A stretch of DNA of 64,000 bases from Eukaryota sp. TZLM1-RC (Eukaryota; Protista; Metamonada: BaSk clade): NCBI GenBank assembly GCA_040285825.1, contig JAUPSS010000007.1, forward strand, positions 2,082,689 to 2,146,688, given 5' to 3'. The number at the start of each line of letters is the position of its first letter. The stretch's first letter is position 1. Below the pieces are notes generated by a model. The model made no database searches. It was not told the DNA's origin and saw only the letters and a list, made by a program, of their open reading frames with translations. A program made the translations under genes and the position numbers. This document shows positions 1 to 64,000 of this stretch, one piece after another.

Positions 1-4
1 AAAT

Positions 5-3000
5 GTGGGATTCCAGACTCTGGGCCATAAAGGGGACCCTAATAGAGTCTACGAATTCCCTCAAAATGAGAGAAGAGAACTCATTAACGCGTTGGACACT
101 TTGAGTAGAGAGACCTATGGACGCGGGGCAGAACGCCGTCCTAGGATAACCGGTATGGACAGAGAGATCCATGTGATTCTGGCAAAACCTATCAAAGATA
201 GGCCTGATTGGGAAGCCATTCATTTAGATCAGTTCGGGAGAAGGATCAGGTTCTTAGCCATCGAACGAAGGAGCAGAACCGATACCGACGACATCCTGGA
301 AACCAAATTACCGGCATGGATGGACTCGTACTTTGATACGATCATCCATAACTACTCAGAGGTAGAGGATGGGGCTCCTACTTGTTTCAGAGAATACATG
401 GAACAAGCAGACAGCACAAATCCAAGTAAGTTGGATCCCGTCAGTGACTTCTTTGACGCGGACGCCCTAAATAATATACTTACGGAACGTTCAAGCGTAT
501 CCACATTTAGGAGCCGCCCAAATAACTTCATTCAGCAATTCGGGGAATCAACGACAAGGAAGAAGAAGTTCAGGTTCTTGGTCACGGGTGATCAATCAAC
601 AGAGCTCCACCAGAGACCTAAACTTCCTATAATTGCCCCCATTATATCTGAAAAAGAGCAACCGGTACAAGTCTGTTCCATTGACGTACTCCCTGATCAC
701 ATCCCAACAGTAGATGTGACAGAACGAGCAAACAGACCTACCAGAGTGGTTCAGGGACCATCAAGTCCCTCCCAACCCATGCTCACTAGCGCATCAGAAG
801 ACGAAGTCGAGTTGAGAGGACCTAGTTTAGATGAAACACCTCCTCCTCAACCTTCTCGTAGAAGAGTTACTTCTGAGGAGCCTCTCCGTTTGGAAGACCT
901 CCAAGCTTCTAGAAATATTTTGGATATGAGTATAGCGAGTAGTCTTCAGAGACATGTGGACTCTCAGCCTAGGTCAGCTGAATACAAAGCTCCTCACCTA
1001 TCTGAGAAAGACCCACTCAACAAGATGTCTCTCGTCTCCTTCCTCCTCAAATTCCAAACATGGGACAAATACGGGCGCAAGATAGCCAATCGAAGCTTTC
1101 AAGCCCCTGGTCAATCTGATTGGTCTCGTGCTATGTTGATAGCAACCCAAATATTTGGCGAAGGAAAGACCCAGATTACCCCTGAGTTGTTATCATCACT
1201 CCCATCTCACATCAGAGAAGAAATAGACAGGGGCATGAAACATCCACTCTTAAGGATCGACCCAGAACTGACGAAACGTTTGGGACCTCCTATCCATCAT
1301 TATGACTTATTCAGAAGTATGATGATAAGTACTTGTCCATCCGGCTTATCAAGCATGGTCGACCCCCATCTCATCTCTAGATGGCAAGGCCAAGGACTTC
1401 TAAGACCGGACTTCTCAGACGCTGACTTAATGGTTTTTCTGCTACGCAGGACACAATTTACCTCATATCACGAGGCTTGCTCCGCCCTAGCGAAACCTTG
1501 TATTAATTGGAGAAACATCCACAACAAAGTGGATGCGGACAACGAATTTGGTAGGTTCGTCGAAGATTTTGGAGACGTCCTGAGGATGACTACCTATATG
1601 GTTGATCACTCCATATCTGCATCAATTAGGGGAAGCAGCGGTTTAATAACCCTCTCACCCGCCCTTATTGCAGAATATTTTCTCTTGGGTATAGATAATT
1701 TTGCCATTACCAAGGAGCTGGCAAGCCATTGGACAAGAGAAGATTTATGGGACCCTTCAACAGGTAAAACTTTGTTAGACCTGATTTCGACCACCAGGAG
1801 ACACTTTCTAGCTTGGTGCCAAACAACAGGAAATAGGCACACCATGGAACTTTTGAGAAAACAAGCTGAAAGAGAAGAAGACATCCCATTAGGCCTTTCG
1901 ACCATGAGAACGTTCTCTAGAGGAGCAACCCCATCTGGTCCAGGTACTAAACGTCGCTCGGGAGGCGGATTCAAAGGAACTCCCCAAAACAAATATGTCC
2001 CAGAAAGACATGAACGAGAGGGATCTAAGTTCTGTACATTCTGTAACGTCACCGAAGGAAATAATCCTATCGGTCACACGGTTTTCGAATGCAGAGACCC
2101 TCGTTGTACCAGGAGCAAGGTACCAAAAGAATTGAGGTTTAAGATCGGCGAGGCTGATCAGCCTGCGAGAAGTGGCAGTGTAGTTAGAGGCCGAGGTGGC
2201 CGTGGTAGACGTGTTTCTAGGTTTAGAGGTAGGGGCCGAGGTGGCCATTTTAGAGGACATAAAGGTAGAGGTCAATATAGACCTATTTATTACATAAATA
2301 CACAAGAGGATACATCATCAATATCATCCCCTTCTGAGAACGTGTCAGCTAGTTCGAGCATGACCTCTCACAGACGGATTGACCGTTTCAGCAACAGGGT
2401 CAGAAATACAGGAAACTTTCCCAATCGGAAACAAATCAACGCAATCAATCATAATCAATCAATTGCCGATTTCGGAAACCCAGTTAACAACTCCCCAACA
2501 GCTCAACAATTCTTACTAAATCCTCTACAATTCCACAAACCCAGCTCTGATATGAATAGTATTTTTGGTATAAATTCTACGGTTAGTGAGAACCACATCA
2601 GATCCCAGCGTTCTCCATTTCTAAGATTGGAGATTTTAATAAATAATATAAAAATGATTGCAACTATTGATTCGGCAGCGTTTTGTTCGGTTATAACAGA
2701 AGATTTGGCTAACAAATGCAACATGTCAATTAATAGAGATGATACAATTGAGTTCTTACCAGCCAATAACGTATCAAGTAAATCGCTAGGGAGTGCAAAT
2801 GGTATTCTGTCGTTCAACGTAGGAAGCATTGCGCACCAAGTACATTATAGACATACTCTTCCTATAATCCCGGGTTCGAACAAATTATTAATAGGGATAG
2901 ACATGTTAAAAACACTTGGGCTTCAGACGAATGATGGTCTTTTCATTAGATTAGACAAAGAACACCGCACTTTGTTAAATGCAGAATCTGAATTCGACTC

Positions 3001-5008
3001 AAGAATCGCTCAACATTCGATTGGGACCTTAGATAACCAATCATCGAGTCCTTCCGATTTTGAGGAGCAGTTAACTAGATCTGGTTGTGAGATAAAATTA
3101 GATGATGATAATAATAAATTAAAATTAACGAGTCTATCAAGAATTTTCAGCGATGTTTTTAGTGAAACTCCAAACAGAAAAGGAATCGATTGTAAACCTC
3201 TAACAATCCCCTTTAGAGACGAGAATGCTATAGTACATAAACCTGCTAGACAATTAAATCCCAGCAAAATGGAAATAGCAAACAAAATATTTGATGAACT
3301 GATTGAAATGGGCTATGCAGTTGAATCTAATTATAAATTCAGCTCTCCTATCGTCTTAGTTATATATCCTGACGGCAAGAAACACAGGTTAACGGGAGAC
3401 TTTAGCGGTAAAGATGGAGTCAATGCCCACACGATTTCAGTAGAACCTAATCTACCTAGGATTAGTGATATTTTAGAATTTTTAAGTAGAGCAGATTACA
3501 TAGCCACGCTTGATTTACCAAAAGCTTTCTGGCAAATGAATGTAGCAGAGAAGGACATTGAGAAAACATCAATCTCAATCCCTGGAAGGTCAATTATGTT
3601 TAAAAGAGCTTGCTTCGGATTAAAGAACATCCCAGCAGTATTTCAAAATGTAATGATGGAAATATTCCAAATTGATGGCGTTTTCATATATATTGATGAT
3701 ATTATAATAGTTGGAACGACTTTCGATGAATTCTATAAGAGATTACAAAGAGTCCTCCAATGCGCCAGAAATAGACGTGTAAATATAGGTTTACGTAAAT
3801 GTAAATTCGTAACATCCAAACACCCTATTGATATTTTAGGAAGCACCTTCCAGGATAAAACCAGATTTATTAGTAAGAAAAAAATCGAAGCCTTGATGAG
3901 AATCCCTAGACCAAAATCAGTGAAAGAAGTTCGCTCTTTGGTAGGGTCCATCAATTATATAAAAGATTGGCTTCCAGGTATTTCCGAATTAATAGCTCCA
4001 ATTAATGAGTTAATTAAAGGAAAACCTAGAGTAATAAAATGGACCAACGAGCATGACGATTATCTTAAACAAATAAAAGATTTAATAATTAATCACATGC
4101 CCCTTGAATTACCAGCTCCGGGCAAGCGCGTACTAATAAGTACCGACGCATCAAATGTAGCAGTTGGAGGCGTTATTTGGCAAGAAATTGAACCATACTC
4201 CCCTGCAGGAACCCCGCTGAATAAAAGAAAAGTGAAACCTTTGTCGTTCTATAGTAGATTACTTACAGAAACACAAAGAAAATGGTCCACTTTACAGAAA
4301 GAATTATATGCAATTCTTCTGATTTTAACTGAAAGTTGTTTAGAAAGCTACCTTTTGACTAGACATCTAACAATTTTCACCGATCACAAAAATATTGCAT
4401 TCCTGGCCACAGCCCCAGAGAAAAATAGAATTGTAAAGAGATGGCTGCCGATACTATCTGAATTCGACTTTGATATAGTCCATGAACCAGGTGAAGATAA
4501 CCACTGGGCAGATATGCTATCGAGGAATATTGATTTAGATCAAAATGAGGAAACTCCTTCTATATGTAGTATAAATATACCAGATACTTTACTTTCGAAT
4601 TTCGAGATACCTCCTGTAGACGATGATTCTGATTCGGACCTCGAAGACATCCCATCAATTTCATCCCTAAGTAGACACCAGGACTTACCTATTTTTTCTT
4701 CTTGGTTCTCTAAAATAAGATCTGAACAACAAATAGCCAAAAATAATAATGACCCTCTATTTGAGAATGCAATTCTAGATGAAAATACTCAAATTTGGAA
4801 AAACAATAAAAATAAAATTTTAATTCCAAAAATCCTCAGAAAACAGGCACTATTATTAATTCATGGATTGGTTCAATCAGGCCACCCCAGCAAAAACGAC
4901 AGTCTACATAAACTGTCCAAAAGCGACTTTTTCTGGCCTAATATGAGAAAGGACCTCATAAACCACATCAAAAGATGCCCAACTTGTCAAAAAAACGGCA
5001 CCAGTTAA
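5..5008 (+). CDS. Gag-protease-RT-RNase H polyprotein (5'-partial; frameshifted from integrase at an A7 run near 4989-4995)
   Basis: Extended knuckle CTFC-x10-H-x4-C, protease ATIDSAA, RT LDLPKAFWQ/FGLKN/YIDD, RNase H TDAS...ELYA...TDH, integrase HHCC start. Copies B and C have A6 at the same site and stay in frame. Confidence 0.92.
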   Translation: MGFQTLGHKGDPNRVYEFPQNERRELINALDTLSRETYGRGAERRPRITGMDREIHVILAKPIKDRPDWEAIHLDQFGRRIRFLAIERRSRTDTDDILETKLPAWMDSYFDTIIHNYSEVEDGAPTCFREYMEQADSTNPSKLDPVSDFFDADALNNILTERSSVSTFRSRPNNFIQQFGESTTRKKKFRFLVTGDQSTELHQRPKLPIIAPIISEKEQPVQVCSIDVLPDHIPTVDVTERANRPTRVVQGPSSPSQPMLTSASEDEVELRGPSLDETPPPQPSRRRVTSEEPLRLEDLQASRNILDMSIASSLQRHVDSQPRSAEYKAPHLSEKDPLNKMSLVSFLLKFQTWDKYGRKIANRSFQAPGQSDWSRAMLIATQIFGEGKTQITPELLSSLPSHIREEIDRGMKHPLLRIDPELTKRLGPPIHHYDLFRSMMISTCPSGLSSMVDPHLISRWQGQGLLRPDFSDADLMVFLLRRTQFTSYHEACSALAKPCINWRNIHNKVDADNEFGRFVEDFGDVLRMTTYMVDHSISASIRGSSGLITLSPALIAEYFLLGIDNFAITKELASHWTREDLWDPSTGKTLLDLISTTRRHFLAWCQTTGNRHTMELLRKQAEREEDIPLGLSTMRTFSRGATPSGPGTKRRSGGGFKGTPQNKYVPERHEREGSKFCTFCNVTEGNNPIGHTVFECRDPRCTRSKVPKELRFKIGEADQPARSGSVVRGRGGRGRRVSRFRGRGRGGHFRGHKGRGQYRPIYYINTQEDTSSISSPSENVSASSSMTSHRRIDRFSNRVRNTGNFPNRKQINAINHNQSIADFGNPVNNSPTAQQFLLNPLQFHKPSSDMNSIFGINSTVSENHIRSQRSPFLRLEILINNIKMIATIDSAAFCSVITEDLANKCNMSINRDDTIEFLPANNVSSKSLGSANGILSFNVGSIAHQVHYRHTLPIIPGSNKLLIGIDMLKTLGLQTNDGLFIRLDKEHRTLLNAESEFDSRIAQHSIGTLDNQSSSPSDFEEQLTRSGCEIKLDDDNNKLKLTSLSRIFSDVFSETPNRKGIDCKPLTIPFRDENAIVHKPARQLNPSKMEIANKIFDELIEMGYAVESNYKFSSPIVLVIYPDGKKHRLTGDFSGKDGVNAHTISVEPNLPRISDILEFLSRADYIATLDLPKAFWQMNVAEKDIEKTSISIPGRSIMFKRACFGLKNIPAVFQNVMMEIFQIDGVFIYIDDIIIVGTTFDEFYKRLQRVLQCARNRRVNIGLRKCKFVTSKHPIDILGSTFQDKTRFISKKKIEALMRIPRPKSVKEVRSLVGSINYIKDWLPGISELIAPINELIKGKPRVIKWTNEHDDYLKQIKDLIINHMPLELPAPGKRVLISTDASNVAVGGVIWQEIEPYSPAGTPLNKRKVKPLSFYSRLLTETQRKWSTLQKELYAILLILTESCLESYLLTRHLTIFTDHKNIAFLATAPEKNRIVKRWLPILSEFDFDIVHEPGEDNHWADMLSRNIDLDQNEETPSICSINIPDTLLSNFEIPPVDDDSDSDLEDIPSISSLSRHQDLPIFSSWFSKIRSEQQIAKNNNDPLFENAILDENTQIWKNNKNKILIPKILRKQALLLIHGLVQSGHPSKNDSLHKLSKSDFFWPNMRKDLINHIKRCPTCQKNGTS

Positions 5009-5156
5009 AAGAACAAAAACACCTTCCACAGGTGTTCTTTGGGCAGATCGTCCTTTTGCTAAATTAAAGGTCGACACAATTGGACCTCTGAATACTGATA
5101 GTGATGGTAATAAATACTTATTAGTATTTGTAGATTCTTTTACTGGGTATTCAATT

Positions 5157-6188
5157 TTGGTCCCTCTGAAGGAACTCAATGCCTTAGAGACCGCAGACGC
5201 TTTGATTTGGAACGTTTGCGCAATTTTTGGCATACCTATGTTAATTCATAGTGATAATGGTCCTGAGTTCGCCAATGAGACTTTTAAGATAGTGTGTAAT
5301 AGATTAGCTATTGAGATGAGTAACTCAATACCCCACTACTCTGAAAGTAATGGACTCGTAGAGCGAAAACATAGAGACGTTCTACAATGCTTGAGGAAAT
5401 TATCAATAGATTTTAATGATTATGGAAATTGGTCTACTTATGTACCCATATCCCAACTATTAATAAATTCCACTAAAAGCAGAAAGACAGGTTTTACACC
5501 TTACGAACTAATGTTCGGATCTTTGATTAGTCCAAGATCGGACCCTGCAAACATATTAGGAAACTTATCAAAATTTGATTCCAATATACCTTTATTAGAC
5601 GATATTAAAATGAAAAATACTCGTCTGCAAGAAAAAAGGGAAGAAGCAGAGCGTCATCAATTATCAAATACTCCGATTTCAGTAGACAATACTAATTCGC
5701 GCTCTATAGTATTTAATATTGGTGACTATGTCCTACGTAAAACCAAACAGAATAATAAATTACATGGATCTTGGAACGGACCCTTTTTAGTAATAGACCA
5801 TCCTTCCAACTCTACTTTATTATTAAAGAATCTTATCACTGGTAGTGAATTAAAGGCTGCCAAGAAAGATTGTAAAATCTATAACGCAGATAATCCTCAG
5901 GATATCGAATTCCTTAAGGCAGTCGCAGCAGGCGATGCTGAGAAACATGTTATAGAGAAAATCCTCTCAGAATATAATTCTGACTCAGGTAGTTTCTGTA
6001 CTGTTCAATGGTTTGGCGGTGAGACAACAGAAGAGCCTCTCCATTCAGTTAAACATTCAGAAGCTTACAAGTTGTTCAGTAGGAATAACAAGAAAATTGG
6101 AAAACGTACCTCTAGTCAACGTAAGAGTACCTCCAATAGCTCTACGTCTTGCAAGAGGCCTAGACGTAGTACTAGAATTAGGAAGTGA
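5157..6188 (+). CDS. Integrase core plus C-terminal chromodomain-like region of copy A
   Basis: DTIGP (upstream, same frame), SDNGPEF, NGLVER, W-x-GPF motif, VIEKIL...VQWFGGETTEEP. Confidence 0.9.
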   Translation: MVPLKELNALETADALIWNVCAIFGIPMLIHSDNGPEFANETFKIVCNRLAIEMSNSIPHYSESNGLVERKHRDVLQCLRKLSIDFNDYGNWSTYVPISQLLINSTKSRKTGFTPYELMFGSLISPRSDPANILGNLSKFDSNIPLLDDIKMKNTRLQEKREEAERHQLSNTPISVDNTNSRSIVFNIGDYVLRKTKQNNKLHGSWNGPFLVIDHPSNSTLLLKNLITGSELKAAKKDCKIYNADNPQDIEFLKAVAAGDAEKHVIEKILSEYNSDSGSFCTVQWFGGETTEEPLHSVKHSEAYKLFSRNNKKIGKRTSSQRKSTSNSSTSCKRPRRSTRIRK

Positions 6189-6286
6189 TGCTAATTCTCA
6201 GTTTAGATTAGGTTATTTGTAGTTATTTAGTTATTTAGTTATTTGTTTATAGTTTAGATTCATATTTATATAAGCCTATTAGCTCT

Positions 6287-6304
6287 GAAAAAGGGAAGAA
6301 GCAG
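6287..6304 (+). promoter_or_regulatory. Polypurine tract of copy A
   Basis: GAAAAAGGGAAGAAGCAG directly before the LTR TG; equivalent tract at 13062-13080 on the minus strand. Confidence 0.85.
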
Positions 6305-6385
6305 TGTTGGCGCCCTAAGGCTTTTATAATATGAATAGAAAATAAATTATCTTTATCTCAACCACTTTTGCAACCTAAGGCAACA
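6305..6385 (+). repeat. 3' LTR of copy A (81 bp)
   Basis: TGTTG...CAACA ends, internal AATAAA; near-identical reverse-complement copies at 12981-13061 and 19849-19917. Confidence 0.93.
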
Positions 6386-9300
6386 AATGTTTAACTGAAT
6401 GGAGAGGCTCTTCTGTTGTCTCACCGCCAAACCATTGAACAGTACAGAAACTACCTGAGTCAGAATTATATTCTGAGAGCATTTTCTCTATAACATGTTT
6501 CTCAGCATCGCCTGCTGCGACTGCCTTTAGAAATTCGATATCCTCAGGGTTATCTGCGTTATAGATTTTGCAATCTTTCTTAGCAGCCTTTAATTCACTG
6601 GCAGTGATAAGATTCTTTAATAATAGAGTAGAGTTGGAAGGATGGTCTATTACTAAAAAGGGTCCGTTCCAAGATCCATGTAATTTATTATTCTGTTTGG
6701 TTTTACGTAGGACATAGTCACCAATATTAAATACTATAGAGCGCGAATTAGTATTGTCTACTGAAATCCGAGTATTTGATAATTGATGACGCTCTGCTTC
6801 TTCCCTTTTTTCTTGGAGACGAGTATTTTTCATTTTAATATCGTCTAATAAAGGTATATTGGAATCAAATTTTGATAAGTTTCCTAATATGTTTGCAGGG
6901 TCCGATCTTGGACTAATCGAAGATCCGAACATTAGTTCGTAAGGTGTAAAACCTGTCTTTCTGCTTTTAGTGGAATTTATTATTAGTTGGGATATGGGTA
7001 CATAAGTAGACCAATTTCCATAATCATTAAAATCTATTGATAATTTCCTCAAGCATTGTAGAACGTCTCTATGTTTTCGCTCTACGAGTCCATTACTTTC
7101 AGAGTAGTGGGGTATTGAGTTACTCATCTCAATAGCTAATCTATTACACACTATCTTAAAAGTCTCGTTGGCGAACTCAGGACCATTATCACTATGAATT
7201 AACATAGGTATGCCAAAAATTGCGCAAACGTTCCAAATCAAAGCGTCTGCGGTCTCTAAGGCATTGAGTTCCTTCAGAGGGACCAAAATTGAATACCCAG
7301 TAAAAGAATCTACAAATACTAATAAGTATTTATTACCATCACTATCAGTATTCAGAGGTCCAATTGTGTCGACCTTTAATTTAGCAAAAGGACGATCTGC
7401 CCAAAGAACACCTGTGGAAGGTGTTTTTATTCTTTTAACTGGTGCCGTTTTTTGACAAGTTGGGCATCTTTTGATGTGGTTTATGAGGTCCTTTCTCATA
7501 TTAGGCCAGAAAAAGTCGCTTTTGGACAGTTTATGTAGACTGTCGTTTTTGCTGGGGTGGCCTGATTGAACCAATCCATGTATTAATAGTAGAGCCTGTT
7601 TTCTGAGGCTTTTTGGAATTAAGATTTTATTTATATTGTTTTTCCAAATTTGAGTATTTTCATCTAGAATTGCATTTTCAAATAGAGGGTCATTGTTATT
7701 TTTAGCTATTTGTTGTTCAGATCTTATTTTAGAGAACCAAGAAGAAAAAATAAGTAAGTCATGGTGTCAACTTAGGGATGAAATTGATGGGATGTCTTCG
7801 AAGTCCGAATCAGAATCATCGTCTATTGAAGGTATCTCGTAATTCGAAAGTAAAGTATCTGGTATATTTATACTACATATAGAAGGAGTTTCCTCGTTTT
7901 GATCTAAATCAATATTCCTCGATAGCATATCTGCCCAGTGGTTATCTTCACCTGGTTCATGGACTATATCAAAGTCGAATTCAGATAGTATCGGCAGTCA
8001 TCTCTTTACAATTCTGTTTTTCTCTGGGGCTGTGGCCAGGAATGCAATATTTTTGTGATCAGTGAAAATTGTTAGATGTCTAGTCAAAAGGTAGCTTTCT
8101 AAACAACTTTCGGTTAAAATCAGAAGTATTGCGTATAATTTTTTCTGTAAAGTGGACCATTTTCTTTGTGTTTCTGTAAGTAATCTACTATAGAACGACA
8201 AAGGTTTCACTTTCCTTTTATTCAGCGGGGTTCCTGCAGGAGAGTATGGTTCAATTTCTTGCCAAATAACACCTCCTACTGCTACATCTGATGCGTCAGT
8301 ACTTATTAATACGCGCTGGCCCGGAGCTGGTAATTCAAGGGGCATGTGGTTAATTATTAAATCTTTTATTTGTTTGAAATAATCATCATGCTCGTTGGTC
8401 CATTTCATTATTCTAGGTTTTCCTTTAATTAACTCATTAATTGGAGCTATTAATTCGGAAATACCTAGAAGCCAATCTCTAATATAATTGATGGATCCTA
8501 CCAATGAGCGGACTTCCTTCACTGATTTCGGTCTAGGGATTCTCATCAAGGCTTCTATCTTTTTCTTACTAATAAATCTAGTTTTATCCTGGAAGGTGCT
8601 TCCTAAGATGTCAATAGGGTGTTTGGAAGTTACGAATTTACAGTTACGTAAACCTATATTTACACGTATATTTCTGGCGCATTGGAGGACTCTTTGTAAT
8701 CTCTTATAGAATTCATCGAAAGTTTGAAATATTTCCATCATTACGTTTTGAAAAACTGCTGGGAAGTTCTTTAATCCGAAGCAAGCTCTTTTAAACATAA
8801 TTGACCTTCCAGGGATTGAGATTGATGTTTTCTCAATGTCCTTCTCAGCTACATTCATCTGCCAGAAAGCTTTTGGTAAATCAAGCGTGGCTATGTAGTC
8901 TGCTCTACTTAAAAATTCTAAAATATCACTAATCCTAGGTAGATTAGGCTCTACTGAAATCGTGTGGGCATTAACTCTATCTTTACCACTAAAGTCTCCA
9001 GTTAACCTGGGTTTCTTGCCGTCAGGATATATAACTAAGACAATAGGAGAGCTAAATTTATAATTAGATTCAACTGCATAGCCCATTTCATTCAGTTCAT
9101 TAAATATTTTGTTTGCTATTTCCATTTTGCTGGGATTTAATCGTCTAGCAGGTTTATGTACTATAGCATTCTCATCTCTAAAGGGGATTGTTAGAGGTTT
9201 ACAATCGATTCCTTTTCTGTTTGGAGTTTCACTAAAAACATCGCTGAAAATTCCTAGTAGACTCGTTAATATTAATTTATTATTATCATCATCTAATTTT

Positions 9301-12300
9301 ATCTCACAACCAGATCTAGTTAACTGCTCCTCAAAATCGGAAGGACTCGATGATTGGCAATCTAAGGTCCCAATCGAATGTTGAGCGATTCATGAGTCGA
9401 ATTCAGATTCTGCATTTAACAAAGTACTGTGTTCTTTGTCTAATCTCATGAATAGACCATCATCTGTCTGAAGCCTAAATATTTTTGACATGTCTATCCC
9501 TATTAATAGTTTGTTCGAACCCGGGATTATGGGAAGAGTATGTCTATAATGTACCTGGTGCGCAGTGCTTCCTACGTTGAACGACAGAATACCATTTGCA
9601 CTCCCTAGCGATTTACTTGATACGTTATTGGCTGGTAAGAACTCAATTGTATCATCTCATTAATTGACATGTTGCATTTGTTAGCCAAATCTTCTGTTAT
9701 AACCGAACAAAACGCTGCCGAATCAATAGTTGCAATCATTTTTATATTATTTATTAAAATCTCCAATCTTAGAAATGGAGAACACTGGGATCTGATGTGG
9801 TTTTCACTAACCGTAGAATTTATACCAAAAATACTATTGATATCAGAGCTGGGTTTGTGGAATTGTAGAGGATTTAGTAAGAATTGTTGAGCTGTTGGGG
9901 AGTTGTTGACTGGGTTTCCGAAATCGGCAATTAATTGATTATGATTGATTGCGTTGATTTGTTGCCGATTGGGAAAGTTCCTTGTGTTTCTGACCCTGTT
10001 GCTGAAACGGTCAATCCGTCTGTGAGAGGTCATGCTCGAACTAGCTGACACGTTCTCAGAAGGGGATGATGTTGATGATGTTTCATCTTGTGTGTTTATG
10101 TAATAAATAGGTCTATACTGACCTCTACCTTTATGTCCTCTAAAATGGCCACTTCGACCCCTACCTCTAAACCTAGATACACGTCTACCACGGCCACCTC
10201 GGCCTCTAACTACGCTGCCACTTCTCGCAGGCTGATCAGCCTCGCCGATCTTAAACCTTAATTCTTTTGGTACCTTGCTCCTGGTACAGCGGGGGTCTTT
10301 ACATTCAAAAACCGTGTGACCAATAGAGTTATTTTCTTCGGTGACGTTGCAGAATGTACAAAACTTAGATCCCTCCCGTTCACGTCTTTCTGGGACATAT
10401 TTGTTTTGGGGAGTTCCTTTGGATCCGCCTCCCGAGCGACGTTTAGCACCTGGACCAGATGGAATTGCTCCTCTAGAGTACGTTCTCATGGTCGAAAGGC
10501 CTAATGGAATATCTTCTTTTCTTTCAGCTTGTTTTCTCAAAAGTTCCATGGTGTGCCTATTTCCTGTTGTTTGGCACCAAGCTAAAAAGTGTCTTCTGGT
10601 GGTCTAAATCAGGTTTTACAAAGTTGTACCTGTTGAAGGGTCCCAGAGATCTTCTCTTGTCCAATGGCTTGCCAGCTCCTTGGTAATGGCGGAATTATCT
10701 ATACCCAAGCGAAAGTATTCTGCAATGAGGGCGGGTAAGAGGGTTATTAAACCGCTGCTTCCCCTAATTGATGCAGATATAGAGTGATCAACCATGTAAG
10801 TGGTCATCCTGAGGACGTCTCCAAAATCTTCGACGAACCTACCAAATTCGTTGTCCGCATCCATTTTGTTGTGGATGTTTCTCCAATTAATACAAGGTTT
10901 TGCTAGGGCAGAGCAAGCCTCATGATATGAGGTAAATTGTGTCCTGCGTAGCAGAAACACCATTAGATCTGCGTCTGAGAAGTCCGGTCTCAGAAGTCCT
11001 TGGCCTTGCCATCTAGAGATGAGATGGGGGTCAACCATGCTTGATAAGCCGGACGGACAAGTACTAATCATCATACTTCTAAATAAGTCATAATGATGAA
11101 TAGGAGGTCCCAGACGTTTCGTCAGTTGTGGGTCGATCCTTAAAAGTGGCTGCTTCATGTCCCTATCGATTTCTTTTCTGATGTGAGATGGGAGAGATGA
11201 TATGAGCTCAGAGGTAATCTGGGTCTTTCCTTCGCCAAATATCTGGGTTGCTATTAACATAGCACGAGACCAATCAGATTGACCAGGGGCTTGGAAGCTT
11301 CTATAAGCTATCTTACATCTGTATTTATCCCATGTTTGGAACTTGAGGAGGAAGGAGACGAGACACATCTTGTTGAGTGGGTCTTTCTCAGATAGGTGAG
11401 GAGCTTTGTATTCAGCTGACCTAGGCTGAGAGTCCACATGTCTCTGAAGACTACTCGCTATACTCATGTCCAATATATTTCTTGAAGCTTGGAGGTCTTC
11501 CAAACGGAGAGGCTCCTCAGAAGAAACTCTTCTACGAGGGGGTTGAGGAGGAGGTGTTTCATCTAAACTAGGTCCTCTCAACTCGACTTCGTCTTCTGAT
11601 GCACTAGTGAGCATAGGTTGGGAGGAACTTGATGGTTCCTGAACCACTCTGGTAGTTCTGCTTACTCGTTTTGTTACATTTACTGTTGGGATGTGGTCAG
11701 AAAGTACATCGATAGAACAGACTTGTACCGGTTGCTCTCTTTCTGATATTATGGGGGCAATTACTGGAAGTTTAGGTCTCTGGTGGAGCTCTGTTGATTG
11801 ATCGCCCGTGACCAAGAATCTGAACTTCTTCTTCCTTGTTGTAGATTCCCTGAATTGCTGAATAAAGTTATTTGGGCGGCTCCTGAATGTGGATACGCTT
11901 GAAATTTCCGTAAGTATATTGTTTAGGGCGTCCGCGTCAAAGAAGTCGCTGACGGGGTCCAACTTACTTGGATTTATGCTGTCTGCTTGTTCCATATATT
12001 TTCTGAAACAAGTAGGAGCCCCGTCCGTTGCCTCTGAGTAGTTATGGATGATTGTATCAAAGTACGAGTTTATCCATGCCGGCAATTTGGTTTCCAGGAT
12101 GTCGTCGGTATCGGTTCTGCTCCTTAGTTCGATGGCCAAGAACCTGATCCTTCTCCCGAACTGTTCTAAGTGAATGGCTTCCCAATCAGGTCTATCTTTG
12201 ATTGGTTTTGCCAGAATCACATGGATTTCTCTGTCCATACCGGTTATTCTAGGACGGCGTTCTGCCCCGCGTCCGTAGGTTTCTCTACTCAAGGCGTCCA

Positions 12301-12899
12301 AAGCGTTAAGTAGTTCTCTTCTCTCGCTTTGAGGGAATTCGTAGACTCTATTAGGGTTCCTTTTATGGCCCAGAGTCTGGAATCCCACATTTTTACCAGA
12401 TTTTATCATTTGTTTCCAAAAGGGAGGGAGCTGCTCGAACAAACAGTAATCTGTAGGTTCAAGGTGAACTTCCGCGTCCTTCGTTATCTGTTGGCGAAGT
12501 TCTTTCTCTTCGTCGTCCATTTCTTCTAAGACGGACTGAAGTTCTTCGTATTCCTTCAGAACAAACGAAGTATCTGAGCTTGACCCAACATTTTTGTCTT
12601 TAGGTGAGGAGAGGGGTGGTCCCGTTCCTGAAACTTTCTCTGGTTTGTTGGACTTGGAAGAGGCGGGAGGTGGTTCCGTGCCTGGTTCCGTTGTTTTTGG
12701 TTTGGAAGAGGCGGGAGGTGGTTCCGTGCCTGGTTCCATTGGTTTCTTTTGAGGGGGGGGGGGCGGAGGGTGGTCTCAAGCCCGAATCCTCACTCTTTAC
12801 TTCTTCTCCTATTGTTGTGAATATATTATATGCATCTCTGTCGTGCTGTTGCATGAAAATCTTAAAAGAGTCAGTGTCCTGGCGAGGAGAGACTGACAT
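6386..12899 (-). pseudogene. Disrupted gag-pol of copy B (ORF pieces 12600-12899, 10616-12739, 9605-10549, 7998-9125, 6375-7574)
   Basis: Pieces align to the copy A polyprotein; RT reads MEIFQ|TFDEF, lacking IDGVFIYIDDIIIVGT. Confidence 0.92.
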
Positions 12900-12980
12900 G
12901 ATATCTGCTGAAGATATCCTCTGAATGAAAAGCTGTAAGTTTTTAAATAATTAATTAATTATTGTATAACCAATAATTAT

Positions 12981-13061
12981 TGTTGCCTTAGGTTGCAAAA
13001 GTGGTTGAGATAAAGATAATTTATTTTCTATTCATATTATAAAAGCCTAAGGGCGCCAACA
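12981..13061 (-). repeat. Single LTR shared as 5' LTR of copy B and 3' LTR of copy C
   Basis: PPT of C on one side (13062-13080) and leader/gag of B on the other. Confidence 0.92.
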
Positions 13062-13173
13062 CTGCTTCTTCCCCTTTTTCAAAGTTAATAGGCTTATATA
13101 AATATGAACTAAACTATAACAAATAACTAAATAACTACAAATAATCTAAACTAATCTAAACTAAGAATTAGCA

Positions 13174-16100
13174 TCACTTCCTAATTCTAGTACTGCGTCT
13201 AGGCCTCTTGTAAGGCGTAGAGTTATTGGAGGTACTTCTACGTTGACTAGTAGTACGTTTTCCAATTTTCTTGTTATTCCTACTGAACAACCTGTAAGCA
13301 GTTGAATGTTTAACTGAATGGAGAGGCTCTTTTGTTGTCTCACCGCCAAACCACTGAACAGTACAGAAACTACCTGAGTCAGAATTATATTCTGAGAGGA
13401 TTTTCTCTATAACATGTTTCTCAGCATCGCCTGCTGCGACTGCCTTTAGAAATTCGATATCCTCAGGGTTATCTGCGTTATAGATTTTGCAATCTTTCTT
13501 AGCAGCCTTTAATTCACTGGCAGTGATAAGATTCTTTAATAATAGAGTAGAGTTGGAAGGATGGTCTATTACTAAAAAGGGTCCGTTCCAAGATCCATGT
13601 AATTTATTATTCTGTTTGGTTTTACGTAGGACATAGTCACCAATATTAAATACTATAGAGCGCGAATTAGTATTGTCTACTGAAATCCGAGTATTTGATA
13701 ATTGATGACGCTCTGCTTCTTCCCTTTTTTCTTGGAGACGAGTATTTTTCATTTTAATATCGTCTAATAAAGGTATATTGGAATCAAATTTTGATAAGTT
13801 TCCTAATATGTTTGCAGGGTCCGATCTTGGACTAATCGAAGATCCAAACATTAGTTCGTAAGGTGTAAAACCTGTCTTTCTGCTTTTAGTGGAATTTATT
13901 AATAGTTGGGATATGGGTACATAAGTAGACCAATTTCCATAATCATTAAAATCTATTGATAATTTCCTCAAGCATTGTAGAACGTCTCTATGTTTTCGCT
14001 CTACGAGTCCATTACTTTCAGAGTAATGGGGTATTGAGTTACTCATCTCAATAGCTAATCTATTACACACTATCTTAAAAGTCTCGTTGGCGAACTCAGG
14101 ACCATTATCACTATGAATTAACATAGGTATGCCAAAAATTGCGCAAACGTTCCAAATCAAAGCGTCTGCGGTCTCTAAGGCATTGAGTTCCTTCAGAGGG
14201 ACCAAAATTGAATACCCAGTAAAAGAATCTACAAATACTAATAAGTATTTATTACCATCACTATCAGTATTCAGAGGTCCAATTGTGTCGACCTTTAATT
14301 TAGCAAAAGGACGATCTGCCCAAAGAACACCTGTGGAAGGTGTTTTTATTCTTTTAACTGGTGCCGTTTTTTGACAAGTTGGGCATCTTTTGATGTGGTT
14401 TATGAGGTCCTTTCTCATATTAGGCCAGAAAAAGTCGCTTTTGGACAGTTTATGTAGACTGTCGTTTTTGCTGGGGTGGCCTGATTGAACCAATCCATGC
14501 ATTTATAGTAGAGCCTGTTTTCTGAGGCTTTTTGGAATTAAGATTTTATTTATATTGTTTTTCCAAATTTGAGTATTTTCATCTAGAATTGCATTTTCAA
14601 ATAGAGGGTCATTGTTATTTTTAGCTATTTGTTGTTCAGATCTTATTTTAGAGAACCAAGAAGAAAAAATAAGTAAGTCATGGTGTCAACTTAGGGATGA
14701 AATTGATGGGATGTCTTCGAAGTCCGAATCAGAATCATCGTCTATTGAAGGTATCTCGTAATTCAAAAGTAAAGTATCTGGTATATTTATACTACATATA
14801 GAAGGAGTTTCCTCGTTTTGATCTAAATCAATATTCCTCGATAGCATATCTGCCCAGTGGTTATCTTCACCTGGTTCATGGACTATATCAAAGTCGAATT
14901 CAGATAGTATCGGCAGTCATCTCTTTACAATTCTGTTTTCCTCTGGGGCTGTGGCCAGGAATGCAATATTTTTGTGATCAGTGAAAATTGTTAGATGTCT
15001 AGTCAAAAGGTAGCTTTCTAAACAACTTTCAGTTAAAATCAGAAGAATTGCATATAATTCTTTCTGTAAAGTGGACCATTTTCTTTGTGTTTCTGTAAGT
15101 AATCTACTATAGAACGACAAAGGTTTCACTTTTCTTTTATTCAGCGGGGTTCCTGCAGGGGAGTATGGTTCAATTTCTTGCCAAATAACGCCTCCAACTG
15201 CTACATCTGATGCGTCAGTACTTATTAATACGCGCTTGCCCGGAGCTGGTAATTCAAGGGGCATGTGGTTAATTATTAAATCTTTTATTTGTTTGAAATA
15301 ATCATCATGCTCGTTGGTCCATTTCATTATTCTAGGTTTTCCTTTAATTAACTCATTAATTGGAGCTATTAATTCGGAAATACCTAGAAGCCAATCTCTA
15401 ATATAATTGATGGATCCTACCAATGAGCGGACTTCCTTCACTGATTTCGGTCTAGGGATTCTCATCAAGGCTTCTATCTTTTTCTTACTAATAAATCTAG
15501 TTTTATCCTGGAAGGTGCTTCCTAAGATGTCAATAGGGTGTTTGGAAGTTACGAATTTACAGTTACGTAAACCTATATTTACACGTCTATTTCTGGCGCA
15601 TTGGAGGACTCTTTGTAATCTCTTATAGAATTCATCGAAAGTTTGGAATATTTCCATCATTACGTTTTGAAAAACTGCTGGGAAGTTCTTTAATCCGAAG
15701 CAAGCTCTTTTAAACATAATTGACCTTCCAGGGATTGAGATTGATGTTTTCTCAATGTCCTTCTCAGCTACATTCATCTGCCAGAAAGCTTTTGGTAAAT
15801 CAAGGGTGGCTATGTAGTCTGCTCTACTTAAAAATTCTAAAATATCACTAATCCTAGGTAGATTAGGCTCTACTGAAATCGTGTGGGCATTAACTCTATC
15901 TTTACCACTAAAGTCTCCAGTTAACCTGGGTTTCTTGCCGTCAGGATATATAACTAAGACAATAGGAGAGCTGAATTTATAATTAGATTCAACTGCATAG
16001 CCCATTTCATTCAGTTCATCAAATATTTTGTTTGCTATTTCCATTTTGCTGGGATTTAATCGTCTAGCAGGTTTATGTACTATAGCATTCTCATCTCTAA

Positions 16101-19100
16101 AGGGGATTGTTAGAGGTTTACAATCGATTCCTTTTCTGTTTGGAGTTTCACTAAAAACATCGCTGAAAATTCCTAGTAGACTCGTTAATATTAATTTATT
16201 AATATCATCATCTAATTTTATCTCACAACCAGATCTAGTTAACTGCTCCTCAAAATCGGAAGGACTCGATGATTGGCAATCTAAGGTCCCAATCGAATGT
16301 TGAGCGATTCATGAGTCAAATTCAGATTCTGCATTTAACAAAGTACTGTGTTCTTTGTCTAATCTCATGAAAAGACCATCATCTGTCTGAAGCCTAAGTA
16401 TTTTTGACATGTCTATCCCTATTAATAGTTTGTTCGAACCCGGGATTATGGGAAGAGTATGTCTATAATGTACCTGGTGCGCAGTGCTTCCTACGTTGAA
16501 CGACAGAATACCATTTGCACTCCCTAGCGATTTACTTGATACGTTATTGGCTGGTAAGAACTCAATTGTATCATCTCTATTAATTGACATGTTGCATTTG
16601 TTAGCCAAATCTTCTGTTATAACCGAACAAAACGCTGCCGAATCAATGGTTGCAATCATTTTTATATTATTTATTAAAATCTCCAATCTTAGAAATGGAG
16701 AACACTGGGATCTGATGTGGTTTTCACTAACCGTAGAATTTATACCAAAAATACTATTGATATCAGAGCTGGGTTTGTGGAATTGTAGAGGATTTAGTAA
16801 GAATTGTTGAGCTGTTGGGGAGTTGTTGACTGGGTTTCCGAAATCGGCAATTAATTGATTATGATTGATTGCGTTGATTTGTTGCCGATTGGGAAAGTTC
16901 CTGTGTTTCTGACCCTGTTGCTGAAACGGTCAATCCGTCTGTGAGAGGTCATGCTCGAACTAGCTGACACGTTCTCAGAAGGGGATGATGTTGATGATGT
17001 TTCATCTTGTGTGTTTATGTAATAAATAGGTCTATACTGACCTCTACCTTTATGTCCTCTAAAATGGCCACCTCGACCCCTACCTCTAAACCTAGATACA
17101 CATCTACCACGGCCACCTCGGCCTCTAACTACGCTGCCACTTCTCGCAGGCTGATCAGCCTCGCCGATCTTAAACCTTAATTCTTTTGGTACCTTGCTCC
17201 TGGTACAGCGGGGGTCTTTACATTCAAAAACCGTGTGACCAATAGAGTCATTTTCTTCGGTGACGTTGCAGAATGTACAAAACTTAGATCCCTCCCGTTC
17301 ACGTCTTTCTGGGACATATTTGTTTTGGGGAGTTCCTTTGGATCCGCCTCCCGAGCGACGTTTAGCACCTGGACCAGATGGAATTGCTCCTCTAGAGTAC
17401 GTTCTCATGGTCGAAAGGCCTAATGGAATATCTTCTTATCTTTCAGCTTGTTTTCTCAAAAGTTCCATGGTGTGCCTATTTCCTGTTGTTTGGCACCAAG
17501 CTAAAAAGTGTCTTCTGGTGGTCTAAATCAGGTTTTACAAAGTTGTACCTGTTGAAGGGTCCCAGAGATCTTCTCTTGTCCAATGGCTTGCCAGCTCTTT
17601 GGTAATGGCGGAATTATCTATACCCAAGCGAAAGTATTCTGCAATGAGGGCGGGTGAGAGGGTTATTAAACCGCTGCTTCCCCTAATTGATACAGATATA
17701 GAGTGATCAACCATGTAAGTGGTCATCCTGAGGACGTCTCCAAAATCTTCGAACCTACCAAATTCGTTGTCCGCATCCATTTTGTTGTGGATGTTTCTCC
17801 AATTAATACAAGGTTTTGCTAGGGCAGAGCAAGCCTCATGATATGAGGTAAATTGTGTCCTGCGTAGCAGAAACACCATTAGATCTGCGTCTGAGAAGTC
17901 CGGTCTCAGAAGTCCTTGGCCTTGCCATCTAGAGATGAGATGGGGGTCAACCATGCTTGATAAGCCGGACGGACAAGTACTAATCATCATACTTCTAAAC
18001 AAGTCATAATGATGAATAGGAGGTCCCAGACGTTTCGTCAGTTGTGGATCGATCCTTAAAAGTGGCTGCTTCATGTCCCTATCGATTTCTTCTCTGATGT
18101 GAGATGGGAGTGATGATAACAACTCAGGGGTAATCTGGGTCTTTCCTTCGCCAAATATTTGGGTTGCTATCAACATAGCACGAGACCAATCAGATTGACC
18201 AGGGGCTTGGAAGCTTCTATAAGCTATCTTACATCCGTATTTATCCCATGTTTGGAACTTGAGGAGGAAGGAGACGAGACACATCTTGTTGAGTGGGTCT
18301 TTCTCAGATAGGTGAGGAGCTTTGTATTCAGCTGACCTAGGCTGAGAGTCCACATGTCTCTGAAGACTACTCGCTATACTCATGTCCAATATATTTCTTG
18401 AAGCTTGGAGGTCTTCCAAACGGAGAGGCTCCTCAGAAGAAACTCTTCTACGAGGGGGTTGAGGAGGAGGTGTTTCATCTAAACTAGGTCCTCTCAACTC
18501 GACTTCGTCTTCTGATGCACTAGTGAGCATAGGTTGGGAGGAACTTGATGGTTCCTGAACCACTCTGGTAGTTCTGTTTACTCGTTTTGTTACATCTACT
18601 GTTGGGATGTGGTCAAAAAGTACATCGATAGAACAGACTTGTACCGGTTGCTCCCTTTCTGATATTAGGGGGGCAATTACTGGAAGTTTAGGTCTCTGGT
18701 GGAGCTCTGTTGATTGATCGCCCGCGACCAAGAATCTGAACTTCTTCTTCCTTGTTGTAGATTCCCCGAATTGCTGAATAAAGTTATTTGGGCGGCTCCT
18801 GAATGTGGATACGCTTGAAATTTCCGTAAGTATATTGTTTAGGGCGTCCGCGTCAAAGAAGTCGCTGACGGGATCCAACTTACTTGGATTTGTGCTGTCT
18901 GCTTGTTCCATGTATTCTCTGAAACAAGTAGGAGCCCCATCCTCTACCTCTGAGTAGTTATGGATGATCGTATCAAAGTACGAGTCCATCCATGCCGGTA
19001 ATTTGGTTTCCAGGATGTCGTCGGTATCGGTTCTGCTCCTTCGTTCGATGGCTAAGAACCTGATCCTTCTCCCGAACTGATCTAAATGAATGGCTTCCCA

Positions 19101-19767
19101 ATCAGGCCTATCTTTGATAGGTTTTGCCAGAATCACATGGATCTCTCTGTCCATACCGGTTATCCTAGGACGGCGTTCTGCCCCGCGTCCATAGGTCTCT
19201 CTACTCAAAGTGTCCAACGCGTTAATGAGTTCTCTTCTCTCATTTTGAGGGAATTCGTAGACTCTATTAGGGTCCCCTTTATGGCCCAGAGTCTGGAATC
19301 CCACATTTCTACCAGATTTTGATATTTGTTTCCAAAGGGGAGGGAGCTGCTCGAACAGACAGTAATCTGTTGGTTCAAGGTGAGCTTCCGCGTCCTTCGT
19401 TATCTGTTGGCGAAGTTCTTTCTCTTCGTCGTCCATTTCTTCTAAGACGGACTGAAGTTCTTCGTATTCCTTCAGAACAAACGAAGTATCTGAGCTTGAC
19501 CCAACATTTTTGTCTTTAGGTGAGGAGAGGGGTGGTCCCGTTCCTGAAACTTTCTCTGGTTTGTTGGACTTGGAAGAGGCGGGAGGTGGTTCCGTGCCTG
19601 GTTTCTTTGGTTTCTTTTGAGGGGGATGGGGGGGAGGGTGGTCTCAAGCCCGAATCCTCACTCTTTACTTCTTCTCCTATTGTTGTGAATGTATTATATG
19701 CATCTCTGTCGTGCTGTTGCATGAAAATCTTAAAAGAGTCAGTGTCCTGGCCAGGAGAGACTGACAT
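13174..19767 (-). pseudogene. Disrupted gag-pol of copy C; integrase frame 13174-14502 still open
   Basis: ORF pieces 19516-19767, 17535-19436, 16851-17408, 16309-16686, 14917-16044 and 13174-14502 align to A. Confidence 0.92.
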
Positions 19768-19848
19768 GATATCTGCTGAAGATATCCTCTGAATGAAAAG
19801 CTGTAAGTTATTAAATAATTAATTAATTATTGTATAACCAATAATTAT

Positions 19849-19917
19849 TGTTGCCTTAGGTTGAGATACAGATAATTTATTTTCTATTCATATTATAAAA
19901 GCCTAAGGGCGCCAACA
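19849..19917 (-). repeat. 5' LTR of copy C (69 bp; 12-bp deletion between GGTTG direct repeats)
   Basis: Matches 12981-13061 except for loss of CAAAAGTGGTTG and one substitution. Confidence 0.9.
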
Positions 19918-22408
19918 TTTTCCGTAAAAATACCTCAAGAAACACATCCGTCAAAATGCAATGAATTTGCTTTTTGTTTTTAAAAGATTTTTGGATCAAT
20001 CATGTAAGGGAAAGTATGCTATCAATATTCTTTGGAAATTTTTTTTCTTTTGTCCTCCTTTTGAACAAAATTTCGTCAATAGTTCCGAAGCTTGAACTAA
20101 TATAGCACCGAAAAAACAGTCATCTGAGAAATTAAGTAGAATTTTTGAAGACAAATGCTTTGATAACAAATGGTCTAGGGCTTTGTCTACTTTAAGTCCC
20201 GGAGTTAAATCTCCCAACAATCAAAATACTATGGACAAAATGAAAACACTTCATCCTTTGGAGACCCTATAATGGATCAAAATTTTTACGGAACTTACTG
20301 GGAAAATTATCCATTTATGGCATCAGAAGTATTTTCGGTGATAAAAAAGGGACCACGTGGTAAGTCTGCCAGGCTTTCTGGTATTTCCATTGATCATATA
20401 AAAGCCGCTATTTCATCAGAGGATTGTCTTGTTTTATTAACCAAATTTTTCAACAGAATATTGACTGGTCAACTCAAATATCCAGAAGAATCAAGAAGTT
20501 CTCGTTTGACTGCACTTGTCAAAAATTCAAAAATGGATGTTCGTCCTATTGCAGTCTCTGAGAGCTTACAAAATATTTTTTCTGCTTGTTGCTTAAGCAG
20601 GTTCAATGAAATAGCAAAGACCATTTTATTACCCTTTCAATATGGAATTAATACTACTGATGGAGTTTCTTTAGCGATATTTGCTACAGATGTATTATTT
20701 CGCCAAAATGAATCCAATGTTTGTATGTCATTGGATTTTAGTAATGCATTCAATTCACTCAGTCGTCACAGTATCCATAGTGCTTTGTTGCACTATATGC
20801 CGGAATTAATGCCGTATTTTCAATCAACATATAGCACAAATTCTAATTTACATTTTGGTAATTCCATTTTGAGTTCATCAAGTGGTGTAAAGCAAGGAGA
20901 TCCGTTAGGACCTCTTTTGTTTTGTTTGGCCATTCATCCTATTTTATTACAAATTCAAGAGACATTTCCTTCGCTGAAAATGATTGCATATATGGATGAT
21001 GTTGTTCTCATTGGTGATTTAAATATTGTGAAACAAGCAACTGTATGTTTTAAAGAATTATTTACCAAAATTGGTCTCCGACTTAATTTACTTAAATGTG
21101 TTTTGTTATCCAATTCTCCAGTTTCTACAATAGTTGATGGCATATAAATTCAAGTCAAATTATATTCAATTGATGATATTCGTCATTTGGGTTCGTTTTT
21201 AGGAAATAATGATGAAATTACCACAAAATTGTCTGAAAAGTTGGACTCAATTTGAGATATAATTGACCAAATGATGACTTCAGATATACAGAAACATATC
21301 AAATTTACCATTATAAGACTGTGTTCTAGTTCCAACTTCAATCATATATTTCGATCTACAAATCCTCTCGTCACTAGGCCTTTGGCTCAAAAGTTTAATG
21401 AGTTACGTGCAAAAGTTTTGTCACAATTACTGGGATGTAAAATGTTCCAAATTCCAGACCATGCTTATCTTAGTCCACATTATGGCGGTTTAGGTTGGAT
21501 GAAGGCTTCTATTCTTACTGCGTGTGCTTTTATTGGTGGATGCAGAAATGCAATCTTTGAGTTTTCCGAAAGATTTGCAGATTGGGAAGATTGGTTGATG
21601 GCAACGCAAAGTTCCACTGTTTTTACATTAAATCAAGAAATTTCAAAAATTGATGTAGAAAAATGGGGTCGATGTTTTCCCCAATCATTTAATGGCAATA
21701 TTCCAGAAAAAAATGTTTTAAATTTGAAGAACACTCTTCGAACATTACAGAAACGATTGACTGGAATGTATGAAAAAGATCTTTATAATAATATATGCAG
21801 CTCGGCTGTTTTAAATCAAAATTTTCACTCACTGTTATTGGAAAACGGTTTTTGTGAAAACAAGTCGTCAGATTCTTCACTTTTTGTAACCATTGTAACA
21901 CGAAGATTTGGATTGTGTGCCGCTAATGAGCATTTGTAACAAAAATGAGATTATATTTGAACATTCCCATTAATCAATTATTATCAAAAGAAAAATGATT
22001 CACAGACGAAAACTTAATCCTATGGCTGCTCTGGATTTTAAAGCAAAAGAGAAAAAAAGAAAATATGATAAAGATATTGAAGAGGCTAATGTCGATAGAA
22101 ATACACAGCTGGTTTTTATTGCTATCCCATTTTCGATAAATGGAAGATTATGAGTTGAAGCAGAAACTTTTTTGAATGACTTTCAAAAAATGGTGCAAGA
22201 AAAAACAATGAAAAGATTTGATATTTTTTATGGCGTTCACGGATTCAATTTGCCATTATTAATAGATTACCTCGGTTTTTTAATCGAATTAGAGAAGCTT
22301 TAGCTAGACAGCAAGCAGATCAAGACTTTGTAGAGGAAATCTTGGTTTAATGATGGTCGTCCCATTAGTTATGAGTTAATTTAATTAAGTGTGGATGTTC
22401 AATAAATA
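19918..22408 (+). mobile_element. CRE-like (RLE-type) non-LTR retrotransposon, degenerate; 5' part cut off by the gypsy stack
   Basis: RT motifs VRPIAV, LDFSNAFNS, GVKQGDPLGPLLF, AYMDD (20272-21147); GGLG thumb; KxxKY...F-x-x-x-P-x-S-x-x-G tail near 22040-22150; colinear with 62.6-64.0 kb. Confidence 0.88.
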
Positions 22409-22416
22409 GTAGTTTT

Positions 22417-22698
22417 ATTCTTAGCATCTTTTTTACCATAATCACTCATTAGTATTGAACTGTCTTTTGGGTTACTAAATTGCTGCACAAGATTTTTCAA
22501 CAACCAACTTTCAGTCTTTTGGTTGTGAATAACAGCTTGCATTTTATGAATGCTTCCACAAGTCAAGACTGTAAAAGTCAATTGTCAAAAAAACTTGCCG
22601 AAGTTTGGCAACCACAAAGTTGGAAAAATTTATAAAAGTTGCTGAATTGGTGGCAAACGCAAATAATTCGGTGTTTGCATCTTCGATTGTCATTTCGT
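22417..22698 (-). pseudogene. Internal fragment of the same Fanzor family as 35908-38940
   Basis: EMTIEDANTEL...QVFLTIDFYS...HKMQA...KTESWLLK...DYGKK, nearly identical to about 38310-38590, with one frameshift. Confidence 0.9.
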
Positions 22699-23944
22699 GA
22701 TGTGTGGATTGTTTTCCAACATCGACATCTCGCAAGTAAAAAGCTATAGGCCGAAACCAAAACGCTCCTACTTCGATAAATACACGTTTGGTGATCTGTC
22801 CAAAGTCAAACAATTTATTCCACGTCCTTCCTGCATTGATTTTTCTTGTGACATTTCTGACATGCAAGCACTTCTGCGGAAGCTCACTCATGATACAGAG
22901 TCACTTACAACTTTTCTTCACTCCGTCAGCACCTCCGTACTCACTGATGAAGACCTGCTGAAAGTTTTCTCAGCTATTCTATCACCTGCAATCTCAAAGT
23001 CCTTCAAACTTCCTATCATTGCTTCGATGTACCCAGCCCTCAGTTGTCATTTTGATAAGGGTATTGCCTGTAAAACTCTCCTGTTCTCTACAATTTCCAA
23101 TACTCTCTCTTATGTATCTACTCCCGATACCTCTCTTCATGCACCTATTCTCGCCCTCTTGATCAACCTCACTAATGATAGAGAAAACTTTGCTTTCCCC
23201 GATGAAGGTTTATTCTGGTCAGAATTTTCTAGACTAGTTTATCTTTATTATAAGCATAATCCAACAAACCTACATTCAATACTGAAGCCACTTGAAGAAT
23301 TGGTCATCAAAGCTCCTATCAATCACATAGAGCCTTTTAGTAGTCTCTTTAGGTCTTTTTTTGGGTTGTTGGTCTTCCGTAATATGGATAAGGAAAAATT
23401 AAAGTTGAATTCCAAAATATCACTCAAAATAACTGATTTTCTTTATCTTAAACCTCAGCTATTAATAATTACTAAATTTTTGGAAATCTTCGTAGATGAA
23501 AGTTATTCCAATTTTATATCAAAAGAACACAGGTTGGTTTTAAATTCAAAGTTGCCAGATCTGCTTTCATTTTTGATTGGCCAAAAGTTCTTTACAAACC
23601 AATCTTTTAATTTCAATTTTTGGAAGTACGTTACTAATGAAAAAATTTCTCTTTACCCTGATTCTTTTGGTTTTTTGGTCTATTCGATATATATTAATGG
23701 ACAATTGTCAACAAATCTTGAATTAATTGAGGAGTATTTTGATAATGTTTACCAAGAATATCTAAATGATGAAATTGAGTCATCAGCAGTCAATCAATCA
23801 CTCGAATATTTGATTGACGTTTTTTTAACTCTTTCCCTAAAAAAACAATTCAAATCAGTGTTTTCTATGTTTGGTCGACACTTGTATAGCAAATATAATT
23901 CAAATTCTTACCCCAAACTTTTATTTTTCGAAACCAATAAATAA
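22697..23944 (+). CDS. Hypothetical helical-repeat protein (weak resemblance to the WAPL C-terminal domain)
   Basis: 415-aa ORF; LLINLTND motif. The start abuts a TE fragment, so the N-terminus is uncertain. Confidence 0.55.
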   Translation: MMCGLFSNIDISQVKSYRPKPKRSYFDKYTFGDLSKVKQFIPRPSCIDFSCDISDMQALLRKLTHDTESLTTFLHSVSTSVLTDEDLLKVFSAILSPAISKSFKLPIIASMYPALSCHFDKGIACKTLLFSTISNTLSYVSTPDTSLHAPILALLINLTNDRENFAFPDEGLFWSEFSRLVYLYYKHNPTNLHSILKPLEELVIKAPINHIEPFSSLFRSFFGLLVFRNMDKEKLKLNSKISLKITDFLYLKPQLLIITKFLEIFVDESYSNFISKEHRLVLNSKLPDLLSFLIGQKFFTNQSFNFNFWKYVTNEKISLYPDSFGFLVYSIYINGQLSTNLELIEEYFDNVYQEYLNDEIESSAVNQSLEYLIDVFLTLSLKKQFKSVFSMFGRHLYSKYNSNSYPKLLFFETNK

Positions 23945-23983
23945 TTTTTTTCCAAAATTTTATTATATATATCTTACATAAAC

Positions 23984-24457
23984 CTAGTCATTTTGGGTAA
24001 AAAGGCCTTCAGTGTTTTCACCAGCTTCCTCCAACTCAGATATTATACACTGTGCCAGTTCTAGCCTCTGGGCACGGAGATGAGCAGCTCTGTCGTATAA
24101 CCTTATGAGAGCGAGATGGGCGTTGTGGAGGGCTTGGTTATACTTTTCCTTGGCAGTGGAGAGCTCTTCGTTTAGGACTTGTATTTCTGGCCAAGCATCA
24201 GCAGCCATAGTAGCAGCGTATTGTTCAAGCAAGGGAGTCTGTTGATAAGGCTTGTATACAGCGATAGTACGACGGTATTCATCGAGAAACAGAAGTTGTG
24301 CAAAATCTTTCTTTGAATCGGCTACCAGTTGTCGCAGGAAGCGTCTTGTAAGAATTTTGATGTCTGCAACAGAGAAGAGGTTACCATTTTCAATACATGA
24401 TTCTAGCACCTCTCTAAGATCTGAGATGGGAATGTGTTCGACAGAAGAAGAGTCCAT
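23984..24457 (-). CDS. Hypothetical coiled-coil protein
   Basis: 157-aa ATG ORF with host-like composition, convergent with its neighbour. Confidence 0.65.
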   Translation of the reverse strand: MDSSSVEHIPISDLREVLESCIENGNLFSVADIKILTRRFLRQLVADSKKDFAQLLFLDEYRRTIAVYKPYQQTPLLEQYAATMAADAWPEIQVLNEELSTAKEKYNQALHNAHLALIRLYDRAAHLRAQRLELAQCIISELEEAGENTEGLFTQND

Positions 24458-24992
24458 TTCTTCAGATATAGGCTATACTAAAGTGGAAGGAAGCTGCTTC
24501 AGGATGAATGGACAAGGTTCTTTTTCAATTTGATTCACCCTCACCACTAACAAATATCAACATTTGCCAATGATATACATCAAACAACAAAACGTTACGC
24601 ACAGTGCTTAGATTACTAAAGTTCAACTTTGTTGTACTTGTAGTTTAACTCTTTTAACAGTCCTGAATGGCTGAGTCTAGTTTATTAAAAAAACAGAAAA
24701 TACAGTAACTGTGATACTTTCTGGGTCACCAGTGTCAAGGAACATTCCTTGACATTGGGAAGAATTAAAATCAAGGCCATCAATGTGTTTGTCTCTATTT
24801 TGTATTTGTTTTGCATTAACCTCATATTCTTTCAGGCCCGATTCTGAAGTGATTATATAACTTTGTTTAGTCTTCCATCAGTCAACATACCAAACCTGAT
24901 GTTCTTTGATTCTTGTAAATTTCTTTGCTTCAGTGGTTATACGAAACAGTGTATTTTTTCGAAGTTGATGGTATAGGTTATAAATAATTTTA

Positions 24993-27058
24993 GGGACAAC
25001 ACCAAAATCCACACGTACCACAATTTTTAATCAAAATCCACAAACATTTTTCAAAGTAATTTTCACAATCCACATCATCCAGAACCTGTGATGAAAATCC
25101 ACATATGACGTGACCCAAATCTTTTCAAGTTGGTTGATCAAAATCATCTTTATTGAACACCTCTATTCAACTGCTTCTTATGAAACAATAAACTATTGAT
25201 TAGGACAACCTCTTTTGTTATGGTTTACTTCTCCACATAAACCACACTTATAAATGCGTTTCTGAGCTGGCTCTAATGAAGTTTGAGATCTTCTGGGCTT
25301 ACTTCCTGATTTTTTCTCTCTTGCATTCCTCATACGAACTTTCTTGGGTCTGCCCACTCTCGGCTTGGCAATTGGAGGTCCGCTAACATTTACTTCCGGT
25401 GCTCTTTCATCAGATTCAACGTTACTCTCCAACGTAACATCATCAACAGATAATATTCTCCCCTCGTAGGCACGTAAATACCATAAAGAAGAGTGCTGTG
25501 GTGCACAGTATTCAATTCCTCTTGAACCGTTCCTTGTCAAAAACATCAGCAAGTGAGCACATGGAATTCCTTCTTTCCAATCACAGCAACTACAACTCTT
25601 TTCCTCAATATCAACGTTGAACACTCTACCACTGTCTATGACCTCAAACTCATCGTCATCAACTTCAATAGATCTTAAGTCACGCAACAACATCAACCTC
25701 TCCTCAAGAATCTTAACAGCTCTTGGAACTAAAGGGAATTCAATCATTGCTCTTGCTTCTTTTCGTCTTGATACAAACCATCTTCCAAGCATTGCTCTGA
25801 TACTATCAAACATTTGAACAATAGGTTGTTCTCTGGCTTCGTTGATAGCAGCATTGAGTGATTCCACGACGTTACTTGTGGTATGTCCCCACCTGTTTCC
25901 AGGAAAAATACACTCGACCCAATGTTGAGGATCTGCCGTCTTCTCGATATATTCCGCTGCCGTCTGTGAGACAATCGCCATTTCTTTTAGAATATCGTTG
26001 TAGTCATTGAGATTTTTTGCTTTTGCTAGTCGAAAAATAAAGGGCCTAGCTTTTTTTGATTCTTTACCTGTTGCATTATCAGCAAGATGATTTACACACA
26101 ATGCATGAGGACATCCAGGAAGTACAGCCTCCACTGCATTGATCAGACCTTTTTGCCGATCAGAAATGATTGAAGTACATGAGATAACAAATATGTTGCG
26201 AAGATGATCTAGAAACCACGACCAAGTTGCTGTATTTTCAGTATCAACAACTCCAAACGCTAGAGGGAATGTCTGTCCATTTGCGTCAATTGTTGCAGCT
26301 ACCAAGATTGTTCCAAGATACTGATTTTTGATGAAACAGCCCTCCAACTCGATCACAGGTTTACAATATTGCTGACCAGTAATGGATGCTGAAAACGCCA
26401 AAAAGCAACGACTAAAGCGATCATCATCACCTGCTTCAACAAAAGCCACAGTTCCTGGCATTTTCTGTTTCAAACGTTCGAAGTAACGAGGTAGTAGGCT
26501 GAAGGACTTCTCCTTGTCTCCTTATAACAACATTTGTGCTTCTTTTACCACTCTAGAACATGCCTTATGATTGATTGGCATGTCAGACATCCTTTGCATT
26601 CTAGTTGGAGATACTGGTCCACAACGTCTGAAATCCTCTTTCAACATAAGAGCCACAATTTTCGCAGGAACGTGATTTTTTGATTGTGCTTGACAAGGTG
26701 TGTTGTGCTCCACGAACTTCGTAACAATCCAAACATCGCAATCAAGAGGGGACGTAGCAATAAAACGAAAGGGACACTTCTCATCATCACACTTGATTTC
26801 CCAGCGGGTCTTGTTGTTATTTTGAGCAGGAGAGAACTCTTTGTTGATTTCAATACCATATTGATGCAGAGTTGTTATCATTTTGTCACGAGATTCGAAA
26901 GTATCGTTCACTGAGATGGATATAGGTTCAGAAGCTTTAAGTTTATTAAGATTAAGAGCAATAGTCATTTTTGTGGTTTTTGATGAAAAAGATGGGACTA
27001 ATGTTGCTGTGGATTTTGATGGAAATTGATTTAATCATGTGGATTTTGGTGTTTTCCC
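24993..27058 (-). mobile_element. MULE/Mutator DNA transposon
   Basis: TIRs GGGACAACACCAAAATCCACAC / GGGAAAACACCAAAATCCACAT; 9-bp TSD ATAATTTTA (24984-24992, 27059-27067); subterminal AAATCCACA repeats. Confidence 0.95.
25193..26968 (-). pseudogene. MuDR-type transposase with one in-frame TAA (26522-26524)
   Basis: N-terminal C-x4-CPF zinc domain, DANGQTFPLAF, ISDRQKGL, TSNVVES, SWIM CSC...PCAH, C-terminal CCHC. First catalytic D appears as E (LEGCF). Confidence 0.9.
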
Positions 27059-27303
27059 ATAATTTTATTGAATAATAAACATGTATTGAAGACCTCAACC
27101 ACTGCCTAATTTGCTTAATTTTATCAAATTTTGCAACAGTCTGTGCTGTGATTAAAACCTCATTTGGACAAGACAAAATAATGGAATCGCGAAAAATCCA
27201 TGTTCATTAACTAATAGAAAAAAAATAAAAAAGTTATTTACACAAAAAAACACGAAATAATAAACCAAAAAATATAATACAATAAAAGGGTTATTAAGCA
27301 AAC

Positions 27304-29115
27304 CTAATCAATCAAATCTGATAGATTGATGCCTGCTCTATCCAGTAAATCAGCATCCCCGAATTCTTGAACTTGTCTATACAGAAGAGCCAGTTCAGGA
27401 TCATTAAGAGACATCGATAGATCAGAAACAGAACCAAATTTTGAACTTTCTATATTGGACTGAGCTCTTCTAGAAGGTGGCTTTGGTGGCAAGGGTGAGC
27501 TTAAATGAACAAAATCACTGACTGAATCAGAATCAAATGAACCAGGAAGGGAAAGGGGGGAAAGAGAGTCGATTGAAGTCAAATTTGATTGATTAGTTGA
27601 TTGAACTTGAGTTGATTGATCAAATGAAGAGTTTAGTGGTGGTTCATCAGAAGATTCTTGACCATCATCAGAAAGTTCTTGACCATCATCAGACAGTTCT
27701 TGACCATCATCAGAAAGTTCTTGACCATCATCAGACAGTTCTTGACCATCATCGGAAGGTTCCTGATCATCATCCTCATGATTGGAATGCTCAAAACTAT
27801 TTTCAGATTCAAAAAACAACATGTCCAAATCCCTATACCTTTCAAACAACCCACCACTTTTCGTGACTTTAGGTTCTTCATCTTGACCTATTTCAACTTT
27901 TTCACAGGACTCAACCAAAGATTGGTCACTTATGATCTCCTTTATTTCAGCAGATTTGTTTTCAAAATTTAAACTTGGCAGTGATAAAGTTATGGGAGAG
28001 CTTTTCTTTTCTATAATCTGCCTTTTTCTTCTAACTTCAGTATCAAAGAAAACCTCTGTCAAAACAGTGCAAAAAACATCATGATAATCAAAATCACATT
28101 CGTTTTGTAATAGATTAACAATATTTACTGGTTCTTTTAATAAAAATAGAGTAGAATTGGTTGCAATACCTCCTGGACTAAAGAGCTCAGAAAGATCAAG
28201 ACTGCCACGTAAGCAACACACGTGATCACCCAAACAGGAAACTGAAATGGCTGTTATTAACTGGGAATTTTTTAAATAATTTGATAGCATGGGGGACATT
28301 GTGACACTTTCCTTCTTATTTAATGTTAAAGAAGGATTAAGTCCAAACATTACAGGAGAAATCAAAGGGTCAATAATACCCTTAATCACGTCATCATTGA
28401 CGTCATCAGAGCCCAATATTCCAAACCCTGCAATTAAAGAGACAGGAGAGCTCCTCAGCTGGGGGTAGTAATGAACAAGAGAGTGAAGACCTGAAAGACA
28501 AGACAACTTGACATTAAAAGTAGTATTGACTGGAATCAATCTAGCTCTGATCTCTGGGGGAGGTTTGGGCAATTCTTTTGGTAATAGTATTGGTGAAGTG
28601 GAGGCAGAGACGATGTTGGGTGGAGGTGGAGGATCTTGAACAGGCTCTACTTTGACTGGTGTAGTCTGAACAGGAACAGGAACAGGAGGAGGGGGAGATG
28701 TAGGTGGAGTGAGAGTAGGTAAGACAGGAACAGGGGAAGGGAGAGGACTGGATTGCGGAATAAGAGGTTCAGTGTTGAGCTCAGGGGAGGTGCAAACACT
28801 ACGGGACACAAGGGAGACACGAGGGGAGGGTGGTGGTGGTTCGAGAATTTGTTGGGGGGCGTTATTAGGAGCATTATGGGTTAGTAGTAACTGTTTAAGT
28901 TCTTCAACCTCAGTTGCCAATAGAGAACCTTTGGAATGAGATTGATGCTGTGCTAATGAATCACAGAGCGTTTCACACTCGTGGAGCAGTCCATCTAATA
29001 GAGAATAATCCCCAAGGTTAAATTGCTGAAACATTGTATCATGAACAGTGGTAATGTCGGGTGTATCGTCTGCTAAGGCATTGTCGATACGTTCAAGTAT
29101 GTCATGAGCACTCAT
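27304..29115 (-). CDS. Hypothetical protein with Pro-rich linker and acidic repeats
   Basis: 603-aa ATG ORF. Confidence 0.75.
   Translation of the reverse strand: MSAHDILERIDNALADDTPDITTVHDTMFQQFNLGDYSLLDGLLHECETLCDSLAQHQSHSKGSLLATEVEELKQLLLTHNAPNNAPQQILEPPPPSPRVSLVSRSVCTSPELNTEPLIPQSSPLPSPVPVLPTLTPPTSPPPPVPVPVQTTPVKVEPVQDPPPPPNIVSASTSPILLPKELPKPPPEIRARLIPVNTTFNVKLSCLSGLHSLVHYYPQLRSSPVSLIAGFGILGSDDVNDDVIKGIIDPLISPVMFGLNPSLTLNKKESVTMSPMLSNYLKNSQLITAISVSCLGDHVCCLRGSLDLSELFSPGGIATNSTLFLLKEPVNIVNLLQNECDFDYHDVFCTVLTEVFFDTEVRRKRQIIEKKSSPITLSLPSLNFENKSAEIKEIISDQSLVESCEKVEIGQDEEPKVTKSGGLFERYRDLDMLFFESENSFEHSNHEDDDQEPSDDGQELSDDGQELSDDGQELSDDGQELSDDGQESSDEPPLNSSFDQSTQVQSTNQSNLTSIDSLSPLSLPGSFDSDSVSDFVHLSSPLPPKPPSRRAQSNIESSKFGSVSDLSMSLNDPELALLYRQVQEFGDADLLDRAGINLSDLID
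27644..27774. repeat. 21-bp coding tandem repeat (about 6 x QELSDDG)
   Basis: Unit TCTTGACCATCATCAGA(A/C)AGT repeated. Confidence 0.92.
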
Positions 29116-29218
29116 TCCATTGTATGGTGGAGAAAGACCAGTATACCCACAAAATGGAGGTAAAGAAGAGAAAATGAACAGACACCAGATTTATAAATTG
29201 TAGAACCCCATTAATGTA

Positions 29219-29491
29219 CTGTGAATTTCACTTATCATGCATTCCCCTGTGAAATTCACTCCTGTTTTCTACTTTCACAATATCTACTCACAGGCTGTAA
29301 GAGACATGTAGCATCATTTGACAAAGACAATCATGATCTTCATCAATGGGCTACCTCACTTAAATACACCTACTGCTTTCACAGAACAAAGCCTCGCGAC
29401 TTGATGTATCTAAGTGGATCTACCAAATGCTACTAGGGCATTTGTAGATCGGTCTCAAAAGTTTTTGTTTCTGTATGCTCAGGTTCCCCAT
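29219..29491 (-). ncRNA. Putative Fanzor omegaRNA scaffold / element right end
   Basis: Directly downstream of the Fanzor stop; several long stems; conserved in the second copy at 53633-54203, with homology ending at ...CAG(T). Confidence 0.72.
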
Positions 29492-31442
29492 TCATCTTCT
29501 CAACAGAGCATCTGGGCAAATGTATTTTTCCGGCCACAATTCCGCTTTCTTCTTAATTTGAATATTTTTTGCAGCGGAAATATCTCTGTCATATACTATT
29601 TGACACTCAGTACAAATACGCATCTGCCATGAGCCTGCTTGAATATTCTCGGCCATGCAACAACTTGACAGTTTGCTTGTATTAAATTCACTGGTTGACA
29701 AGTGCTTCACGTCCTTTTGATAACACAACCATTTTCTGAAAGCCCTTGCTGATCCATATCGATTGACTTTTCGGCAATGAGAAGGGAAATTAGCAGAGCC
29801 CACAGCAAGATAGAGTTTTTCAGGATGTCCAGCCAGCCTTTGAAATTTGCTGAGACTCTCTCTGAACCGTCTCTCTTTTCGTCTGCGGTTATCAAATTTA
29901 ATTATTTTCCATTTCTGGCGATTACTTTCCAAATACACTTTCCTCCTGACCAAATTCCAATGGTTCAAATATTGGTTGAAATTTTGAACGGAATATTGGT
30001 TGGGAGAGTGTTTACTGGGTGAAGGTTTTGTCATGTATCTTCTGCCAGTTGCACAAGGGATAACTCCACATTGATTATCATTTAAGAAGTAACCACATAA
30101 TCTTGATTGGCCAAGGTCAACGCCGATAAGGGGCCTTTCAGGTAAAATTTCGACTGGATGTCTACGTCTTCGACGGGGCATTTTTTTAGTACCCTTCAAC
30201 TGTTTTTCTCTGGTTTTGTTGGCATTAGGGTCACTTTTCATTTCATTTTTTGATCTTCTTTTCTTTTTCGGTGGTTCATCCAGCTCATCTGTGTTTTCTG
30301 AGTCATTATTTTTACCTTCAAAGGTCAAAAGCAGTTCATTATTATTAGTTTTCAATAAAATTTTGTTAAATCTATTTTTCAAACTTTTTCTGTTGATATT
30401 GAATTTTTGGTAAGGACATTGTTTGAATATTCGTTTCAGACATGTATTTTTGATAAACTTTGTTTTGGAAGATGATCCTTCAATAATTGGAAATTTTTTC
30501 ACAGAGTGGAAAATTTGTGAAGGTACCTCAATAAATTTAGAACCTTTATGAGAAGCTAAAGGTATTATTCTAAATTTCTTCCAGCAATGCATATGAGAAA
30601 AGAAAGTGAGTAAGTATTGTGAAATTTTAAGATTGAAGAGAAAAAGCTCACTAATTTCCTTTGATGAAAAAGTGATTTTATCATGTGAGGACAGTAGGGA
30701 GGCAGTGGTAGGAAATCTTTGAAGGAGATTCAAGATATACTTACATGCATTCAATAAAAAGAATCTTTCTCTTGAATTATTCAAATTGAAATTGATGAGG
30801 TATTCAAGAACAGAATCAACTACTACTTCCTCGGGTTGGGCTAGTGGTTCATCTGGCAAAAGTGAAAGAATATTATTTGCAAAGACATTTGTTTTATCAA
30901 GAGCTCTACAATGAGCACGAATAAAGTTTTTTGTCCAGGATTGACAAATTTTAGGTAAACTAGTCTTCACATTAGACGCCAATTGACGAGCCCGACATGC
31001 AAGGTAAGGAGAAAGCCCTTTTCTATTGACAAAATTACAATTCTGAGATTGCAGCCAAGCATTGAGAAAAAGATTTAATGAATTTCTGTAAGGCACTAAA
31101 GAATTTTCCCACAAAGAAACAAGAGACCCGTCTTGTGGGCATTCAGGAAGAAATCCATTGTAAAAGATATGGAGTTATTGGCGTTGGCCTTTAGATGTGG
31201 AAGGCTTAGGAAAAGAACCAGTGGTGATGACGGTCATAAACAGATACCATACATCCTGTTCCACTAAAGCTCTAGACGCCAACGGAAAATTTAGAAGAAA
31301 AGATTGAAGTAATAAAGAAGCTTCATGACAAATCTCGGTGACCACAGGAAGGTCAGTCCGAATTTGTTGCACCGCTGCAGGGGTCAGCAACGAGTGCACA
31401 AGACCGAGTGAATACACGTGACATAGAGTGGGTGTCTGTCAT
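29492..31442 (-). pseudogene. Fanzor (TnpB-like) nuclease; RuvC D-E-D intact in the 540-aa frame, N-terminus broken by an in-frame TAA (31175-31177) and a probable frameshift near 31392
   Basis: LIGVDLG, SEFNTSKLSSCC, CTEC...DRDISAAKNI; NLS-like PPKKKRR; ORF 31175-31417 is in the same frame as 29492-31114. Confidence 0.88.
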
Positions 31443-31636
31443 GTAGTGAGAATAAAGAGCTCATCTATCAAATTTTACACTTGTCACCCCATTTTCGACT
31501 TCTAATTGCCTGTTCTGGGAGGTTTTTAACCCTCAACTTGGTTTTGGGAGGTTTTCACTATTCCCACACTTTCCCGTCACTTCATAAACTAGGTATCCTT
31601 TGTAAAAGTTTCTGGAATTTCAACTCTATGTAACTC

Positions 31637-32080
31637 ATGAAAGACGCTCTCAGCATCATCAACAGATTAGTCCACGATACTTTTTTATCTAAAGAACGTT
31701 TCTTTGTTGGTTTTGAGGATAGATTTGGCGGTGTATTCTTCCTCCCTCTTCACGATTTTCTTGCCTTATCTGTACCATCTCACAGAATTCGCTACATATC
31801 TAAAGGAAACTCAATTCTCTGGTCTCACACAAAACGAATCAACCTTATTGGCTCTGTTGCGCCTTCTGTTTCTTTATTCTAATCTCCAACACCTGGTGTT
31901 CTCTCCCGATGTTTTCCTCCTCATGCTACTGGTAGAACGAATGTCCAGTTACCCTTCTTCTCTCACATTGTTTCTTGTAGTGTAGGTGTTCATCATACAT
32001 TGGCACTCACTGCTTGTGGTAATTGCTATGGATTTGGTCTGAACAAATCTACCAATTAGGCAACAACTACCCCCAAAGCA
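31637..32080 (+). pseudogene. MJ1316/DUF504-like domain followed by an RCC1 repeat, disrupted
   Basis: INRLVHD...FFVGFEDRFGG...VPSHRIRYI...W; after in-frame TAA: IVSCSVGVHHTLALTACGNCYGFGLN, then frameshifted QLG. Confidence 0.65.
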
Positions 32081-32648
32081 GCACTTTCAAACCGTTTTCC
32101 TAAGATTTTTTAGAAATCCAATCAATTTATCTATCCTAAATGAACCCTGGAGAAAACCAAAAGTCGAAATGCTATATGACACGTGCGGATAAGGTTTGTC
32201 AAGTGGCATACAGGTAGTTAGTGTTCATCATCTACTGAGATTTCATGTTATTATTGATTAGCTACTTGCTTCAATTGTGATGTATCCGGGACAATTCCAC
32301 AGAAATGATACTATCAATAATGATTGATTAACAATAATTGAGTTCTGCGAAACAGTGAAAAGATTTCTGTATGTATGTTATCATGAAGCTTCAGTTGTTT
32401 TGATGAACACACAACCATCCTTTTATGAACAGCAATTATAAATCCTCTATTAATGAGAAAAACATTAAAACAGCCAACAAAAGATTCACATATTTACACT
32501 GTTGTGACAGCATGTCAATGCTAAAACATTACAATCAAATAATTAAGCCATATTTATTTCTATGCAATACAAATCCAACTATCCTTGTTGTTGAGCTTTC
32601 ATTGACAAGCTTCTTCCTAAAGTAAACAGAATGATCATAAGGTAACAA

Positions 32649-32873
32649 ACCAGCAGCTATAATTTCATCACACAACAATAATTGAGAAGAAATGACAGCA
32701 GATGAACGAATCATATTTCTTAAAACACAATAGTTGTCCCAAATTCCAAGTTCCTTTGGATCACAGGCTTCTCCAAAAAAGACATCTAAACCAACAATGC
32801 CACCCTCTTTGGCTTCTTCTTGCAAGTTGATAATAGTCTCTTCAGCATCAAGACCAGAGTTTTGAGCAAGTGT
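32649..32873 (-). pseudogene. CCT6: Isolated C-terminal fragment of chaperonin CCT zeta
   Basis: TLAQNSGLDAEET...VGLD...GIWDNYCV...QLLLCDEIIAAG; in-frame TAA immediately upstream and no rest of the gene. Confidence 0.8.
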
Positions 32874-33133
32874 TTATCTCAATAGGTCAGAAACACAAAA
32901 AAGGGATTAGGGAGATTTTAGGGAGGGAAGAAAAAAAAGGGATTTGTATTCAACCTGAAATTCAACCACAGTAATAATGCTGTTCATCAACTATTTTACA
33001 CATTATTTAATGTATTATCAATAAAAAACAAACTATGTGTTCGGAATTGATCTAAATAATTAATTTAAATAGATTTGTTCACTTCTGGTAGGACAGTCTA
33101 AAAAATGTCATCAGAGATCCTAAACTGATTGAC

Positions 33134-35275
33134 GTGATCGATCAGGCAGTAATTAGTAGTCAGGAAATTTCTATTGTTGGTTTAGAATTCATTTGTGGTT
33201 ATTATCTGCATCTTTCTTACTTAAAACCAAAAGATGCTTTACCAAAAATTCAAAAGCAATTATTTCGTGACGCTTTTGTTGTGGTCACGTCTCAAAGTGA
33301 GGAGGAATGTTCCCTTAACGCAAAGACAAAAACAGCTTTTCAAAATTCTCGTTGTGAATCATTGTTGGAATAATATCTTTAACACTGAATCTAAATTTGT
33401 TCCAAAAGTTTTATTTAAAAAACTAAGTAATATTTTGCACTACACAATTGACAAACTGATTGTAAATTTCAAAATCATCATCCAACAACATAACTTGGAT
33501 TGGTCTGTTGGTATAGTCTATAATGTTAAGAGAAACAATAACGTCCTGAAAATACAGGATAAGAAAACTTTTCGTCGTTTATTAGTAAAGTTAAATCTCT
33601 ATTTTCTAGAAGGAAGTAGAAATATTGATGGTGAACATCTACAAAGAGAAAAAGTCTCGTCGATGAGTTCACTTTTGATTAATGGCCATATCCCTTATTT
33701 TCTTCCCACTTCTAAAAAGGAAAAAGATTCAAAGTTTGATTTTTCGTCAAAATCAAATATGTATTTGAGAGCAATGTTTTATATTAATAATTATTTAGAA
33801 GATTAGAAGAGCAAACTCTTTCGTGCTCTGCCTTTGATTCCCTCCTATATCAGAATTGACAGGACCAGTGTATTTGACATGTTCTTTGCCGAAATGAAGG
33901 GCATTCTTGGTCAGAAGTCGTCCAACCAATGTATTAATCAAGCTGCTGGTTTGGTTTTACGGAACACCATTTTGAGATGGACGATATTAAAAACACGAAA
34001 CTTTATTCAGAGAATTCAAAGTATTTCATGCCTAGCATCGAGACTGATTTAATAGCAGCATTATTCATTTAATCTAGAAGGGTCTTGAAAAAATACAAGA
34101 TTTCTACAAAAGAATTGAAAGATAAAGAAAAAAATATTGATGACCCCAGTAGAAGTCCTTCTGAATTTCAAAATATGACCCTTGTTGCTGCTGATCCAGG
34201 GAAATTTGATCTACTCTATTGTTCTGCCAATTTAGCTACTGGAATGACTCAGTCAATAAACCTGAGAGAGATAAATATGTTCATTTCAGGTACACTCAAA
34301 ATCAACGAAGATTTGAGTCAAAAAAGTCCAAATTAAGAAGAATAAGAGACAGCATACGGAATGACACTCTTATCACAATAACTAACTCTGCTGGTAGAGT
34401 GATTGATTTATATAATTATGAACCATCTGAAGAGCAACATCGAAGGATGGAGTCAAACAGCCGCATAATGAAAAACAATAATTCTTAATAATAATTATAA
34501 TTTTTTTATAATTCCCTGCCTTTAATTTTCCATTTCTTTACGCTTTGGTTATGCTATTCAATCCAGATGAGGATTTTCAATGATATAAGGTTAACGTATC
34601 AGATTCACAAAAACCAGTGCTGTATGGTCATATGTTTGGCTTAAGTTGTTGCATACTTCCTTGAGCATGAATCATGTGTACAAACAGCGTTGGAAAAACC
34701 CTCTTCTTCTACTGTCATATACCAATTCCAAGCTTAAAACGATGCTGATGTTTCTTTTCTAATCAATGTTGTGAACTACGACCCTGTCCTATATAATGTG
34801 GTTATGAAGCATGAATTTACCATTTATTCACAGTACTTAACAAATTCAAAATTAAGTTGTTTTGCAGATCGTCTACAGGCTGAGGAACCATCCATACTGC
34901 AGTGCCAATCGACTTTTGAATAATCTTTAGTCAATTAACCATGTAGTTTTGTCTTATTTAGTTGTTTAGTTGAAATCTCAGATTGTGGCCTACTTGTTTT
35001 TTATAAATTTAATCCAATACAATACAAAGTTAATCTTCTGATTAAAATCGTTGTTTCTGAGATCCTCCTCGTCTTGGTAAAAGCTGAAGGTGTCAACTAT
35101 CTATCGGGAAGTTGATGGTGAAGTTAAAGTTCACAACGCCTATTTCACTTGGACCGAATGTAATCAAATTTGGTCTAGAGACATTTCTGTATCACTAAAT
35201 CAGCTAAAATTTGCAATTAGTGAGCACTACTATGGAACAAGACCAGAAGCGTTCCAGAGACCACAAAGACACTAG
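33134..35275 (+). pseudogene. Decayed Fanzor of a second family, with unrelated sequence at about 34420-35050
   Basis: FRALPLIPSYIRID, RuvC-I LVAADPGKFDLLY, FRYTQNQRRFE, RuvC-III WSRDISVSLN...RPEAFQR; many frameshifts. Confidence 0.8.
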
Positions 35276-35424
35276 CTTCAAAGCTACCTATTGTTCTAGA
35301 TGAGAAATGGCCTCACTGAGATTGGTGGCCAATTATTCGAGGATTCTAGAACGTTTAAGGACAATCTCACCAAGGATGGAAGTTGTTGGAATAAGTTTGA
35401 ATGATGCTTGACGAAAGTATGCAT
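35276..35424 (+). ncRNA. Putative omegaRNA remnant with pseudoknot topology
   Basis: Interleaved complementary pairs and a terminal GAAA-capped hairpin immediately after the Fanzor stop. Confidence 0.5.
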
Positions 35425-35907
35425 TTAATAAAAAATATTAAATAAAAACAAAAAATGTATGCATTTCAAATGAAAACCACAAACAGTTAACAAAATTCAT
35501 TGAATTGGAGTTACGTTCATCAACATCATCTGAAAGATTCACCAACGAGATAATTGTTAAGGGTAGTGAGAGCAACACTGCCTGGAACATTACTCAAGTG
35601 TGGAATCTTTTTTGAATAACGGTTATCATTATTCAGGACAATTCCACTCAAACTAAAATTTAAGTTTATTTTAAATGATATTTTGTTGTGATAACATTAC
35701 ATTCAATCATGAACACTGTTATGAAAAAAACCGTGTTTTATTTTTAAAGGCTAAAACACGGGTTTATTTCAAAGAACCTAAAGGTAACACATTGGTAACA
35801 CTAATAAAATTTATTTCTGACTCTTCCACTTAACAATTATCTTTGGTTCGCAGCATTCACTTCCATCATGTTTCAACTTCGACTCTTCCACTTAACAATT
35901 ATCTCAT

Positions 35908-38900
35908 TTGATCATGGCAGAAAATGGATCCATTTACAATCAAACCTATCAGGATGGCCATCTTTATCAAAATCAGGACAATCAATTTCTGCCTCCTGAT
36001 CAGATAATTGACAAGATTAGAAAAGATGATTTAAATCTTTTAAAAAGAAAAAATGATGAGGAGTTTGATGAGTGGATTTCAAATCAAAAAGTGTTTTTAG
36101 TTTCAATTGCTATTGGAAGGTTTGATCAACACAACTTCTTTTTGGAAAGTAAATATTCGCTGCTGTTGAAAATGAGTGACCAAATTACGTCTTTACCTCA
36201 AATTGATATGAATGTTCAGGCGGAATTATTTGATAACGAAGAAATTTTACTTCGTAGATTTTCAAATATTATTGGTAATTATCAACCACATTGTTTTTTG
36301 AATCACAATTTAATCAAGTTTGATTTACAAGTTTTAAAGAATCGATTCAATTATTTTGGTTTACCATTTCCCACTGGTTCAGTTGATTCAACAGTGGATG
36401 TACTTAATCATCTTTCACCAAGATGGAGGGAAATTGTCATCAGGGAAAATGGTTTTTATCTTTTAGATACACTGGTGTTTGCAAAAAAATTCATCAAAAT
36501 CCAATATGGTCATAGTTTGGGGAATTTGGCCTACAAAATGATTGATGAGAAGAAAATCAAACTTCATCAACAATTCACCAATATTTTACCTGTTGATTGT
36601 TTAGCTACTACTCCACTGAGACAAACTTTAATTCAATATGGGCTTCAAGATTGTTCACTATGTCTGAAACTTTTCGTGCTGTTTCAGAAAGACAAATTTA
36701 TTTTATCATCTTATAAAACCATTCGAGCAACCGTCAACTCAATGGTCAAACATTCAAATGTGATACGCAAATTGAGAGAAACTGCTGTAAAATTTCAACA
36801 GTTACGTATTCACACCACATGTTGCTTAAAGCTGTATTTACAGTCTTGTTTTGAACGTAATTTGTCATTACCACGAATATCTGCCCAATTATATGAATCA
36901 TTAATGGCCAGAATTCGTTATATTTCAGCTGAGTATTATGGGCAAGAAATGGTGAAACCAAAGAGTGCATTTCCAGAGGATTTTGAAAACTTTGTTTATG
37001 GTGAAGGAGATTATAGATTATCGACCACCTTTGAACAACAAAAGTTGAACAAAACATTGAGTTATGTAGACCATTTGAGATATAGGCCTGAGTTTTTTCC
37101 ACGATTTCCAACTGATGGCTTCAGTAGACCACCTCAGTATATGGCCCCAGTAATGTTTACCAATTTTGAAAACAATTTGAAACTAAATTATGAAAAACAT
37201 ATTAATCGATTTATTAATGTTTACTTTGACAAAGTAGATGTGGAAAATGTGTTAGCAGAAATGCATAAGCTGGGTGGATACTCAACGCCACTGTCTACCA
37301 TTATTTCACTATATAGATTTAGGCTTCGTCAATTCAAAAACTTGTTTTTAGTTGATGATAGAGATTGCTTGAGTTCTTTGTTTCATCATCCTGAAAATAT
37401 TTCAGACCTTCTGAATGATGAATTTTTTGATTTATGTGAACAGCATGATATAAGAGGTAATGAACTTAGAGACATATTTGAAGGTCTTATTGAGCCTTTT
37501 CCTTGCCAAATTGAGAATTTGGTCACTGACGAGAATTTAGTTGATAACATATTTCCAGTGGATATTCATTTTCTTGCAGATGCTGTTGAAAAAGATCCTC
37601 AAATATTCCTAAAACCAACAATTACAATTGCCCAATATATCTCCAGTAGAGAGAAAAAACCTTATCATATTTCTCCTGTTTCAACCACTGTAGGCCCTGG
37701 ATATTTTCCTATTGATACAAGAACAATATGGACAATTATTAGACAAACATTGATGGACGATTTATTGCCTGATCAGAGATTAAAAATGTCCAATACATTA
37801 GCCCAAATTACGAAATTCAAACCACCTCAGCAATTTGACTTTTGGTCTAATATTCTCGATTTAAACCAGCCAATGTTCAAACAAAAGATTTATAAATTTA
37901 ACAACATTATCCACACAGATGGATTTAATATTGCAGTAGAATTTGTTCGTCGGGATTTACAAGATCAGAAATGTAAGCCAGACAACAAGGCTAGCATTTC
38001 TGATTTATATATTGATGATGTTGATGTTGATACTTTTCAAGACAAACGAATTGTTGTTTGTGATCCTGGAAAACGTGATTTATTGTATTTTGGGAGTAAA
38101 AAGACTGATCAAGAACTAGCCATGGTGCCTGAACATGAAACTGAACAGCAAAGAAATAGTCGGGTGATGAATCAAGACAAGAAGTACAAATGGTTAAGAA
38201 TGACTCAGATGTCCTGGTCTTTGAAAAGTAAGATGAATGAAAAGCAAAAACGATGGGCGACAAAGTATACTGAGGTAGATTACGACAGGAACCAGATGAT
38301 AGAGTCTTACGAAATGACAATTGAAGATGCAAACACCGAATTATCTGCGTTTGCTGCCAATTCAGCAACTTTTATAGATTTTTCCAACTATGTGGTTGCC
38401 AAACTTCGGCAAGTTTTTTTGACAATTGACTTTTACAGTTTTGACTTGTGGAGCATTCATAAAATGCAAGCTTTTATTCACAAGCAAAAGACTGAAAGTT
38501 GGTTGTTAAAAAGCCTTGTTCAGCAGTTTGGCAATCCAAAAGACATTTTAATACTAATGGGTGATTATGGTAAAAAAGGTTCCAAGAATTTGAAACATCA
38601 GAGACCTACTCGAGGCATTGGATGGATTCAATTTCTGAAAAGAAATGGATTTGAAGTATTGATGATTAATGAAGCTTTCACTTCAGCAAAATGTCCTGTT
38701 TGTTTTGAAAAGGTTAATACGTTTTTGAGAGTAGCAAATCCCAGATTCTATAGAAGAGAAAAGACTCCTGTTACTACATGTCATGGTTTATTAGCTTGTA
38801 ATAGTCAGAGTTGCAAACTCAGTAACAAAGGCTCAACAAAGCTCTTCAATAGAAATAAGCTGGCTTGTCTGAATATGTTTGCAATTGCTGAAGCGAGGAT

Positions 38901-38940
38901 GAGTGGTAATGAAAGGCCTCAGTATCTGTGTAGTAGATAG
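35908..38940 (+). CDS. PolB-type 3'-5' exonuclease (DEDDy) - Fanzor fusion protein
   Basis: FDNEEILL...NHNLIKFDL (ExoII), LLDTL...HSLGNLA, YGLQDC (ExoIII); then Fanzor YKTIR...IHT..LKLYL, IHTDG, VCDPGKRDL, NEAFTSAKCPVC, HGLLAC...C, FNRNKLACLNM, RPQYL. Confidence 0.88.
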   Translation: MIMAENGSIYNQTYQDGHLYQNQDNQFLPPDQIIDKIRKDDLNLLKRKNDEEFDEWISNQKVFLVSIAIGRFDQHNFFLESKYSLLLKMSDQITSLPQIDMNVQAELFDNEEILLRRFSNIIGNYQPHCFLNHNLIKFDLQVLKNRFNYFGLPFPTGSVDSTVDVLNHLSPRWREIVIRENGFYLLDTLVFAKKFIKIQYGHSLGNLAYKMIDEKKIKLHQQFTNILPVDCLATTPLRQTLIQYGLQDCSLCLKLFVLFQKDKFILSSYKTIRATVNSMVKHSNVIRKLRETAVKFQQLRIHTTCCLKLYLQSCFERNLSLPRISAQLYESLMARIRYISAEYYGQEMVKPKSAFPEDFENFVYGEGDYRLSTTFEQQKLNKTLSYVDHLRYRPEFFPRFPTDGFSRPPQYMAPVMFTNFENNLKLNYEKHINRFINVYFDKVDVENVLAEMHKLGGYSTPLSTIISLYRFRLRQFKNLFLVDDRDCLSSLFHHPENISDLLNDEFFDLCEQHDIRGNELRDIFEGLIEPFPCQIENLVTDENLVDNIFPVDIHFLADAVEKDPQIFLKPTITIAQYISSREKKPYHISPVSTTVGPGYFPIDTRTIWTIIRQTLMDDLLPDQRLKMSNTLAQITKFKPPQQFDFWSNILDLNQPMFKQKIYKFNNIIHTDGFNIAVEFVRRDLQDQKCKPDNKASISDLYIDDVDVDTFQDKRIVVCDPGKRDLLYFGSKKTDQELAMVPEHETEQQRNSRVMNQDKKYKWLRMTQMSWSLKSKMNEKQKRWATKYTEVDYDRNQMIESYEMTIEDANTELSAFAANSATFIDFSNYVVAKLRQVFLTIDFYSFDLWSIHKMQAFIHKQKTESWLLKSLVQQFGNPKDILILMGDYGKKGSKNLKHQRPTRGIGWIQFLKRNGFEVLMINEAFTSAKCPVCFEKVNTFLRVANPRFYRREKTPVTTCHGLLACNSQSCKLSNKGSTKLFNRNKLACLNMFAIAEARMSGNERPQYLCSR

Positions 38941-39015
38941 TGATTGTAATTATTCCACACGAAAATTGATCGTGTATTTATGGGAATTTCCCACAAAAGA
39001 CAGCATCTTTTCCCA
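38941..39015 (+). ncRNA. Putative compact omegaRNA / right end of the exonuclease-Fanzor element
   Basis: Stems ACACGA/TCGTGT, TGGGAA/TTCCCA and AAAAGA/TCTTTT packed in 75 nt after the stop. Confidence 0.5.
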
Positions 39016-39038
39016 ATTAAACTATCTTATCTATCAGA

Positions 39039-39710
39039 ATGGAAGATTCACAGATTCCTCTTGATAGCGTGTTAGATCACATTGAAGAAATACCCGAACC
39101 ATCTTCCCCACCAACACAACAATCTACATCAAGAAAGTCTTCTGGGATTCGATGGTTCCTCAACCAGAACCAAGTTGATGTGTCGATGGAAGACGAAGCT
39201 CCATTGCTGGAAGAACTCGACATTGATCTTAAGTCCATTTCTAACAAACTTTTATACATTTTATTACCCTTCAAACACCCTCAGACAGACAGGCAATCAT
39301 TAGTTACAGCTGATTTCTATGGTCCTCTAGCAGTGATATTGCTATATGGATTACTGGTGTTTTGGCATAATTGGAGTTTTGCTGCCCTATCATGGTGCTT
39401 TTTGATCTGGCTTACAGGGTCCTTCCTTGTCTACTTTATCACAAAGGCGACAGGTGCTTCTGTTTCATATGCAGGCACTCTTGGTTTAATGGGCTATTCC
39501 ACTCTACCTTTAATCGTGGTTTACTTTCTCAACCTGTTGTTAACACCACAGTTCTTTTCCATTCTGCTTTCTATTGTTGGGATCTCTTGGAGCTCTTATT
39601 CTTCCGCTAACCTGCTGATAGCCAATGCCCCTGAAAGCAAGAAATGGCTCATCGTTTATCCAGCTGCCATTGTGTTTACGTTTCTACAGAGTTTGAGGTT
39701 GGGAGTGTAG
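39039..39710 (+). CDS. Yip1-domain Golgi membrane protein (YIPF4-like)
   Basis: PLLEELDID, DFYGPL, GYSTLP, YP motifs; about 5 hydrophobic segments. Confidence 0.92.
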   Translation: MEDSQIPLDSVLDHIEEIPEPSSPPTQQSTSRKSSGIRWFLNQNQVDVSMEDEAPLLEELDIDLKSISNKLLYILLPFKHPQTDRQSLVTADFYGPLAVILLYGLLVFWHNWSFAALSWCFLIWLTGSFLVYFITKATGASVSYAGTLGLMGYSTLPLIVVYFLNLLLTPQFFSILLSIVGISWSSYSSANLLIANAPESKKWLIVYPAAIVFTFLQSLRLGV

Positions 39711-39811
39711 TCACTGTGAATAAAATGTTTTTTTGCTATGTTTTTCTCAGGTAAATTGTCTTTTGAAAATAAAAACAAAAATTTTTGGACTTTGTTTTCA
39801 GTGGATTTTTC

Positions 39812-42097
39812 CAGCGTGGCACCTTTTTGCTTTCGCGAATGAAAAAAACGCACTTTTGAAAAAAACGCATTTTTTTTGTTGATCTTGAGGACCATTTCTT
39901 AAAAGCAAATTCTCATTACTCCAATACCACCTTATCTTTCCTTCTCCTCTTCTGTCATGCCTCGCAAACGAGACATCGCTTGGGATTACGTCATAGAACT
40001 TTCCTGTGATGACTCTGACCCAGATTGTACAATAAATCTTGATTCGCCCGAAGTTATTCCTATTGAAAAAAATTATACACACCAATGTGTTTATTGCTCC
40101 TTGAAGTACACTCCAGGTTCCGCTACGCGCATCAAAGACCATATTGTGGGAGTTCCACCAGGAGAGAGAAGCAACATCTCTGTTTGCATGGAGGCTCCCC
40201 GAAAAACAATAATGAAACTTTTAAATACTCAGCTTGACACACTATCTCCTTCTGCAAAAAAACGGCTATCTTTCATATCTGAAGGTGCTCCTATCAAGAA
40301 AAAACCATTAAATACATTTATTTCTAATAAATAATTGAAAGCCGCAAGAACAGCTGTTGGTGACTTTTTCTATGGCTGTGGAATACCATTGCGCATCATT
40401 AGAAGTAAGTGGTTCTGGAAAATGATCAAAGCAATTGCCGCAGCAGGCCCATCTGTCCAAAAAATCGGTTATAATGCTCTATGTACCACCATGCTCGATA
40501 ACCGTTACAAAGATGCAGTCACAGAAAGAAAAGCAGTCATTGACAACATTTCTGATATTGGATGCACAGTAATGGCAGACTCGTTCACCTCAGTGTCAAA
40601 ACATTTATTGACTGGTATCATGGCATCAACAGGTAACTCGGTAATACATTTGAAAACAGTCCATAACGATGCCGTGTCACAAAATGGTGACTACCTAAAA
40701 CAGGTTTTAGAACAGGTAATCAGTGAATTAAACGGAAAAGTCGTCAACATCGTGACTGACCAAGGTTCTGCTTATGTAAATGCTGGAAGCAGGATCCAGT
40801 CGGAGAATCCAAGCATCTCTTACAACTTCTGTGCATTTCATCTGCTTTCGAATTTCTTTAAAGATGTGTACAAACTACCTTTTGTGCGAGACATCATAAA
40901 AAGAGCTGTTGAGTTAGTAATGTTCCTCAAGAACCACCAGTTAATTTATGATGTTTTGAGAAACAATGGTAGTCGCTCATTGTCTACACCAGGGGACACC
41001 AGGTTTGCCACCAACTGGATACTTTTGGAAAGCTTACTTGGTGCGAAAGATAGTATAATAAGTATTTTTGGAGGGGAAAGCTATTTTGAATGGAGAAACC
41101 GATTATCAAGTACACTCAGGAACACGGCAGACCAATGGAACACAGTGTTACATGGTATTTCACTTTGGTTGGAGTTTGAAGAAATTTATAAATGTTGCTA
41201 TCCAGTTTTGAAGTTGTTAAAACTATTTGATTGTAATACGCCATTGTCCGCAGAAATTCTTTATTTGATAGAAGAGGCTAAAACTGAAATGATTAATTAT
41301 GATGGTATCATTATCACCGACGAGAGGAAGAATCTCATCATTGCATCGTTTGATGACCGAACCAGTCAATTAATAACCGATTTCTACGTTGCTTCTGCGA
41401 TGCTAAACCCAAAAAATTATCTTCCTGAAAGACTCATTTTTGCTGAACGGTTATTTGATATAAGTAAGTTTCAAGATTTTGTGTTAAAAATTACCAGTTA
41501 CGACAGTGATAAGGCACTAGATTTACTGCGTCAATTTTCTGTTTTTCAAAGATTCAATAATCACACAAGTTTTGGAAGGCCCTTAGCATTAGCAGGAAGA
41601 GAGAAAGAAAATTTTAATGCTATGATCTGGTGGCAGCAGTTTGGTTATGACGCACCTGAGCTTCAAAAATTGGCATTACAAGTGGTGTCCCAATTTGTGT
41701 CTGCTTCTGCAGTTGAGAGATTGTGGAGTCTACATGATTGGATTCATTCTAAGCGTAGAAATAGACTCACTGAAGAGCGTGTAAACAAATTAATAGCAGT
41801 GTATGATTTCCTGGCAAGTTGTCTTCAAGAAGAAGATTCTGAAGAAGACAACAAGACGGAAGATTGTATCGAAATATTGAATGTTTGCTGTCAGCTGTTA
41901 GAAGAAGAAGATTGACAGTCCTAGTTTCTAAGGCAATGAACTGATCTATTGTTGGTGTTTTAGTTTTACAATAAATTACAGTTACAATGTGTTTATTTGT
42001 TACATATAGTATAGAATTTCATCCAAATTAGAATATTCATTTGAAAAAAACGCAGCTCTGACGAAAAAAACGCATTTTCGTTGGGGGTGCAACTCTG
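39812..42097 (+). mobile_element. hAT DNA transposon
   Basis: TIRs CAGCGTGGCACC / CAGAGTTGCACC; 8-bp TSD GATTTTTC (39804-39811, 42098-42105); GAAAAAAACGCA subterminal repeats at both ends. Confidence 0.95.
39957..41915 (+). pseudogene. BED finger + DUF659-type hAT transposase with one in-frame TAA (40332-40334)
   Basis: AW...CVYC...RIKDH, ADSFT, IVTD, CAFH, TRFAT, WW...PELQKLA...SASAVERLWS...KRRNRL. Confidence 0.9.
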
Positions 42098-42801
42098 GAT
42101 TTTTCAATTCTTATCTTGATTAATTCGATTTGTTTCGAACCCTATTTCATCGACAAATCAATATAATTGAATTTTCAATTAAGTCATTAGATGACTCACT
42201 GGTTGTCACCATTGATCTATGTAGTACTAAGCTTAACTCTGCAGTTGTTTTTGACTTTGTTTGACCTTGTTTCTGTGATGTTCATCAACAATGAATAGAA
42301 AATCAAACAGTGGTTAAGAAAATGTTAAGCAGGAACTGGGGGATTAACAAGAGGAGTCAAGTTTACCAGAATTATGATCAAACTCCATCAAAGAGAAACT
42401 TCAGGATGAACAAATTTTGAAAAAACACTAAAGATGTTACAGTCATAGTTGCAGAGTCTAGTGAATTTTCTTTGGAAAGATTCAAAACTACATTTTAGGA
42501 TGAGGTGTCAGGCTGTGAAGTCATTATTCATCTGTAATCAAAAACTTAATGAAGGTTGTTTTATGGCAAACAGAATGCCAAAGTGTCAGTAACATGCTCC
42601 GAAAAATGCACTTCAAATTTGTCAATCCAAATTTTAAGACAACGTAAGGAAAGTCTCATTGACTGAACATCATTCATGAAACGCATGCAAAAAGGGAGAA
42701 GTATCATAAGATCTCTCCTACTAATAGCCGATATTAGTCGTCTTTCTGAGCAATTAATTCATGATGCTGAAGGAAAAAACCTAATCTGGTAATTAGCAAC
42801 A

Positions 42802-43090
42802 ATGTTTTTCCTATCAGAGCACCACTTTCTCCAGCATTTATGGGTATTGAAAACAGGAGTATTAAAATTGTTATTGGTCAATCAAAGAGATTGTCAGCTG
42901 AATCTACTGAAGTTTCCAACACTGAGTTTGATGAATCTGAAGAGAATGATGATGAAATTACTATTGTTAGTGAAAGCACTTTGGAAATTTGGAAAAAGGT
43001 CCTCAACATCCACCACAGTGCCTTGAACAAAAATGCCAATGGCTACCTTTTCAACGGTAGCATTCCGCCAGATGGCTTTGGTGTTTAAAT
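42802..43090 (+). pseudogene. Decayed Fanzor fragment (left part, interrupted by gypsy family 2)
   Basis: FPIRAPLSPAFMGIENRSI and IWKKVLNI...YLFNGSIPPDGFGV parallel SPVSTTVGPGYFPIDTRTI and FWSNILDL...YKFNNIIHTDGFNI of the 1010-aa ORF. Confidence 0.65.
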
Positions 43091-43129
43091 TCAACTCAAA
43101 CTCAATCATTTGAAAATATTTATATTATA

Positions 43130-43266
43130 TGATGCCATCTGTGTCATATCATAACAAAGAGTAAGGATAAGTTTATTTGAATTTCACCGGCCCTTATAAA
43201 GGCCATCACTAGTGAAGTATACTATATAAATACAAATGTACTAGACTAATTGTCCACAGTACAACA
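43130..43266 (-). repeat. 3' LTR, family 2
   Basis: Direct repeat of 49805-49941. Confidence 0.93.
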
Positions 43267-46200
43267 CTACCTTTTCCCCTTTTTAGATCTCGAACGAGAG
43301 CTACGAGTACTGATTGCGGGGGAATTAGTCTTAGATTTGGAATTAGAAGACGCCTTCCGTTTCCTGTTAGTGCGAGGACTAATAGAGCGCAAATATGTTT
43401 GATATGCCTCAGTGCTTTTGACGTCAGCAACTGGGACATACGAAGTCTCGTTGCCATTACAAACTGCGGTACAATAAGGAACTTTATTATTATTCGAATC
43501 TACGTAATCAAAATGATCTATAATTTTAACAATTACAGATTCTTCCATATCGCCAGCAGCAATATTCTTATCCCAATCAAGATCTTCCTTAGAAAAGTCT
43601 GAAAGGTTTAGTTTACAATGATTTATACTAGCTGTAGATAACGAGCCAGTGACTAAGTTCTTGAGCAATAAACTTTTATTGGATTTCACTTCTTCAATGA
43701 GAAAAGGGCCAGCGAAGCAACCATGGAGTTTACCATTAGTTTTCAATCGCAACACTAAGTCTCCTATATTAAAAGGATTCCTTTGTAAGTTATTTTCAGG
43801 AAGTTGTTGAGCTTGCCTGAGCTCTGCCTCTTCTCTCTTTCTTGAGATTCTATCAAGTTTAGCTTCAAGGTCTTTAACAAAGGGGATAACGAAATTTGCT
43901 AATTTAATCAATTCAAACAAATTACTAGGATCAGACCTAGGGCTATGATCACTACCAAACATCAAATTGTATGGAGAGTGACCAGTAACTCTACTAGCAG
44001 TTGAATTTATTTGAAGTTGAACAATTGGGATATATTCACTCCAATTGCTATAATCACCAGAGTCCACCAAAATTTTTCTTAGACTTAGTAAAATGTCCCT
44101 GTGACGTCTTTCTACTAAACCATTGCTTTGTGAAAAGCTGGTTAGTGAACGACTTACTTCAATGTATAATAAATCGCATAACCCTTTAAATATGGCATTT
44201 GCAAATTCAATACCATTGTCACTGTGAATTAACAAAGGAATACCAAATATTGCGACAACGTTCCATAATAATTGGTTTGTAGCTTCCACTGCATTTAATT
44301 CCTTAATGGGGCATATGATCGTATATCTCGTAAACGAATCTACAAATACTATTAAATATTTAAATCCATTATCATCTTCCTGTAGTGGACCAATTGTATC
44401 TGCGTTTATTCTTGTAAACGGACGATCTGCCCATAGAGAGCCAGATGATTCGATGACTTTCCTGGATACAGGTGCAGTCTTTTGACAAGCAGGGCAACTC
44501 TTAATATGCATAATCATGTATTTGCGCATGTTAGGCCAAAAGTAATCACTTTCAAGTAATTTCTTTACACTAGTTGTCACGCTAGGATGACCAACATTTG
44601 CATGTCCATGAATGATAGTTAAAGTCTGCTTCTTTAAACTATCGGGGATAATAATCTTTCCACAATTGTTGGTGTATAATTGATTATTTGTATCATACTT
44701 GTAATCTTTGTAATTATCAGGGTTTGAATCAACATCTAACATTTGTTCTTGCCTAATTTTCGAAATCCAAGAGTCAAATAAATCAAATTTCGGATCCTCA
44801 ACAGCTTCTTTTAATGCAGATAAGCTATGAATCGTAGGAAGTTCAACTGTGGACGGTTGAGTAGTATCAACCCTTAACAAGTTAGCCTTAGTTAATATAT
44901 TCAAGTAAGGTAATTGTTCTTCAACTACGTGAGGTGCCAAATTTCTCACTTGTTGGACACGAGGGGCTGAAGGGTTTAGGTTTACTAATCTAGACAACAT
45001 GTCTGCCCAATAGTTCTCCTCGCCTGCTATATGGACTACATCGAAATTGAATTTTGACAATATCGGTAGCCACCTCTTAACAATTCTGTTCTTGTTAGGT
45101 GCTGATATCATATATGCTAGGTTTCTATGATCAGTGAATATTGTTAATTTCCTAGAAATTTAATAATTTTCTAAACTACTGTCAGTGAGAATTAATAATA
45201 TAGCGTACAGCTCTTTCTGAAGTACAGACCAATTCTTTTGAGAAGAGGATAATAATCTGCTAAAGAAAGCGATAGGTACAACCTTTCGATTAATTAGCGG
45301 TGTTGACGGATCTTTGGGTGGGTTTTCCTCTTGCCACATTACTCCACCAACTGCTACATCAGAAGCATCAGCACTTATTAGTACGTGTTTATCTTCAGAT
45401 GGTAGTTCGAGAGGGATGTTTGCCTTGATAAGATTAATAATTTTACCAAAAGCCTCATCTTGATCAGAAGTCCACTTGATCTTTGACGGTTTGTTCCTAG
45501 TCAATTTGTTGATTGGTTCTATCAAGTCAGACAAATTAGGTAACCAGTCACGTATATAAATGATTGAACCTATAAAACTCCCAACTTCAGGTAATGTCCT
45601 TGGTTTAGGTAGGTTAATTAGTCCCTCAATCCTTGTCTCGTCATTATAACGGGTTTTGTTTACAAAAATACTACCTAGAATTTTTATTTTATGTTTGCAA
45701 GTGGTAAAGCTACACTTGGGTAGGCCCAGGTTAACTCTAAAACGTTTAACGCGTTCTAGAACCGTACCTACTCTAGATAGAAATTCATCCAGGGTCGACG
45801 CTACTACTATTATATCATCGATATAAATAAATACGCCCTCAGAATCAAATATTTCCATCATCATGTTTTGAAAGACTGCAGGAACGTTTTTCAAACCAAA
45901 ACAAGCCCTTTTAAAACTGATCGACAAATCCGGGAATTGATACGGTAGTCTTATCAATATCCTCTTCTGCAATTTGGAGCTGCCAAAATGCCTTTGTTAA
46001 ATCTAGAGTCGCTATATAATTAGCTTTACTTAGAAATTTTAAGTTGTCGCTAATCCTGGGCAAATTTGCATCTACAGGTTTAGTTAAATTATTTACTCCA
46101 CCATTACCACTAACATCGCCAGTTAATCGTGGTTTCCTGTGATTAGGGTAAATCACTAGGCAGATGGGACTACTGAATTGAAATTTTGCCGGCACTGCAA

Positions 46201-49200
46201 ATCCATTACGGATCAATTCGTTAAAAATTTCCTCGGTTACCCGTTGTTTTGCTGGGTTTAATCTTCGAGGTTTGCGTTTGACGATCTTACTTTCGTCGTA
46301 AAATGAAATGGTCATCGGCTGACAAATCTATTCCATCCGGCCATCCGGGTGAGGTAGCCCACTGAACACATCTCTGTATTCTTCTAGTAGCAAGACTAGA
46401 AATTCCTTGTCCCTAATGTCATCCAGGCATATTCTACAGCCCAACTCATCTGAATAATGTTTGAATGTGGAGTGCCCAATACTATTACCTAATATAGTTT
46501 TATTCTCCATTAAATCAATACCATTAATAGGTTGACAGATTCTGTCATCAAACTCACATTCTCCATTCAAGATGGTGCGATGTTCGCGGTCTAAACTAAT
46601 ATTAATACCGTGCTCCGTGCGCAGCCCCAAGGTATGTAAAAGGTCTCTTCCAATCAAAAAATTATTGGTACCTGGTGTGATTTGGAATTCGATCCTTAAA
46701 TACACTTGAGTGCCAAGCTACCCACATTGAGAGCAAGAACACCATTCGCACTTCCTAGATTCGTGGAGGGAATACCATTTGCTGATGGGTATTCGACGGT
46801 TTTATGCTCGTCAATTGTCATTCGACATTTTAAGGCTAAATCCATCGATACTGCTGAGAATTCAGCTCCATTATCGATTTCGCCTTGTATTTCCACGTTA
46901 TTTATTGAGCAGGTCAACCAGAGTTCCCCGTTAGGACTTACTTGGTCTCCTGTCACCCTGGATAGTCTAACACTGTGGATAGAACCCACATGATTGGATG
47001 ACTCTTTAAATCTGTTTAATGGATTTAGGTGTTTATAATTCGAGTCAATTTTGCTCAGTTTATTAATGGAATTGCACGAATTATTAGTAAGATTAAAAGA
47101 TGAATATTCATCTGATTTATTATCTACATTACCACGTTTACTACCATCTCCTCCTCTTCGTGTCTTACTTCCGGGTCTGCCAACGACGGAGGAGCATTTT
47201 TCTTCAGCATGTTTATCTGTATTACAGATGCTGCACCATTGCCCAGATGGGGTTTCCTTGGGATGATGTTTGATGTTTACCTCTACCGCCACCTCTAGAA
47301 TTTCTAGCATGACCTCTGGAGGGACCTCTTGACTGGCTTGGTCCTCTGAACGAAGGCTTGTTTCGAAATAATATTTTGACATTAGACAGTTCCAAATTTT
47401 GGTATTCTGTCATCTTCTGAGTAAAAGCTTGCCCTAAATTGTAGATAGCATCGCTAAGTTTTCTAACATTTTTCTTTCCTGGAGGAAATTCGTCAATCCA
47501 AATTGCATAGGTATTGACTAGTTGATTGTTAGTTTTCTTGTTAATCTCCTGTCAAATGAATCTAGCAGGGTAAACAACTGAGGGCTGCCCATCGGTTCCC
47601 GGCATAGCGGTTGACCGTCTTATGATATAAACAAATTGTTGGATAAAAGTGTTCCAAATTACCTCCGCAGATTTGTGACTAATCTCGGGTGGTTTTGTGG
47701 CTGATATAGGAGCATGAACTTCAAAAATTGTTCTATATTGGGTGCTAAATAACAAGAATTCCCAAATCTCGTGGTCGGTTGCATTTCTATATAACGGTTC
47801 TTTGCGACCTACAAGACGAGTTTTCCATTGATTCATAACTGTGCCCTCGATCATTTCGCTCAAATATAAAGGATCGACTTCATAAAACATCGAACGTACG
47901 AAATCAAATTCGTGGATTGGCTCTCCATATTTGGTGATCGGCTGAAAAGGTCTAATATGTCCATCTTGGTCCCTTTTGGTTTTAGCCCAATTTGCAAAAA
48001 TTACCACAAAATCGGAAATTCTCTTGGAATCAAACCCATCATCCAATTTTTTTGTTGTGTTTTCCTTTCTTCTTTTTTCTTGATGAGTTTTTTTTCATCA
48101 GTGAATGGTTTGGTGTATACACCAGAGGAAAGAACTAAAGGGTCTCTTGGTATGTTAGTCGAAGGACTACTAGCTACCAAGGGAATAGTGGGAGGGACAG
48201 GAGTACTCTGTCCAGAAGCGTGTGCAGATGATCGTCTTCTTCCTAGATACGGTGCTACTGAAGGAGTCGAGAATTACAATTGATTTGCTTCTTCAGATGG
48301 TAGCGACTCGTTTAAGTCTAAGATTTGGTGATATTTGGGTGGATCATCCTGCTCAGGCAACTTCTTAGTGTCAGGTTTAAAAGTAGCCCAGTCTGGAGCA
48401 TCTTTAGAACCTTGAGGGACTCCATCCACATGATGTTTATAAGGGAGGCAACTACTCTTGACCAGGACATTTTTAAAAACTCTCTGATCTGGGTAGCTAT
48501 TAACCCAAGCTTTGAGCTTAACTATCCAAGGATCTGGATAAACCAGTTTTATATTATTAGGTCCTACCCTTTGTTCAACTAATTCAATGATCTTAGTGTT
48601 TTTTATTCTCACAAAGGCTTCCTTGCGGTGAAATTGAATTGTATTTCCGCAATCAGCAACGAACATACTACCTAATAGTGTTAACACATCCGTCATTCTA
48701 TCCTTAGGATGAATGTTTTCAACAAGGAAGTGTCTTACTGCTCCTCTCATCATACGGCCTGCATGGTGATGAGGGCACATTTTGGCAATCCAAAACATAC
48801 GATCATCTTCCAACTCGTTGCCTAGGGAATATTGATTCGTAGCACGGATCCGTTGATCAGGAATGGCATCTCTGTGCCAAAACTGTGGTTTTGGGGTAGC
48901 AGCCTATATATTTCGATCGTGGGTTGTCGAAGTAACAATTCTCAGGATCTTCTGCTACATACTGGACTGCACATTCAGAACATTGATCTAGCCTAGTTAA
49001 CATATCCGGGCTTTGATCTTGTTCTTGGTGAACTACATCGTCCATGGTATAACCACGCGAGCTACCAAAGAGGAAGGGTCATCTTTTCTTTAAGAACTCG
49101 TCCCTGTCTCCTACGTAACTGGGGTCCGAGAGAATATTTGCCTCTGTCTCAATGGTTTTGACGAATTCGTCATCACTCCAATCCCTAATATCATCGGGTG

Positions 49201-49822
49201 GAGAGGCTCGAATATTTAGGAGGAACTCCTGAACGACAAGGGTTACCTTCCTTCTTAATTGTTTACGGTACCACTCTTGAGAAGTGCGGTATTCCGTATC
49301 TGTCCAATATGCAGAAGAGGATGGGCGTCTGGGTGGTTCATCACCATTCCCGTCACCGTCACTGTCGTTAGGGTTGTCCTCGCCCTGCTGAGATGTAACC
49401 GTAGTGACTGGCTGATTTTCTACTTTTGGTTCACCAGTATCAGAAGGAGGAGGGTTTGGATTCAAGGAACCCGTGCCTTCCCCATCAACTGGTTTGACGA
49501 AAAGCTCAGTGTTGGTTCCTTTACCCGGTACGAGCTTTGCTCCATTAGGAAGCGTGTTATTGGGGTCGTACCCGGGAAAAAGGTTCCCATGGTTACTCTC
49601 ATTCTGAGGGGACGCTCTCTTTTCGAGGGAAGGGCTACTCTCGTTCTGAGGGGACGCTGTTTTCCCGAGGGAAGGGCTACTCTCCGTCGAGGGAGGTTTA
49701 CTCACCGTGGGTGGTGGCGGATTGTTCTCCTTCAAAGAAGGGATATAACTCTTCCTCAGAGAGGAAGGAGAGTTATCATTGTGGCCTTTTGGGCCATTAA
49801 ATAATGATGCCGTCTGTGTCAT
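43267..49822 (-). pseudogene. Fragmented gag-pol of family 2
   Basis: Pieces include CSIC-x4-H-x4-C, GEIDNGA, LDLTKAFWQ, YIDD, ADASD, DTIGP/SDNG/NGLVER; many stops and frameshifts. Confidence 0.9.
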
Positions 49823-49941
49823 ATGATAACAAAGAGTAAGGATAAGTTTATTTGAATTTCACCTGCCCTTATTAAGGCCATCACTAGTGAAGTATACTAT
49901 CTAAATACAAATGTACCAGACTAATTGTCCACAGTACAACA
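49805..49941 (-). repeat. 5' LTR, family 2
   Basis: Direct repeat of 43130-43266. Confidence 0.93.
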
Positions 49942-49974
49942 TATATATATATATATAAAATAAACAAAAAGAAA

Positions 49975-50105
49975 CAGATGAGTTGTATTCATAAACTCAG
50001 TGAACTGAATTCACCAAAAGGTAAGGTTATTGCTGGAGTAGAACCAAAAGAATGTGATTCGAAAATACTATCCGTTCCTTACAGCCTGAATCAGGAAGAA
50101 AAACC
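49975..50105 (+). pseudogene. Decayed Fanzor fragment (right part, RuvC-I remnant)
   Basis: DELY / IHKLSELNSPKGKVIAGVEP...YSLNQ parallels DLYIDDVDVDTFQDKRIVVCDPG and YTQNQ. Confidence 0.55.
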
Positions 50106-50426
50106 TTACCAGATTGACCAAATCAAATGCTGCAGAATTGAGTATCTTTGAGTCCCAAGGAACCAATATTACTGAATATACAGAATTCAAAAAAATAAGA
50201 TTCGTGTGAAAAAATAAAGAATATTAAACAAAAAAAGATCCAACTAAAAGAAAAGATTCAAAAAAAACGAAGATCTAAAAAAATGAATGCTTAGACTATT
50301 AACATGGATAGAATATTTTTGAATGTATTTTTCGAGTTACCAACCCAACTTTTGCCGGGTTACATCCAAAATTATTAAAAAAATCTACAAATCAAATTTA
50401 TTACAAGGCCGCAACATAATGAAAAT

Positions 50427-51563
50427 CTAAGAATCTAAGTCCTGGGACACAGTTCCACTACCATCGTAGTGTTCGTAAGGCGGGAACAAGCCCATTTCCA
50501 GAGCGAAATCCAATTGTGGCTTGACTGTATCAACAGTGAGGTAAGGAACTTCATAATTGAAACCGGTCTTCTCGATAGCCTCCCCATTGACAGATAGTGG
50601 ATGATTATACAACAATTCTTGGTCCAAAAATGCATTAAAAGGCGTTACATTGATCTTAGCTTCAGCAACCATTTTGGCCCAAACCTCTCCATGCATTCCA
50701 TTAACTCTAGCAGTGGTGTGCTTCATTGAGGTGGACGCCAAACGACAGAGCATTGCATTCTTGAACCCAGTTTTAATTCCAAATAATTGTTCCAAAATTT
50801 CGTTAACTTTACGCTGATTGGTATCATTCTTATCCACGAGGTTGAATACAGAACCAGGAGGTGCTTCCAAGCAACAATGCCACGTGGCACGGGCAACATC
50901 ATCCACATGAACAGTGTTGAGCCTCAAGTCGCCCGACCAGAGAAGCTCCATTGTTTTCCCAATGTACTTATAGACGGCAGCAATGGAAATTCTTGGCATT
51001 ATTCCAAAAGTGTCACCGACACCATAGATAACTGCGGGACGGAGTATAACAAGGGGCAGGCCATTCATTGCAGAGAGTTGTTGTTCTGATTCCGAATGGA
51101 CTGCGGCAATGTTAGTCCAAGGCTTCATCTTATCATTTTCCTTGGATGCCTTGTCCTTGGGGGCATAGACCTGAGCAGTGGAGAAGTGAATAAACTTCTT
51201 GACTCCAGCTTTAATGGCAGCTTCAGCAGCAAGTTTAGATGGAACAAGATGACGTTGACGGTAGACGTCCACAGATTGTCCATATTTGGTATCGGCAGTG
51301 AGGTTGATGACGAAATCCCAAGAACCGCTTTGGAGGGTAAAAGCTTTCTCAACCCCAGCAGGATTAGCAAGGTTAGATTGCATATATTCAACAGTGTGAT
51401 GGTTGACGGCTGATTCTTGTCTAGGAGAAAGATTGGCTACCACGGGCATAGTTTTGTCAACAATACGAATGTAAGAACAGACATTAGATTCCACAAGATA
51501 TGTGACAATGTTACGGCCGACAAAGCCTAAACCACCGAGCAAAAGAACGTTAAATTGTGTCAT
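50427..51563 (-). CDS. NAD-dependent epimerase/dehydratase (extended SDR)
   Basis: VLLLGGLGFVG Rossmann motif, FSTAQVY, LRPAVIYG, VHVDDVA. Confidence 0.9.
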   Translation of the reverse strand: MTQFNVLLLGGLGFVGRNIVTYLVESNVCSYIRIVDKTMPVVANLSPRQESAVNHHTVEYMQSNLANPAGVEKAFTLQSGSWDFVINLTADTKYGQSVDVYRQRHLVPSKLAAEAAIKAGVKKFIHFSTAQVYAPKDKASKENDKMKPWTNIAAVHSESEQQLSAMNGLPLVILRPAVIYGVGDTFGIMPRISIAAVYKYIGKTMELLWSGDLRLNTVHVDDVARATWHCCLEAPPGSVFNLVDKNDTNQRKVNEILEQLFGIKTGFKNAMLCRLASTSMKHTTARVNGMHGEVWAKMVAEAKINVTPFNAFLDQELLYNHPLSVNGEAIEKTGFNYEVPYLTVDTVKPQLDFALEMGLFPPYEHYDGSGTVSQDLDS

Positions 51564-51929
51564 TTGGGTGTAGTGGTAAGATATGAATGAGTAAGAGTAA
51601 TGGTAAAATGGATTCTAAAAGTGAAACTAAAAGTGAGAACGTGATGACACGTTTAACATTTCATCAATTAGTCAAAAATTTTGTCAACTGTCAATAAGTT
51701 GTGGACACTTGGTCAGCGTTGTAGTAAGGATAACAACGAAATGGAATCAGATGGGCTGTTGGTAAGTTGCTACTGCTGTTTAAAGAAAAAAGTTTTGATC
51801 AATGAACTCTAACCCTATTTGTGGATGCGAAAAACAATGCAGTGTTAAAGTAAGGAGCTGTTCCACATATGGAAAAATCAATCTCTTCAAATTCATTTAG
51901 GTCCAAAAACTATTAAATTAAACTAAAAC

Positions 51930-53258
51930 CTAAGCAGAAAATCTCCTAATATAATCTATTAAATCAGCTATACCTACCTCTTCCTGTTTTTCTTCCCTTA
52001 AATTCTTGACACTTACACAACCCTTGGCAAGTTCATCTTCACCTACAAGAATCAAAAAAGGAATATAATTATTCAAACAATAAGTTAGTTGGGCATCCAT
52101 TCTAGGTTTTTCCTTTGGAAAATATTCTGCAGAGATATCATTCTCCCATAAAAGACTAGCAATCTTGATCCTTTCCAGCAGCAGTTCACGACCTTTTCCA
52201 GGAGAGCCGACGTAAGCCAGGACATGGGGCTTTTGGAGAACTTTCAAGCGGTCGCCAGCCAAGGCAAAGATACGTTCAATCCCTATACTCATTCCCACTG
52301 CTGGGGTTGCTTTTGAAGAGAACATGGAGAGCAAGTCATCGTAGCGGCCTCCTCCTCCAATAGAACCTCCTGTTGGTTTCCCCCTGGTATCAATGAGTTT
52401 AGCTTCAATGACAATGCCGGTGTAGTAGTCTAATCCACGTGCAAGAGAACAATCAAATTTGATAAGTTCATAAATAGAGGGCATTAATCGCAAAATTTCA
52501 AACAGCTGTTCCATATCGGAAAGTGCCTTCTGAGCAACTTCCCCAATAGGCAGTTCTTTTATTCGTGCCAGCAACTCCATGGGATCAGTACTATTAAGCT
52601 GAACAAAGTCTTTAAGTGAATCTAATTGTTCATCATTGAGACCTTTTTCCTTAAGCTCTTCTGCCACCACTGGCCACGGATGCTTATCAAGTTTATCAAT
52701 AGACGAGCAGACGGGCTTGAATAGATCGTTGGAGATGCCAGCTACAGTCAGTGCAGCATCCAAGAAACCTCGGTGGTTAACATAAATTACAAAATCACCA
52801 ATGTCAACACTTTTCAACACTTCTGCCATGACAGTAACGACTTCTGCATCAGGAACCATGGATGCATAGTTACCAGCAATATCAAAGTCACATTGGTAAA
52901 ATTCTCGAAACCTTCCTTTTCCAGGTTGGTCCCTGCGATAGACTTTACCAATGTGATAACGTTTGATATTGTCAACGGCGTTGGAGGCAACAAACCTGGC
53001 AAATGGGACAGTTAGATCGTATCGAAGACAACAAATCTCACCACCTTGGTCAGCTAGTTCGTAAACAAGCTTTTGTTCTTCACCATACTTGCCCATGAGA
53101 GTATCTTTGAGTTCAAAGACTGGGGTATCAATTGAGACTGCACCATGTTTTTGAAAAACAGATTTGATTTGTTCAAGAACGGTTTCCCGGACCTTCATCT
53201 CTGCAGGGCCAAAATCACGGGTGCCTTTAGGAGGTTTAGGTTTAGCTTTGCGTGGCAT
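51930..53258 (-). CDS. HARS: Histidyl-tRNA synthetase, eukaryotic cytosolic type
   Basis: PKGTRD, LRYDLTVPFAR, YRRD..GRFREFYQCDFD, RGLDYYTG, GGGRYD, IGIER. Confidence 0.98.
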   Translation of the reverse strand: MPRKAKPKPPKGTRDFGPAEMKVRETVLEQIKSVFQKHGAVSIDTPVFELKDTLMGKYGEEQKLVYELADQGGEICCLRYDLTVPFARFVASNAVDNIKRYHIGKVYRRDQPGKGRFREFYQCDFDIAGNYASMVPDAEVVTVMAEVLKSVDIGDFVIYVNHRGFLDAALTVAGISNDLFKPVCSSIDKLDKHPWPVVAEELKEKGLNDEQLDSLKDFVQLNSTDPMELLARIKELPIGEVAQKALSDMEQLFEILRLMPSIYELIKFDCSLARGLDYYTGIVIEAKLIDTRGKPTGGSIGGGGRYDDLLSMFSSKATPAVGMSIGIERIFALAGDRLKVLQKPHVLAYVGSPGKGRELLLERIKIASLLWENDISAEYFPKEKPRMDAQLTYCLNNYIPFLILVGEDELAKGCVSVKNLREEKQEEVGIADLIDYIRRFSA

Positions 53259-53562
53259 TGGTTAAAGAAAGAGTAATGTGTAGGAGTAAGACAAGAAAGG
53301 AGGAATTTATAAAAATGATTTTGAGGAGTCAAAATTATCATTGAAAATGAAAAATAGAATTGTGTAGTCTAGCAGGGGAGTTTCTGCTGAAAAATAGGCA
53401 TTGAGTCTCTTTACTATTGAATGGCCATGTCTTAATTTTTTATTGCACTTTATGTCCTTATTGAACAACAATAGAATACTGGTCATCATCAGCAAATGTA
53501 TCAGCAAGATGAACAATGCAAATGAAACAATACAAACGTCACTAAAATAACAAATCAGCAAC

Positions 53563-54203
53563 TCAAATTAAAAAGAAAGCGGGATTGTGGCCGGAAAGAT
53601 ACATTTGCCCAGAAGCTCTGTTGAGGAGATGAATGAGCAGCCTGAGTTTACAGAAACTAAAACTTTTGAAAAACTTTTATTTATTTTTAATTTTTGTATT
53701 GAATTTTTAATTTAAAAACAAAAAAACTAGAAAAAAACAATGAAAGGATTTGATATTTTTTTGGCGTTCACGGATTCAATTTGCCATTATTAATAGATTA
53801 CCTCGGTTTTTCAATCGAATTAGAGAAGCTTTAGCTAGACAGCAAGCAGATCAAGATTTTGTAGAGGAAATCTTGGTTCAATGATAGTCGTCCCATTAGT
53901 TATGAGTTAATTTAATTAAGTGTGCAAATTCAATAAATACAATTTTTAATTTTTTAAAAACTTTTGAGACCGATCTACAAATGCCTTAGTAGCATTTGGT
54001 AGATCCTCTTTGATACAACAAGTTGCGAGGTTTTGTTCTGTGAAAGCAGTAGGTGTATTTGAGTGAGGTAGCCCATTGATGAAGATCATGATTGTCTTTG
54101 TCAAATGACGCTACATGTCTCTTACAGCCTGTGAGTATACATTGAGAAAGTTGAAAACAGGAGTGAATTTCACAGGGTAATGCATGATATGTGAAATTTG
54201 CAG
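53563..54203 (+). mobile_element. 3'-terminal remnant of the 29.5-kb Fanzor family (last ~22 codons plus omegaRNA region)
   Basis: QIKKKAGLWPERYICPEALLRR* and downstream sequence match the reverse complement of 29219-29561. Confidence 0.92.
53670..53956 (+). mobile_element. 5'-truncated CRE-like insertion with 11-bp TSD AAAACTTTTGA
   Basis: About 53729-53939 matches 22198-22408; TSD copies at 53659-53669 and 53957-53967; single copy of the site in the uninterrupted 29.46-kb locus. Confidence 0.85.
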
Positions 54204-54261
54204 TTCCAAAGAAATAAACACCTCTAAATCTATTGCCACCATTTTATATTGCTCTTAGCTG

Positions 54262-55413
54262 ATGTCCTTTGAATCTGACTTTTCTAATTATCTGGAGGCT
54301 GTTGCTACTGCTGCAGATGAAACTTCCTCTCCTGTAAATCTTCGTACCACTAAACAAGAAGCCAGCTTTGCTTCTATAGATAACCTTGATACTTGCATTG
54401 CTTTCATCAATTCCGCCTTAGGAGCCCTCAACTTACCTTCTCCCCTCACTTTTTTTGACCCAACTACTGAAGATATAATCAACACCATCAACTCTATCCA
54501 CGGCCTTTTACAACTTCGACAGTCCGAAATCTCTCGAACAAAAGACCTAGAAGCTAACATTACCAAACTGTCCTCTGAGAAGCACACCCTACTTACTAAA
54601 CTGAAGCTTAGCGAACGAGAAGTACAACAGTCACAGTCTCAACTAGCCCAAACTGAGCAGAAGTTTCTTCGGTTAAAAGAAGAGTATCAGTTCTTGCAAC
54701 GAAGAAGCACCTCTGACAGGGAAGCTTACACCAGGACAGTTAGTAGCTTGGAGCAGCGAGATGTACAACATACGCATCAAGTTAAGAAGTTGGAACTTGC
54801 GAATTCAAAATTACAAAGCAGACTAGATGGGTTTATAAGAAATCAAAATCAATCAATCAATCCGATTGTGACCTCCTCTCGGCCTCTTATTGACCCTCTA
54901 GCTGAGACATTTAGCCCAAGAAAGAAGTGGAATCAGAATGAAGAAGGACCGAGATCAAGTGTTTTGTCTGCGCCATTAGAAAAAAGGAATTTAGATTTGT
55001 TGAGGGAGAATAATCAGTTGAGACAGTTGTTGAAAGAGTCCCAGCAGTCAAGTATCACGTTTGCAGGTCAGAATTCTACGTCATCAGATCACATTTATGA
55101 GCTACCGTATAGGGTAGGTAAAAGTCCAATGTTGAAGAATACGGTAAGTAATCAATCAATTGAGGGTTTGATTGGCACCCTGATTCACAGAATTGATGGT
55201 AATGATGATTACAAACCACTTGCCAATATTCTTTCAAAATATTCGAGTCAAGGGAATTCTTCTGACTTTAATGAACTTTTGAACTGTTTGGATCGTGAGC
55301 AAGAAGAACTTAGTCAAAGAGGTTCCTTTTCACTTTCTGAGATAGCTACACCAGGCATTGGAATTTCTTCTCCTTTGAGAGAATTGGAGAATTGCTTAGA
55401 TGATGAAGGCTAA
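54262..55413 (+). CDS. Coiled-coil protein, ADIP/SSX2IP/Msd1-like
   Basis: NLDTCIAFINSALGAL.LPSPL...IINTINSIHGLLQLRQ followed by a long coiled coil. Confidence 0.7.
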   Translation: MSFESDFSNYLEAVATAADETSSPVNLRTTKQEASFASIDNLDTCIAFINSALGALNLPSPLTFFDPTTEDIINTINSIHGLLQLRQSEISRTKDLEANITKLSSEKHTLLTKLKLSEREVQQSQSQLAQTEQKFLRLKEEYQFLQRRSTSDREAYTRTVSSLEQRDVQHTHQVKKLELANSKLQSRLDGFIRNQNQSINPIVTSSRPLIDPLAETFSPRKKWNQNEEGPRSSVLSAPLEKRNLDLLRENNQLRQLLKESQQSSITFAGQNSTSSDHIYELPYRVGKSPMLKNTVSNQSIEGLIGTLIHRIDGNDDYKPLANILSKYSSQGNSSDFNELLNCLDREQEELSQRGSFSLSEIATPGIGISSPLRELENCLDDEG

Positions 55414-55748
55414 GTCAAAGGCCTTGGGTTGGTCTTTTATTTATATTATTTCTTTTATTTGGTCCTTTTTTTCTGTAATTTATTTTAATTGTTCTTTGTG
55501 TGTTTTGTAAAGATTTTTTTATTTGTTGAGCAAGTTTTAGATTTTTTGACAGACATACACAGTAAAAGGATTGTAATAAATTGACGAGTGCTTTTTACAC
55601 AACTAATTCAATTCCAATAACAGTCTCAACAGTCTCTAATATATCAAACTGCAATACTTAAGTGTACTTCTTTTCAACATAAAATGTGGAGAGCGTCACT
55701 ACAATCCTTTCCGAAACATTTGTCTGATGTTCTCACAACATACTACCT

Positions 55749-55810
55749 ATGTTTTTCTTTGTTTTTTCTCTTTTTATGTTTTTCTTTGTTTTTTCTCTTT
55801 TTATGTTTTT
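55749..55810. repeat. 27-bp T-rich tandem duplication
   Basis: ATGTTTTTCTTTGTTTTTTCTCTTTTT repeated about 2.3 times. Confidence 0.8.
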
Positions 55811-56076
55811 TGTATTATTTTAGAGGATACGGATACCAAAAATGTTATTTCAAATCCTCAAAGAAGAGTTTCGAGATAATGAGATTATCTTGGATTAAAT
55901 CAATTTCACCAAACACGGTATTTTTCATTCATCAAGAATTGTCAAATATCTAACAAGTCAAGTTATGGGTATTTTCATGATATGACTATGTCTAAGAGAA
56001 TAATGAATAAGGTTAGTTGCCTGGCTAGTATTAGAATTGATTGCTGAAACTAACAAAAAAATGAAAATTTTGCAAT

Positions 56077-57564
56077 TTGCCCTTTAAACATTGGAGTTTA
56101 ACAATGAGGTGCCGGTGTTCTCTTTCTGCATCTGCATTGCGTCCTTTTGTGCAACTATGTGAGAACCCTCATCCACATACAATCATTTCAATGAATTCAT
56201 CTGACGTTTCCCGAGTGTTATCCAATGCCAGATGTTCCAACCATACACGTTGTTTCGCACGTGTCTTGAGCTATATGACCCAGGCTCCTTCTGAATCAGT
56301 CTCACTAACCAAACTTTCCTTTCCTTTTAAAATGTACACTACTCCCCAATCCAAGATTCATACCTGCTGCCAATCACTACTTAGTTACAATCCTCCACCT
56401 CCTATCCACCATCCTTACGCTACTTCCTCCTCTCGTGGTTCATATACCAAGTTTTCATCAACCTTGTTCTCTTACAATTTTCTTGATCAACCATTTTCTC
56501 TACCGTCAAGTCCTGACGACTACTCCATTGATGTCCTCTCCGACTATGCCAATGAACATGCTCGCCTCAAAGCCAAGGTTGCCATTCCAAATAAGCATGG
56601 GAGTTTTTATCCTACTGTTCTTGACGCCTTTCTCAACGACCCTAAATGGCTGAGCAAGTGTATTGAGGGAACCAATCCTTTGAGAAACGGGATGACCTCC
56701 GAATCTCTGAGAGAATCAATGTGGAGGGAGTCCAGAAGAGGATTGAATTGCAGGGAGGCCACTCAATTTTTTCCATCAAAAGTCAAGAGTTTTCTGACTC
56801 ACGTGATGGGAAAAGTCTTGTATGGTCAATATAATGGGTCAAAACTACCAACACAAGGTCAAAATGATGAGTCAAATCAAGTCTGTGAGGGTCAGGAATT
56901 ACCAAGACCACTTTCCTCTTTGAGAGTTTTAGATCCCTGTGCAGGTTGGGGTGATCGTTTGGCTGGGTTTATGGCTGGGAATGTTGATTTTTACATGGGT
57001 TGTGATCCGAATTCTGATTTGTTCAATGGGTACGAAAATTTAAAAAATTGGATGAAAACTGCTGGGAGTCGGACGAATGTTGAGCTCATCAATAGCCCCT
57101 TTGAAAATTTGGACCTGTCAGATTATCATGAATATTTCGATCTTGTTTTTACTGGCCCGCCTTTCTTTGATTTTGAAAAATACACCAACATTGAGGGCCA
57201 ATCAATTGACGATTGTAATGATTGTAACGATTGGCTTTCTGATTGGTTGTTTCCGATGTGTATCAAATCAGTAGCTGCCCTTAAATACGATGGGATATTG
57301 GCCTTGTACATTGCAGATTTGTTCAAACCTTTTGTTTTTGTTGAACCTTTATGTTTATTCATGGAGATTTGGTCTTGTTGTAAGTACTTTGGTCCAGTAT
57401 CTTTTATCAGTGGAAGAAATCTTCATCGGCCTATTTGGATTTGGAAAAAAGGTCAATCAAAGTCAAATGATGATGTGAGAGTTGCCGAAGCCAGAAAAGT
57501 TTTTGAAAAGGAGTACAAGGTTCTTTATGATAAGTGTTGTGATCAATTTGATTGTCATAAGTGA
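56077..57564 (+). CDS. SAM-dependent amino-type (N6A/N4C) DNA methyltransferase-like protein
   Basis: Motif I VLDPCAGWGDRL, YMGCDPN, motif IV-like FDLVFTGPPFFDFEKY; start codon uncertain. Confidence 0.78.
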   Translation: MPFKHWSLTMRCRCSLSASALRPFVQLCENPHPHTIISMNSSDVSRVLSNARCSNHTRCFARVLSYMTQAPSESVSLTKLSFPFKMYTTPQSKIHTCCQSLLSYNPPPPIHHPYATSSSRGSYTKFSSTLFSYNFLDQPFSLPSSPDDYSIDVLSDYANEHARLKAKVAIPNKHGSFYPTVLDAFLNDPKWLSKCIEGTNPLRNGMTSESLRESMWRESRRGLNCREATQFFPSKVKSFLTHVMGKVLYGQYNGSKLPTQGQNDESNQVCEGQELPRPLSSLRVLDPCAGWGDRLAGFMAGNVDFYMGCDPNSDLFNGYENLKNWMKTAGSRTNVELINSPFENLDLSDYHEYFDLVFTGPPFFDFEKYTNIEGQSIDDCNDCNDWLSDWLFPMCIKSVAALKYDGILALYIADLFKPFVFVEPLCLFMEIWSCCKYFGPVSFISGRNLHRPIWIWKKGQSKSNDDVRVAEARKVFEKEYKVLYDKCCDQFDCHK

Positions 57565-57814
57565 TTTTTAGCACTGTAGTTATAAAACAACTGCATATTA
57601 ACTACTAATAAAAGTGACTAAATAGTTTTTAAAAAGTATTACAAAAGAATTAATTGAAATATTTTTTTAAAATTTTTTGAAAATTTTGAAACTTTGAAAT
57701 TTTGAAACTTTGAAATTTTTGATGTATTGTATTAACAATACTTTCAATAATAATAGAAAACTCTTGATAGTTTTGGAGAAATTTTCTTTTCAACATTGTT
57801 GATTAATTTGCGAA

Positions 57815-59392
57815 TTAAACCTTTTTTCTATCTTCAATTAACTCAATTGCTTTATTCAAGGAATTAATGGTTGAGTTTAACTGAACAGAGATGACACCAA
57901 TTATAGAATTGGGCTGACTTCTGATGAATTCCTCTATTATTGACCTATATTTAAGAACTACTTGTTCAAATTTTACCCTATCTTTGACCTTTGCAGACCA
58001 AAAATGTCTTAAAATTTCACTTGCACAGAGCTGAAAAGTTGCCATTTGACTCACAACATTTTCAGGAAGTTCTAAGCTCATAATTCCTCTTTGGTCACGT
58101 GATTTGATTGATTTCATGACGTCAGCAATGGCATTCCAACAACTAGTAAAATCAATATTCATCCCTAATGCTTTATAATTCTCCAAAGACTCAACGAACT
58201 TCTTAATCACGTGATCATTTTGAGCTAGTTCTTGACTTTCCACGACCTTGTCCTCGGTTGGTGGAAGTAAATTCCATTTGGTTTCCTCTTTGTCAATCAA
58301 GACTCCATCGACAGCAGTCAAGCTTGACTCTGATTGACTCTTATCGAGATCAGAAACTACACGTTTCCCATGTAAATTAAGCTCTTTAACTATAACTTCC
58401 TGATTAATATCTGCATCTTCTTCTATATCAACTCCAGTTTTTTGCACAATTTCGACCAAAGTCCCAGTTTCCCTTGAGTTCTCACGAAAAGGCCATAATT
58501 CAACAGACTCTTCATGACTGTAATCAATCGTCACGTTTCCTTTTTGAGCTTCATTTTGAACTGTTCTACTTTTTTCAGCATTGAAGAACTTCTTTGCGAT
58601 ATCAGAAAGTTCTTCAACATTCAACTTCATCGACAAACGCTGCCTCCTATACTCATAGTATTGAACCCAAAAATTGCTCTCGTCAGCAGAATTATGAACT
58701 AGGTCAAAATACAGCTCCTTGAGTTGAGGAAATTCAAGGAAAAATGATTCCTTTTCTGATTGAGTTAATTGAAAGGTGATTTTATTGGCAGAATGACTTG
58801 AACTCGTAAAGAACCCTGGCAAAGAAGAAGTAATCGCGGGTGATTGCCCAATATCACAACGTAAATAATTACTAAACCGAGACCAAAACAAATCTTCACT
58901 CAAAAACCCCTTTGCTACTAGATTTCTATGCAACAACCCCAAAGTGCTTGGGTTGGCTTCTAGTATTGCTCTACGTTTAACAATCTCATGCGATACTTGG
59001 TTATGGATGGAGCTAGAGGGCTGAGGTGTGGGTTCTGAAGGAGGTGGAGGGGGTGGAGCAGTGGTGGAAAGCAGTGGAGAGTTCTTTTTGAGAATAGTGA
59101 AGGCAGCATCACGATCTGCTTGTTTATTAGACGATGTAAACTCGAAATTGTGCCCAGGATGTCTGGGATCTGTTACAATGGTTTCTGATTCAACAATCTT
59201 CATAATAACGTGAGGTTTTTGAGGTGTTTCCTTAGAGCGAAATACACCAGCAACAGAAGACAGTGGAATAACAACGGGAGGAACACGAGGACCAAAGAAA
59301 CGAACTGAAGAAGTGTCGATTGCGAGTGTTCCATGGTGTCTAAGATTTGATAAGTAATCGACTGAAAACTCGCCAAGGACAGTGGGGGTCAT
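57815..59392 (-). CDS. GTF2H1: TFIIH p62 subunit (PH domain plus two BSD domains)
   Basis: N-terminal PH-like segment; ILEANP...LV..G.LSEDLFW; FLEFPQLKELY...ESNFW; EILRHFW. Confidence 0.85.
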   Translation of the reverse strand: MTPTVLGEFSVDYLSNLRHHGTLAIDTSSVRFFGPRVPPVVIPLSSVAGVFRSKETPQKPHVIMKIVESETIVTDPRHPGHNFEFTSSNKQADRDAAFTILKKNSPLLSTTAPPPPPPSEPTPQPSSSIHNQVSHEIVKRRAILEANPSTLGLLHRNLVAKGFLSEDLFWSRFSNYLRCDIGQSPAITSSLPGFFTSSSHSANKITFQLTQSEKESFFLEFPQLKELYFDLVHNSADESNFWVQYYEYRRQRLSMKLNVEELSDIAKKFFNAEKSRTVQNEAQKGNVTIDYSHEESVELWPFRENSRETGTLVEIVQKTGVDIEEDADINQEVIVKELNLHGKRVVSDLDKSQSESSLTAVDGVLIDKEETKWNLLPPTEDKVVESQELAQNDHVIKKFVESLENYKALGMNIDFTSCWNAIADVMKSIKSRDQRGIMSLELPENVVSQMATFQLCASEILRHFWSAKVKDRVKFEQVVLKYRSIIEEFIRSQPNSIIGVISVQLNSTINSLNKAIELIEDRKKV

Positions 59393-59882
59393 TCAAAGGT
59401 GAAAGAAATGTTGTCCATGATTTTTAATAATTGTCAACTCTTGGTTCATCTTTTGGCTCCATGTTGGAAAATTAGTTCAAACATACTGATAGTATTAGCT
59501 CTACGGCTGCGGTCGTTGCGAAACATCAAATTGTAAGGAGAGTGACCAAATAATAATAACTCTACTTATAGTAAAATTAATTCAAAGTTGCACAATCGGG
59601 AATCCTGGTGTTTGATAATCCGCGCTTAATCTAGCTTTCTGTACCGAATCTCAGAATAGTTTACCTTTAGTGTGACTAAATCAGTGTTTAGTTTGGTTTT
59701 AGTAGGTCAACTTTTGCCCAACACTAATTGGACTGTATTCGCCAATGATAACAATTAACACGAAATTTATAGGAATTTTATTCAAAATATCTGCAAGAAT
59801 ACACCAAAGTTAAATTTGAACAACTTCTTGGAAAGCTATAGTTAAGCTATAGTTAAGGTTTGTTGTCTGGTTTTTAATTGTG

Positions 59883-61004
59883 TCATTGCGGATAAATTTC
59901 TTGGATAACTTTTTTCAACATTTGGCCAGATCGCGTCGTCTCTCGAAGGTTCCACTCTCGTGCCAACTCAAAGTCTCTTTCAGTAAAGACATGGCGTTCC
60001 CAATTATCGTTCCTATACAAAAACATACGGGGTAAGAAAACCCAAACATCTGCATTATTCTTTGCACAGCTAAGCATTGCTGATGGACGTGTGATTCCTA
60101 GAGAATCGTTAATCGATGAGGCATTGATTTCATGGTAATCTAAAACATACTGAATCAAAGTGATGATCATTTCAAGAATTGTTTTCTTTTCTGACTGAGT
60201 TACATGGTGACCGAAGTGCTTGCTTATGTTATATGCGTTCCAGAAGTACCAATACCATGTACGACGACCTTCGTGGTGTTTTTGTAACTGTTTACAAAAT
60301 GTCTGAATAACACCTGGAGCTCGGATGAGGAAGTAGTTCTCAGTGATACTGTTTAAATGCATGGCTCTATAGAGAACCCAGCTTGAGCTAGAAGAGTATT
60401 CGAATCGGGGCCCTGTGTTTCGGATCAAAATGAGGGGGTGTTCAACCAATCTGTGGTTAACGTCCCAATGTTTTGTAATCAGAAAGCGATTTAAGTTTCT
60501 CTTATTGGCATCGACCCACATACTTCGGGCTTGAAGGGCCTTGTCTCGGGAGCGTTTATCTGGTACATGTTTGTTGAAGTAATACGCGTATTTAGAGTCA
60601 AAAAGGAATTTTTCTTGACGAATAAGATCGGGGCAACTTCTACGGAGTTTCTCTCTTACAGAGTCTCTAGCGCTTGTGGTGAATTTTGCATCAACTTCCG
60701 GGACAACGATGGGATCTCGGCTATGGCATCTGCTGAATTCTGTATCCTTTCCGCTTTGATGAGGTTTTGAATGCCGTTGATTTGATTTATTACGGCTGTC
60801 TTCTCGGACTGGTGATTCAGGCTGATTATTCGATTCTTGGTGCGATGGTTTTGGGTTTTCGGAGGATTCTTGGATTGTTGATTGTGGGCTGCTGTTTGTG
60901 TTAGGAATAGAACCATCATTATTCTCAAGTGCATTTGATTCGGATGAAGCCGCAAAACTCGTGGATTGGTGTGTTAGCTCAACTTTGGAACAAGTGGTTC
61001 CCAT
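59883..61004 (-). CDS. Hypothetical protein with a putative N-terminal acylation motif
   Basis: 373-aa ORF beginning MGTTCS. Confidence 0.7.
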   Translation of the reverse strand: MGTTCSKVELTHQSTSFAASSESNALENNDGSIPNTNSSPQSTIQESSENPKPSHQESNNQPESPVREDSRNKSNQRHSKPHQSGKDTEFSRCHSRDPIVVPEVDAKFTTSARDSVREKLRRSCPDLIRQEKFLFDSKYAYYFNKHVPDKRSRDKALQARSMWVDANKRNLNRFLITKHWDVNHRLVEHPLILIRNTGPRFEYSSSSSWVLYRAMHLNSITENYFLIRAPGVIQTFCKQLQKHHEGRRTWYWYFWNAYNISKHFGHHVTQSEKKTILEMIITLIQYVLDYHEINASSINDSLGITRPSAMLSCAKNNADVWVFLPRMFLYRNDNWERHVFTERDFELAREWNLRETTRSGQMLKKVIQEIYPQ

Positions 61005-61195
61005 TGAGATTGAACAATTGAAATATTTGCAAAATTCTGTATCTGTATCTAAACTTTCATACTAGAATTGAAATCTGCATAATAACCAAGAATAGTTTAC
61101 ATTCTAAATTTCAGCATCTTTTCAACATACTACAACACTATACTGCTGAAAACAATATGTTTTACATGTAATTTTTCAATGTATTAGTTTCAATT

Positions 61196-61314
61196 TGTTG
61201 CCGATATGCAGGCCTGCTGTTCGTGTTGTTATTAATTGTTAGATAAGGCGGGTTAGGATAAAGATAATTTTATTGATACCTATTTAATATAAGCCTGATA
61301 AAAGCCCCGTGGCA
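61196..61314 (-). repeat. Possible solo or degenerate LTR related to family 1
   Basis: Begins TGTTGCC, contains GATAAAGATAATTTTATT and ATAAAAGCC as in the family 1 LTR; right end and TSD not resolved. Confidence 0.35.
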
Positions 61315-61715
61315 CGCTGTTAAGCCTTCCTAATTTTATCATGAGGGTATAGAACGTTAGATCTTAATGAAACATATATAATATAAACTAAGTTACTCAC
61401 TATCGAGATACCTACATTTTATGCTTGAAAAATCCAAGCATCATTCCAACCTGGAATGATGTTTCTTCGTTTTCTGTTTCACTATGTTTCCAAAGTGCCC
61501 TTAGTAAGAACAATGTTTTTCTTGCTATGATAACATAGGAGTGTTGTGGAAATTTACTTGTATTCAAACAATGTTAATGTCTTAAACAAATTTTTTCAGG
61601 ATTGAAATAAAATAAAATTGCCTAATGATCTTTCAAACCAAAAACGGATAAAGAGATAAAGAGAATGATTTGAAAGTATGTTTGCAATTGTTGTATCACT
61701 AAAAGGTTATCAACA

Positions 61716-62050
61716 ATGAATATAAATCAAATACAAATCTGGGCCAAATGTTTTCCCCAATTAAGTCAAGAAATTACCACCCGATCTCTTTTAAATTTGC
61801 AGTTTTGCTGTAAAAAGCTTCAACATACACTGTCAAAGATTTCTGAAAGCTTGGATTTTGATGTTGAAATCCCATTTTGCAAAACTTTTACAAGATGTGT
61901 GTAATAGTACATCTACTGCTTTAATAACACCCATTGCTCAAGTATATAATACTCTCTTAACTGATTCTGCTTGGACTTTGAATATGAGATTTCTTTCCTT
62001 TATCAGGCCTGATAATTTGCCTCATAATTTAATTTGTAAATGTTCTCGGA
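61716..62050 (+). pseudogene. Degenerate post-RT fragment of a diverged CRE-like family
   Basis: IWAKCFPQ...LLNL...LQHTL...NMR...LICKCS parallels KWGRCFPQ...VLNL...LQKRL in 21271-21939. Confidence 0.6.
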
Positions 62051-62061
62051 ATTTTTTTTTT

Positions 62062-64000
62062 CTTCCTCTACATATAACCGTTTAACTTAAAACCTGGCTG
62101 AACCGAGATCATTGCTTCTATTCTTTCTTGTTGATGTCTGAATCAGTTTCTGATTCTAATGGAGTCAAAAGAAAGAACGATAGTCAACAAGATGCTCAAG
62201 ACGTCCTTTCCACCTCTCCTCCTCAACCTCTTCTCTCTTCATTTTTGGACAAAAAAAATTCTGATCAAGAATTTTTAGACAATCACGATGAAAAAAAAGT
62301 TTGTTCAAAAACAAAGCCACGCTCCTACAGATGCTCAAAGTGTCGACAACAGGGACATAATGCTCGAACATGCCCCAATGTTGGAAAAAATGATGCGGCA
62401 AATTCTGAAACAAAATGTAAAAAGAAAATTTATTAGAAGGAAAGAGTCTAAGGTAGAACCCATAAATAATGCTCCACAAGTTGTTGCAAAACCAGTTAGC
62501 AATCGATTGAAGCACAAAACGTGCAACACTTGTGGTATTTCTTTTAGAAAAAATGCAAAAGGAAAAACTTCTGATCGCTGCTTGAAATGCCGCATAGTTG
62601 ATAACTACCATCCTCCTATAAGAATACCTCAAGAAATTCATCCGACCAAATGCAATGAATTTGCTTTCGTTTTTCAAAGATTTTTGGATCAATTATGTAA
62701 AGGAAAGTATGCTATCAATATTATTTGGGAATTTTTTGGTTCTTTTTGTCCTCCTTTTGAACAAAATTTCGTTAATATTTCCGAAGATTTAACCAATATA
62801 GCACCGAGAAATCAGTCATCCGAGAAATTAAGTAAAATTTTTGAAGACAAATGCTTTGACAACAAATGGTCCAAGGCTTTGTCAGCTTTAAGTCCCGGAG
62901 TCAAAGCACCGAACAATGAAGATACAGTAGATAAACTGAAAATACTTCATCCTTATGAAGACCCTGTTATGGATCAAAATTTTTACGGCACATACTGGGA
63001 AAATTATCCATTGATGCCATCAGAAGTTTTTTCGGTTATCAAAAAGAGACCTCGTGGTAAGTCTGCCGGACTTTCTGGTATTACTATTGATCATGTAAAA
63101 GCCGCGATTATTTCTTCAGAAGATTGCCTTGGTTTAATGACCAAATTTTTCAACCAAATATTATCTGGTCAACGCAAGTACCCAGAAGAATTAAGAAGTT
63201 CTCGTTTGACTGCACTTGTCAAAAATTCAAAAATGGATGTTCGTCCTATTGCAGTCTCTGAGAGCTTACATAATATTTTTTCTGCGTGTTGCTTAAGCAG
63301 GTTCAATGAAAAAGCTAAAAAGATTGTATTACCCTTTCAATATGGTATAAATACTACAGATGGAGTCTCTTCAGCGATTTTTGCTACTGATGTCTTATTT
63401 CGTCAAAATGAATCCAATGTTTGCATGTCATTGGATTTTAGTAATGCTTTCAATTCGCTAAGTCGTCGCAGTATCCATGGTGCTCTATTGCAATATATGC
63501 CAGAATTAATACCATATTTTCAATCAACATATTGCACATATTCTAATTTACATTTTGGTAACAACATTTTGATTTCATCCAGTGGCGTAAAGCAAGGAGA
63601 TCCGTTAGGACCTCTTTTGTTTTGTTTGGCCATTCATCCTATTCTACTGCAAATTCAAGAGATGTTTCCTTCACTAAAAATGATTGCATATATGGATGAT
63701 GTTGTGCTTATTGGTGAATTAAATATTGTGAAAAAAGCAACTGTATGTTTTAAAGAATTATTTACCAAAATTGGTCTCCGACTTAATTTACTTAAATGTG
63801 TTTTGTTATCGAATTCTCCAGTTTCCACAATAATTGATGATATTGAAATTCAAGCAAAATTATATTCAATTGATGCTATTCGTCATTTGGGTTCGTTTTT
63901 AGGAAATAATGATGAAATTACCAAAAAATTGTTTGAAAAGTTGAACTCAATTTCTGACAAAATTGACCGAATGATGAATTTAGATATAAAAAAACACATC
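62062..64000 (+). mobile_element. CRE-like non-LTR retrotransposon, 5' part; RT frame open from 62279 to the window end
   Basis: CCHC knuckle CSKCRQQGHNARTC (ORF 62128-62436); in the +1 frame CNTC...CLKC, LHP, RPIAV, GVKQGDPLGP, AYMDD with no stop to 64000. Confidence 0.9.

Follow-up and report, generated by a model that had tools for sequence, protein, structure and literature searches.

A PolB-type exonuclease joined to Fanzor1 in a mobile-element family of Skoliomonas, with a damaged copy in S. litria TZLM1-RC

One open reading frame in the genome of Skoliomonas litria TZLM1-RC appears to run from a DNA-polymerase proofreading domain directly into an RNA-guided Fanzor nuclease. This raises the questions of whether the junction is natural, whether both nucleases are intact and what an exonuclease would do on such a protein. 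Skoliomonas is a free-living soda-lake protist. The window analysed here is a stretch of 64,000 nucleotides, and all coordinates refer to it.

Composition of the window copy

Reading of the plus strand revealed a single open frame that starts at 35908 (TTG) or 35914 (ATG) and ends at 38940, encoding 1010 or 1008 amino acids, respectively; the shorter protein also exists as an NCBI gene model, within a cluster of 42 TZLM1-RC proteins. The uninterrupted 1010-residue frame described in the initial annotation was therefore borne out, except for its start at 35868, where the ATG sits in another frame. The main features are as follows:

35914-38940, plus strand: exonuclease-Fanzor1 open reading frame without ExoI, 1008 amino acids (frame read directly; NCBI gene model)
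35942-36681, plus strand: PolB-type DEDDy 3'-5' exonuclease domain minus ExoI, residues about 10-256 (Pfam PF03104, family profile, model of a relative)
36301-36324 and 36637-36651, plus strand: ExoII (D137) and ExoIII (Y242, D246) of the window copy
36682-38937, plus strand: full-length Fanzor1, WED/REC/RuvC/TNB (PpFz1 and SpuFz1 matches, model of a relative)
38062-38064, 38671-38673 and 38854-38856, plus strand: RuvC-I D717, E920 and the third residue, N981
38692-38703 and 38797-38814, plus strand: zinc-finger CxxC and CxxxxC

The Pfam DNA_pol_B_exo1 profile matched the window protein at 29.6 bits (gathering cut-off 23; E 6e-7), and the family profile of the exonuclease half matched Pol delta (E 2e-11), the nearest exonucleases being proofreading domains of DNA polymerases, Pol delta first. 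The motifs NHNLIKFD (ExoII) and YGLQD (ExoIII) lie where they had been placed before, and the reported lack of a polymerase palm was confirmed, since Pfam gave no DNA_pol_B match and the model of an intact relative consists wholly of exonuclease and Fanzor. That relative was modelled with an alignment (AF2, pLDDT 82.5) instead of the window N-terminus, for which single-sequence AlphaFold reached a pLDDT of 35. In the model, residue 256 is the last of the exonuclease and residue 259 the first of the Fanzor. The first domain aligned to the exonuclease domains of Pol alpha, delta and epsilon (Z 17-18, rmsd 2.5-3.2), so that the RNase H-like DEDD fold suggested for the N-terminus was recovered in the relative as a PolB exonuclease.

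The second half was equally recognisable. Its predicted N-terminus, YKTIRATVNSMVK, was located at 36712-36750, and its C-terminal part matched PpFz1 (E 9e-23) and SpuFz1 (E 3.5e-21), with the RuvC triad and zinc finger present, in agreement with the full Fanzor C-terminus annotated initially. A TnpB-like RuvC with a C4 zinc finger is combined with the Fanzor1 WED/REC fold: comparison of the intact relative with Fanzor1 structures gave a Foldseek E of 1e-29 and VIA Z scores of 22-27, and residues 259-972 of the P0157 model aligned to SpuFz1 18-631 (Z 27, rmsd 3.6). The catalytic triad of the window copy is D-E-N. Inactivation of RuvC by the change of the third Asp to Asn was considered and rejected, as the Asn is fixed across the clade in a quick RuvC tree and GtFz1 is an active nuclease with a D-E-N triad (PMC11423790).

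The 5' region of the gene showed a different picture, with the following features:

35819-35904, plus strand: two exact copies of a 24-bp direct repeat, at 35819-35842 and at 35881-35904; an inverted partner of 18 bp lies at 35544-35561
35855-35916, plus strand: decayed pre-ExoI segment of the element, reading T-I-I-S-F-D in a frame that differs from the open reading frame; ExoI Asp codon GAT at 35910-35912
35917-35941, plus strand: 25-nt insertion within the ExoI D-x-E codons, without GT/AG ends (alignment to L001, L003 and L004)

ExoI (DxE), which supplies half of the four metal ligands as well as the first core strand, lies outside the open reading frame. Its codons (35910-35943) are interrupted by the 25-nt insertion, with decayed DNA upstream, and the four acidic ligands are not in one frame; the same insertion brings the ATG at 35914 into frame with the remainder of the gene. 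The segment 35855-35916 is collinear with the pre-ExoI DNA of TZLM1-RC copies and ends on the D codon. Against locus L004, five of 500 shuffles scored as high as this placement; L001 gave the same placement, which alone was not significant. Motifs of the T-I-I-S-F-D type occur only three times in the six frames of the window, this one included. The direct and inverted repeats mark the region as rearranged.

Two other accounts of the 5' end were rejected. A clean 5' truncation at 35942, accompanied by a target-site duplication of 4 nt, disagrees with the collinearity upstream, and such duplications were not enriched among nine copies; rescue of ExoI by splicing disagrees with an insert lacking GT/GC-AG ends and with the stops and indels in the upstream frames. 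Because the ExoI D and E have been pushed out of frame by the insertion, the exonuclease of this copy is, judged from its DNA, probably dead, and the earlier description of a nuclease carrying its own working exonuclease does not hold for it. The Fanzor half may still be working. The element in the window belongs to a Skoliomonas family of mobile elements and is damaged.

Conservation of the fusion in Skoliomonas

Database searches revealed the exonuclease-Fanzor1 fusion in at least seven families, 25-56% identical, from three Skoliomonas isolates, and intact versions are available (e.g., KAL0210696.1 and KAL0213088.1 of Skoliomonas TZLM3-RCL). Of 43 parsed homologues, 41 keep an intact ExoI DxE, and the D of ExoII and the YxxxD of ExoIII hardly vary, so that at family level ExoI DxE, ExoII NxxxFD and ExoIII YxxxD are all present on an RNase H-like fold. 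Six families have the same number of residues between ExoIII and the RxHT motif of the Fanzor, and a seventh has one fewer. Among closely related copies and in the comparison between two TZLM3 families, dN/dS was 0.16-0.27 for the exonuclease and 0.12-0.27 for the Fanzor, and these sequence comparisons showed both halves to be under purifying selection.

The search for further copies with the same in-frame junction thus returned many, in divergent families, and the junction is not unique to the window. Database gene models at these loci are in many cases fragmented or bridge frameshifts, which would favour a gene-model artefact, or the chance landing of a Fanzor in frame within a polymerase fragment. 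The junction, however, is uninterrupted in the DNA itself, where a single frame crosses it both in the window and in loci L006, L009, L010 and L011. Since it is common to families only 25-36% identical, with conserved DEDDy residues and purifying selection, a chance landing or a gene-model artefact retains only a vanishingly small probability. The proposed natural fusion is therefore a family-wide, selected join of a PolB-type DEDDy exonuclease to Fanzor1.

Outside Skoliomonas, protein searches and a metagenome scan, which were word- or length-limited and leave absence unproven, returned no such fusion; none was found among the best 150 of 1203 HMMER matches (1.84 billion representatives scanned). 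The Fanzor literature searched likewise held no exonuclease-Fanzor fusion, in line with the initial impression of an architecture unlike described Fanzors.

Element context and predicted omegaRNA

Upstream of the fusion, intact relatives usually encode one or more 2A peptides, with an optional but often present Ulp1-like protease and a basic NLS-like linker, none of which figured in the earlier reading. According to the 2A/StopGo definition of PMC12338488, a GD(V/I)ExNPGP motif with predicted skipping lies in frame upstream in P0024, P0215, P0165, P0211, P0174 and P0177, two sites occur in L007/L008, and variant motifs were found in P0027, P0058 and P0162. No such motif was seen in the family of P0007 and P0157, and the window copy has none. 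The element design reads leader-2A-Ulp1-2A-exonuclease-Fanzor.

Many copies are truncated at the 5' end and have intact 3' ends with terminal hairpins. The genome region is rich in retroelements. No transposase is encoded in the loci read and no helper transposase is linked to them; neither a transposase partner nor an excision event was identified, and asymmetric terminal inverted repeats, a T-rich target and a RepHel partner were not recognised in 11 loci. Target-site duplications in nine copies, the 5' ends of several being uncertain, had a mean match of 2.4 nt compared to 2.2 nt in mismatched pairs (permutation p 0.27). Spread by copying from the donor's flank was not supported, as the 3' flanks differ between all copies. 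Together, the Skoliomonas elements point to an unclassified design.

This context bears on two explanations of the exonuclease. It may act while a helper transposase integrates the element, for instance by trimming flaps or single-stranded intermediates, with the Fanzor as a tether. Truncated 5' ends with intact 3' ends resemble the Helitron2-type CRe-1/2/3, DEDDh nucleases are separate cargo of P and piggyBac elements (PMC3627910), and the Ulp1 protease is likewise cargo in the polyprotein. We nevertheless regard a role in movement as rather unlikely, because 2A sites part the other cargo in most families and none was found between exonuclease and Fanzor, the junction is length-constrained, there is no linked helper transposase and target-site duplications show no enrichment. 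Alternatively, an active exonuclease could degrade competing or sensed single-stranded DNA or cDNA on its own, against host responses or rival elements, and be fused merely for nuclear co-delivery. A polyprotein with 2A and Ulp1 cargo would suit a counter-silencing toolkit, and the region is rich in retroelements; a junction that has no linker and has held its length through more than 60% sequence divergence speaks instead for physical coupling, which makes independent action distinctly improbable.

At the other end, copies share DNA up to about 38993 and then diverge, placing the element end at 38993, 53 nt past the stop. A hairpin is present, as annotated, in the "hairpin-rich 75-nt tail", but some 22 nt of that tail are flank because the element stops at 38993.

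38912-38993, plus strand: predicted omegaRNA scaffold and right end, which takes in the final codons, one hairpin around 38958-38976 and, at the very end, a hairpin of 5 bp (38981-38993); the RNA 5' start is a guess
38994-39008, plus strand: predicted guide, the first ~15 nt of the 3' flank, modelled on SpuFz1, which has a 75-nt scaffold and a 14-15-nt flank-derived guide (PMC10432273)

The distance from stop to end is 47-56 nt in five families, four of which end in a TGG...CCA hairpin (background 1-5% each). The folding energy of the tail is not exceptional (z -0.9 to -1.5), folding z scores in the wider assessment of the omegaRNA reached only -0.4 to -2.0, the right end has no match in Rfam, and the consensus fold across families is only a weak 4-bp stem. 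No second exact copy of the predicted guide of about 15 nt occurs in the window or the fetched loci.

The predicted flank-derived guide suggests a further role, in which the exonuclease would trim the read-through 3' end of the omegaRNA to a 15-20-nt guide protected by the Fanzor. Many DEDD nucleases are RNases, and the stretch from the element end to the start of the next gene, 45 nt on, holds no terminator; guides of Fanzors arise by read-through into flanking DNA and need trimming (PMC10432273). Against this, the closest relatives of the domain are DNA proofreading domains, ordinary Fanzor1s mature their guides without it, yeast included, and the guide 3' end would lie far from the WED attachment point. 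Guide maturation is thus a possible but unlikely role.

Candidate role in end trimming and comparison with known systems

The most likely role, which we give about an even chance, would be the trimming of 3' DNA ends at the guided cut. The mature protein, usually released by 2A ribosome-skipping, would carry the basic NLS-like linker, the PolB-derived DEDDy exonuclease and Fanzor1. An omegaRNA would be transcribed from the right end of the element into the flank, and the Fanzor would locate a TAM and flank-matching DNA, typically the empty site, and cut it. The attached exonuclease, presumably a single-strand-preferring DNA 3'-5' nuclease like proofreading domains, would then trim the freed 3' ends, most plausibly of the cut, displaced non-target strand; SpuFz1 cuts this strand 16-17 nt from the TAM, leaving a free 3' end (PMC10432273). 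With clean re-ligation blocked, repair would copy the element-bearing chromatid, i.e., the restorative homing of the general OMEGA model (PMC13565253), or delete the target.

Several points count against end trimming: the exonuclease is attached at the first WED strand, on the TAM side, while the cut would be TAM-distal and may lie beyond its reach, and restorative homing requires a transposase partner or excision, of which none was identified. The "end resection" proposed initially fails in its homologous-recombination sense. Classical resection is 5'-3' degradation, opposite to the polarity of this exonuclease, and homologous recombination needs 3' overhangs, which a 3'-5' exonuclease removes and does not create, a point that also weighs against end trimming. 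On balance, the odds appear level that the family represents a natural two-nuclease, RNA-guided eukaryotic effector, in which a rigidly docked exonuclease would process the ends of the Fanzor break (or the guide) and steer repair, produced from a virus-like 2A polyprotein with Ulp1 by an element outside described transposon superfamilies.

The exonuclease shares the DEDDy ExoI-III motifs and fold (Z 17-18) with the PolB proofreading domains of Pol delta, alpha and epsilon, E. coli Pol II and HSV UL30 (PF03104); unlike family-B polymerases, the fusion has no palm, fingers or thumb, a charged helical insertion follows ExoI, and the C-terminal helix continues into the Fanzor instead of a polymerase. 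Compared to Fanzor1 (SpuFz1, PpFz1, GtFz1; Saito 2023, PMC10432273; Xu 2024, PMC11423790), the fold is complete over SpuFz1 18-631 (Z 27), the catalytic Glu adjoins the zinc finger, the triad is the D-E-N of active GtFz1, a short structured right end follows the stop, and the gene belongs to a multi-copy mobile element. The differences are a PolB exonuclease of about 250 residues fused straight onto the first WED strand, predicted release of the protein, usually, from a 2A polyprotein, often with Ulp1, just 47-56 nt from stop to end, and no recognised terminal inverted repeats. The CRe-1/2/3 (non-autonomous Helitron2-type) and MCi-2 Fanzor1 elements (Bao and Jurka, 2013; PMC3627910) are also 5'-truncated or variable, with constant 3' ends and terminal hairpins; they are Fanzor-only, with no exonuclease reported, and the variable target-site duplications of CRe were not detected in the Skoliomonas copies, which have no linked RepHel.

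Genome engineers add exonucleases to Cas9, Cas12f and similar editors with the aim of higher efficiency and altered deletion size. In Skoliomonas, evolution has joined the two a single time, with a eukaryotic guided nuclease as the partner, and selection has maintained the fusion in families whose identity is below one third; as intact natural versions are available, the effect of end-processing on an OMEGA element is directly testable. The fusion bears on what Fanzors do for eukaryotic transposons, where breaks often just re-ligate, and points to an element design (leader-2A-Ulp1-2A-exonuclease-Fanzor) that is unclassified. TREX2 is a DEDD 3'-5' enzyme too. In the engineered TREX2-SpCas9 (PMC13370227) and T5 exonuclease-Cas12f (PMC12337685), an exonuclease is likewise tethered to an RNA-guided nuclease to alter repair; those proteins are artificial and linker-joined, whereas the Skoliomonas fusion is natural, rigidly joined and selected. 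The Cas2-DEDDh trimmer-integrase of CRISPR (PMC10284694) is a natural DEDD exonuclease fused inside an RNA-guided immunity system, but it is prokaryotic and joins an adaptation-stage integrase, while in Skoliomonas the exonuclease is joined to the guided effector itself.

The window ORF and its two domains

The window frame opens at TTG 35908 or ATG 35914 and stops at 38940 (1010 or 1008 aa), and the motifs named in the initial annotation were located where it had placed them. Pfam analysis of the ORF revealed a family-B proofreading exonuclease above cut-off, a weak TNB zinc finger and no polymerase domain, in agreement with the earlier reading that the polymerase palm is absent. The N-terminal part matched E. 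coli Pol II weakly, and the C-terminal part matched two Fanzor1 proteins of solved structure, PpFz1 and SpuFz1 (E about 1e-22). One unbroken frame crosses the junction and RuvC is intact, with the triad D717, E920 and N981. The third-site Asn is fixed across the exonuclease-Fanzor clade in the RuvC alignment and quick tree and is shared with GtFz1, which is active with Asn at this site; moreover, D606N raises SpuFz1 activity (PMC11423790). NCBI lists an identical protein as a gene model; it belongs to a 42-member cluster, and the named members listed for that cluster all come from Eukaryota sp. TZLM1-RC.

An AlphaFold2 model was obtained for an intact relative, P0157 (residues 125-1096, 65-row alignment; pLDDT 82.5, pTM 0.69). 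Model residues 8-256 matched the exonuclease domains of Pol alpha, delta, epsilon and Pol II (Z 17-18, rmsd 2.5-3.2), the fold proposed for the N-terminus, and residues 259-972 matched SpuFz1 18-631 (Z 27) as well as PpFz1 and GtFz1, which also upholds the Fanzor identity of the C-terminus. Because 259-972 aligns to SpuFz1 18-631, the Fanzor part is complete as modelled, and the adjoining alignments (8-256 and 259-972) place the exonuclease, in the predicted structure, on the first WED strand, essentially linker-free. The family exonuclease profile matched Pol delta best (E 2e-11), followed by Pol II, Pol alpha and herpes polymerase, and an Atlas search gave the same PF03104 assignment; judged by sequence, the donor is a family-B polymerase.

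Occurrence and conservation of the fusion

The description of the fusion as natural was borne out by a junction common to other TZLM1-RC copies and to divergent families in three isolates of Skoliomonas, a free-living metamonad (PMC11316075). The junction is present in four other TZLM1-RC copies at about 90% DNA identity, several of them disrupted by frameshifts or inserted retroelements. Identity to P0157 ranges from 25 to 56% in the divergent families.

Divergent families sharing the fusion architecture (scan of 1.84 billion proteins and follow-ups; families separated by semicolons)
TZLM1-RC: P0174/P0177
TZLM3-RCL: P0007/P0157/P0156; P0209/P0165/P0230; P0019/P0158; P0027/P0162; P0058
GEM-RC1: P0038/P0210/P0212

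All traceable retrieved proteins with the exonuclease domain (69/69) came from Skoliomonas. Among the best 150 of 1203 matches, no Fanzor from outside Skoliomonas carried the domain, and a metagenome scan for the fusion gave no match. In the gene model of P0156 (2027 aa), a DEAH helicase is linked to an exonuclease-Fanzor copy; this probably reflects insertion into or beside a host helicase gene and not a family trait.

ExoI DxE was intact in 41 of the 43 parsed homologues, among which the ExoII Asp and ExoIII YxxxD were near-invariant. Nei-Gojobori dN/dS ranged from 0.16 to 0.27 in the exonuclease and from 0.12 to 0.27 in Fanzor; one very distant pair gave 0.46, an unreliable value as dS was saturated. 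By these measures the exonuclease half is conserved and under selection. The ExoIII Tyr and the Fanzor RxHT motif lie the same distance apart in six families and one residue closer in a seventh. Separate trees of the two halves recovered the same two subfamily groups, with deeper forks undecided, and a quick RuvC tree (midpoint root only, outgroups picked by similarity, motif-lacking rows excluded) placed six Skoliomonas rows together on one side of an SH-aLRT 100 branch versus 41 other Fanzors. The RuvC tree is consistent with, and not proof of, a single origin; a chance joining of the two parts was considered exceedingly improbable.

The word "exonuclease" is absent from the main texts of five papers on these nucleases (Saito 2023, Jiang 2023, Yoon 2023, the TnpB/Cas12 classification paper and a 2026 OMEGA review), and the Skoliomonas genome paper does not refer to Fanzor. 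Keyword searches of the accessible literature recovered no Fanzor- or TnpB-exonuclease fusion; what they returned were engineered constructs, DEDD domains fused naturally in other systems, and DEDDh nucleases that transposons carry as separate cargo. Each part belongs to a known family, and their combination appears undescribed.

Damage to the window copy and a possible role of the exonuclease

In relatives ExoI reads C-F-D-L-E-T-Y-Q-D-G, and the window ORF starts M-A-E-N-G-S-I-Y-N-Q-T-Y-Q-D-G instead. The DNA before it is collinear with family pre-ExoI DNA (p about 0.01 against L004, another TZLM1-RC locus; L001, also from TZLM1-RC, gave the same placement, not significant).

Parts of the window copy
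35855-35916 (+): collinear stretch, closed by the ExoI Asp codon and then the insertion
35917-35941 (+): 25-nt insertion, splitting the ExoI Glu codon
35942-36680 (+): exonuclease
36680-37640 (+): stretch of the Fanzor body set against the exonuclease in the mosaic comparison

The insert does not qualify as a canonical intron, and the upstream frames are decayed. As read from the ORF, the protein is missing two of its four metal ligands as well as the first core strand, so its exonuclease is very probably dead; the Fanzor half showed no break. Between the window copy and L001, dS was 0.57-0.79 for the exonuclease and 0.135 for Fanzor, and the window exonuclease was 95% identical to P0182, a fragment of another subfamily. 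The copy is thus a mosaic, its exonuclease from a different subfamily than its Fanzor body, which suggests that modules were exchanged close to the junction.

A displaced single-stranded 3' end is the preferred substrate of proofreading exonucleases. By analogy with other Fanzor1s, cutting would be guide-directed, and a non-target-strand cut, made by SpuFz1 16-17 nt from the TAM (PMC10432273), would displace such an end. The exonuclease would trim it, blocking re-ligation and favouring templated repair or deletion, which fits the restorative homing model (PMC13565253); we regard this trimming as about evenly balanced between true and false. The initially proposed end resection was not sustained, the 3'-5' polarity being wrong for classical 5'-3' resection, and reach to the cut end is uncertain because the exonuclease attaches on the TAM side.

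Element ends, upstream modules and movement

Copies agree to 38993, 53 nt past the stop, and the stop-to-end distance was 47-56 nt in five families whose end sequences are unrelated. A TGG...CCA terminal hairpin was found in four of the five (1-5% for random positions), and right-end folding was modestly better than in shuffles. By analogy with SpuFz1 (PMC10432273), the omegaRNA is predicted to comprise the last codons and the tail, with the guide from about 38994-39008. A Yip1-domain host gene (39039-39710, +) begins 45 nt past the right end, and therefore the predicted guide would fall in its upstream region. That the exonuclease serves to trim the guide seems rather unlikely.

Most families carry a class-A 2A motif upstream and after it a basic segment; several also have a Ulp1/C48 protease there.

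Upstream arrangements
Loci L007 and L008: leader-2A-Ulp1-2A-exonuclease-Fanzor
Proteins P0236 and P0230: leader-2A-Ulp1-exonuclease-Fanzor

In the families examined, no 2A motif separated exonuclease from Fanzor. That the exonuclease is independent cargo was judged quite improbable. Leaders before the first 2A were highly variable (L007:7690-9150, L008:8052-9958, L009/L011, the P0215 N-terminus), including a signal-peptide-like start with PNPTT repeats and low-complexity repeats. A single type of 2A-Ulp1 cassette lies upstream of more than one exonuclease-Fanzor family, P0058 and P0230 sharing one.

Other elements in the window
1-19917: ~6.9-kb Gypsy-type LTR repeats, tandem and inverted, 95-97% identical
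22417-22698 (-): internal piece of the exonuclease-Fanzor family, 91% identical to 38309-38589, beside retroelement fragments
25193-26473 (-): MULE transposase
29216-31610 (-): ~2.4-kb multi-copy element, about 91% identical to L003:2879-5286; its ORF 29492-31114 is a 540-aa TnpB/Fanzor-like gene unrelated to the fusion family (TNB match E 2.6e-6, canonical DRD third motif)
~33234-35426 (+): decayed third Fanzor-like sequence, frameshifted, ADPGKFDLLY about 34180; L003 and L004 also contain its final 328 nt (35099-35426), 91% identical
40335-41915 (+): hAT transposase
43267-45972 (-): second Gypsy

Elsewhere, non-LTR retroelement pieces lie within the 5' part of exonuclease-Fanzor copies (L003:8187-12389, L004:8882-9977, L007:9154-9915), and tandem or LTR-type inserts split the Fanzor part in L001, L008 and L010.

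The elements read encode no transposase. The MULE and hAT transposases, which together with the second Gypsy element flank the locus, are each a conceivable helper for the Fanzor element, and nothing links either of them to the Fanzor; a role of the exonuclease in transposition intermediates was considered unlikely. Many copies have a truncated 5' part and an intact 3' end, as in the CRe Fanzor families (Bao and Jurka, PMC3627910), but target-site duplications were not enriched (p 0.27).
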